64,000 bases of DNA, taken from contig OZ024744.1 in NCBI GenBank assembly GCA_964016885.1, forward strand, positions 100,192,001 to 100,256,000, read 5' to 3'. Under the pieces are notes generated by a model that did not search any database, was not told where the DNA came from, and saw nothing but the letters and a program-made list of their open reading frames with translations. The translations under genes and the position numbers were made by a program. Shown piece by piece: positions 1 to 64,000 of this stretch. The first letter of the stretch is position 1; the number at the start of each line of letters is the position of its first letter. Source of the DNA: Eledone cirrhosa. Its lineage: Eukaryota.

Positions 1-1103
1 TTATGTTCTGAGTTCAAGCTTTGCCTTTCATCTTTACAGGGTTGATAAAGAGTACCAGTAATACACTGGAGGTTCATTTAATTGACTTTCACCTCCCCCC
101 TACCCAAATTAGAAACCATTATTATTATTATCACTATCAAGCAAAACCAGTAGAGCATCGGATATCCTGCTTTGCGGCAGTTTCGGCCCTTTACGATACG
201 AGTTCAAATCCCGCCAAGGTTAACTTTGCCTTTCATCCTTACGGGGTTGATAAAATAAAGCACCAGTAATGCACTGGGGGATTCATTTAATTGACCCCCC
301 CCCCCACACACACACACGCTGGCCTTGTACCAAAATCGATAATCATTATCATCAAAATAAATACTGAGTAAACACCAAACAACAATTCTAGATTAAATAT
401 CTGTAAATTTTTTTTTTTAATTGCAATCAATAAAAAAAAAAAAAAAAAAAAGAAAAAAAAATTCATTTTATAAGTATTTTGAAATCATACAATACAATAA
501 AAAAAAAAAAATTGCAAACAAATACTGAAATCATATTTTTAAGGAAATTAATAAAAATAAAAAAATACATATGAAGACATATTGCTTTATTTAAGTGATT
601 GGACTTCCAGAAAATGCTGATTTTTGTCATGAATATAAACTTATGTTTTCTTTTCCTCACCTGTCATATTGCCATATTCTAATTACAGTTTAGCTTCAGA
701 CATTAAGAACCATTTGTATAACAAATAACAGGTATTTTACAACAAGACAAAATTGTTTTTACTTTGAATAATTTGTAGATATTAACACTTTCAAAACTTA
801 AAATTAAACATATATGAGAGAGAGAAAGAAAGAAAGAAATAGAGAGTCCCGAGTTCAATTGGCGGAAACCATAGTAAGTAAGGTACTCAATACATTAATA
901 GAGTGTATACAACAATATTTAATATAGAAATGACTTCTACAGGACTAGAAACCGTTTCATAGGAAGGAAATAATCAGGAAAAGGGGTTTTCTTGATTTCC
1001 TTCGAATGAAACAGTTCTAGTTCTGTAGAAGCTATTTCTACATTAAATTTTGTTATATATATATATATATATATAATTACATAACAACATAATTATTCCA
1101 TTA

Positions 1104-1169
<66 letters not shown>

Positions 1170-1631
1170 CGAAGGAAATGTGGTAAGGAACCAGGTGGAC
1201 CATAACGCACCAAAGTACTCAATACTTGAAGTAGTAGAGTGGGTAATAGGAACCAGTAAGACCCCGACAGCTGAGCTCAAGCCGTTTCGACGGCTAATTG
1301 GAAAGTCACTAATCTTCCAAATAATATTTAAGTATATAATACATCTGACACCCTGTTATTTTGACCTGCTATTTAATTAGATAAGTGATATATATTATCT
1401 GTTCTTAAATGATTTGTATTGAAGATTTCTATAGTTTATGCTAACTAATAGCAAATTGTTAAATAAAAATAAAATAACTTGATGTCAGTGGTATATTTCT
1501 ATGGGAAGAAACAATTGACAGTGATTAAATGTTTAGAAATTTTAATTTTGGTTTATAAGTACATTGTAATTATATATAATATATATATATATAAATATAT
1601 ATTTAATTTTGAGTTTTGAAAGAGCGTGCGA

Positions 1632-1686
<55 letters not shown>

Positions 1687-2039
1687 TCATTCAAGAAAAG
1701 TAGTCTCAACTCTAGATTCAAACTACAAAAACTAATATTCCACTATGATATGATTATCATTACAGATCTATACAGTGATAAACCCTGACAAAAGAGTAAA
1801 TCTAGTCTCTTTAATTCAAAGTTACTGGATAGATAGACAGACAGGGGGAGAATTATGATACAGATTTTTAGAAAATAGCTTTATATTGAAAATTCTATCA
1901 ATATTCTTTCAATATGGAATTTATTTTGATATTAACTAACTATACCATCATTTGCAAGATACAGTATGTAAATCAAGGCATATTTTATATATATATATAT
2001 ATAATATATAGTTATGTAATAAACAACATAAGATAATTA

Positions 2040-2099
2040 TTTCATTTACCAGTGGTTTCTTGAAAGCAAACAAAATTTGCTTCAGTCATCAGAATGAAA
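2040..2099 (-). ncRNA. Type I hammerhead ribozyme fold (short stem III, Penelope-like), CLUH sense strand
   Basis: Minus strand reads TTTCATT-CTGATGA-C TGAAGCAAA ttttg TTTGCTTTCA A-GAAA-CC act GG-TA-AATGAAA: complete core, 7-bp stem I, 9-bp stem II, GUA cleavage triplet. Confidence 0.7.
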
Positions 2100-2107
2100 A
2101 AAATCCT

Positions 2108-2156
<49 letters not shown>

Positions 2157-2957
2157 CAGGATTTTTTCATTCTGATGATAAACAGGATTTTATCACCTGT
2201 GATAAACAGGCTAAACACCTGAGTAACAAGACTCACTATTTAGCATTAATAAATTAATATTAAAACTACTTCAGTATTGAGTTGTCTTTTCTCTCAGTCG
2301 TCAACCATATACAGATATATACATACAGACACACAGACAGACAGAGAGAGACAAACACAGATCCCTAGCTTTTCTCAAATGTTATCGCATAACAAATGAT
2401 ACAATAAGTGGAACCAATTTTATATTACTATAGAATTAACAAAAGATGTACACTGAACTTTAACTTCCTTTTAGCAACGAAACATGGAAAATGTCACCTT
2501 AAACATCACCCTAAACATTTGGGAATCACACTTATTACCTGAGAGATACTAAATTTGGCTTTGTAAATACCTATTTTGATATTTCCCCCATACAAAATTT
2601 AACTCTTAACATCCTGCAATAATTTAGCAGAAAAATATATTTAAAAAGTTTTGTTAATTTAAATGTTTATAGTATCTTTACTATTGGACAGATTATGAAA
2701 ATTTACAGTATTTTGAATAAAGATTTACTTTTTAATGTGATACAGCCGTAGTACTGTTTTGTACTTTACAAGACTGTTTTGCTAATGTGGTACAGGAGGT
2801 TAAGAGCTAATCTAGAATTTGGAATTTAATATTGCCAAAAGTTAAAACAAAAATAAAGGTTATTAATGTAAAGGGTTGTATTTCATACATTAACAGAACT
2901 TGTTTAATAATAAAAGCTACATTAAACAATATTTCAAAACAACATTTCAATGTATAT

Positions 2958-3320
2958 CAGGCTGTATCAAAATGAATCATCCCATCTCAAAAGGCTATAT
3001 TTTTTTAAACGAATGACCATATTATCATTCTGAATATAATGTTTTATTCTTATTTATAACTTTTATAATTTTTTATAAAGTTATGTACACTTTTTACATG
3101 CATTTCCGTCTGCTTCAACATGTCGACCCAGCAACAAAAAGCATTCTGCATCCTCCACTTCAACAAGTGTGAGTCAAGAGGAGGGCATATTGAGCATTTG
3201 TAAAAATTGTAAATAAAACATATTATCGTGTGGTAACTTGTACAATACATATCTGAATATGTTCATTTGTTTTAAAAATATAGTCTTTTGAAATTGGATG
3301 ATTCTTTTTGATACAGCCTG
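2958..3320 (+). mobile_element. Internally deleted Tc1/mariner-superfamily element (MITE)
   Basis: TIRs CAGGCTGTATCAAAA...TTTTGATACAGCCTG followed by TA; mini-ORF 3120-3203 MSTQQQKAFCILHFNKCESRGGHIEHL* resembles fused transposase N- and C-termini. Confidence 0.75.
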
Positions 3321-5260
3321 TATCAGTCAATTTAAACCAAGATTTATGGAAGGCTGACATTTTACACAGCAAGTCCGTTTACAGCTTAATCTTTACAACT
3401 ATAATGCCCCATGAAAAAATAGAGAACAGAAATTTTATAATTAACTGAAAAAGTGATAACGTAAGTTGATAAATACACCTTTATGAAAACATGTTTAGTA
3501 ACTCCATTTTGGTCAACTAATTTCATCTACCAACAAATATACCCCCCAAAAATAACAGAGAGAGAGAGAGAGTCTGTCTGTCTGTCTCTGTGTGTGTCTG
3601 TGTATGTGTATGTGTGTGTATGTGTATGTGTGTGTGTGTGCATGTTTATGTATGATCTTGAAACCAAGGGCTGCAAATTTATTCAGACATAAGACAGACA
3701 ATGAAATGAACTATGAAGGGATCAATCTCGCAACCTTTGTAGTTTACCATTTACGTTACTGAGTTTCTTCATTTCTATGTTAGATTCTCCATAAAAAAAA
3801 CTTCCTATCCTGAAAATGTCTCACTGTATACAACAATAATTTGAAAATGTGGCAGACACTAAACCCTTTTGTTACTGGCTCTAGTGCTATGAAATAAAAC
3901 CACCCATTTTAAAGGTTTCCAATTTAAATTAAATATCTTCCAACATAATTTCATAAAAAAAAAACCTTACATTAACTTACTATCTTACCAAACTGACCAA
4001 AACCAGCTCTGGTTCTATGAAATAAAACCACCTATTTTAAAGGTTTCTAATTTAAATCTTCCAACATAATTTTATATAAGAACCTTACATTAACTATCTT
4101 AGTAATGAAATAACTTTAGTAAATCTCTTAATATTCTTAATTAATTAATTAAAATAGTGTATCTCATTAAAAATGTGGTCATAAAACAGCTAATAAATTC
4201 ATTATTAACTAGTTCTCTTCTGCAACATCAATTTTCAATTGTTGACTAGAAAACAAATTTTAGTTTTATGCAGTTGCTGTTATGATGTAGACATAATTCG
4301 TTCTCCAACTGCATTTGTTGCAGATGATACAAGTATATAGAGAGAGACAGAGAGAGAGGTTCAACCAATGAAATGATAGAGAGATGATGATAATGATTAG
4401 TTTCTAAGTATTTGGTTCAAATCATGTTATAAACAATGTATTATGTATTTAAGCCACTGTATTTTTTCCCCAAAATAAGCACCTCTTCAACATTTAATAG
4501 TAATTGTAATTAAGAAGAGCAATGTAAACATTTCTTTCTAATTTTGCTAAACTAACTATATATATATATATTGTTGTTATATAACAATAATTATAATAAT
4601 AATAAACACCATTCCAATTGTTTGTTCAATCAAATAGTGGATTACACAATTTTAAACCGAACAAAAAAAAAAAAAAAAAAAAAAAACGAAAACATTTAAG
4701 TAAATGAGCTCGATGGATATTTCTATTTTTTTGTCAGCAAATTTTTTTTTCAGGCTTCTAACACACATTCACATACACACACACATACATACACACACAT
4801 ATTAAGTAAGTTTTTTTACACAAAATTCTATTTCCTTTTTATAGAAAAATTTATTTATCTTCATTGAAAAAAAAAAAAAAAATAGATATATTTGCAAGTA
4901 AACAGTCATTCAATTATAGAAAATTAATAACACACGCACAAAAAAAAAAAAAAAAAATCCTATAAACATTTACTGACAAAAAAAAATGTAACAAAATGAA
5001 AAATATATTTTTGATTTCACTAGCTTTGAAAAAAAATATTCTTGCTCTTTCTCTAATAAATAATACCTCCTGAACATAAGAAATCAATTTCTCAATGTTT
5101 CTTGAAATTAAACATTTGCTTAATTTTCTTCTAAAACATTCCAAAACCAAATGAAAAACCAATAAGAAACTAAATTAAACCATGAATTAGAGACAAGATT
5201 TTAGTTTTTCAGTTCATGGGTATATTTAAACAAATAATTGTGAAATATTTAAAAACTACA

Positions 5261-5477
5261 TCATCCTTCAGTTATTATAACTTCATTTGTCAAATGTGAA
5301 CAATCTAAATTTCCATTTGTAAGTCCAGTAATATCTTCAGATTTTCCTTTTTTCACTTGATTACCTGATTCTAACTCCTCTGATACACCATTTTTAAACA
5401 ATTCAGGAGTATCAGTATGTGATCCGAGTTGAGAACGTTTCAACATTTCTAACCGAAAACGCTCAATGTCTTCAGGG
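5261..5477 (-). CDS. CLUH: CLUH terminal coding exon (PEDIERFRLEMLKRSQLGSHTDTPELFKNG...EVIITEG*)
   Basis: aatcag acceptor; phase 2 matches the previous exon; TGA at 5263-5261; lies within ORF 5261..5572. Confidence 0.9.
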
Positions 5478-5550
5478 CTGATTTTAAAAAGTATAGAAAA
5501 AGAGAGAGAAAAAAAAATCAAATAAGATTCATCTAGAAACATTAATTCTA

Positions 5551-5757
5551 ATAAACCCTTTAGCATTTCCACTACTCTATATATATATACTATTGTATTT
5601 TCATGGTAAAGGCTTTACCTCACATAATATTGAATCTGAGATTTAGATATTTATTTTGAGAACAATACCTTAACATCAGTATGAGCAGCTGGTTACAGCC
5701 AGTTTGAACAGAAAGAGGTGAGAGAATTCGGGCTGGTTTAAATGCTAAAGGGTTAAA
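5551..5757. mobile_element. piggyBac-type MITE family 1 (about 200-240 bp); other copies near 18985-19332 (split by a SINE), 24002-24428, 25008-25219, 26515-26723, 32645-32864, 38620-38822, 40039-40244, 62712-62933
   Basis: TTAA|CCCTTTAGCATTT...AAATGCTAAAGGG|TTAA termini and a shared internal sequence. Confidence 0.8.
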
Positions 5758-6692
5758 TTAAATAACATAAAAAATAGATTATTATTATTATTATTTAACT
5801 TTGCCTTTCATCCTTACAGAGTCGATAAAATAAAGTACCAGTAATGCACTGGGATAATTGCTGGCCTTGTGCCAAAAGTAGAAACAATTATTATTATTAT
5901 CATTATTAGGGTGGTGGTGGGTGGATTGGCAGTATCGGTAGAGTGTTGGACAACATACTTTGTGGCAATGCTATGGCCCATTCACACCATCCTCCTCTAT
6001 GGCTGCAAGACGTGGCCAGCAGCAAGATTTATGCAAGCTGGAAGTTTTAACCACTTTTGCATTCATTGAATTGTCGAAGTTCAAACATTGGGATTTATGC
6101 AAAATGACAAAATTCATTGTTACTGCTGTATCGATTCCCTCCAACAACACAACACTTTTCTGTTGGTTTGGTCATGCACTTTGCTGCCCAAGAAGTGAAA
6201 TCATCTGTAATGCAGTTGTACTGTATTCCTCCTGAGGTGATGTAAACGGCAAGGTAAACAGTTGAAAATGTGGATTGGCATGATCAAGTGGTTGGTGTTA
6301 CGAAGGGCATCCAGCCTTAGAAAACCTGCCAGAGACACAGTCTCCCGGCCAATCCCGCATCAAATGGAAGAAAACTGTCTAACCCATGCTAGTGTGGAAG
6401 ATGGACATTAAATGATCTTGAGATAACATCTGCTCCTCACATATTCGATGTCTGTCGTTGGAGTCATGGCCGACTTTATCTGCATTGGATGCCATGCATG
6501 GGCAACGTCTCTTGACAATGTTGTAGGAGCAATGGATGGAGCTGGTCCAACCCATGCTAGGTGAACATCAACACAAGTACAGAGTAAGTATTCTACATAT
6601 GATGCTGGAATGTTGCATATGTACGTGTAAAACCAAATTTCAAATATTTTTCAGGCATTTTATTTTTTTAAAATTATGTATGGCATCATCAT

Positions 6693-7105
6693 CACTCATC
6701 ACTCGTTGACTACTGTCGAGATGATGGATCTCACTCTCATGCCCCAGAATCCCCTGTCCCCCATCGCTGCCCCCAGGTCCTGTCTGCTGATTCCCGTATC
6801 CCTAGAGATAACGTCAGGGAATGACAGCCTCCTACTCCTAGTCAGGCTGGAGTCAGGGTTCCACAGCAAGAGAGCGGATATGATTTCATTGCTGGCACGG
6901 TGACAGTGGCCAGCAAATTGAGCTCTCCGGGATTTTAGAAGGGCAGAGGATCGAGGGAATTTACCATAGATTTTAGACAAGGTGGGATGTCGTTTCCAGG
7001 ATAGGTTTTGCACTCTCATTAAGAGGCGGGTATATGTGCCATCCAATCTTCTCTCAAGTTGTGATGTTAGTGTCCAAGTTTCGGATCCATAAAGTAATAT
7101 GGGCT
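6693..7105 (-). mobile_element. RTE/RTE-X LINE 3' fragment
   Basis: LLYGSETWTLT...LDGTYTRLLMRVQNLSWK...RRAQFAGHC motifs and a (TGA/TGAG)n tail. Confidence 0.85.
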
Positions 7106-7422
7106 TCCAGGGGGAAGTCTTGTACTCACAGTCGCTTCACACCATAGAAACTGAGATAAGAACCAGACTGATAAGCCTCCAGGCTCAAGAAAGACTAAAC
7201 TTTTATGGCATACCCGGCTGATGTATTAGGTCTGAACTTAAAGCATTATTTAAATAGAGGGTTGGACGCCATGCTTTCTAGCATAGTTACGTCCCTTTAC
7301 GGTTTGAGTTCAAATCCCGCTGAGGTTAACTTTGCTTTCATCCTTACGGGGGTCGATAAAATAAAGTACCAGTAATGTACTGGCCTTGTGCCTAAAGTAG
7401 AAACAATTATTTAAATAAGACA

Positions 7423-7635
7423 TACCATTCATACTCGAATATAAGCTGAGGAATATGTGACTCCACCACCACCAAGAAATCAATGGAAAAAGGAGGCGGT
7501 GGGTGGGGGTGGCTTATATTCGCCATATAAACATATGTTGATCAGCTGCCTCAGCTTTTAAATGGGGTTTGGATTTATGCTCCTTTTTTCTGACATAAAA
7601 TAAGAGAGTCAGCTTATATTTGAGTATATACGGTA
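7423..7635. mobile_element. pogo/Tigger-type MITE
   Basis: TACCATTCATACTCGAATATAAGCTGA...TCAGCTTATATTTGAGTATATACGGTA imperfect TIRs flanked by TA. Confidence 0.7.
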
Positions 7636-7676
7636 AATTTATGTAAGAAGTTCTGACTTATAAAATAATATCTTAC

Positions 7677-7750
7677 CTTATTTGCACAAACACAATACCA
7701 TTAACAACATTTAAGGTGTCTAGAACACTCTGAATAGAAGGCGTCTGTAT
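7677..7750 (-). CDS. CLUH: CLUH coding exon (IQTPSIQSVLDTLNVVNGIVFVQIS)
   Basis: ttccag/gtaaga sites, phase 0 to 2; PS..SVL..LNV.NGI.F motif. Confidence 0.94.
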
Positions 7751-8659
7751 CTGGAAAAATAAAGAAAATAATCGAGATTTATGAAACTAATAAAACATTC
7801 CAAAGGAATGGTTAGTTAAGATTTTTGAATTTTAGAGTTTTGCATTAATTGATTTCTAATTTAGACACAAGACCAGCAAATATAAGCTCAAATAACAATG
7901 CTTTCTTTATTAACCACAAGGGTTGACACAAAGTATAACATTAAGGACAGCACAGGACAATACAGGATGGTACAAATGGGAATTTCTGCATGTAAAATCA
8001 AACAAAATTATATGTATAAAAAATTCCCCAATGGGGGAGGCTTCTGAGGGTCACCCATGGAGAAGGGCCACACACAAAAAAAAAAAAAAAATCCACGGTT
8101 ACCCTGACCACTAGGGCAAGCGCCCTCTTCCAGTTTTCCTACAATACTACAGGCACACGCGCAGAGCAGGGCCATGCTTGCCTTTCTCACCCACCTTTCA
8201 ACAAACTGGCTGGAAGGCAGCTCAAATAATAATAATTGTTTCTACTTTTGGCACAAGGCCAGCAATTACCCAGTACATTACTGGTACTTTATTTTATCGA
8301 CCCCGTAAGGATGAAAGGCAAAGTTAACCTCGACGCGATTTGAACTCAGAATGGCAAGGGGTGTAACTATGCGTCAAAGCATAGCGTCCGACCCTCTACC
8401 GACACTGCCAAAATAATAATGGTTTCTTATTTAGGCACAAGGCCAGCAATTTTGGGGAAGGGGAAAGTCGATTAATTTGACCCCACATTACTGGTACTTT
8501 ATTTTATCAACCTCTTAAAGATGAAAGGCAAAGCTAACCTCGGTGGGATTTGAACTCAGAACATAAAGAGCCATAACTATGCTGCAAAGCATGGTCTCTG
8601 ACGTTCTACCGATTCTGCTAATCTACTGTCATAATAATAATGATAATCTTTATACTGAC

Positions 8660-8794
8660 CTGAAGAGGAGCAAAATTTATACTTTTTTCTCCTTTGCAGA
8701 TTTCATTCATTTTCTTTTGAAAAACTACAGCTTGTTGAGTCAAATGTTTTAGGCATTCAGAACTTTCTTTGGTTCTCTCATGTTCTTCACCAAG
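8660..8794 (-). CDS. CLUH: CLUH coding exon ([45 protein letters not shown])
   Basis: tttaag acceptor and gtcagt donor, 135 nt; LGE.HE.TKESSE.LK.LTQQAV motif. Confidence 0.96.
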
Positions 8795-8866
8795 CTTAAA
8801 ACAAAAATATCACATTAAAGTCAATAACAAAGCTATGTCTAGCAAATTTTCCAATCAGTGATTGAA

Positions 8867-8900
<34 letters not shown>

Positions 8901-8952
8901 TAATATATATAATATATATAATATATATATATATATATAATATATATATAAT

Positions 8953-9001
<49 letters not shown>

Positions 9002-9120
9002 CCAGAATCAGTTCCCATATGAGCAAGACAAGGTCAGCCGACCGGACACTGTGCACAACAGGACAACCCCTCTAACCCATGGTAGCGTCAGAGAACGGAC
9101 GTAAAACAGTGATGATGATA

Positions 9121-9151
<31 letters not shown>

Positions 9152-9162
9152 TATACAACCCT

Positions 9163-9208
<46 letters not shown>

Positions 9209-9760
9209 GCGATCGACTTTCGCCAAATCGGACCGAGGAAACAATGTTTCCGTTGGTCTTTCCAATTGTTAATACAATCTATCGGTCGCAACTCCAGGTA
9301 GAAGGAGCAACGTGAAATAAAATGTCTTGCTCAAGGACATAACGCATTGCCTGGTCCGGGAATTGAACTCACTACTTCACGATTGCGAATCCAATTCTCT
9401 AACCGCTCAGCCACACGCCTTCACATATATATATATAGTAATAATATATAAATAATATATAGTAATAATAAATACGACCAAAATCTGAAGAGTGCTCCAT
9501 AAGGATTGTATGTGTATATACGTATATACACATAAAAACATTAATTTAAGCCATTATTAGATCTGGTAACTACAAGTTAGATTTTAATTTGCTGATGAGT
9601 TCAACTAAGACATGTCTCAAGTTGTCACCATACCTACTTCATAGACTTCCCATTAAATCAATTTTCCTTTCTTAATCACTTTTTTTTTCTCTTTGCTGGC
9701 ATAATTTATTTCAAGTGATTAAAATTTTAGTTCTGCTTCATTAGATATATTAGCCGATAC

Positions 9761-10018
9761 TTAACTAATTATTTTGATACCAACCAGTCCCAAACCACCG
9801 CTGGTTCTATGAAACATGACCACTCATTTTAAAGAGTTTCTATTTAAATTAAAGCCTAACATTATTTTATGAAAGAACCTTTATTAAGTTATGTTCCGAA
9901 TATCATCTTAATAATGAGAAAGTGTTATTACTAAACCCATCCAAATTCTTTATTTTCAAAATGATTTGAAAATCGTAGTCAGTGTATTTCATTAGAAATA
10001 TGTTAATGAAAAGGTTAA
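9761..10018. mobile_element. Older piggyBac-type MITE family 2; related copies near 3860-4190, 10802-11108, 11110-11485, 24571-24825
   Basis: Degenerate TTAACCCTTT...GGTAATGAAAAGGGTTAA ends and shared 'ctggttctatgaaa' / 'agttatgttccaaacacc' cores. Confidence 0.6.
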
Positions 10019-10134
10019 GCAAGTGTTATGATACAATATTAAACCTACATATCTCTCTCTCCAAATATATCACAAGTAAAAACTGGTAATTTTCTAAGAT
10101 TACATATATAATATCACGATTGTTCTATACTTAC

Positions 10135-10264
10135 AACTTGTTTATAAATGGCATAGGCTTCTTTTTCACTTTGTAGAGCAGATCGAAAGTCACTTCTACA
10201 AGACCGTGTTCGGGCAACTAAATGGTGCCCCATGGCAACTTTCAAATTTTTTGCACCATAAAAT
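10135..10264 (-). CDS. CLUH: CLUH coding exon, TPR (FYGAKNLKVAMGHHLVARTRSCRSDFRSALQSEKEAYAIYKQV)
   Basis: atttag/gtaagt sites, phase 2 to 0; LKVA..HHLVAR and FRSALQ.EKE.Y.IYK motifs. Confidence 0.96.
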
Positions 10265-10309
10265 CTAAATTTGAAAAATAAATAACGTCAAATACTGATA
10301 AAACCTTTC

Positions 10310-10347
<38 letters not shown>

Positions 10348-11248
10348 CATACACATCATATAGACAATGATATATCTTAGATATACACACATAGTATATT
10401 AATATATTTTTTCAAATTTAAAACAATGTATTTTACCAATGCAAATATATATACCACACACAAATGGTGTATTAGTTAAATTTTACAGTTATTCCCTTTT
10501 AAAGTTGTATTGTCATTAACTTGTAGTCCTACAAACTGAAATGTCTTACTTGGCAACCTTTTTCTACTTTATGAAACGATTTCATTGATATAAATGAGAG
10601 TATATGTGTGTAATGGATGTGGAATAACACGTGTAATGACTGCGGAATAACAGCTTTTATGAAAAGTGAAGTAGATAGTGTTACTGTCAAGTTCCTTTGA
10701 TCAGCTTTGCTCAAATGGTAGAAAAGTGCAGAGGAATTTGATCAAAGAATCCAGAGCTTTCATCATCCTTGGTCTTTATTAGGGGGTATGTTCTATAGGA
10801 TTTAACCTATTCAATACCATCCAAAACAGCCTCTGGTTCTATAAAACCTATCTACCCATTTAAACCCTTTCAATAACAAACTGTCTGAAACCACACCTGG
10901 TTTTATGATGCAAAACTGTTTATTTTAAGGTAAATCTATCTAAAAACCTTCCATAATAATTTTATGAAAGTTGCTTTGTTAAGTTATGTTCCAAACACCA
11001 GCTTGATCATGAGAAAGTTAGTTATATTACTAAATGTCTCCAAGTTATTGGTTATTTTCCAAATATAGGCACTGTCTTTCAGTAGAAAGATGGCAATGAA
11101 AGGGCTAAAGGATTCCTATTTAAATTGTATATCTTCCAACATAATTTGACATAATACTTTAAGATTTGATGCAAATACCATCTTAAATAATGAAATAATT
11201 TTAGTAAATACCTCCAAATTCTTCATTAGTTAATTCAGATACAGTGTA

Positions 11249-11449
11249 GGAGAGTTAGCTGAAAAGTTCATAAGCTGATTATGAAGGAGTGATGTTAAGA
11301 GATGTGTAATCTTGCATATAATGCAGTAATTTCATCTCATATTAATAACTGCATTGTTTCTTTCCAGGGACTATGTTGACAAATAAACCTCATTTGGTCA
11401 TTCCATGAGAGTATCTTGGTCAGCCTATGAACTTTACAGCCCACTCTCG
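11249..11449. mobile_element. mariner-type MITE nested in a family-2 MITE; second copy at 26307-26497
   Basis: TIR (Y)GAGGGTGGRCTGAAAAGTTCATAGGCTGAC, TA target duplication, two homologous copies. Confidence 0.8.
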
Positions 11450-13538
11450 TATTTCATTAGAAAAATATGGTAATGAAACGGTTAAACAATATATATATGG
11501 CTTAAAATGTAACAGCTACATTGAATTACACCAAGCATATAATTAGATAAAGTGCATGGCTTAGTGGTTAGAACATTGGGCCTGCAATTGTGAGGTTGTG
11601 AGTTTGATTCTTGGAACAAGTGATGCATTGTGTCCTTGATCAAGACACTTTATTTCACGTTACTCCTGTTTACTCAGCTGTAGAAATGAATTGAGACACC
11701 ACTGGTTCCAAGCTGTGTTGGCCATTGCCTTTCTCTTGGACACCATTAGTGTCATGGAGAAGGGAGGCTGGTATGACTGGGCAACTGCAAGTCTTCCACA
11801 AAAACCACCTTACCTGGATTTGTGCCTTGAAGGAGAACTTTCTAGGTGCAAATCCCAGTCATTAGTAACTGAAGGAGGTTTTTACCCTTACAAATAGATA
11901 AAGCAGTGAATAAAAACAAGTAATTGTTTCTACTTTAGGCACAAGGCCAGCAATTACCCAGTGCATTACTGGTACTTTATTTTATCGACCCCGTAAGGAT
12001 GAAAGGCAAAGTCAACCTCGGCTCGTAAAGGGACGTAACTATGCTGGAAAGCATGGCGTCCGACCCTCTACCGATACTGCCAATCCACCGCCCCTTTCTA
12101 TGTGTAAATCCCAGTCATTAGTAACTGAAGGAGGTTTTTACCCTTACAAATAGATAAAGCAGTGAATAAAAACAAATAATGGAACTGTCACAGATATCTT
12201 GTACTATCAACAAACAATAGCAACTGATATTTATATGCACACGTGATGTCTGTACATTCACCATCATCATAACCATTATTTGACGTCTGCTTCCAAACCA
12301 GAATGAATTGGATAGGTTGTCAGTGTCCGAGACCCGACGGGTTGGAGCGATTTCATCTTGGTCATTACATTCCCTATTTTTGGCATGGTTTCTATAGCTT
12401 GATGCCCTACTTAAAGCCAACCATCTTTCTAAGTGTGTACTACATGCACCTTTTTCATGGCACTAGTACTACCACCACTTTACAGAATGTGCTGGATGTG
12501 TTTCAAGGTGGTACCAAAACTAACACTTTACAAGATATAATTGTTTCTACTATTGGCACAAGGCCAGCAATTATCCCAGTACATTACTGGTACTTTATTT
12601 TATCGACCCTCGTAAGGATGAAAGGCAAAGTTAACCTCGGCGGGATTTGAACTCAGAATGGCAAGGGCCGTAACTATGCGTCAAAGCATGGCGTCGGACC
12701 CTCTACCGATACTGCCAATTCAATGGGTTCATTTTATTGTGGCACCAACATAAACACTTTTCAGGGTGTACTAGATGTACTTTATTGCAAGGAACATTTT
12801 ATTATGTTTGTGTGCAATATCTGAGGAATGCTATCAGTTAAAACCTGTTACATGAAATATCTTAAAATATATAGGACCCCAGTCAACATTTTTTTTCTTT
12901 TCATATCCTTGTATAACAAAACAATGTCTAAATAACTGCAACACTATTTTCATAAGACATTCCCAAAACTGTTACAGTGATCACCCCCCCCCCTACTGAC
13001 TCTTTTTCAACCTGTAACTCCTTGTGGAGTCTTGGGAAAGAGGGGTAGGGGTGTAGCGACATATAGTGAAACCCTTGGGCATTTTTTAAACCAAGCGGAG
13101 CCCATCATCTCACCAGGTCTGAACAACACAGCTGATTTCTTCTTCAAGAGAGGTAGAGAAAGCAATATAGAGGAAGAAACAACCCCAGTACTGTGAACTG
13201 GTACATTTTTTTTTTTTATCAACAGTGGAAGGATGAGAGGGAAAGTTGACCTTGGCAGGATTTGAATGCAATTGTCAGAGCACAGTCATTCTATCCAACA
13301 CTCTGCATTCAAATCCTTCCAAGGTCAACTTTACGAATTGTCAGAACACAGTGAGCTGTAACAAATACCACAAAACATTCTATCGAATGTTCTAACAACT
13401 CTGACAATTCATAAAGTTGATCTCGGTGGGATTTGAATGCAAATGCTGAGCTCAGTGAGCCAGAACAAATACCACAAAGCATTCTATCTAACGTTCCAAC
13501 AACTCTGACAATTTGCTGCTATACAGTGATATACTTAC

Positions 13539-13624
13539 TTAATATTTAGTTGTAAAGCTTTTTCTAAGAACCGTAAAGATAAATCATATTCTTCAGCTGC
13601 ATGCAAAATCAAACCAATATTGCT
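13539..13624 (-). CDS. CLUH: CLUH coding exon, TPR (SNIGLILHAAEEYDLSLRFLEKALQLNIK)
   Basis: tttcag/gtaagt sites, phase 0 to 2; NIGL.LH and EYDLSLRFLE motifs. Confidence 0.96.
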
Positions 13625-15321
13625 CTGAAATAAAATATATGAGAAATAATTCTTTTTTTTTTTTAAAGACTGAATATAAAATTTCTGTAATATTTTCAAA
13701 CATTAATTTCTTCTATATACTCCAGTATACTCGGTGGGGGCATGTGGCCTAGTGGTAAAGGTGTTGGACTTATGATCATGTCGTGGGTTTGATTCCTGGA
13801 CCATGTTGTGTGTTGTGTTCTTGAGCAAAACACTTTATTTCACGTTGCTCCAGTATACTCAGTGGAGGCATGTGGCCTAGTGGTAAGGGTGTTGGACTTA
13901 AATCATAATGTCGTGGGTTTGATTCCTGGACCATGTTGTGTGTTGTGTTCTTGAGCAAAACCCTTCATTTCATGCTGCTCCAATATATTCAGCTGAAAAT
14001 GAGTACCAGCATCAATAACGGAGTTTAACCCTGCAATGGACTGGCGTCATGTCCAGGCGGGGTAGTCTTGCACCCTCAGTCGCTTAACGCCAAGGAAACT
14101 GGGATAAGCACCAGCCCGATGAGCCCCCGGGCTTGTGACAGACTTTGCTTATTTATTTATATCTAAAAAGTCTAGTGAGGTTACTGATATGAGAAGACAG
14201 ACTCTCAATGTCTGCATTACACACACAGGCACACACACACACTGATATGAGAAGACAGACTCTCAATGTGTGCATTACAAGTTCCAAGCTTCCTTCTGAG
14301 AAAAGGTCTGATGCTAAGAAAGTCATTTAGAGAGATAGTTATTTCTTTGCACTAGTCACCACCACCACCACCACTGCCATACTAACAAGGGTTTGGTGGG
14401 TCATCACAGAACAGACCAAGTGAGTACTTAATTGGAACCATTGGTCTCTCAGACTGACCAGAACCTCATCTCATTTACATATGTTCCTACACAAATATTG
14501 GACCAGGTTTGTTTGGTATGCAAATGCCATTACCCACATATAGACATTTATTTGAACTTTGAATTATAAGTTGGTATTTACAACATATGGTTCTTATAAA
14601 ATCATTGAATTAGTATAGAGCAGCTGGGGCTGTTAAACAATACACACACATATTTATTTATTTATTAAAATAACCGTTTCTACTATTGGCACAAGGCCAG
14701 CAATTACCCAGTGCATTACTGGTACTTTATTTTATCGACCCCGTAAGGATGACAGGCAAAGTCAACCTCGGCGGGATTTGAACTCAGACCGTAAAAGGAC
14801 GTAACTACGCTGGAAAGCATGGCGTCCAACTCTACCGATACTGCCAATCCACTAACATTAAAGTTTAAGCAAAGAATCGCTGCTTTCAGCGATTCTTTGC
14901 TTAAACTTTAATCTGTTATTTTAATAAATATTTGCTCTAGGGTTCTTGTATATTTGATATATATTTATCCTTATCGAGCCCTCTTTGAATTTTAGTCTTC
15001 ACATTTATTATTATTACTACATATACATACATACATACATACACACACATATATATATACATACATACACATTATATAGTAGTATTAATAAATACTAAGA
15101 TCAAAATCCAGAGAGTACTCAAACCCGTAGAGCTAATTATTATTAACACATTAAAAGTTCAAGCAAACAATTTCTGCTTTCTCCTAAAAACGGGATCTTC
15201 TGAAGACCTCACTTTAGGGTGAAAGCAGAAATTATTTGCTTAAACTTTTAATCTGTACTAATAATAAATACATATATTTATATACAAATGTGAAAGGTTT
15301 AGGTAAACTAAAAATACTTAC

Positions 15322-15447
15322 ATCAAATAAGGCCACTTCAGGATGATTTTCGCCATGACATATTAAAGCTAAATATCTAGCTCGATATATTAACTTCAAG
15401 GCATTTGATATTTGATTGTTGGCAAAACAATAAAGAGCAAGATGAGC
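15322..15447 (-). CDS. CLUH: CLUH coding exon, TPR ([42 protein letters not shown])
   Basis: tttcag/gtaagt sites, 126 nt; HLALYCF, YRARYL and HPE motifs. Confidence 0.97.
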
Positions 15448-16427
15448 CTGAAATGAAATATTAACAGAGAAATAAATGGAAGGATTTAAAAAAAATAACA
15501 ACAACAAAAAAGATAGTTTAGGGTGTTTATAGAACAGAAGTAGTTAAGAAACAATAATAATAAGGACGAAAGAAACAACAGCAATAAAAACAAACAAAGA
15601 TTACCAGGTAACAACATTTTTTGTTACTCTCATCTTATCCAGTTTGCAATTGTTTAGCCTTATATCACTTTCAACATTATATATCCAACTTCCCACAGGC
15701 ATAGGCTGAAGCATATTGACAGTATGCCCCTACCCACTGTAAAGTGGTCATGTAGGTGTCACAACCAAAAACGCACCCAGACGACACTGTAAAGTGGTCG
15801 TGTAGGTGTCACAACAAAAAGCACCCAGTCGACACTAAAGTGGTCGTGTAGGTGTCACGGCAAAAAGGCACCCAGACTACTTTGTAAATGAGGTTGGTGT
15901 TAGGAAGGGCATCCAGCTGTAGAGACCAAGTCAGAACCAGTTCTGTATAAGCAAAGCATGGTCACTTGACCTAACTTTGCTCACAACAGGACAACTCGTC
16001 AAACCCATGCTAGCATGGAAGAATGGACTAAAACGCTGATGATGATACAATACTTCAAGCAAACTACAACATTTTATTAATAATTGCTTCTACTTTTGGC
16101 ACAAGGCCAGCAATTATCCCAGTGCATTACTGGTACTTTATTTTATCGACCCCGTAAGGATGAAAGGCAAAGTCAACCTCGGCAGGATTTGAACTCAGAA
16201 TGACAAGGGTCGTAACTATGCGTCAAAGCATGGTGTCCGACTCTCTACCGATACTGCCATAATAATGATATTATTACTACAGATTTTCACAACAATCTGT
16301 CCACTAGTAAAGATACTATAAACATTTGAATTAACAAACCTACTATTAGATATTTTCTGTTAAATCATTACAGGATATTAAGAGTTGGGTTACAAAACAT
16401 TTTATTGACTATTAAAATTGTACTTAC

Positions 16428-16508
16428 ATATTCAGTGATAGTATTAGCATTGTCAATGCCCAGTACCCTTTCACTCATAAGAACTGCTCTTTGTTGATAG
16501 GAGAGAGC
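16428..16508 (-). CDS. CLUH: CLUH coding exon, TPR (ALSYQQRAVLMSERVLGIDNANTITEY)
   Basis: tttaag acceptor and gtaagt donor, 81 nt; colinear with CLUH. Confidence 0.95.
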
Positions 16509-16544
16509 CTTAAATATAGAGAAAAATAAATATTTTACAACAGC

Positions 16545-17135
16545 AGCAGCAGCAAATACCACCACCACAACAACAATATCCACCATCATCACAACAACAT
16601 GAAACATCTACAACCACCACCACAACAACAATCACTACCACCACAGCACCAACCACAAACTACAACCACCACCACTACAACATGAAACACTACAACCACC
16701 ACCACCACCACCACAACAGCCACAACCACCACCACCCCAGTAAGCACCACCAGCACCACAACAAGCACCCATCAGCACCCCAACCACCACCAGCACCACA
16801 ACAACCACCACCAGCACCACAACAGCCACCACCAGCACCACAACAGCCACCACCAGCACCACAACAGCCACCACCAGCACCACAACAGCCACCACCAGCA
16901 CCACAACAGCCACCACCAGCACCACAACAGCCACTATCAGCACCACAACAGCCACTATCAGCACCACAACAGCCACTATCAGCACCACAACAACCACCAC
17001 CTCAACAGCCACAACCAGCACCTCAACAGCCACCACCACAACCACCACCAGCACCACAACAACCCCCACCAACACCACAAGCACCACAACAACTGCTACA
17101 ACACCAACCACAATCACCACTACAAACAACAATTT
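16545..17135. repeat. CAC/CAG-rich repeat with a 21-bp core unit (CCACCAGCACCACAACAGCCA)
   Basis: Direct reading; explains the spurious PAPQQPP and poly-Val ORFs. Confidence 0.92.
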
Positions 17136-17374
17136 TTATGAAAGTAGTAGCAATTGATATGAGAAATTAAAGTATTTCAATAAACCTTTAAAATGTAAAA
17201 TATATCAAAAGACATATGGTTTGATTCCCTACAGGTATCTGTTCCCTTTTTTCCCTACTTCTAGGGGTACTTTATCTGATTTATTCAACTATTATTTAGT
17301 TGTCCGAATTGTGGCGACTATATTTTTTCAAATCTAAAATATAACCTTTTACCATTAGAATTAGACAAAGCTGG

Positions 17375-18540
17375 AGAGAAATGAAGCAAGCATGCTCTGT
17401 TGGCTGTGCAATGGCGATGTGTGTGAACGACCAAGCATAGACGAGTTGAGAGAGAAACTTTACAAGAAGGATAAACTGTAGTGTGCGGGAGAGAAGACTA
17501 TGTTGGTATGGACATGTGATGCGCATGGATGATGGGTGAAGAAGTGCCAAGTAATCCCAATGGAAGGAAGACGTAGTAGAGGAAGACCACGAAAAACATG
17601 GGCATAGGTGGTGAGAACTGACCTTAGATCGCTTGAAGCTGACAGAGGAGATGACAAAGGACCGTTACAAATGGAGAGATGCTGGGCTGAAGAGGACCTG
17701 TCCTCCCCTTGCAAGTAGGGAAAAGCGGACATAAGATGATGATGAATTAGACAATTGAACAGCTAGAAAGCCCTGAACTGAGACACTTCTTTGCTCACTT
17801 ATTCCTGGGAGGATTGTAGAGGTAGAGTCCTTAAACACTCCTTCCAGCAGATCCTGTCAGAATCAACAGTCTCCAACTGATCTGGCTGGATCCCCAAGCG
17901 AGACAAGCCGAGCTCATGGATGTTATCCAACCATTTTGCTCAGAGTCTACCTCTGGGTCTCTTGCTAGTTGGTTTTGCCCGTAAAATCTGTCCAGCGATT
18001 CTTTCTCAAGACATTCTGATCACATGTTTATAGTATCAGAGAAGTAGCGGCTCTAACTAGAGCGAGTCTCTGATCTCTGCACTATTGGATAACATTACTC
18101 CAAAGACCCTTTTGAGATTAACAACTAAAATGTCACAACACAGAGGATGTGTAGACCGGAGAGAAATGAAGCAACCATTCTCCGTTGGATGTGCAATGTA
18201 AGTGTGAGAGAAGGGCACAGCTTGGACAAGTTGAAGGAGAAGTTGGGTTTGAGAAGAATTTAAGGTAGTGTGCAGGAGAAGACTGAGTTGGTTTGAACAT
18301 GCGATATACATGGACATTGGGTGAAGAAGTGCCAGGAGATCCCAGTGGAAGGAAGCTACGGTAGAGCTAGATCATGAAAGAGCTGGGCAGAGGTTGTGAG
18401 AGTTGGCTTCATGTCGCTAAAACTCATAAAAGAGATGACAAAGGATCGTGACAAGTGGAGGGATGCCGTGCTGAGAAGGACTCTTCCAACCCATGCAAAC
18501 ATGGAAAAACGGATAGAAAAATGACAATGATGATGATAAT
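17375..18540. mobile_element. Cluster of three RTE LINE 3' fragments (17375-17745 +, 17790-18130 -, 18140-18540 +)
   Basis: RL.WYGHVMRMD and GRRSRGRPRKTW motifs with (GAT)n tails. Confidence 0.8.
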
Positions 18541-19084
18541 GAAAGTAAAACAGTTCTGATATCTACATTTTATTTAACTTTTTTTTTTTTTTATTCCAAA
18601 CTGCTCAAAACCATCTGATTTTGTGGTTACAAAGCTGTTTATTTTTCCTTTCTTTCACTATATCTTGTACATATTTTACTAAAAAAAAAAAAATTTCTAT
18701 TTGTATTGTATCAGAAAATTATATATTATATCTAGTTAACTTGGGGAGTTTGAAATTTTAAAATATATTTGCCACAACAGACCCTGCTAGGTGCCTCTGT
18801 TTATTTTTTCTAGATCCAAGTGTACCGATTTATATCACCTGTAGCCTTATCGTTATCAACTGTTATTTATCGTTATCAACTGTTACTTATAGTTATCTGC
18901 ACTGTGGTGGCTATATATATAACCCAGGACATTATGATCATACGTTCAACACCCTTACCACTAGCCACACGCCACCACATATTTAAAACCCTTTAGCATT
19001 TAAACCAGCCAGAATTCTCTCACCTCTTTCAGTTCAAACTGGCTGCTCTCCACTTATGTTAAGGTATTGTTCTCAAAATAAATA

Positions 19085-19270
19085 ATTGTTTCTACTTTTG
19101 GCACAAGGCCAGCAATTACCCAGTGTATTACTGGTACTTTATTTTATCGACCCCGTAAGGATGAAAGGCAAAGTTAACTTCGGCGGGATTTGAACTCAGA
19201 ATGGCAAGGGCCGTAACTCTATGCGTCAAAGCATGGCGTCCGACCCTCTACCGATACTGCCAATCCACCG
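19085..19270 (-). mobile_element. tRNA-derived SINE family A (about 185 bp, representative copy); about 20 copies, e.g. 1-345 (+), 5795-5960 (+), 7255-7410 (+), 8235-8630 (-), 11925-12094 (-), 12540-12720 (-), 14676-14852 (-), 16083-16258 (-), 21268-21950 (-), 22340-22473 (+), 27935-28105 (-), 29385-29590 (-), 62452-62636 (-), 63894-63966 (-)
   Basis: A box TGGCAGTATCGG, B box GAGTTCAAATCC, conserved body GCCTTTCATCCTTACGGGGTCGATAAAATAAAGTACC and (ATT)n tail. Confidence 0.9.
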
Positions 19271-19388
19271 CAATACCAACATCTCAGAAATACAATAGTA
19301 AATATAGAGCAATATAAATGTTAAAGGGTTAAGAACATAACCACAGTAAATTGTATGCACATAAATACAAGTAATATTCAACACTCAC

Positions 19389-19580
19389 CTCAGAATACTC
19401 TCCCATGATATAGTTGAGCCGTGCAAGTAACCGCAAACAAGCAGCAATGTCTGGGTGCATTGCACCGTAGACATTGTTTAAAAGATTTAGTGCTTCACTA
19501 ATTAAATCATATCCTTCTCTTAAAAGTCCTTGCTGAATTTTGCTTTGACCACTTGTGAAAAAATGATAAGCATCACTAGC
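19389..19580 (-). CDS. CLUH: CLUH coding exon, start of TPR region ([18 protein letters not shown]...[15 protein letters not shown])
   Basis: tttcag/gtgagt sites, 192 nt; very close to the recalled vertebrate CLUH segment. Confidence 0.97.
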
Positions 19581-20211
19581 CTGAAAAATAAAATTTTGAC
19601 CATCAGACAGTAAATAATTATATGCGTAACTGGACATAAAAATATGTTGGTAATCTCAACAGGAATAGCTTGTTAATAATGATAATAGAGGTAATAAAAC
19701 ATTTTATAATTGCATTTTACTGTGACATTAGCACTCATTTTACAGAGTGTACAAGGTGTATGTTATCGTGTACAGGAGGCATTTTATCCTGGAACCGTCG
19801 CAACCACTTTACCGAGTGTACTGGGTACATTTTATTGAGACACCAACACTATCACTTTAACAAGTGTACTGGGTACATTTTATTGAGGCACCAACACTAC
19901 CACTCTACAGGGTGTACTGGGTACATTTTATTATGACACCAGCACTACCACTTCATTAAGTGGACTAAGTACATTTTGTGGTACCAACTCTGCCACTTTA
20001 CTAAGTGTACTGGGTACATTTTATTGTGGTACCAACACTGCCACTTTACAGCAGCTACTGGGTACATTTTATTGTGGTACCAACACTGCCACTTTATAGC
20101 AGCTACTGGGTACATTTTATTGTGGTACCAACACTGCCACTTTACTGAGTGTACTAGGTATATTTTATTATTATTTTCATTTACATAAAACCAATTCCAC
20201 CTTTTCTGAAA

Positions 20212-20510
20212 CTACACACACACACACACCCATACAAACACAGACACTCCCATACAAACATGAGCAAACAGACACACATATTCCCACACTCCCATGAGCA
20301 AACAGACATATTCCCACAAACACACACTCCCGTACAAACAAACAGACATACTCCCACATAAACACACATACTCCCATACAAACATGTACAAACAGACATA
20401 CTCCCATACAAACAAACAAACAGACACACATACTCCCATACAAACATGAGCAAACATATGAACACACACATACTCCCACACAAATACAAACACAGACACA
20501 CATAGATACA
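20212..20510. repeat. CA-rich degenerate minisatellite (CATACTCCCATACAAACA-type units)
   Basis: Direct reading. Confidence 0.85.
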
Positions 20511-20550
20511 GGTGAAAGAAATAGAATGATATATTTAGAAAGAAACCAAC

Positions 20551-20737
20551 CTTTGGATGGACACATTTAATAACAGGAAATACATTTACAATATCATCCT
20601 CAAAAAAGGTTTGTTTGTTCTTAGATTCAAAGTTATAATCTTTTAATAGAATTTGAATTCCACATTTCCTGCAAATGGACCGCAACAAAGATATTTTCTG
20701 TATGCCATACTTTTCTACAAGTGTCTCCACAGAATCA
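20551..20737 (-). CDS. CLUH: CLUH coding exon ([62 protein letters not shown])
   Basis: ttacag/gttggt sites; lies within ORF 20212..20883; strong CLUH-like motifs. Confidence 0.95.
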
Positions 20738-22657
20738 CTGTAAAAAGAAAAAATAGAAAAAAACAAAGAAAAAAATGTAATATTAGTAAGTGTAATAAAA
20801 TTGATATATTTCAAATCTTTACATTTCCCCCCAAAATATGGGGAAACAAAAAACAAAGAAAAAAACATATTCATCATCATCATTTCATTTTACGTCCGCT
20901 TTTCCCTGCTTGCAAGGGTGGGACGGAAACTGATTCTGGCTTGATTTCTACAGCTGGATGCCCTTCCTAACACCAACCTCATTTACAGTGAGTGCTGGGT
21001 GCTTTTTTGCTGTGGCACCTCCACGACCACTTTGCAGTGGAATGATAGGGACACCAGTCCCTATCATCTCATTTCTACAGCTGAGTAAACTGGAGCAATG
21101 TGAAATAAAGTGTCTTGCTCAAGGAAACAACACATCACCCGGTCTGAGAATTGAACTCACAACCTTTCGATTGCAAGGCCAATGCCTCCATATATATACA
21201 TTAGTTAAATATCCAGTTGACATATGAAGTATTGGAAATGTTCAGCCAAATACAGATGGCTAAAATAATTGTTTCTACTTTTGGCACAAGGCCAGCAATT
21301 ACTCCAGTACATTACTGGTACTTTATATTATAGACTAAGTAAGGATGAAAGGCAAAGTTAACCACTGCAGGATTCGAACTCAGAACGTAAAGGGCCACAA
21401 CTATGCTGCAAAACATGGTGTCTGACGCTTTACCGATACTGCCAATCTACCAATGGTTTCTGATTTAGGCACAAGGCCAAGGATTTTGAGGGAAGGGGAA
21501 AGTTGATTAAATCAACCCCAATGCATTACTGGTACTTTATTTTATCGACAGCTTAAGGATGAAAGGTAAAGCTATCGTTGGCAGGATTTGAACTCAGAAT
21601 GTAAAGGGTTGTAACTCTATGCTGCACAGCATGTCTGGCCCTCTACCGATACTGCCAATCCACTGTCCTTGACTATAATAATTGTTTCTATTTTAGGCAC
21701 AAGGCCAGCAATTACCCAGTGCATTACTGGTACTTTATTGTGACTATAATAATGGTTTTTGATTTAGGCACAAGGCCAACAGTTTTAGGTGAGAGAAAAG
21801 TCAATTAAATCAACCCCAGTATGTTACTGGTACTTTATTTTATTGACCCCGTAAGGATGGAAGGCAAAGTTAACCTCAGCGAGATTTGAACTCAGAATGT
21901 TAAGGGATGTAACTATAAACTATATGCTGCAAAGCATGTCTGATGCCCTTGACTACATTAATAGTAATAATAATAATGAAATTATTGTGTACAGTGCTCA
22001 GGTGCACTACAACTCATCAAAGGTGCATGTATAGTACATAGAATAATGTACAAATGTCAGGAAAATAAACAGTGTATGAGTCATGATATAATAACAATAA
22101 CGAAATATTGTGCACAGTGCCCAGGTGCACCACAACTCATCAAAAAAGTGCATGTACAGTACATAGGGCAATGCACAAACATCAGTAAAATGAACAGTGC
22201 ACGAGTCATGATACACACATGTGTGCATGTGTATGGAATGGGTACATCAGGTGTAGTTTTGGCGTATTTTGGGAAGCATGAGTGTCTTAAAGGATGCAGT
22301 GTCTCGGCAGCTAACAATTGACGCAGGCAGTTTATCATTTTGGCAGTGTCGGTAGACACCATGCTTTACAGCACCGAGTTATGGTCCTTTACGTTCCCCA
22401 CAGGGTCAATAAAATAAAGTACCAGTAATGCACTGGGGTAATTGCTGGCCTTGTGCCAAAAGTAGAAACAATTATTTATAATAATAGATTATTATTAATA
22501 ATTGAATAAAAAATGAGGAATGTGAGCAAGATTTGTTGGGAAAAGGACAGGTCAGAATACAAAACAATCAATATAGTTCATGAAAACTTTACAGCTAAAA
22601 ATTATAATTTATGATATAAATTTGTCGTAGCTAAAGATACCAGAAAAAGGAACATAC

Positions 22658-22748
22658 CTTTCTAAAGTAAAATGGTAATATTCATGCACATCATTAACGA
22701 TGCGCTTCCATAGACTCTTTGGAGTTTCATTTAACCATTCTGTGTTAT
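22658..22748 (-). CDS. CLUH: CLUH coding exon (DNTEWLNETPKSLWKRIVNDVHEYYHFTLES)
   Basis: gtccag/gtatgt sites, phase 1 to 2; 'DNT.W...TP..LWK.I' motif. Confidence 0.93.
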
Positions 22749-22760
22749 CTGGACAAAAAG

Positions 22761-22796
<36 letters not shown>

Positions 22797-22879
22797 AAGT
22801 AATAAATTAAGGCTGCCCGTTAATATTAACAAAAATGTACCAGCCCGATTCCATACACTGCCCATATCCCTAGATCTAC

Positions 22880-23530
22880 CGCCCCAGTCTACACTGTAAA
22901 GTGGTCATTTTGGTGTCATAACGAAAAGCACCCAGTCCACACTGTAAAGCGGTCATTTTGGTGTCATAACGAAAAGCACCCAGTCCACACTGTAAAGCGG
23001 TCATTTTGGTGTCATAACGAAAAGCACACTGTAAAGCGGTCATTTTGGTGTCATAACGAAAAGCACCCAGTCCACACCGTAAAGTGGTCATTTTGGTGCC
23101 ATAACGAAAAGTACCCAGTCCACACCGTAAAGTGGTCATTTTGGTGCCATAACGAAAAGTACCCAGTCCACACTGTAAAGTGGTCATTTTGGTGCCATAA
23201 CGAAAAGTACCCAGTCCACACTGTAAAGCGGTCATTTTGGTGTCATAACGAAAAGTACCCAGTCCACACTGTAAAGTGGTCATTTTGGTGTCATGACAAA
23301 AAGCAGCCAGTTCACCCTGTAAAGTGGTCATGTAGGTGTCATGACAAAAACGTCCAGCTCACACTGTAAATGTGGTTGGTGTTAGGAAGGGCATCCAGCC
23401 ATAGAAACCAAGACAAAATCAATTCTGTATGAGCAAGACACGATCATCTGACCTGGCTTGTCTCAATGAGACAACTCGCCTAACCCATGCTAATGTGAAA
23501 AAAATGGACATTAAATTGTGATGATGATGA
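22880..23530 (+). repeat. 45-bp minisatellite (about 11 copies) ending in the SINE-B/RTE tail; similar arrays at 15735-16045, 19720-20165, 26815-27520, 30030-30290
   Basis: Unit CACTGTAAAGTGGTCATTTTGGTGTCATAACGAAAAGCACCCAGTCCA-like, followed by GGAAGGGCATCCAGC...ACCCATGCTA...(GAT)n. Confidence 0.9.
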
Positions 23531-25240
23531 GTTTAAAAATCTGATACAATCCTTTTATCAGCTCTATATGAACTTTTGAAACAATTACTTTTATGAGAAT
23601 TCACAGTTTCTCAAAGAGAAATCTAAATATATGGTTATCATCATCACCACCATTCAACATTAGTCTTCCATGCTAGCATGGGTTGGACAGGTCTTCATTA
23701 ACTGAATCAGTACTGAAGTAGAGCTACTGGCTTATCAGATGAGCCAGGAGCTTACATATCTTGCTTACATATGTTTCCATGCTATAATGACTGCACTTTA
23801 CTGTGGCACCAACACTAGGGATGATGTTATGTCCATGACACAACTGAAGGGTCCTCGCAACCCTTTGTTTGGCAACAAGTTTTCTATGGCTGGATTCCCT
23901 TCCTATACTCAACAACTTTAGAGAGTGTACTAAGTACGTTTATTGTGTATATCACCAACATTATGGAGGTTGTCATGTCATTGTTACAACTGAAGAGTCT
24001 TTTAACCCTTTAGCATTTCCATTACTCTATATATATATATATATATATACTATTGTATTTTCAAGGTAAAGGCTTTATCTCACATAAATATCTCACATAA
24101 TATCAAATCTATGAGATTTTGATATTTATTTTGAGAACAATACCTTAACATCAATATGAGTGGTCAGTTATGGCCAGATGAAACAGAAAGAGGTGAGAAA
24201 ATTTTGGCCCAGATACAGCCGGTTTAAATGCTAAAGGGTTAACAAATATGAGCAGCCAGTTATGTGGTCAGTTTGAACAGAAAGAGGTGAGAGAATTCTG
24301 GCTGGATATGGCCAGTTTAAATGCTAAAGGGTTAACATAAGTATGAGCAGCTAGTTATGACCAGTTTGAACAGAAAGAGGTGAGATAATTCTGGTCAGAT
24401 ATGGCCAGTTTAAATGCTAAAGGGTTAAAACAAATAAGAAAACTGCTAAGTTTAAATGATACCTATTTTTAGAAATTATTTATTTTAGTCAAGAAAAATG
24501 AGATGATTTGTCCGAGACACAAACCATTGGCTGTAGCAGTGTTTAGTCTTGTGGTCAGTAATCTATGTAGTTAACCCTTTCATTACCATATTTCTAATAT
24601 AAGAAACACTACATAAGTGTTTCAAATAATTTTGGAAATGAATAATCAAGAATTGGGAGGGATTTAGTGATAAAATTAACTCATTATTAAGCTGGTGTTT
24701 GGAACAACTTAACACAGGTTAGATAAAATTACGACAGATTTTTAAAATAAATATATGCTATATATAAGAAATAGATTTTGTATCAAAAGCAAGGGCACTT
24801 TCAGTGGGTTTGGTGATCAATGAGTTCAGTTCAGAAGACAAACAAAATGCATTTTAATTTATTTTTTTTACCTTGCTATCAAGATTGGTAATTTTACCTT
24901 ATAAAAAGAAATAATTTGGTTTCAAATATCATCATCATAATTATAATCATTGTAGTTTAACATCTGTTTTCCATGCTGGCATGGGTTAGTTTTAAAAAAT
25001 ATATATTTAACTCTTTAGCATTTAAACCGGCCATATCTGGCCAGAATTCTCTCACCTCTTTCTGTTCAAACCAGCTGTAACCAGCCCTTCATACAGTATT
25101 ATTCTCAAAATATATATTAAAATCTCAGATTCAATATTATGTGAGAATCATGTGAGGTAAAGCCTTTAACACAAAAATACAATAGTAGATATAGAGTAAT
25201 GTGAAAGGGAAAGGGTTAAAAACTCTCAAAATAAACATAC

Positions 25241-25304
25241 CTGGAACATAAAGAATTCCACTTTTGTTTTTCCTTTTATTCTTCTTTTTAGAATTCTTTT
25301 GAAG
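25241..25304 (-). CDS. CLUH: CLUH coding exon, basic patch (LQKNSKKKNKRKNKSGILYVP)
   Basis: attcag/gtatgt sites, phase 0 to 1; corresponds to the KKRNKRRKNR-type basic stretch. Confidence 0.88.
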
Positions 25305-25373
25305 CTGAATAAAGAATAAAAGAAATCCATCAAAGATTCTTACATAGCATTATAATAGAAGGTTTTAAAATAA

Positions 25374-25869
25374 TCTAAACTATAATAAAGTAAGAAGCGC
25401 GGGAGTGTGTACGGTCTATAATTTTTTATCCCGTTAGTAAAATAAGTTGGATTACTTTGAATAAATAATTAATGAATATTACATAATTTATCTACTAAAT
25501 TTCGTGGTTGTTCATTAAATATATTTTATTACTTATTTAAAGATTCACTTCTTTAAAATTTTCAAATGTCAACACTTCCGGTTAGCAGTCACTTAAATAA
25601 ATATTCATATATTTCTGTCACTAATTTCCTCCTTTGGAGTTTATATATAATATCGTCTTTTTCTAATGTATCATGGATTACTTTACTGATTACATAAGAC
25701 AGTGTAACACAGTCTTCGTTCAATTTCTGTTTATATTGTCAGTTACGATTTTATTTGATGTATCATATCTACATGCATATATACTTGCGTATAATATCAA
25801 TACATGCTATACACAATAATCACTATACATGCTAGCAGAAAACCACCCTTTTGGGTGGTTTTCTGCTAG
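25374..25869 (+). mobile_element. Non-autonomous Helitron; other copies at about 30303-30712 (minus) and from 63799 (plus)
   Basis: A|TC 5' end and CTAG|T 3' end; terminal hairpin CTAGCAGAAAACCACCC-tttt-GGGTGGTTTTCTGCTAG; three homologous copies. Confidence 0.8.
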
Positions 25870-27472
25870 TAATGATAATTATTGTGTACAGTGCTCAGGT
25901 GCACTAGAACTCAAAAGGTGTATGTATAGTACATAAGTCAGGAAAGTGAATGAGTCATGATATACACACAGACAGAAACATGAATGTGTATGGAGGGGGA
26001 ATATCAGGTGTAGTGTTGGCGAATTTTGGGAAGCATGGAAGTTTTGAAGGATGCAGTGTCCCAATAGTGAACAACTGGTACATATAAACACTTTAACCCT
26101 TTTGTTACCATATTTACTATACACAGCTTATAATTTTCAAATGATAAACTTACTAACTTTCTTTTACTGCTTGTTAGTAATTTTTTTATAATATATAAAT
26201 ATTATAGTATATATTTAATGATGAAAGGTTTTAATATAAATTTGAAGATTTTAAAATGGATAGTTTTCTATGATAAAACCATTTCTCTAGAAATATGACC
26301 ATATTATGAGGGTGGACTGAAAAGTTCATAGGCTGACTATGAAATAGTGATGCTAGAGCTGTGAAATCTTGCATGCATTAATTTCAACTCTTAATAACTG
26401 CATTGTTTCTTTCCAGGTACTATGTTGAAAAATAAACCTCATTTGGTCATTCCATGAGAGTATTTTGGTCAGCATATGAACTTTTCAGCTGACCTCATAT
26501 TTCTACAATATCATTAACCCTTTAAAATTCTGGCCGGATACGGCCAGAATTTTCTCACCCCTTTCTATTCAAACCGGCCATTCATACTGATGTTAAGGTA
26601 TTGTTCTCAAAATAAATATTTCGAAAATCGTCAATTTGATATTACGCAAGATTATGTAAGGTAAAGCCTTCACCACGAAAATATAATAGTATATATAGAG
26701 TAATGTAAATGTTAAAGGGTTAAACTAATGCATTCAATATATTTGTATTTTGATATGTTGAGATTAAAATTATATTTAGATGTTACAACAGTCTAATTTT
26801 AACAAAATTAAAATATGTAAAGTGGTCATGTTGGTGATAACAAAAAGTGCCAATCCACACATTAAAGAGGTTGTTTTGCTGCCACAATAAAAAGCACCCA
26901 GTGCACATTGTAAAGTGGTCATGACAAAAAAAAAAAGCACCTGGCCCACATTGAAAAGTGGTTGTGTTGGTGGCAGAACAAAAACCACCTAATACACACT
27001 GTAAAGTGGTCGGGTGGGTATCACAACAAAAAGCACCCAGACCCCACTGTAAAGTGGTTGTGAAGGTGTCATGACAAAAACCACCCAGTCCACACTAAAG
27101 TGGTTGTATAGGTGCCACGATAAAAACCACCCAGTCCACACTAAAGTGGTTGTGTAGGTGTCATGACAAAAAGCACCCAGTCCACACTGTAAAGTGGTTG
27201 TGTTGGTGTCCTGACAAAAAGAACCCAGGCCACACTGTAAAGTGGTCGATTTGGTGCCAGAATAAAAAAAAAAAAAAAGCACCCAGTACACAGTATAAAG
27301 TGGTTGCTTTGGTGCCACAATAAAAGCAATCAGTCCACACTGTCAATGTGGTTGGCATTAGGAAGGGCATCCAACTATAGAAACCAACCCAGAAACAGTT
27401 CTATATGAGCAAGACACATTCATTTGATTTGGCTTATTTCACAATGGGACAACTCGTCTAACCCATGCTAAC

Positions 27473-27511
<39 letters not shown>

Positions 27512-27568
27512 ACGTTAAACGATGATGGTGGTGATGATATATGAAAAGAATAGAATTATTTTACTCAC

Positions 27569-27730
27569 ATCTTCAATAGCCACTTGTGCATTAGGTGACT
27601 GAAAGGATCCAAGAAAACAATTCAGAAAATGGCTTAGAGCTGATGACAAATGCATCTGAGCAACTCCTTGCATATATGCCTTGAAAGTGTGTTTTGCAGA
27701 TAGACAAACCAATTCTGCAACAGCAATTGA
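27569..27730 (-). CDS. CLUH: CLUH coding exon (SIAVAELVCLSAKHTFKAYMQGVAQMHLSSALSHFLNCFLGSFQSPNAQVAIED)
   Basis: ttacag/gtgagt sites, 162 nt; 'SAKH.FK.Y.QGV...LS.A.SHFLNCFL' motif. Confidence 0.95.
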
Positions 27731-28544
27731 CTGTAAAATGGATTAAAACATTACATTAAACATGGCAGCTCAACTTTATCGAACAAAATACAAATATCTT
27801 CTCTCAAGCATTTCAGAAGAGTACAAACAAAACTATTAAATCTAAAAGTGTAAAATAAGACATCTAAAAGATAAACAACTCTCTAAATACAAACAATATC
27901 AATATCTTTGATATACTCAACTATCACATCTGTGCCACAAGGCCAGCAATTACCTCAGTACATTACTGGGGCTTCATTTTATCGACCCTGTTAGGATGAA
28001 AGGCAAAGTTAACCTCTGCAGGATTTGAACTCAGAACGTAAAGGGCCATAACTATGCTGCAAAGCATGGTGTTCGACCCTCTACCGATACTGCCAATCCA
28101 CCGCCTTTAATTTACAAATAAAATACTAGATATAAAACCAAATCCTCTAAAGATATAATTCTATTGTCAGAACCACTGAAAATATAAAATATCTTCTATT
28201 TCACCCACTTCTTGAGAGGATTGTTAGGGCAGAGTGGTCAGACCTGCTTTCATGAGGGTCCAATCAGAAGCAATAACAGTCTTCAAATGATCCAGCTGGA
28301 TCCCTAAGTGAGAACAACTGAGATTATGGATGTTATTTAACTATCTTGTTCATGGTCTACTTCCGGGTCTCCTACTTGTTAGCTTTACCATGAGAATCTG
28401 TCCCATGAAAAAATACAAGCCACAAAAATGGGGTTCCTCTGAAGGGTTTCTGGAGTAACATTACTCACTGGGATGCGTAGCTCAAAGATCAGAGAGTCAC
28501 TCCAGATAGAGCTGGTATTCCTTCACATGAAGAGTTATTTAGTT

Positions 28545-29034
28545 TACATATTGAGACACCTCTGTGTCACTTTTGAGCTGACTTTTGGGATGCTCCCATA
28601 CAGCTCTGAGTTTTTCATCCTCAGTGTATACTGATTAATGTTCAGAGCCATCCTCAGCATTCTCGTGTAGCACCCATCTACCATCTGAGTGAGTTTCTTG
28701 GTCAGTGTCCAAGTCTCAGACCCATACAGCAGCACAGACTCCACTACAGCAATGAAGAGGCGGATTTTCAGGTCTCTACGAAGGTCCGACTTCCACAGTT
28801 CTCAAGCTGTGGCACGCCGACATCCAGAGTTGACATTGCACTCAGTGCTCCTTTAGGAGCCCCTACATGGACACACTAGAAGAGGAAGACCAAGGTTAAC
28901 GTATGTTGATGCCCTAAGGACAGACACTGGTCTGTTGGAGACGCAGGACATGGCAGCGATAATGAGGGACAGAGACTGCTGGAGAGAACTCGTCCATGGA
29001 TCTCGGGAATTTTACCCGCCTTAGATAGATAGAT
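28545..29034. mobile_element. RTE/RTE-X LINE 3' fragment with 5' inversion
   Basis: Minus segment ESVLLYGSETWTLTKK (28545-28825) is joined to a plus segment HGHTRRGRPRLTYVDALRTDTGL that ends in (TAGA)n. Confidence 0.8.
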
Positions 29035-29755
29035 TGAGACACCAACCCATCCTAATTATTTTATAACATATGGGATTTCTAGTAATGTACTTTTGACATG
29101 TATAATGGGTTTTTTTAGCGTATAAAGAAATTTAATTGTCGCAGGAATGCTACCACTTAAAATTTCACCGGAGATAGATTAGCAACATTTAATAAACAGG
29201 GAGTGAGGGTGAAATATGAGTAGGGGAATCTGAAAAATGAATAATCGTTGGCAGGGGGTGGGGCATTATTTGAGACCCGAGAGTAGTTAAAATGTCTAAG
29301 GGAAGAATTGTAGGAGAAATTTTACAAAATAATTCAAAATCCAGAATAAGAGAAAAATAATCACCATGTTTTAGTTTATATAAATAGTTTTCTAATTTAG
29401 GAACATGGCCAGGAAATTGGGGGAGGACAAAGTTGATTAAATCCACCTAAGCAATTGACCCATACTTTACCTACGGGTTGATAAAATAAAGGAGACTTTG
29501 GTAGGATTAGAACTCAGAATTTAAAGAGCCAGAAGAAATACCACAATGGCATTTTATCTGACACTCTACCAATTCTGCCAATCCACCGCTCTAAATCCCG
29601 AAAACGTTTAGTAAGACCCTCCTCTTAGTCTAGAACCCGACAAAGATTGAACCCCACATCAAGATCTCCACCATCTCTAATACCTTCTACCACTAGGCCA
29701 GCATGACAGCTATTGATATTATAAATATTATAATCATTAAAAGTGTGATACTTAC

Positions 29756-29828
29756 ATAAAGATAAGATATTTGGGGAAATTTAGAAAGCATATCTGCCAC
29801 ACATCCTAAATACCGTACATTAATTCCA
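29756..29828 (-). CDS. CLUH: CLUH coding exon (GINVRYLGCVADMLSKFPQISYLY)
   Basis: ttacag/gtaagt sites; hallmark RGINxRYLG motif spans the junction with the previous exon. Confidence 0.95.
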
Positions 29829-30849
29829 CTGTAATACAAGAACAACAAGAAATTAAACAGCACACACAAATATCTTGTTTATTAATATTTACAAGATTTT
29901 AATTAACAATAATTCCTGCAGTACAAATAAAAGAACAAGCCTAGAAAATATATTCACTCCTCCAACTTCCACCAACACCACCCTTTCTCAATAAAGGTAT
30001 GTCGGTACCACAACATCCAGTCCAAACTAAAGAGGTCGTGTAGGTGTCACAATAACAAAAAAAGTACCCAGTCCACGTTGTAAAGTGGTCGTGTAGGAAA
30101 CACTGTAAAAAAAGTTCCCAGTCCCACTGTAAATGTGGTTGGTGTTAGGAAGGGCATCCAGCCATAGAAAACCTGCCAGATACAGTCCTATACAAGCGAG
30201 ACACTGTCACCCAATCAATCTTGCTTCAAGTGGGACAATTCCCATCTAACCCTTACTAGTGTGGAAGATAGACATTAAATGACGATGATGATATATTAAA
30301 AAGATTGGTGGTTTTTCTGCTAGCATGTGTAGTGTGTATATTGATATTATATGCAAGTATATATACATGTAGATATGATACATCAAATAACATTGTAATT
30401 GACAATATACACAGAAATTGAATGAAGACTGCGTTACACTGTCTTGTGTAATCAGTAACGTAATCCATGATACATTAAAAAAAGACATATATAAACTGCA
30501 TTAGGAGAAAATTAGTGACGGAAATATATGAAGGTTTATTTAAGCGATTGCCAACCGGAAGTGTTGACATTTGAAAATTTGAAAGAGATGAATCTTTAAA
30601 TAAACAAAATATATTTAATCAACAGCTACGAAATTTAGTAGATAAATTATGTAATATTCATTAATTATTTATTCAAACTAATCCCACACTCCTTACTTTA
30701 TTATAGTTTAGATTAATGGATTTTTCATTTAATAAATCACCATCAATACTATTTAATGTCTATTTCACATCTTTACATGGGTTAGACTAGTTGTCACAAG
30801 TCTGAGGCTAGATGGGTAAAAAGTAAAGTATGTCTCAAGCCAGGAGGCT

Positions 30850-31667
30850 CATGGTATTTATTACCGTTATTACACAGCTAATTAGGGACTGAGTTAAACT
30901 ACATAAGATGCAGTTTTAATTTGTATCAGGTAAAAGTATCACTGATGTCCTTTTCCTTGTGAGGCAACTGCAAAAGTATCTAGCTAAAAGTAAGCCCCTC
31001 AATTTGTTGAGAAAGTGTTTGACAACAGTTTCTCATTCCATAATCAGGTGGGCTCTTAGAAAACTAGGAATAGATGAGTGGCTTGTGAGGGCAGGACAAG
31101 CTATGTGCAGTGGAGCAGTCAGCAAAGTTAAAATTAACAATGATTATAGTGAGGGTTCTTTGGGGTTCTGTTCTTAACCTATAATGGAAGAGTTTATTCC
31201 AAACCTGGAAGAAAAAAGTCTTAAAGTCAGCTTGGCAGAGACTCAAAAACTACTAAATAGAAAAAAAAAATCAGAGCCCAGAACTCTTCAGGGAAATGAC
31301 CTTGCTCAGTATGCAGGAAAGTAGTGGGTAGAAATTCCATCTTATATCCCAAATGCAAACTATGGGCACATGAGATGTAGTGGCATTTTAGTCAGGCTAG
31401 CGAAGAACAGAGGATTTATATGTGATTGGTGCTCAGAAGCAATAAGAGCTACAGAAACCAACTCCATTAAATGTTCAGCTGGCTCCTTAGATGTAGTTGA
31501 TAGCTTATGTTATCTGGGTGACCAAATTAGTAGTGGAGGTGGGTGTTCTAAAAGACAATAGCCAGAGTGAGAACAGAATAGAAAAAGTTCAAGGAGCTAC
31601 TAGTTCTGCTAACTACAAAAGGTATTTCCCTCAAAATGAAAGGCAGACTGTATGATGTTTGTATACG
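30850..31667 (+). mobile_element. Deleted RTE LINE relic; related pieces at 5960-6590 and 36120-36447
   Basis: IRWALRKLGIDEWLVRA, VVDSLCYLGDQISSGGGCS and LKMKGRLYDVCIR motifs. Confidence 0.8.
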
Positions 31668-32332
31668 AACGATGGTTGCTGGACACTAAGGCTTAATATG
31701 GGATGTTTGTTTACAAACACACCGAGCATTATAATAAATGTTCGGTGATTCCATACGTACATATATATGTGTGTGCATGTATGTATATATATATATATAC
31801 ATACTACTGTACGTCTGTATACATATATGTATGTACGTGTACATACTTATATTTAAGTAACAGCCGTACAAAGAGTGGGAAATGAAATTTTGTTTCATTT
31901 TTTCCGTTTATCGTTTTCGGTGCACTCGGCCAATTAACCCACTCGATATGCAAATTGGGCTGCTCAGCCGTTAATATGCATAAGGTAAGTATATACGTTC
32001 AACAATCTGGCAGGAAGGTATACGTTCAACAATCTGGCAGGAAGGTATACGTTACTGACGATAGCTAATAAGCTTGAAACTAGTACAGCGTTCCTTTGTC
32101 AGTGTTGAACAAACGAGCAACGATGGTTGCTAGACACTGTACGGCTTAATTCGGGATGTTTGTTTACAAACACACCGAGCATTATAATAAATGTTCGGCG
32201 ATTCCATACGTACATATATATATATACATACTACTGTACGTCTGTATACATATATGTATGTACGTGTACATACTTAAATATAAGTAACAGCCGTACTAAG
32301 AGTGGGAAATGAAATTTCGTTTCATTTTTTCC

Positions 32333-32337
<5 letters not shown>
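31668..32337 (+). mobile_element. Retrozyme-like / Penelope pseudo-LTR-like element: 451-bp unit plus a partial second copy
   Basis: 31668-31910 is repeated at 32119-32337; hammerhead lies just before the junction; several internal hairpins; abuts a truncated RTE and ends in (TA)n. Confidence 0.6.
32024..32110 (+). ncRNA. Type I hammerhead ribozyme fold with extended stem I
   Basis: CTGACGA (32055-61), stem II AGCT-aata-AGCT, GAAAC-TA-GTA with palindromic ACTAGT; stem I segments ACGTT/AGCGT, AAGG/CCTT, CTGGCA/TGTCAG, GTTCAACA/TGTTGAAC. Confidence 0.72.
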
Positions 32338-32375
<38 letters not shown>

Positions 32376-32464
32376 TATACGTAAAAGGTAAACAGAAACA
32401 ACACAATTGGTACAGTATATGGAAGGAATATATTAGGTTAACGCTTGAAATAGCAGGAAGAGGG

Positions 32465-32500
32465 TCTTAATGTTTCAGATGCTAGTCCTTCATCAGAAGA
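32465..32500 (-). ncRNA. Degenerate second copy of the minimal Penelope-type hammerhead (element about 32395-32525)
   Basis: Minus strand reads TCTT-CTGATGA-A GGAC tagc ATCT-GAAAC-ATT-AAGA; flanks are homologous to 40475-40590. Confidence 0.5.
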
Positions 32501-33003
32501 AATAATGAGAAATAAGATAGATTGATGAGACGGGTCGGTTGGAATTGGAAAAAATGTCTAGATAAAACTAACAGGTCTATATACACAAGGAACTCAAAAT
32601 TTAATTCAAAGTTTTGTTAATGTGGTTTCAAGTGGTACAGGATGTTAACCCTTTAGCATTTACATTTCTCGATTGATACTATTGTATTTTGCCAGTAAAG
32701 GCTTTATCTCACATAGTAACTCATAATATCGAATGTATGAGATTGATATTATTTATTTTGAGAACTATACTTTAACATCAGTATGAGTGGCCAGTTAAAG
32801 CCAGTTTGAACAGACAGAGGTAAGTATTCTGGTCGGATATGGCTGGTTTAAATGCTAAAGGGTTAAGAGTTAAAATAGTTTCTTTCACAGGAGAACTGTC
32901 CTAAGATATAGAGACATGGAAAGATCCAATAAAACGAACAAGAGCCGGGGGTTGTGAATGACATTCATGAAACATTATAAGAGACTAAGAATCTGAAACT
33001 TAC

Positions 33004-33074
33004 CGGTGATGCATAGCATCTATTAATGAGGATCCATCAATTATTGATGTAGTATGGTCCAAACAATCATTTAC
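33004..33074 (-). CDS. CLUH: CLUH coding exon (VNDCLDHTTSIIDGSSLIDAMHHR)
   Basis: tttcag/gtaagt sites, phase 0 to 2; central-domain 'DG..L...MH.R' motif. Confidence 0.92.
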
Positions 33075-33524
33075 CTGAAAATATAAAAGAAAAAGGATGA
33101 ATACACACATATATACATGAGAGAGAGGAGAGAGTGAGGAGAGAGAGAGAAGAGAGAGAAGAGAGAGAGAAAGAGAGAGAAAGAGGAAGAGAAAGAGAAA
33201 AAAGAAAAAGAGAAAGAAAAAAGAAAAAGAGAGAAATGGCTTCTACAGGACTAGAACCGTTTCATTCAGAAGAAATCACCAGGAAAGCTTTCTATATTAA
33301 ACTTGATGTTTACACTCTACTAATGTATTGAGTACCTTACAAATTGGTTACCCACTAATCTATATATCTAAAACAGAGAATGTCTGTCTGTCAGCTCACT
33401 AAAACTCGAGAACCACCCAACTGATTGTTTTCAAACTTTACGCACATAATACTTATGGTCCTGTGAGTGTTAGGCGATTTAGTGATCTCTCTATAATTCT
33501 TAGTCTTTCTTTTTAGATACGTTT

Positions 33525-35300
33525 CTTTATTAGCCACAGGGGCACAAAAGAAGGGGACAAATACAAAGGGGGAAGTTTACATACAATAAAAACGTGTAAA
33601 ATATTATCACAAATGCAATTTAAAAATTAGTCAATTTTCCCCAATAGGGGGAGACAGTTCATATGGGTAACAGATACCCCCGAAAAAAAAAAAATGTGCA
33701 ACCCTCATCTCCAGGAGTACGAAGAGTTTGTACTCCCTTCCTCTCCTTAACCTACAGGCTGATATAGAGAGAAAGCCCATTCACTCGGGCCATTCTCACC
33801 ACTTTCACCCACCTTTCATAAAACTTGCTGGGGTACAGCACCTCTCTCTCCATCCTGATTCTTCTTCCAAAGTGGTATTTGAAAAAAAGAATCAGTTGTT
33901 GGCTGGAGAGAAAGGTGTCTGACCTCAGCCCTTTCAACCTTGTCCACCATATAACCTCTTTCGCCATAGCTATCACACAAAGGAAAACCGCCTCTCCTTC
34001 GTTTTTGAAGGAGGGTGGCGGTTTGATCATGACAATGGACTCGGTGGTCAACCGGATTAGTCCCACCCGCGACAATAGTCGTTCTACATAGCCCCACAGG
34101 TCGGTGACGCCCGGGCAGTGTATGAATGCGTGTGTGACAGTTTCTTCATCTCGCACGCACCTCGGACAGATCTTTTTTGCAGGGTCCCTGCCCGGGCACC
34201 CATGTCTGTAGAGCTTGTCTCGAACTGGTAGAGCTCCTCGGTAGCACTGCCAGGCCAGGGACTTTTGGAAGTTGTCCATCGGTCCTGGGCGGAAGGTCCT
34301 ACCGAACAGACTGGCCAGTTCATCTTCCTCTACGCCTAGAGTTTCACCGAGCACGTCGTCGCGCTTGCTGCGGATCAACCCTCTATAGAATGACGAAGTG
34401 GAGTCTCCACTGATCGCCAGGTCCGCCTGCCAGAGGGCTGTGAGCGCCTGAGCACCAGTCGCCCATTTTCCTCGGTCTTTGCTTGACCCAGGACTGCAGC
34501 TCGGTCAGCAAGACGAATCGTGGGAAGGCTCGCCTCACGAACGGGGTCCACACCGGTTGTCCAGTGAGGAATACGTAGAGATGCCGCCGCTTGAGCATGT
34601 GTTTGCGCATTGTCAGCCATGGCATCCCCAGCCCTCCGTTAGAAGGGTGTTGGCAACAGATGGATCTTCTCACCAAACGAGCCCGCCTCTTCCAAAGGTA
34701 TTGGAACAGCGTGCGCTCCATCTTGGTGAGCGTTTTGGCTGGGCAAGGCACGACGGTCAAGCGGTAGTAGATGGCGGACGCTATAAAAGTGTTCGCCACC
34801 TCCGCTCGACCTTTCAAGGATAGTTTGCACTCGGCCCACTTCTGGGTGAGTGCAAACACCTTGGCCATCACCTTGTTCCTGTTCTTCTCCACCTGGAGGT
34901 CCGGACCAAACCAGATCCCGAGCAGTTTTACCGGTCCTTCCGTCCAGTGCCCGATGACACCATCGGAAGGCATCGGTTTGCCTCTCCACGATCCGAGTTG
35001 CAAACCGATGGACTTGTCCCGGTTCAGCTTCTCTCCAGTGAAACTTTCGTATTCCTTCAGTAAGGTGCCGACTTCCTCGATTTGCGAGGCACTCGACACC
35101 ATTACCGTCACGTCGTTGGCGTAGGCCGACGCCGCTTTCCGCAGTCCCAGTTCCAGAGGGATGCCCTGCAATAGCTCCAACTTCCGCAGTAGTGACTCGA
35201 GAGTCAGTACGTACAGAAGGGAGGAGAGAGAGGGCATCCCTGTTGAATGGATCGCGTGATATGAACCGGCTCCGAGAGGTAGCCGTTCACCGTGACCCTA
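33525..35300 (-). mobile_element. 5'-truncated L1/Tx1-clade LINE relic (RT C-terminal half, zinc finger and 3' UTR)
   Basis: ORFs 34383..35237 and 33752..34378 contain SIQQGCPLSP, YAND (degenerate YADD), LSLKGRAEVANT, GGLG.P and CPRC..EETVTHAFIHC; frameshifted; related 3' fragment at 7895-8220. Confidence 0.88.
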
Positions 35301-36447
35301 TTTTTAGATACATAGATATAACGTTGCGCCCTTATAATATCTGTCTGTATTACGACATTATGACGCTGAGGGAAGAAAAATGTAGAAAGAAATGTAAAAA
35401 CAAACGTAAAAAGATATAAGAAAACCAGAGGATTTACCGTATTTCCTGGCGCCGTAGACGCAACTTTTTTTCGTAAAATAAGTCTCAAAAATCCACCATG
35501 TGTCCTGGGGGGCGAACGTTGCATTTTTCATTATTATTATATTATTTATTTTTTTCAAATTTTTTGTTATTAAGACCAGGGTATGTCCTCGAGGACAAAG
35601 CGTCTTCGGCACTGGGAAATATGGTACCCTTGGAATAGATTTATTCATCTCTATATTTCCGATTACTTACCGGGGTGGGGGGGTGGGGGGGGGGGGAGAT
35701 CTGAAAGGAAAGATTTGTCAGGAAAGAAAACCCACGTGGCCGTTTGTAGCTACCATCGATGTCAGAATATTCTTTGACATTCAACCAGTCTAACAGGCAT
35801 GGCATACAGGCAAAAATCATTTAAAGTTAGTCGTCATCACTGAGGTGTGGATGGGTGTGGTATCGTGGCACACCAGGGACATTGACTTCTTGTGTTCTGG
35901 TAGTGGTTCAGGAGGGTGATATGTTGGTGACAGCTACAGCATAGTAGTAGTAATAGTAGTAGTAGTGGTGGTGGTGGTGGTGGTAGTGCCTGTCCATTGT
36001 TATAACATTCGCTCATCTGTTATTGTATGTGTTGTCATTTGTGTTAGACCAGTTACCACACTTCGCTCCTTTTGGATCTGTTAGTTGGTGGTTCCAATTG
36101 TTTTATAAATGGCCTTGCTCAATATGTAAGAAAAGTGTAGGTAGGAACTCCATCCTCTGCCCCAAATGCAAACTATGAGTACACAAGAGATGTAGTGGGA
36201 TCTCAGGAAGTTTAACTAAGAATGTAGGCTTCACATGTAGCAGCTGCACTGAGGCAGGAAGCAACTAACAGCCACAGGAACCAAGCACCACCAAACTCTG
36301 GGAGGGCTCTGTAAAAACAGTAGACAGCTTCTGCTATTTGAGTGACTGAATTAGCAGCGGAGGTGGGTGTTCAGAAAGTACAGTAACCAGGGTAAGAACG
36401 GGATGGAAGAAGTTCAGGGAGCTACTGCCACTGCTAGCTGCAAAAGG

Positions 36448-38080
36448 CTAAAAAATAAACCCAACCATGCCTCTCCTGGTCTTGATGGCGTTATGCATCT
36501 GCTTCTCAAATGTGATGGGTACTTCCTTCTGCACCAGCTATCACGCTTCTTCCAATTCTGTCTGAACAATGGTGCTACTCCAGAACAGTGGAAAACTGCC
36601 AGTGTCATTCCTCTGGTCAAAAAGGGTGACCGCACATCACCTGTGAACTATCATCCAGTCAGTCTTACTAGCTGCATTGCCAAACTGGTGGAATCCTGTG
36701 TCAGAGAAACGCTTTGGAACTTCTGGAACTCTCACAGTCTTATCCGGCCCTCGCAACTTGGATTTATCCCTAACTCCAGCTGCTGTGATCAACTTATCGA
36801 GTTTCTAGAAGACATCACACGGATCACTGATGACAGCTCATGGGTGGATGTTGTTTACCTTGACTTTGCTAAAGCTTTCAATTCTGTGCCACACAAAAGA
36901 CTTGTGGCAAAACTCTCTGCAATGGGTGTGAAGGATGATCTTTTTAACTGGTTGAAGTCCTTCATTCTCAGTCGAAGAGAGGTAGTCACGGTTCTAGGAC
37001 AGCATTCCTCACCATATGAGATGTCATCTAGTGTACCAGAGGGATCTGTTATTGGCCCCCTTTTGTTTGTGGCATTTATTAATGACATAGATGCCAACTT
37101 AAAGAATGCCACAGTACTGAAATATGCAGATGACATCAAGCTGTACCTTAAAATAAAAAGGACAGATCCTGCACACTATAGATCTTGCCTGGAATCTGAC
37201 CTGGACACAATGCAACAATGGATCACGGACTGGCAACTCAAGCTGGCTGTGGACAAGTGCACCACCATGCATTTTGGGAGTAAAAACACAGCATCCACAT
37301 ACTTCCTCCACAACACTGATATCAAGAAGTTCTCTTGTGAACGTGACCTGGGCATTACTGTCAGCAGCGATTTGCTTTGGACAAAGCAAGCCTCTAAAAT
37401 TGACGAGAAGGCCGAGGGTGTCTTAGCATCACTCAGCAAGACCTTTGTCAGTCACTCTCCAGCTATCTATTTGAAGCTGTATATAGCTATGGGGCAGCCA
37501 CACTTAGAATTTGCATCATCAGTATGGAAGCCCTATCTTGCTCAGAACATTGCACATCTCTGAACAGTTTCCAGACGGTCAACCAAGCGAATCCCCTCCA
37601 TCAGGCATCTACCATATTCTGAGCATCTTGCTTCCCTGGACCTGGATACATTGAAGCTCTGACATCTGGCAACTGACTTGGTAAACACCCACAAAATTGT
37701 TAACCATCTTACCAACAACAACCCTGAGTATCTTTTTGATTTCCATGTGTCTAACACAAGTAGACATGCCTACAAAGTCAGAAAACAGCACAGTTCACAT
37801 GACTTTCAGAAACATTTTTTCACGCTCAGAGTTGCTGAAGCATGGAACAAACTACCTGCATCAGTTGTTAGCTGCCGAGACACTGCATTCTTTAAAACCT
37901 CCATGCTTCCTGAGATTCGCCAACACTACACCTAATATTCCCCCTCCATACACATGCACACATGTATATCATGACTCATACACTGTTCACTTCCCTGACA
38001 TTTGTACATTATTCTATGCACCTTTGATGAGTTTTAGTGCACCTGAGCACTGTACACAATAATTTCATTATTATTATTAT
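36448..38080 (+). mobile_element. 5'-truncated CR1-clade LINE (RT domain with YADD); 3'-end fragments also at 21965-22330 (-) and 25872-26080 (-)
   Basis: ORF 36367..37563 contains SPGLDG, YLDFAKAF, VPEGSVIGPLLF and KYADDIKL; premature stops after 37560; (ATT)n tail. Confidence 0.92.
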
Positions 38081-38450
38081 CAAGGGATCAACTCTCCATT
38101 CTATTATTGAGAGATCTACCATGTTTCTTTTCACCTCACCTCTTCTTTCTTGTATCCCTTCTTGTTCACAGCCCTCCCTTCCTCATATTTCACTATATAC
38201 ACATCCTACTGCAGAATGTTTCTCCCCACCAACCACCGTCCAACTCTCACTCATGTAATCTCGATCACTATTTTATTCTCTCTCTCAGCAACGTAACTGC
38301 TTTCTCCTTTCACATTTCAATATGATAAAAAGTGTTTGGAAAAACAATAAAAATATGACATGTGGCTTGGTCTTATACATATAAGGATGTCCTTTTACCA
38401 AATCACATACGCACAAAAGGAAAAAAAAATAAAAATGTATAACTACTCAC

Positions 38451-38528
38451 GAAAGAAGGAATATGGTGTAACACAAGAAATTCTGCAGCATCTTTCACTA
38501 ATTGTTTTTCTTTTTCTAATTGTTTACT
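38451..38528 (-). CDS. CLUH: CLUH coding exon (SKQLEKEKQLVKDAAEFLVLHHIPSF)
   Basis: ttgtag/gtgagt sites, 78 nt; 'KQL.KDAA.FL...IP' motif. Confidence 0.92.
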
Positions 38529-39699
38529 CTACAAAAATAAAAAATAAAAATAAAAAAATCACATAAAAAAAAAAAAAAAAAAAAAAAAAATTGAATTTTC
38601 AGAACAGGTTTTACTAAAATTAACTCTACACTACTCTATATTTACTATTGTATTTTCATGGTAAAGGCTTTACCTCACATAACTATCTCAATATCAAATC
38701 TGAGATTTTGATATTTATTTTGAGAACCGTATCAGTACGAGCAGCCGGTTACAGCCGGTTTGAACAGAAAGAGGTGAGAGAAATCTGGCTGGATATGCCT
38801 GGTTTAAATGCTAAAGAGTTAAACTTTATAATGTATCAACATTTTAGGCCACAGAGACTCATATGATTACTTAAACAAAATGTGAGAAAATATATTTAGA
38901 ACTGAACAGCCAATTCAGTTTTCAGAACAGGTTTTACTAGAATTAAACTAGGATACACTTGAATTTACTAGGATACACTAGAATTTACTAGGATACACTT
39001 GAGTAATAGTCAATCTCGTGTAAAATATCTGGAATTTTCCATAGACCTCTTATAAAAGTCGACCCTAATATTTCATGGATAACAGGTCAATATTTTGAAT
39101 CGATGTATTATCCTGTATGTAGAAATAAGTTAGAAAATCGTTATGAATTTAAGGCAAATTTATATTATTGCAAATACATGTCTAAAACTAAAAAATTACC
39201 CAAAGGTATGCCAAAAATTTGATGGATGCGACTAAAAGAACTAATGTAAATACTTATAAGAACAATGTGGTTTTCTTTATGGATTTAGTTATTTACGAGA
39301 ACATGTGTTTTGATACATAGTATCAGCAATATTACTGTAATTCATTGTGTTTTTGTTGTTATTTGTTTAGAGATCAGTTGAGCTCTGCTATTGATATGGT
39401 ACTTTGGATTTTAGCTTGAATTTCAACCTCATTAATTTAACCTTAAAAAAAAAATGGTCTAAAAAAATTGACTTTTACACAAGTATATAATGTATCAACA
39501 TTTCAGGTTAAATAGACTTTTATAACTTAAACAAATTGGGGAAAACAGAGGCTGATATGAAGAAGTGATGCTAGAGCAGTTTTTCTAAGCCCTGTAAAAA
39601 GAACTTGGAAGGTTGGGCCTCCAACCAAGACTATAGCAGCGATCAAGCCAAAATCTTTTCAGTAATTGTTTGGTTCAGAAAAAGGAAATGCAGACTCCT

Positions 39700-40035
39700 C
39701 ATCATCATCATTTTACGTCCGCTTTTCCCTGCTTGCAAGGGTGGGACGGGAACTGATTCTGGCTTGATTTCTACAGCTGGATGCCCTTCCTAACACCAAC
39801 CTCATTTACAGTGAGTGCTGGGTGCTTTTTTGCCGTGGCACCTCCACGACCACTTTGCAGTGGAATGATAGGGACCCCAGTCCCTATCATCTCATTTCTA
39901 CAGCTGAGTAAACTGGAGCAATGTGAAATAAAATGTCTTGCTCAAGGAAACAACACATCACCCGGTCTGAGAATTTAACTCACAACCTTTCGATTGCAAG
40001 GCCAATGCTCTAACCACTAAGCCATGTGCCTCCAT
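39700..40035 (-). mobile_element. Composite tRNA-headed SINE family B with RTE-like (TGA)n tail; near-identical copy at 20878-21190; related heads at 9311-9420 (-), 11552-11890 (+), 13737-14150 (+)
   Basis: tRNA-like head GGAGGCACATGGCTTAGTGGTTAG...GAGTT, CCTTGAGCAAGACA body, GGAAGGGCATCCAGC motif, and a 3' end shared with RTE fragments in this window. Confidence 0.8.
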
Positions 40036-40283
40036 ATCTTAATACCCTTTAAGCATTTACATTATATCTACTCTTGTATTTTCACAGTAAAGGCTTTATC
40101 TCACATAATACTGAATCAGATTTTGATATCATTTTGAGAACAATACTTTAACATCAGTATGAATGGCCAGTTATGGCCAGTCTGAACAGAAAGAGGTGAG
40201 AAAACTCTGCCCGGATATGGTCGGTTTAAATGCTAAAGGGTTAAATTAAAATGCATTATTGAAAATAGAAAATAAAAACTTAC

Positions 40284-40345
40284 ATCAGAATTTGCATGAT
40301 TTACATGAGGTTGGAACACGTCTGGGTTAAATGCAATAGAAAATT
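40284..40345 (-). CDS. CLUH: CLUH coding exon (EFSIAFNPDVFQPHVNHANSD)
   Basis: ttctag/gtaagt sites; conserved FNPD(V/I)F motif of CLUH. Confidence 0.92.
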
Positions 40346-40531
40346 CTAGAAAAATATGAAAAATAATTGATTGGTTTTAATCAGATTTAATTAAGTCAAT
40401 CAACAAAATAACTAACTATTGTTATTTTAACTCTTCTGGTAATATGTATGTAAAAAGTAAAGAGAAACAACAAAGCAAACAACAGTACAATGAAGAAATA
40501 TATTAGTTTAATGCTTGAAATAGGAAAAAAG

Positions 40532-40567
40532 TCTCAACGTTTCAGACACTAGTCCTTCATCAGAAGA
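40532..40567 (-). ncRNA. Minimal Penelope-type hammerhead motif in a dispersed repeat (about 40475-40590)
   Basis: Minus strand reads TCTT-CTGATGA-A GGAC tagt GTCT-GAAAC-GTT-GAGA; palindromic AACGTT in the stem III position. Confidence 0.6.
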
Positions 40568-41717
40568 TAGGATGAGAAATAAAAGATTAAAGAGAATGAT
40601 AGAATGTGAGAAGAAAGAACGAAAAATAAATTGAGAGAAAAAAAAAAAAAAAAAAACTCATGTGAATTCAGTATGGTAACTTTAAAATTAAAATTAATTT
40701 TAATTTTAAAGTTAACTTTAAAATTAAAATTAAAGATAACTAAATAACTTCATTTAAATCAATTTTCTAATTGACAAATGTTATGAGGGTCATTGGAGTT
40801 TACAGCTTGTTTGTTTTTTAGCCAGTAACTCCTGACGGAGTCATAGGGGCGCTAGCATTTCTAGGGTATCTAAAAACCTGGCAGATCCCACTTCCTCTCT
40901 CCAGGCCTGAATACAGCAGATTTCTTCCAGAGAAGGATAGAGACATTGAGAAAATGGAAGTGAGAAAGAGATATAGGAGAAGAATCAACCCGAGTACTAT
41001 ACTAGTAATTTTTAAAAATATTTTTATCGACCTTGAATAGATGAAAGGCAAAGTTGACATCTGTTTACATTAAGAACAGTGAAAAGATCATTATCACCAT
41101 CATCATCATTTAATGTCAGTTTTCCCTGCTAGCAGGGGTTGGATGTGTCATCACAGACCAACCAAGTCAGTATTTAGTTAGAGCTACAGATTTCTCAGAT
41201 GGACCAGGAGGTGCATCTTGCTTACATATGTTCCCATACACTACATTGTGTACTGTGTACATTATGTACTGTGTACCATGTGTACTGTGTACATTCTGTA
41301 CTGTGTATCATGGCACAAGCACTAGGGAGATTGTCATCGTTTTGACAAAACCAAAGCCATTATTTAGCAAGTTTTCTATGGCTGGATGGCCTTCCTGTCA
41401 CTGAAACCACTTTACAGAATGTACTAGGAACATTCTATTGTGACACCAGCACTGGGAGGTTTTTATGTCTGGTTAGTTTTCTATGGCTGGATGCCCTTCC
41501 TGTCACTGACCACTTTACAGAGTGTACTGGGAACATTCTATTGTGAGGTTGTCATGTCTGGCAAGCTTTCTATGCCCCTCATCTCATCAATCACAATTAT
41601 TTATGCTTTTTGTTAAATGATTATCTAAATATTGACTAAAACATTCATTTGAACTCATTTACCCCACCCCCACCAAAATCATGTCTCCCCCTACCCCTCA
41701 ACTTCCTACTACATAAC

Positions 41718-44700
41718 CACCAACAGACGAGAACTGTCATTATGACCCACACCTTTATAATCTTACTTCTATATACTCCCCACCTACAGACGAGAACTGT
41801 CATTATGACCCACACCTTTATAATCTTACTTCTATATACCCCCCACCTACAGACGAGAACTGTCTCATTATGACCCACACCTTTATAACCTTACTTCTAT
41901 ATACCCCCCACCTACAGACGAGAACTGTCATTATGACCCACACCTTTATAATCTTACTTCTATATACCCCCCACCTACAGACGAGAACTGTCTCATCATG
42001 ACCCACTCCTTTATAATCTTACTTCTATATACCCCCCACCTACAGACGAGAACTGTCTCATTATGACCCACTCCTTTATAATCTTACTTCTATATACTCC
42101 CCACCTACACACGAGAACTGTCTCATTATGACCCACACCTTTATAACCTTACTTCGATATACCCCCCACCTACAGACGAGAACTGTCATTATGACCCACA
42201 CCTTTATAATCTTACTTCTATATACCCCCCACCTACAGACGAGAACTGTCATTATGACCCACACCTTTATAATCTTACTTCTATATACTCCCCACCTACA
42301 GACGAGAACTGTCTCATTATGACCCACTCCTTTATAATCTTACTTCTATATACCCCCCACCTACAGACGAGAACTGTCATTATGACCCACACCTTTATAA
42401 TCTTACTTCTATATACCCCCCACCAACAGATGAGAACTGTCATTATGACCCACACCTTTATAATCTTACTTCTATATACCCCCCACCTACAGACGAGAAC
42501 TGTCTCATTATGACCCACTCCTTTATAATCTTACTTCTATATACCCCCACCTACAGACGAGAACTGTCATCATGACCCACACCTTTATAATCTTACTTCT
42601 ATATACTCCCCACCTACAGATGAGAACTGTCTCATTATGACCCACACCTTTATAACCTTACTTCTATATACCCCCCACCTACAGACGAGAACTGTCATCA
42701 TGACCCACACCTTTATAATCTTACTTCTATATACACCCCACCTACAGACGAGAACTGTCATTATGACCCACACCTTTATAATCTTACTTCTATATACTCC
42801 CCACCTACAGACGAGAACTGTCTCATCATGACCCACACCTTTATAATCTTACTTCTATATACCCCCCACCTACAGACGAGAACTGTCATTATGACCCACT
42901 CCTTTATAATCTTCTATATACCCCCCACCTACAGACGAGAACTGTCTCATCATGACCCACACCTTTATAATCTTACTTCTATATACTCCCCACCAACAGA
43001 CGAGAACTGTCTCATCATGACCCACACCTTTATAATCTTACTTCTATATACTCCCCACCTACAGATGAGAACTGTCTCATTATGACCCACACCTTTATAA
43101 CCTTACTTCTATATACTCCCCACCTACAGACGAGAACTGTCATTATGACCCACTCCTTTAAAATCTTACTTCTATATACTCCCCACCTACAGACGAGAAC
43201 TGTCATTATGACCCACTCCTTTAAAATCTTACTTCTATATACTCCCCACCTACAGACGAGAACTGTCATTATGACCCACTCCTTTAAAATCTTACTTCTA
43301 TATACTCCCCACCTACAGACGAGAACTGTCTCATCATGACCCACACCTTTATAATCTTACTTCTATATACTCCCCACCTACAGACGAGAACTGTCATTAT
43401 GACCCACACCTTTATAATCTTACTTCTATATACTCCCCACCTACAGACGAGAACTGTCATTATGACCCACTCCTTTATAATCTTACTTCTATATACCCCC
43501 CACCTACAGACGAGAACTGTCATCATGACCCACTCCTTTATAATCTTACTTCTATATACTCCCCACCTACAGACGAGAACTGTCTCATCATGACCCACTC
43601 CTTTATAATCTTACTTCTATATACTCCCCACCTACAGACGAGAACTGTCATTATGACCCACTCCTTTATAATCTTACTTCTATATACCCCCCACCTACAG
43701 ACGAGAACTGTCATTATGACCCACACCTTTATAATCTTACTTCTATATACCCCCCACCTACAGACGAGAACTGTCATTATGACCCACTCCTTTATAACCT
43801 TACTTCTATATACCCCCCACCTACAGACGAGAACTGTCTCATTATGACCCACACCTTTATAATCTTACTTCTATATACCCCCCACCTACAGACGAGAACT
43901 GTCATTATGACCCACACCTTTATAATCTTACTTCTATATACCCCCCACCTACAGACGAGAACTGTCTCATCATGACCCACTCCTTTATAATCTTACTTCT
44001 ATATACCCCCCACCTACAGACGAGAACTGTCTCATCATGACCCACTCCTTTATAATCTTACTTCTATATACCCCCCACCTACAGACGAGAACTGTCTCAT
44101 CATGACCCACTCCTTTATAACCTTACTTCTATATACTCCCCACCTACAGACGAGAACTGTCTCATCATGACCCACACCTTTATAATCTTACTTCTATATA
44201 CCCCCCACCTACAGACGAGAACTGTCTCATCATGACCCACTCCTTTATAACCTTACTTCTATATACTCCCCACCTACAGACGAGAACTGTCTCATCATGA
44301 CCCACTCCTTTATAACCTTACTTCTATATACCCCCCACCTACAGACGAGAACTGTCATTATGACCCACACCTTTATAATCTTACTTCTATATACCCCCCA
44401 CCTACAGACGAGAACTGTCATCATGACCCACACCTTTATAACCTTACTTCTATATACTCCCCACCTACAGATGAGAACTGTCTCATTATGACCCACACCT
44501 TTATAACCTTACTTCTATATACCCCCCACCTACAGACGAGAACTGTCTCATTATGACCCACACCTTTATAATCTTACTTCTATATACTCCCCACCTACAG
44601 ACGAGAACTGTCATTATGACCCACACCTTTATAATCTTACTTCTATATACCCCCCACCTACAGATGAGAACTGTCATTATGACCCACACCTTTATAATCT

Positions 44701-47700
44701 TACTTCTATATACCCCCCACCTACAGACGAGAACTGTCATTATGACCCACACCTTTATAATCTTACTTCTATATACTCCCCACCTACAGACGAGAACTGT
44801 CTCATCATGACCCACTCCTTTATAATCTTACTTCTATATACTCCCCACCTACAGACGAGAACTGTCTCATCATGACCCACACCTTTATAATCTTACTTCT
44901 ATATACTCCCCACCTACAGACGAGAACTGTCTCATGACCCACACCTTTATAATCTTACTTCTATATACCCCCCACCTACAGACGAGAACTGTCTCATCAT
45001 GACCCACACCTTTATAATCTTACTTCTATATACCCCCCACCTACAGACGAGAACTGTCTCATCATGACCCACACCTTTATAATCTTACTTCTATATACCC
45101 CCCACCTACAGACGAGAACTGTCATTATGACCCACTCCTTTATAACCTTACTTCTATATACTCCCCACCTACAGACGAGAACTGTCTCATCATGACCCAC
45201 ACCTTTATAATCTTACTTCTATATACCCCCCACCTACAGACGAGAACTGTCATCATGACCCACTCCTTTATAACCTTACTTCTATATACCCCCCACCTAC
45301 AGATGAGAACTGTCTCATTATGACCCACACCTTTATAACCTTACTTCTATATACTCCCCACCTACAGACGAGAACTGTCTCATTATGACCCACACCTTTA
45401 TAACCTTACTTCTATATACTCCCCACCTACAGACGAGAACTGTCATCATGACCCACTCCTTTATACCCCCCACCTACAGACGAGAACTGTCATCATGACC
45501 CACTCCTTTATAATCTTACTTCTATATACCCCCCACCTACAGACGAGAACTGTCATTATGACCCACACCTTTATAACCTTACTTCTATATACTCCCCACC
45601 TACAGACGAGAACTGTCTCATCATGACCCACACCTTTATAATCTTACTTCTATATACCCCCCACCTACAGACGAGAACTGTCATTATGACCCACACCTTT
45701 ATAATCTTACTTCTATATACTCCCTACCTACAGACGAGAACTGTCATTATGACCCACACCTTTATAACCTTACTTCTATATACTCCCCACCTACAGACGA
45801 GAACTGTCTCATGTCCCACACCTTTATAATCTTACTTCTATATACTCCCCACCTACAGACGAGAACTGTCATCATGACCCACTCCTTTATAATCTTACTT
45901 CTATATACCCCCCACCTACAGACGAGAACTGTCTCATCATGACCCACACCTTTATAATCTTACTTCTATATACCCCCCACCTACAGACGAGAACTGTCAT
46001 TATGACCCACTCCTTTATAATCTTACTTCTATATACCCCCCACCTACAGACGAGAACTGTCTCATCATGACCCACACCTTTATAATCTTACTTCTATATA
46101 CCCCCCACCTACAGACGAGAACTGTCATTATGACCCACACCTTTATAACCTTACTTCTATATACCCCCCACCTACAGACGAGAACTGTCATTATGACCCA
46201 CACCTTTATAATCTTACTTCTATATACCCCCCACCTACAGATGAGAACTGTCATTATGACCCACACCTTTATAATCTTACTTCTATATACCCCCCACCTA
46301 CAGACGAGAACTGTCATTATGACCCACACCTTTATAATCTTACTTCTATATACCCCCCACCTACAGACGAGAACTGTCATTATGACCCACACCTTTATAA
46401 TCTTACTTCTATATACTCCCCACCTACAGACGAGAACTGTCTCATTATGACCCACTCCTTTATAATCTTACTTCTATATACCCCCCACCTACAGACGAGA
46501 ACTGTCATTATGACCCACACCTTTATAATCTTACTTCTATATACCCCCCACCAACAGATGAGAACTGTCATTATGACCCACACCTTTATAATCTTACTTC
46601 TATATACCCCCCACCTACAGACGAGAACTGTCTCATTATGACCCACTCCTTTATAATCTTACTTCTATATACCCCCCACCTACAGACGAGAACTGTCATC
46701 ATGACCCACACCTTTATAATCTTACTTCTATATACTCCCCACCTACAGATGAGAACTGTCTCATTATGACCCACACCTTTATAACCTTACTTCTATATAC
46801 CCCCCACCTACAGACGAGAACTCATCATGACCCACACCTTTATAATCTTACTTCTATATACACCCCACCTACAGACGAGAACTGTCATTATGACCCACAC
46901 CTTTATAATCTTACTTCTATATACTCCCCACCTACAGACGAGAACTGTCTCATCATGACCCACACCTTTATAATCTTACTTCTATATACCCCCCACCTAC
47001 AGACGAGAACTGTCATTATGACCCACTCCTTTATAATCTTCTATATACCCCCCACCTACAGACGAGAACTGTCTCATCATGACCCACACCTTTATAATCT
47101 TACTTCTATATACTCCCCACCAACAGACGAGAACTGTCTCATCATGACCCACACCTTTATAATCTTACTTCTATATACTCCCCACCTACAGATGAGAACT
47201 GTCTCATTATGACCCACACCTTTATAACCTTACTTCTATATACTCCCCACCTACAGACGAGAACTGTCATTATGACCCACTCCTTTAAAATCTTACTTCT
47301 ATATACTCCCCACCTACAGACGAGAACTGTCATTATGACCCACTCCTTTAAAATCTTACTTCTATATACTCCCCACCTACAGACGAGAACTGTCATTATG
47401 ACCCACTCCTTTATAATCTTACTTCTATATACCCCCCACCTACAGACGAGAACTGTCATCATGACCCACACCTTTATAATCTTACTTCTATATACTCCCC
47501 ACCTACAGATGAGAACTGTCTCATTATGACCCACACCTTTATAACCTTACTTCTATATACCCCCCACCTACAGACGAGAACTGTCATTATGACCCACTCC
47601 TTTATAATCTTACTTCTATATACCCCCCACCTACAGACGAGAACTGTCTCATTATGACCCACACCTTTATAATCTTACTTCTATATACTCCCCACCTACA

Positions 47701-50700
47701 GACGAGAACTGTCATTATGACCCACACCTTTATAATCTTACTTCTATATACCCCCCACCTACAGATGAGAACTGTCATTATGACCCACACCTTTATAATC
47801 TTACTTCTATATACCCCCCACCTACAGACGAGAACTGTCATTATGACCCACACCTTTATAATCTTACTTCTATATACTCCCCACCTACAGACGAGAACTG
47901 TCTCATCATGACCCACTCCTTTATAATCTTACTTCTATATACTCCCCACCTACAGACGAGAACTGTCTCATCATGAGCAACACCTTTATAATCTTACTTC
48001 TATATACTCCCCACCTACAGACGAGAACTGTCTCATTATGACCCACACCTTTATAATCTTACTTCTATATACCCCCCACCTACAGACGAGAACTGTCTCA
48101 TCATGACCCACACCTTTATAATCTTACTTCTATATACCCCCCACCTACAGACGAGAACTGTCTCATCATGACCCACACCTTTATAATCTTACTTCTATAT
48201 ACCCCCCACCTACAGACGAGAACTGTCATTATGACCCACTCCTTTATAACCTTACTTCTATATACTCCCCACCTACAGACGAGAACTGTCTCATCATGAC
48301 CCACACCTTTATAATCTTACTTCTATATACCCCCCACCTACAGACGAGAACTGTCATCATGACCCACTCCTTTATAACCTTACTTCTATATACCCCCCAC
48401 CTACAGATGAGAACTGTCTCATTATGACCCACACCTTTATAACCTTACTTCTATATACTCCCCACCTACAGACGAGAACTGTCTCATTATGACCCACACC
48501 TTTATAACCTTACTTCTATATACTCCCCACCTACAGACGAGAACTGTCATCATGACCCACTCCTTTATAATCTTACTTCTATATACCCCCCACCTACAGA
48601 CGAGAACTGTCATCATGACCCACTCCTTTATAATCTTACTTCTATATACCCCCCACCTACAGACGAGAACTGTCATTATGACCCACACCTTTATAACCTT
48701 ACTTCTATATACTCCCCACCTACAGACGAGAACTGTCTCATCATGACCCACACCTTTATAATCTTACTTCTATATACCCCCCACCTACAGACGAGAACTG
48801 TCATTATGACCCACACCTTTATAATCTTACTTCTATATACTCCCCACCTACAGACGAGAACTGTCATTATGACCCACACCTTTATAACCTTACTTCTATA
48901 TACTCCCCACCTACAGACGAGAACTGTCTCATGTCCCACACCTTTATAATCTTACTTCTATATACTCCCCACCTACAGACGAGAACTGTCATCATGACCC
49001 ACTCCTTTATAATCTTACTTCTATATACCCCCCACCTACAGACGAGAACTGTCTCATCATGACCCACACCTTTATAATCTTACTTCTATATACCCCCCAC
49101 CTACAGACGAGAACTGTCATTATGACCCACTCCTTTATAATCTTACTTCTATATACCCCCCACCTACAGACGAGAACTGTCTCATCATGACCCACACCTT
49201 TATAATCTTACTTCTATATACCCCCCACCTACAGACGAGAACTGTCATTATGACCCACACCTTTATAACCTTACTTCTATATACCCCCCACCTACAGACG
49301 AGAACTGTCATTATGACCCACACCTTTATAATCTTACTTCTATATACCCCCCACCTACAGATGAGAACTGTCATTATGACCCACACCTTTATAATCTTAC
49401 TTCTATATACCCCCCACCTACAGACGAGAACTGTCATTATGACCCACACCTTTATAATCTTACTTCTATATACTCCCCACCTACAGACGAGAACTGTCTC
49501 ATGTCCCACACCTTTATAATCTTACTTCTATATACCCCCCACCTACAGACGAGAACTGTCATCATGACCCACTCCTTTATAATCTTACTTCTATATACCC
49601 CCCCACCTACAGACGAGAACTGTCTCATCATGACCCACACCTTTATAATCTTACTTCTATATACCCCCCACCTACAGACGAGAACTGTCATTATGACCCA
49701 CACCTTTATAACCTTACTTCTATATACCCCCCACCTACAGACGAGAACTGTCATTATGACCCACACCTTTATAATCTTACTTCTATATACCCCCCACCTA
49801 CAGACGAGAACTGTCTCATCATGACCCACACCTTTATAATCTTACTTCTATATACCCCCCACCTACAGACGAGAACTGTCTCATCATGACCCACACCTTT
49901 ATAATCTTACTTCTATATACCCCCCACCTACAGACGAGAACTGTCTCATCATGACCCACACCTTTATAATCTTACTTCTATATACCCCCCACCTACAGAC
50001 GAGAACTGTCTCATCATGACCCACACCTTTATAATCTTACTTCTATATACCCCCCACCTACAGACGAGAACTGTCATTATGACCCACACCTTTATAACGT
50101 TACTTCTATATACCCCCCACCTACAGACGAGAACTGTCATTATGACCCACACCTTTATAATCTTACTTCTATATACCCCCCACCTACAGACGAGAACTGT
50201 CTCATCATGACCCACACCTTTATAATCTTACTTCTATATACCCCCCACCTACAGACGAGAACTGTCTCATCATGACCCACACCTTTATAATCTTACTTCT
50301 ATATACCCCCCACCTACAGACGAGAACTGTCTCATCATGACCCACACCTTTATAATCTTACTTCTATATACCCCCCACCTACAGACGAGAACTGTCATTA
50401 TGACCCACACCTTTATAACCTTACTTCTATATACCCCCCACCTACAGACGAGAACTGTCTCATTATGACCCACTCCTTTATAATCTTACTTCTATATACC
50501 CCCACCTACAGACGAGAACTGTCATTATGACCCACACCTTTATAATCTTACTTCTATATACCCCCCACCTACAGACGAGAACTGTCATTATGACCCACAC
50601 CTTTATAATCTTACTTCTATATACCCCCCACCTACAGACGAGAACTGTCATCATGACCCACTCCTTTATAATCTTACTTCTATATACTCCCCACCTACAG

Positions 50701-51342
50701 ACGAGAACTGTCATTATGACCCACACCTTTATAATCTTACTTCTATATACTCCCCACCAACAGACGAGAACTGTCATTATGACCCACACCTTTATAATCT
50801 TACTTCTATATACCCCCCACCTACAGACGAGAACTGTCATCATGACCCACTCCTTTATAATCTTACTTCTATATACTCCCCACCTACAGACGAGAACTGT
50901 CATTATGACCCACACCTTTATAACCTTACTTCTATATACTCCCCACCTACAGACGAGAACTGTCTCATTATGACCCACACCTTTATAATCTTACTTCTAT
51001 ATACTCCCCACCAACAGATGAGAACTGTCTCATCATGACCCACTCCTTTATAATCTTACTTCTATATACCCCCCACCTACAGACGAGAACTGTCTCATCA
51101 TGACCCACACCTTTATAATCTTACTTCTATATACTCCCCACCAACAGATGAGAACTGTCTCATCATGACCCACTCCTTTATAATCTTACTTCTATATACT
51201 CCCCACCTACAGACGAGAACTGTCTCATCATGACCCACACCTTTATAATCTTACTTCTATATACTCCCCACCTACAGACGAGAACTGTCATTATGACCCA
51301 CTCCTTTATAATCTTACTTCTATATACTCCCCACCTACAGAC
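41718..51342. repeat. Intronic satellite, 63/65-bp unit, about 150 copies
   Basis: Unit CACCTACAGACGAGAACTGT(CT)CATYATGACCCACWCCTTTATAAYCTTACTTCTATATACYCCC repeated head to tail. Confidence 0.98.
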
Positions 51343-51781
51343 AGGTGAGAAGAAAATTACTGTCTCGCTCAAGGAAAATACTAACCAACCAAAAGACAAA
51401 TCCTTTAGTAGTTTCAACCAATGAGAAAAAAATAGACGGACATGCAGCCAGCCATGCGGACATACAGACATGTAGAGAGACAGACAGAGAGACAGACATA
51501 CAGACAGACATATAGACATACAGACAGACATGTAGAGAGACAGACAGACATATAGAGAGACAGAGACAGACAGACAAACATACTGACAGAGACATACAGA
51601 CAGATACTGATGGACATATAGACAAACCGACTTAAAGACAGAGGCAGATTGACATACAGACAGACAAACAGATGAATATAAAGAGAGACAGATGGACATC
51701 GACATACAGACATAAACAGAAACAAAGAGAGAAAGAGAGACAAACAGACAAGTAGAGAGAAACTAGAATGAATGACCTTAC

Positions 51782-51847
51782 CATCTTCAGACAATGATCC
51801 AACAGAGTTGGCAGCCTTCTTTATAATTTCTTTTCCATTTTCACAAA
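51782..51847 (-). CDS. CLUH: CLUH coding exon (xCENGKEIIKKAANSVGSLSED)
   Basis: ttacag/gtaagg sites, 66 nt, phase 1 to 1; matches the CLUH 'A..AVGS.S' motif. Confidence 0.88.
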
Positions 51848-52230
51848 CTGTAAATAGAGAGAAAAATATATTTTATAGAAAAGCAGAGAAAACAAGTCAT
51901 CATTATCAACATTTAACACCCTCCACCACCACCATTTAACCACCAACCGACAGACAGACAGACAGACAGACAGTGTGTGTGCGTGTGCGCGCGCGTGCGT
52001 GTGTGTGTGCGTGCAACAGACTGGGAGTCTGCATCTCTTTTACATATGAGAGAAAGAGAGAGAGAAGAAAAGAGAAAAAAGAAAAAGAAAAAAAAGAAAA
52101 AAGAGAAGAGAAAAAAAGAAAACAGAAAAAAAAGAGAAAAAAGAGAAAAAGAGAAAAAAAAGAAAAGAAAAAAAGAAAAAAAAGAAAAAAAGAAAGTGAA
52201 AGGGAAAAAGAGAGAGAAAGAGAGACTTAC

Positions 52231-52324
52231 ATGATTCAATATTTCCATTAAGTGCTTCAACTATTTTTTTCACATCTGTTGCACTTTCTTCAGTTAAAGA
52301 ATCAGCTTTTATCACAGAATTTGC
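52231..52324 (-). CDS. CLUH: CLUH coding exon (ANSVIKADSLTEESATDVKKIVEALNGNIES)
   Basis: cttcag/gtaagt sites, 94 nt, phase 0 to 1, open frame; low-conservation linker region. Confidence 0.8.
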
Positions 52325-52357
52325 CTGAAGAGAAAGTAAGGATTATTATTATTCTCA

Positions 52358-55300
52358 TCTCCACCAATACCATCATAAACACCACCACAATCAACATCAC
52401 ACCATTACCACCACCACCATTACCAATACCATCAACACCACCACAATCAACATCACACCATTACCACCACCACAATCAACATCACACCACCACCAATACC
52501 ATCAACATCACACCATTACCACCACCACCATCACAATTAACATCACACCATTACCACCACCACCATCAACACCACCACAATCAACATCACACCACCAATA
52601 CCATCAACACCACCACAATCAACATCACACCACCAATACCATCAACACCACCACAATCAACATCACACCACCACAATCAACATCACACTATTACCACCAC
52701 CACCATCACAATTAACATCACACCATTACCACCACCACCATCAACACCACCACAATCAACATCACACCACCAATACCATCAACACCACCACAATCAACAT
52801 CACACCACCAATACCATCAACACCACCACAATCAACATCACACCACCAATACCATCAACACCACCACAATCAACATCACACCACCACAATCAACATCACA
52901 CTATTACCACCACCACCACCAATACCATCAACATCACACCATTACCACCACCACTAATACCATCAACACCACCACAATCAACAAATCCACAATCAACATT
53001 ACACTATTACCACCACCATCAACATCACACCATTACCACCAATACCATCAACACCATCACACCACCACCACAATCAACATCACACCACCAGTACCATCAA
53101 CACCACCACAATCAACATCACACCATTACCACCACCAATACCATCAACACCACCACAATCAACATCACACCATTACCACCACCACCACCAATACCATCAA
53201 CACCACCACAATCAACATCACACCATTACCACCAGCAATACCATCAACACCACCACAACCAATACCATCAACATCACACCATTACCACCACCACCATCAC
53301 AATCAACAACACACCACCACCAATACCATCAACACCACCACAATCGACATCACACCACCACCACCAATACCATCAACATCACACCATTACCACCACCACC
53401 AATACCATCAACACCACCACAATCAACATCACACCACACCATCAACACCACCACCATCAACACCACTACCACCAATACCATCAACATCACACCACCACCA
53501 TCAATACCATCAACACCATCACAATCAACATCACACCACCACCACCAATACAATCAACATCACACCACCAATACCATCAACACCACCACCATCACACTAT
53601 TACCACCACCACCAATACCATCAACACCACCACAATCAACATCACACCACCACCACCACAATCAACATCACACCATTACCACCACCAATACCATCAACAT
53701 CACACCATTACCACCACCACCAATACCATCAACACCACCACAATCAACATCACACCATTACCACCACCACCACCACAATCAACATCACACCACCAATACC
53801 ATCAACATCACACCATTACCACCAGCAATACCATCAACACCACCACAACCAATACCATTACCACCACCACCAATACCATCAACACCACCACCATCACCAT
53901 CAAAATCAACATCACACCACCACCACCAATACCATCAACACCACCACAATCGACATCACACCACCACCACCAATACCATCAACACCACCACAATCGACAT
54001 CACACCACCACCACAATCAACATCACACCATCAACACCACACCACCAATACCATCAACACCACCACAATCAACATCACACCATTACCACCACCACCATCA
54101 ATACCATCAACACCACCACAATCAACATCACACCATTACCACCACCACCATCAATACCATCAACACCACCACAATCAACATCACACCATTACCACCACCA
54201 CCATCAATACCATCAACACCACCACAATCAGCATCACACCACCACCACCACCACACTATTACCACCACCAATACCATCAACACCACCACCAATACCATCA
54301 ATACCACCACAATCAACATCAAACCATTACCACCAATACCATCAACACCACCACAATCAACATCACACCACCACCACAACAATCAACATCACACCATTAC
54401 CACCACCACCACCAAAACCATCAACACCACCACCAATACCATCAACACCACCACCACCACAATCAACATCACGCCATTACCACCACCACCAATACCATCA
54501 ACACCACCACAATCAACATCACACCACCACCACCACCACCACAATCAACATCACACCATTACCACCAGCAATACCATCAACACCACCACAATCAACATCA
54601 CACCATTACCACCACCACCATCAACACCATCACACCACCAATACCATCAACACCACCACAATCAACATCACACCATTACCACCACCACCATCAATACCAT
54701 CAACACCACCACAATCAACATCACACCATTACCACCACCACCACCACAATCAACATCACACCATTACCACCACCACCACCACAATCAACATCACACCATT
54801 ACCACCAGCAATACCATCAACATCACACCAATACCATCAACACCACCCCAATCAACATCACACCATTACCACCACCACCACCACAATCAACATCACACCA
54901 CCAATACCATCAACACCACCACAATCAACATCACACCACCACCACCACAATCAACATCACACCATTACCACCACCACAATCAACATCACACCATTACCAC
55001 CACCACAATCGACATCACAACACCACCACCACCACAATCAACATCACACCATTACCACCACCACCACCAATACCATTACCACCACCAACATCACACCATT
55101 ACCACCACCACAATCAACATCACACCACCACCAATACCATCAACACCACCAATACCATCAACACCACCACAATCAACATGACACCATTACCACCACCACC
55201 AATACCATCAACACCACCCCAATCAACATCACACCATTACCACCACCACCACCACAATCAACATCACACCACCAATACCATCAACACCACCACAATCAAC

Positions 55301-58300
55301 ATCACACCACCACCACCACAATCAACATCACACCATTACCACCACCACAATCAACATCACACCACAATCAACATCACACCATTACCACCACCACCACCAC
55401 AATCAACATCACACCACCAATACCATCAACACCACCACAATCAACATCACACCATTACCACCACCACCACCACAATCAACATCACACCACCAATACCATC
55501 AACACCACCACAATCAACATCACACCACCACCACCACAATCAACATCACACCATTACCACCACCACAATCAACATCACACCATTACCACCACCACAATCG
55601 ACATCACAACACCACCACCACCACAATCAACATCACACCATTACCACCACCACCACCAATACCATTACCACCACCAACATCACACCATTACCACCACCAC
55701 AATCAACATCACACCACCACCAATACCATCAACACCACCACAATCAACATGACACCATTACCACCACCACCAATACCATCAACACCACCACAATCAACAT
55801 TACCACCACCAGCACAACCACAATCAACATCACAACATTACCACCACCAACACCACCACCACAATCAACATCACACCATTACCACCACCACCATCAACAT
55901 CACACCATTACCACCACCACAATCAACATCACACCACCAATATCATCAACAGCACACCACCACCACCACCACAATCAACATCACACCATTACCACCACCA
56001 ATACCATCAACATCACACCAATACCATCACCATCACACCACCACCAATACCATCAACACCATCACAATCAACATCACACCACCAACACCACCACAATCAG
56101 CATCACACCATTACCACCACCACAATCATCATCACACTATTACCACCACCACCAATACCATCAACATCACACAACAACCACCACCATCAACACCATCACA
56201 ATCAACATCACACCACCAATACCATCAACACCACCACAATCAACATCACACCACCACCACCACCACCACCACCACAATCAACATCACACCATTACCACCA
56301 CCACCATCAATACCATCAACACCACCACAATCAACATCACACCACCACCACCAATACCATCAACATCACACCATTACCACCACCACCATCAATACCATCA
56401 CACCACCACCACCAATACCACCACAATCAACATCACACCATTACCACCACCAATACCATCAACATCACACCATTACCACCACCACAATCAACATCACACC
56501 ACCACCACCAATACCATCAACATCACACCATTACCACCACCACCATCAATACCATCAACACCATCACACCACCACCACTAATACAATCAACATCACACCA
56601 CCACCACCACACTATTACCACCACCACCACCAATACCATCAACACCACCACAATCAACATCACACCATTACCACCACCAATACCATCAACACCACCACAA
56701 TCAACATCACACCATTACCACCACAATCAACATCACACCATTACCACCACCACCACCACACTCAACATCACACCATTACCACCACCACCATCAACATCAC
56801 ACCATTACCACCAGCAATACCATCAACACCACCACAACCAATACCATTACCACCACCATCACCACCATCAAAATCAACATCACACCACCACCACAATCAA
56901 CATCACACCATCAACACCACCACAATCAACATCACACCACCACCACCAATACCATCAACACCACCACAATCAACATCACACCATTACCACCACCACCATC
57001 AATACCATCAACACCATTACCACCACCACCATCAATACCATCAACACCACCACAATCAACATCACATAACCACCACAATCAACATCACACCACCAATACC
57101 ATCAACACCACCACAATCAGCATCACACCACCACCACCAATACCATCAATACCACCACAATCAACATCACACCACCACCACAACAATCAACATCACACCA
57201 TTACCACCACCACCAATACCATCAACACCACCACAATCAACATCACACCACCACCAATACCATCAACACCACCACAATCAACATCACGCCATTACCACCA
57301 CCACCACCACAATCAACATCACACCACCACCACCACAATCAACATCACACCATTACCACCACCAATACCATCAACACCACCACAATCAACATGACACCAT
57401 TACCACCACCACCACCACAATCAACATCACACCATTACCACCAGCAATACCATCAACACCACCACCATCAACACCATCACAATCAACATCACACCACCAA
57501 TACCATCAACACCACCACCACCAATACCACCACAATCAACATCACACCACCACCACAACAATCAACATCACAACACCACCACCAATACCATCAACACCAC
57601 CACAATCAACATCACACCATTACCACCACCACCAATACCATCAACATCACACCATTACCAACACCACCAATACCATCAACACCACCACAATCAACATCAC
57701 ACCATTACCACCACCACCACCACAATCAACATCACACCATTACCACCACCACAATCAACATCACACCATTACCACCACCACCACCACAATCGACATCACA
57801 CCACCACCACCACCACAATCAACATCACACCATTACCACCACCACCACCACAATCGACATCACACCACCACCACCACCACAATCGACATCACACCACCAC
57901 CACCACCACCACCACAATCAACATCACACCACCACCACCAATACCATCAACACCACCACAATCAACATCACACCATTACCACCACCACCATCAACATCAC
58001 ACCACCACCACCAATACCATCAACACCACCACAATCAACATCACACCATTACCACCACCACCACAATCAACATTACCACCACCACCACAATCAACATCAC
58101 ACCATTACCACCACCACCACAATCAACATCACACCACCACCATACCATCAACATCACACCATTACCACCACCACAATCAACATCACACCATTACCACCAT
58201 CACCACCACCACAATCAACATCACACCATTACCACCACCAATACCACCAACACCACCACAATCAACATCACACCAACACCACCACCACCACAATCAACAT

Positions 58301-60612
58301 CACACCACCACCAATACCATCAACATCACACCATTACCACCACCAATACCATCAACATCATCACACCACCAACACCACCACAATCAGCATCACACCATTA
58401 CCACCACCAGAATCATAATCACACTATTACCACCACCAATACCATCAACGTCATCACAATCAACATCACACAACAACCACCACCATCAACACCATCACAC
58501 CACCACCAATACCATCAACATCACACCATTACCACCACCACCACAATCAACATCACACCACCACCACCACCACAATCAACATCACACCATTACCACCACC
58601 ACCACAATCAACATCACACCACCACCAATCCCATCAACATCACACCATCACCATCACACCACCACCAATACCATCAACGTCATCACAATCAACATCACAC
58701 AACAACCACCACCAACACCATCACAATCAACATCACACCACCAATACCATCAACACCACCACAATCAACATCACACCATTACCACCACCACCACCAATAC
58801 CATCAACACCACCACAATCAACATCACACCATTATCACCACCACCACAATCAACATCACACCATTACCACCACCACCACAATCAACATCACACCATTACC
58901 ACCACCATCAATACCATCAACACCACCACCACCAATACCATCAACATCACAGCATTACCACCACCACCACCACCACAATCAACATCACACCATTACCACC
59001 ACCACCACCAATACCATCAACATCACACCATTACCACCACCACCACCAATACCATCAACATCACACCATTACCACCACCACCACAATCAACATCACACCA
59101 TTACCACCACCACCACAATCAACATCACACCATTACCACCACCACCACAATCAACATCACACCATTACCACCACCACCACAATCAACATCACACCATTAC
59201 CACCACCACCATCAATACCACCACAATCAACATCACACCATTACCACCACCACCACAATCAACATCACACCACTACCAATACCATCAACATCACACCATT
59301 ACCACTACCACCACCACCATCAATACCATCATAACCACCACAATCAACATCACATAACCACTACCACAATCAACATCACACCACCACCAATACCATCAAC
59401 ACCACCACAATCAACATCACACCATTACCACCACCACAATCAACATCACACCATTACCACCACCACAATCAACATCACACCATTACCACCACCACCACCA
59501 CCACACCACCAATACCATCAACATCACACCATTACCACCAATACCATCAACACCACCACAATCAACATCACACCACCACCACCACAATCAACATCACACC
59601 ATTACCACCACCATCATCAATACCATCAACACCACCACCAATACCATCAACACCACCACGATCAACATCACACCATTACCACCACCACAATCAACATCAC
59701 ACCACCACCAATACCATCAACACCACCACAATCAACATGACACCATTACCACCACCACAATCAACATCACACCATTACCAACACCACCATCAACATCACA
59801 CCATTACCAACACCACCATCAATACCACCACAATCAACATCACACCATTACCACCACTACCATCAACACCACCACAATCAACATCACACCATTACCACCA
59901 CCACCACAATCAACATCACACCACCACCAATACCATCAACACCACACCACCACCACCACAATCAACATCACACCATTACCACCACCACCACAATCAACAT
60001 CACACCACCACCAATACCATCAACATCACACCAATACCATCACCATCACACCACCACCATCACAATCAGCATCACACCATTACCACCACCACCACCACAA
60101 TCATCATCACACTATTACCACCACCAATACCATCAACATCACACTATTACCACCACCAATACCATCAACATCACACTATTACCACCACCACCATCAACGT
60201 CATCACAATCAACATCACACAACAACCACCACCATCAACACCATCACAATCATCACACCACCAATACCATCAACACCACCACAATTGACAACACACCACC
60301 ACCACCAATACCATCAACATCACACAACAACCACCACCATCAACATCACACTATTACCACCACCTCCAATACCATCAACATCACACTATTACCACCACCA
60401 TCAACATCACACTATTACCACCACCACCAATACCATCAACACCACCACAATCAACATCACACCATTACCACCACCACCATCAATACCATCATAACCACCA
60501 CAATCAACATCACACCATTACCACCACCACCATCAATACCATCATAACCAACACCACCACCACAATCAACATCACACCATTACCACCACCGTCATCAATA
60601 CCATCATCACCA
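52358..60612. repeat. 8.2-kb low-complexity CAC/CAA/CAT modular array
   Basis: Shuffled modules CACAATCAACATCACAC, CATTAC(CAC)n and CAATACCATCAA; almost no G on the plus strand. Confidence 0.97.
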
Positions 60613-60687
60613 TCTGATGATGTCTTGCTCATACATTCCATTTTGGCCTGGTTTCTACAGCTGGATGCCCTTCATTATGCCAACCTC

Positions 60688-61830
60688 TTTACAGTGCAGG
60701 CTTGGTGTTTAACATTGCGTCAGCACTATAACTTTACAGTGGGGGCTTGGTGTTTATCATTGCGTCAGCACTATAACTTTACAGTGCAGGCTTGGTGTTT
60801 ATCATTGCATCAGCACTATAACTTTACAGTGCAGGCTTGGTGTTTATCATTGCATCAGCACTATAACTTTACAGTGGGGGCTTGGTGTTTATCATTGCGT
60901 CAGCACTATAACTTTACAGTGTGGGCTTGGTGTTTATCATTGCGTCAGCACTATAACTTTACAGTGTGGGCTTGGTGTTTATCATTGCACCAGCACTATA
61001 ACTTTACAGTGCAGGCTTGGTGTTTATCATTGCATCAGCACTATAACTTTACAGTGCAGGCTTGGTGTTTATCATTGCACCAGCACTATAACTTTACAGT
61101 GTGGGCTTGGTGTTTATCATTGCACCAGCACTATAACTTTACAGTGCAGGCTTGGTGTTTATCATTGCGTCAGCACTATAACTTTACAGTGCAGGCTTGG
61201 TGTTTATCATTGCATCAGCACTATAATTTTACAGTGTGGGCTTGGTGTTTATCATTGCATCAGCACTATAACTTTACAGTGCAGGCTTGGTGTTTATCAT
61301 TGCACCAGCACTATAACTTTACAGTGCAGGCTTGGTGTTTATCATTGCGTCAGCACTATAACTTTACAGTGCAGGCTTGGTGCTTATCATTGCACCAGCA
61401 CTATAACTTTACAGTGCAGGCTTGGTGTTTATCATTGCATCAGCACTATAACTTTACAGTGCAGGCTTGGTGTTTATCATTGCATCAGCACTATAACTTT
61501 ACAGTGCAGGCTTGGTGTTTATCATTGCACCAGCACTATAACTTTACAGTGTGGGCTTGGTGTTTATCATTGCGTCAGCACTATAACTTTACAGTGTGGG
61601 CTTGGTGTTTATCATTGCATCAGCACTAACTTTACAGTGCAGGCTTGGTGTTTATCATTGCACCAGCACTATAACTTTACAGTGTGGGCTTGGTGTTTAT
61701 CATTGCACCAGCACTATAACTTTACAGTGGGGGCTTGGTGTTTATCATTGCACCAGCACTATAACTTTACAGTGTGGGCTTGGTGTTTATCATTGCGTCA
61801 GCACTATAACTTTACAGTGCAGGCTTGGCG
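60688..61830. repeat. 45-bp minisatellite (about 25 copies) with degenerate continuation to about 62265
   Basis: Unit TTTACAGTGCAGGCTTGGTGTTTATCATTGCATCAGCACTATAAC, preceded by the SINE-B motif CTGGATGCCCTTC. Confidence 0.95.
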
Positions 61831-62283
61831 ATTTTTATATCATGGCACCAGCACTATCACTTTACTATGTTGACTAGCTGCATTTTATTGTGGCACCAAC
61901 ATTATCACTTTACAGAGTGAGCTGTATGCATGTTATTATGGTACCAGCACCGTTTCATTTCAGGAATGAAATGGATGCATTATATTGTGGCATAAACCCC
62001 ACCACATTACAGTGGGAACTTGGTGCATTTTATCATAGTGCAAGCATTTCCATTTTACAAAATATATTGGATACATATCGTGGCATTAGCACTATTATTT
62101 TATAAAGCATACTGGGTGCATTTTATTGTGGAACCAACACTACCACTTTATAGAATGGGCTAGATGCATTTTATCTTGGCACAAACACTACCACATTACG
62201 TTTTATTGTGGCACCTGCACTACCTCTTTACAGAGTGAACTGGGTGCATTTTATTGTGACCATAATCAGAGTTTGGAAAATAC

Positions 62284-62374
62284 CTGTTTGTTATCTTCTG
62301 ACTGCTTCTCAGTCTTTTCTTTTTTTGCTTTGAATTCAAGTGCTGCATTCCGCACAAATAACATATGTCTATTT
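62284..62374 (-). CDS. CLUH: CLUH coding exon, first visible (xNRHMLFVRNAALEFKAKKEKTEKQSEDNKQ); upstream exons lie outside the window
   Basis: tttcag acceptor and gtattt donor; resembles the CLUH 'EHRYLLFMKLAA' segment as recalled; ends in phase 0, matching the next exon. Confidence 0.85.
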
Positions 62375-64000
62375 CTGAAAAATAACAAAGACATCTAAAA
62401 TGGTGCATCAAAGAGGTTTTTATACATTAAACAAAACAATGTTGCTAATAATTGTTTCTACTTTTGGCACAAGGCCAGCAATTATCCCAGTGCATTACTG
62501 GTACTTTATTTTATCGACCCCGTAAGGATGAAAGGCAAAGTAAACCTCAGCGGGATTTGAACTCAGAATGGCAAGGGCCGTAGCTATGCGTCAAAGCATG
62601 GAGTCCGACCCTCTACCGATACTGCCAATCCAACGCCCTTATGTTGCTACTAATAACATTACTGACCAATATAAGACAAAATATAACTAGATTAATAGAA
62701 TAATTTTTAATTTAACCCTTTTAGTGTTTACATTACTCTATATTAACTATTACATTTTCGCAGTAAAGGCTTTATCGTACATAATTATCTCAATATTGAA
62801 TCTATGAGATTTTGATATCTATTGTGAGAGCAATATCTTAACATAAGCATGAACGGTCAGTTACAGCCAGTTTGAACAGAAAGAGGAGAGAGAATTCTGG
62901 CTGGATATGGCTGGTTTAAATGCTAAAGGGTTAAGCACGACATCTTAGAAAGGAGATCCACATTAGCAGTACATCTTAGGGTATTTTAACATTGAAAAAA
63001 TAAGTTACAAGATAGAAATATAGTAGAGATGTTGGACAGTGGTATAGACCAGCCTACTACAAATCATTGGTCAATGTGATGGAGTTGTGCAAGTAGATAA
63101 AATATAAGAGATAAGATACATTAACAGTTAGTAATAGGAAGGACATCCAGCCATAGAAAGCTTGGGAGGCTCCTTCAGTTGTTAAAACATGGCAACCTCC
63201 CTAGTGCTGGTCCCATGATAAAATGACTTGGTAAAGCAGAGAACTATATTAGGTGAGAATGCAGGCTGCTGGCCTATCTGGGAGGTCAGTAGCAGCTCTG
63301 CTTCAGTACTAACTCAGTCTCTGAAAACCTGTTCAACTTTTGACACCAGGGAAAGTAGACATTAAATGATGATGACTGTTGGACAATGTTATAGGTCAGC
63401 CTACAGCAAACCTGTGGTCACTGTATTGGAATTGTGCAGTAGATAAGATATAAGGTAAGATATGAGCAACAGACTAAGAAGTAGGAAAATAAAAGGTATC
63501 TAAGCATAGACAGATGTCTTTACTATAATACTGCAACTGTTCACAACAAACTGTCTGCAAGTAAAAAATACTATAAACATTTGAATTAACAAACTGTTAT
63601 GTTTTTTTTTTTTTTAGATATTTTCTAAATGTAGTAGAGGGTGACTAAGAAAAACCTGAACAGAGGTGGTTAGAGTTGATCTCAAATGCTGAACCACACA
63701 GATTAGAAGATAAAGGAAGACTACAAGTAGAGATATGAGATGCTGTGCTGATGATGATGGACCCATCCAATCCACACAAGCATGGAAAAGTAAACCAATC
63801 TAAACTATAATAAAGGAAGGTCTGTGGGATTGCGTATGTTTTTGTTTTTTTTTATCCCGTTGGTAAAATAAATTGAATTACTTTGAATAAATAATTGTTT
63901 CTACTTTTGGCACAAGGCCAGCAATTACCCAGTACATTACTGGTACTTTATTTTATCGATCCCGTAAATTTAGTAGATAAATTATGTAATATTCATTCAT

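Follow-up and report, generated by a model that had tools for sequence, protein, structure and literature searches.

Does the hammerhead motif lying behind CLUH in Eledone cirrhosa govern the mRNA of that gene, or is it a ribozyme put out of action by its neighbouring sequence? A first-pass annotation of the window (the whole stretch of 64,000 nt from contig OZ024744.1 that was analysed) had offered both readings, the first being a gated regulator of CLUH like that of Clec2 and the second a ribozyme neutralised by a local inversion. The comparisons and folding models presented here support the second, in that the inverted arm is predicted to mask the motif. The site is very probably a masked end of a Hydra-clade Penelope-like element (PLE), inserted at (TA)n some 3.2 kb beyond the stop codon of CLUH, that would be inert for CLUH mRNA.

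A hammerhead motif downstream of CLUH

The identification of the host gene as CLUH is borne out by exon 19389–19583, which is 98 % identical to the Octopus sinensis protein named clustered mitochondria homolog, and by the mapping of this protein on the minus strand down to 5264. The motif is downstream of the CLUH stop codon (TGA, 5263–5261), as annotated, with 3,214 nt separating its predicted cut site from the stop.

5261–5477, minus strand: last CLUH coding exon and stop codon (tblastn to residue 1351; X3 contig match begins at the acceptor, 5477)
2040–2099, minus strand: type I hammerhead motif (sequence, constrained folding, and shuffle control; the parts below from sequence and constrained folding)
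2099–2093 (UUUCAUU) and 2046–2040 (AAUGAAA), minus strand: stem I
2092–2086, minus strand: catalytic core, CUGAUGA
2085–2060, minus strand: stem II
2059–2056, minus strand: GAAA
2056–2048, minus strand: stem III within ACCACUGGU
Between 2047 and 2046, minus strand: predicted cut, at the GUA triplet

In X3, which was taken as RNA from its behaviour only, a 3,997-nt contig of depth 12.3 matches from the acceptor at 5477 to 5183, and exon 8661–8794 is present at the same depth. Other X3 contigs are identical to the window at 1270–1566, 1696–1975, 2363–2627, 2661–3541, 3655–3915, and 4074–4649. RNA-like contigs cover both flanks of the motif, therefore it is likely that the site is transcribed. 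None of the X3 contigs spans the element and they reveal neither strand nor RNA ends, therefore placement of the hammerhead site within a long 3′ UTR of CLUH is likely only. Depths were 31–37 upstream and 18 downstream, contig depth being unable to rank parts of one gene, and candidate poly(A) signals are found on both sides of the element.

The stretch 2099–2040 contains CUGANGA, GAAA, and UH in order, together with helices I–III, and is thus a type I hammerhead. The first-pass annotation had every element in its place; these places were confirmed and are beyond chance, as the hammerhead descriptor matched the window twice, whereas 100 dinucleotide shuffles of it gave 0.01 matches on average and 1 at most, with a 7 bp helix I in none of the shuffle matches. 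The Infernal/Rfam check that had been proposed matched no hammerhead model in window 1–6000 (E≤1) or 2030–2108 (E≤10); a match to Rfam was taken as supporting evidence, not as defining the type.

Stem II had been described as closed by a C.A mismatch. The mismatch is there, however the stem joins the core only via a bulged U, because the window copy is without one A of the family sequence, and ViennaRNA leaves 2+3 bases next to the core unpaired instead of forming the bulged-U stem. This deletion is near-private to the window copy, being present at three places in the whole genome, and the core of the copy is still intact. In the numbering commonly used for hammerheads, the mismatched pair is 10.1/11.1. 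A local crippling mutation was considered for it and rejected: position 10.1 is C in 5/30, A in 5/30, and U in 20/30 of the sampled family copies, and the partner base is A in 100/100 among the matches listed. Mismatches at 10.1/11.1 are also common in the published Hydra hammerheads, as far as the available text extends, and a natural U.U has been reported at this pair (PMC3088659, available text). Judged by these comparisons of sequence, the C.A mismatch next to the core is a subfamily trait and not a local feature.

The Penelope-like family behind the motif

The motif is a member of a large family. The core with stem III has at least 4,188 exact genomic matches, an exact 30-mer of the motif occurs 1,439 times, and its 5′ part occurs 3,466 times, with no occurrence of the reversed-pattern control in each case. 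Nine stretches around spaced pairs of family copies were examined for full elements. Two of these, L051 and L052, have the Penelope-like arrangement of pLTR-ORF-pLTR with a hammerhead in the pLTR and are 93 % identical internally over 1.8 kb, and three others (L053, L056, and L057) contain ORF fragments. Over 99 nt, window 2110–2012 shares 97 % identity with the 3′ pLTR of L052; its identity to a pLTR of L051 is 96 %. The family has two distinct 3′ ends, separated by about 60 nt; the window copy ends at the short one, at a point common to family copies.

2009–2110, minus strand: 5′-truncated 3′ pLTR end assigned to a Hydra-clade PLE, short 3′ end, no tail (identity to L052 and L051; shared end point)
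1984–2011, no strand: (TA)-rich run at the 3′ end of the element, likely insertion target (in family copies, the short 3′ end runs into (TA)n)

The ORF contains FDIVDFYPS, YRDDG, and RYVGMT..F..R in this order, indicating a reverse transcriptase (RT) followed by a C-terminal GIY-YIG domain, and its pieces are collinear with intact relatives of about 700 aa (E values of 1e-96 and 8e-107). A Pfam search of six ORF pieces and four intact relatives gave no RT or GIY-YIG match, and the ORFs are broken in both full elements examined. Also as in PLEs, the family has 5′ truncation, inverted 5′ copies, and an optional tail. Section 11 of PMC8557442 characterises the Hydra clade by RWK, DKT, CxCX5C, and insertion at (TA)n; all are present here, CxCX5C in a linker, with CxxC and CxH near the end. 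The first-pass hint of a Penelope-like origin is thus given substance: identity to L052 and L051 makes the motif the 3′ pLTR end, with its hammerhead, of a Penelope-like retrotransposon that has the Hydra-clade marks and lies at (TA)n.

Within the family, 92.3 % of cells are paired across 29 distinct rows against 34–55 % when slid, stem III being fixed by the search pattern. Double changes occur at four pairs (shuffles, 3–67 of 500), the window row being misaligned in stem II. In X5, from another organism, depth was 57 at 2080 at 90 % likeness and about 13,000 over 2044–2087 at 85 % likeness, and the family is no longer regarded as lineage-specific on account of the latter. Coverage of the flanks 1692–1999 and 2308–2571 was zero at 85 %, and X5 is uninformative on the orthologous site. 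By chance, about 46–69 genes would be expected to have a sense family copy within 3.3 kb behind the stop, on an assumed number of 20,000–30,000 genes. As it stands, the window motif is ordinary, one among thousands of transposon ends.

The available text of PMC8557442 describes Hydra-clade PLEs that, like the family here, are short elements with a single ORF of RT and C-terminal GIY-YIG, RWK, DKT, CxCX5C, insertions at (TA)n, a 3′ hammerhead with a palindromic stem III, inverted 5′-truncated copies, and a tail at one end. In many of the hammerheads listed there, too, the base pair adjoining the core is mismatched or left open. The octopus family Hydra-1_Obim has stem III acca-a-tggt against acca-c-tggt here, and is distinct by eye in stems I and II and in the start of the ORF. 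In contrast to the listed elements, pLTRs are present here and the family stem II is longer, at 10 bp. The present family thus documents Hydra-clade elements with pLTRs in an octopus-like genome.

Minimal PLE hammerheads, in the portions of PMC4209133 and PMC11167929 available, are likewise type I, located in pLTRs, present as thousands of solo copies, built for dimers, and found in opposite-strand pairs 100–700 bp apart. Unlike those in PMC4209133, the family here is without G10.1-C11.1, having U, C, or A at 10.1 over a fixed A, and the window copy is predicted to be masked in cis. Non-LTR retrozymes (bioRxiv 10.64898/2026.07.22.740005, available part) share a type I hammerhead of PLE origin, but they form tandem arrays, whereas no same-strand pair within 300 nt was found for the family among the first 100 matches listed and the window contains a single unit rather than tandem hammerhead-bearing units.

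Some further features were seen among these repeats. A pyrimidine tract ending in CAG is located about 70 nt before the hammerhead in L052 (1500 and 1730) and in L051, and both elements have a CAG just past the tail, before the ORF; together these are possible splice acceptors of a PLE intron. Nested among the copies in L056 (4786–6001) and L057 (786–3203, minus strand) are long open frames that belong to further Hydra-like PLE families. Window 1170–1330 is a very high-copy repeat, of which L010 and L012 have two inverted copies head to head with (TA)n runs on either side, and is likely to be another PLE end. Window 930–1050 is an inverted repeat of about 100 bp with TA-rich flanks, either MITE-like or a PLE palindrome.

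The inverted arm and its predicted effect on folding

2111–2154, no strand: (TA)n spacer, self-complementary, top of the predicted hairpin (sequence and folding)
2152–2178, plus strand: inverted copy of the 5′ end of the element, through CTGATGA (2178–2155 pairs with 2086–2110 in CLUH-sense RNA)
2176–2210, plus strand: patchwork junction, with an 11-nt word doubled at 2176 and 2200 and short pieces like both elements between (sequence comparison)
2195–2310, plus strand: remains of a second repeat family that carries a hammerhead, antisense to CLUH, GAAA of the core decayed to TAAA (sequence comparison)

The inverted arm that had been annotated is real and is predicted to mask the 5′ arm of stem I and CUGAUGA, but its extent differs from the 2177–2152 and approximately 25 bp first given: 2178–2155 pairs with 2110–2086 over 24 bp with one bulged U, and addition of the self-pairing (UA)n run brings the predicted hairpin to 44 bp. 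With the arm, the hammerhead fold costs +18.0 and +17.1 kcal/mol; without it, +1.4 to +2.9 kcal/mol. When the growing transcript was folded, the hairpin covered the 5′ arm of stem I by transcript length 2092 and the core by 2086, with the masked state found at every length from 2092 onward. The hairpin pairs first because the arm is upstream in the transcript. An RNA switch has two states of similar energy, and the states here are separated by 17–18 kcal/mol. With this gap and the early hairpin, the model is therefore of an off state and not of a bistable switch, and the proposed folding comparison with and without the arm (17–18 against 1.4–2.9 kcal/mol) does not favour the gated reading.

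Inverted partners are routine in the family. Neighbouring pairs within 300 nt comprised 14 divergent, 0 convergent, and 0 tandem among the first 100 matches listed, an inverted upstream copy was found at 10/30 matches in a separate sample, and an inverted 5′-truncated copy at the 5′ end is typical of PLE insertions (PMC8557442, available text). It is therefore most likely, from these sequence comparisons, that the arm is a by-product of insertion or repair. The layout in the window is nonetheless atypical for the family, with a short arm, a (TA)n spacer, and a patchwork junction to a second hammerhead element. Complete inverted pairs had no (TA)n spacer (0/25 rows, 15 distinct pairs), other copies abutting (TA)n at the same point had no inverted arm (0/12), and the window arm stops exactly after the catalytic CUGAUGA. 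The arm probably arose when the self-complementary (TA)n folded back and synthesis jumped between microhomologies, as the element inserted or the site was repaired; alternatively, a full inverted copy may have lost its outer part. Junctions of this patchwork kind are generally read as template switches, and we infer such an origin here.

The second hammerhead family has 568 intact-core matches genome-wide. Its copies (2195–2310, plus strand; L062–L070 and L145–L149) usually carry C.C or C.U at the pair adjoining the core, with ACTC-N-GAGT as stem III, like published Hydra hammerheads. A chimeric plus-strand ribozyme formed from the arm and this family was rejected, as it would lack GAAA and no stem I is possible.

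Predicted consequences for CLUH mRNA

Rodent Clec2 3′ UTR hammerheads (PMC2950038), like the window motif, lie on the sense strand behind the stop codon. In the available text of that report, however, they are discontinuous, have counterparts in homologues from several mammals, and lower the expression of a reporter by 80 %, whereas the window motif is contiguous, has thousands of transposon copies beside it, and is off by prediction. A motif that is contiguous and has at least 4,188 copies is not a discontinuous, gene-specific ribozyme of the Clec2 type. This copy number and the inverted partners common in the family speak against the gated CLUH regulator first suggested, as do a masked state that is 17–18 kcal/mol more stable in the model and folds first, and a stem II deletion found at three places only.

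For the preferred reading of an inert masked insertion, the arm would be transcribed first, the (UA)n loop would nucleate the 44-bp hairpin, and the 5′ arm of stem I and CUGAUGA would already be paired by the time the 3′ arm of stem I is made. The ribozyme would stay permanently unfolded, so that it is likely to be without effect on CLUH mRNA. A lone copy free of the mask, with its 3-bp stem III, would probably need a dimer through ACCACUGGU or the protein of the element, and would still be weak, its stem II being one A short. According to the text available, no cleavage was seen with one minimal PLE hammerhead on its own (PMC4209133), and the PAc hammerhead requires protein, with no RNA-seq reads ending at its site (PMC11167929); among fungi, plants, and protists, some of the PLE hammerheads are canonical or monomer-active (PMC4209133). 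The atypical layout, the intact core, and the likely transcription would count against an inert insertion, and the masking is that of a folding model.

It is very unlikely, though the fold is very stable (z=−12.7), that the hairpin rather than the ribozyme matters, as a double-stranded 3′ UTR element whose editing or binding alters the fate of CLUH mRNA. Rfam matches to miRNA precursor models are sub-threshold, far under gathering scores, and were rejected as artefacts because the (TA)n run accounts for them; hairpins of this type form at many of the family copies.

A role as a leaky cutter, in which part of the CLUH transcripts would be cut in a trans-dimer with abundant element RNAs or with the protein of the element, with no regulatory role, is very improbable. 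Family sequence does occur in X3, protein-assisted cleavage has been shown for PAc (PMC11167929, available text), and two core copies are predicted to co-fold through ACCACUGGU (−28.8 against −10.4 per monomer; duplex −10.2), but the dimer would leave CUGAUGA locked in the 44-bp hairpin and the two full elements have broken ORFs.

It is extremely unlikely that A-to-I editing or a protein weakens the arm and lets the hammerhead cut off the distal 3′ UTR and poly(A) of CLUH mRNA, since the monomer is without a stable stem III, stem II is damaged, and editing would probably also strike core A6 and A9 in the same duplex. Editing of repeat-derived 3′ UTRs is common in squid (PMC9068888, available text), and there are 11 adenosines in the arm; with the most favourable 4–6 of these barred from pairing, the modelled barrier falls to 4.1–2.8 kcal/mol. 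This is an upper bound, as inosine still pairs weakly, and the median of the sets of 4–6 sites leaves 9.9–6.6 kcal/mol (60 sets sampled for three or more sites). A domesticated transposon hammerhead, whose A-rich arm would be edited by ADAR so that the core is freed and CLUH mRNA loses its distal 3′ UTR, is just as far from probable. If true, such an editing-gated cutter would tie cephalopod A-to-I editing to mRNA decay, and the ribozyme unmasked by editing would be a natural editing-controlled self-cleavage element; no natural case of this kind was found among the papers listed for it, judged by titles and the starts of abstracts.

Whether PLE hammerheads cut host transcripts is a question raised in the available text of PMC8557442 and PMC11167929, for which the present family is a natural experiment. 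More speculatively, inverted partners may let sense-strand PLE hammerheads survive inside host transcripts.

Other elements were observed in CLUH. A second, minimal hammerhead at 40563–40520 (minus strand; CTGATGA, 4-bp stem II, and GAAAC) is in an intron in the CLUH sense, and a similar motif flanks L019 and L083. A hammerhead-like core at 32055–32090 (plus strand; CTGACGA ... GAAA), antisense to CLUH, fails the hammerhead descriptor. The introns also contain LINE-like reverse transcriptase fragments (34000–37900 and 6700–7140) and two strand-skewed tandem arrays of about 9 kb, at 41800–51000 and 52250–61600.
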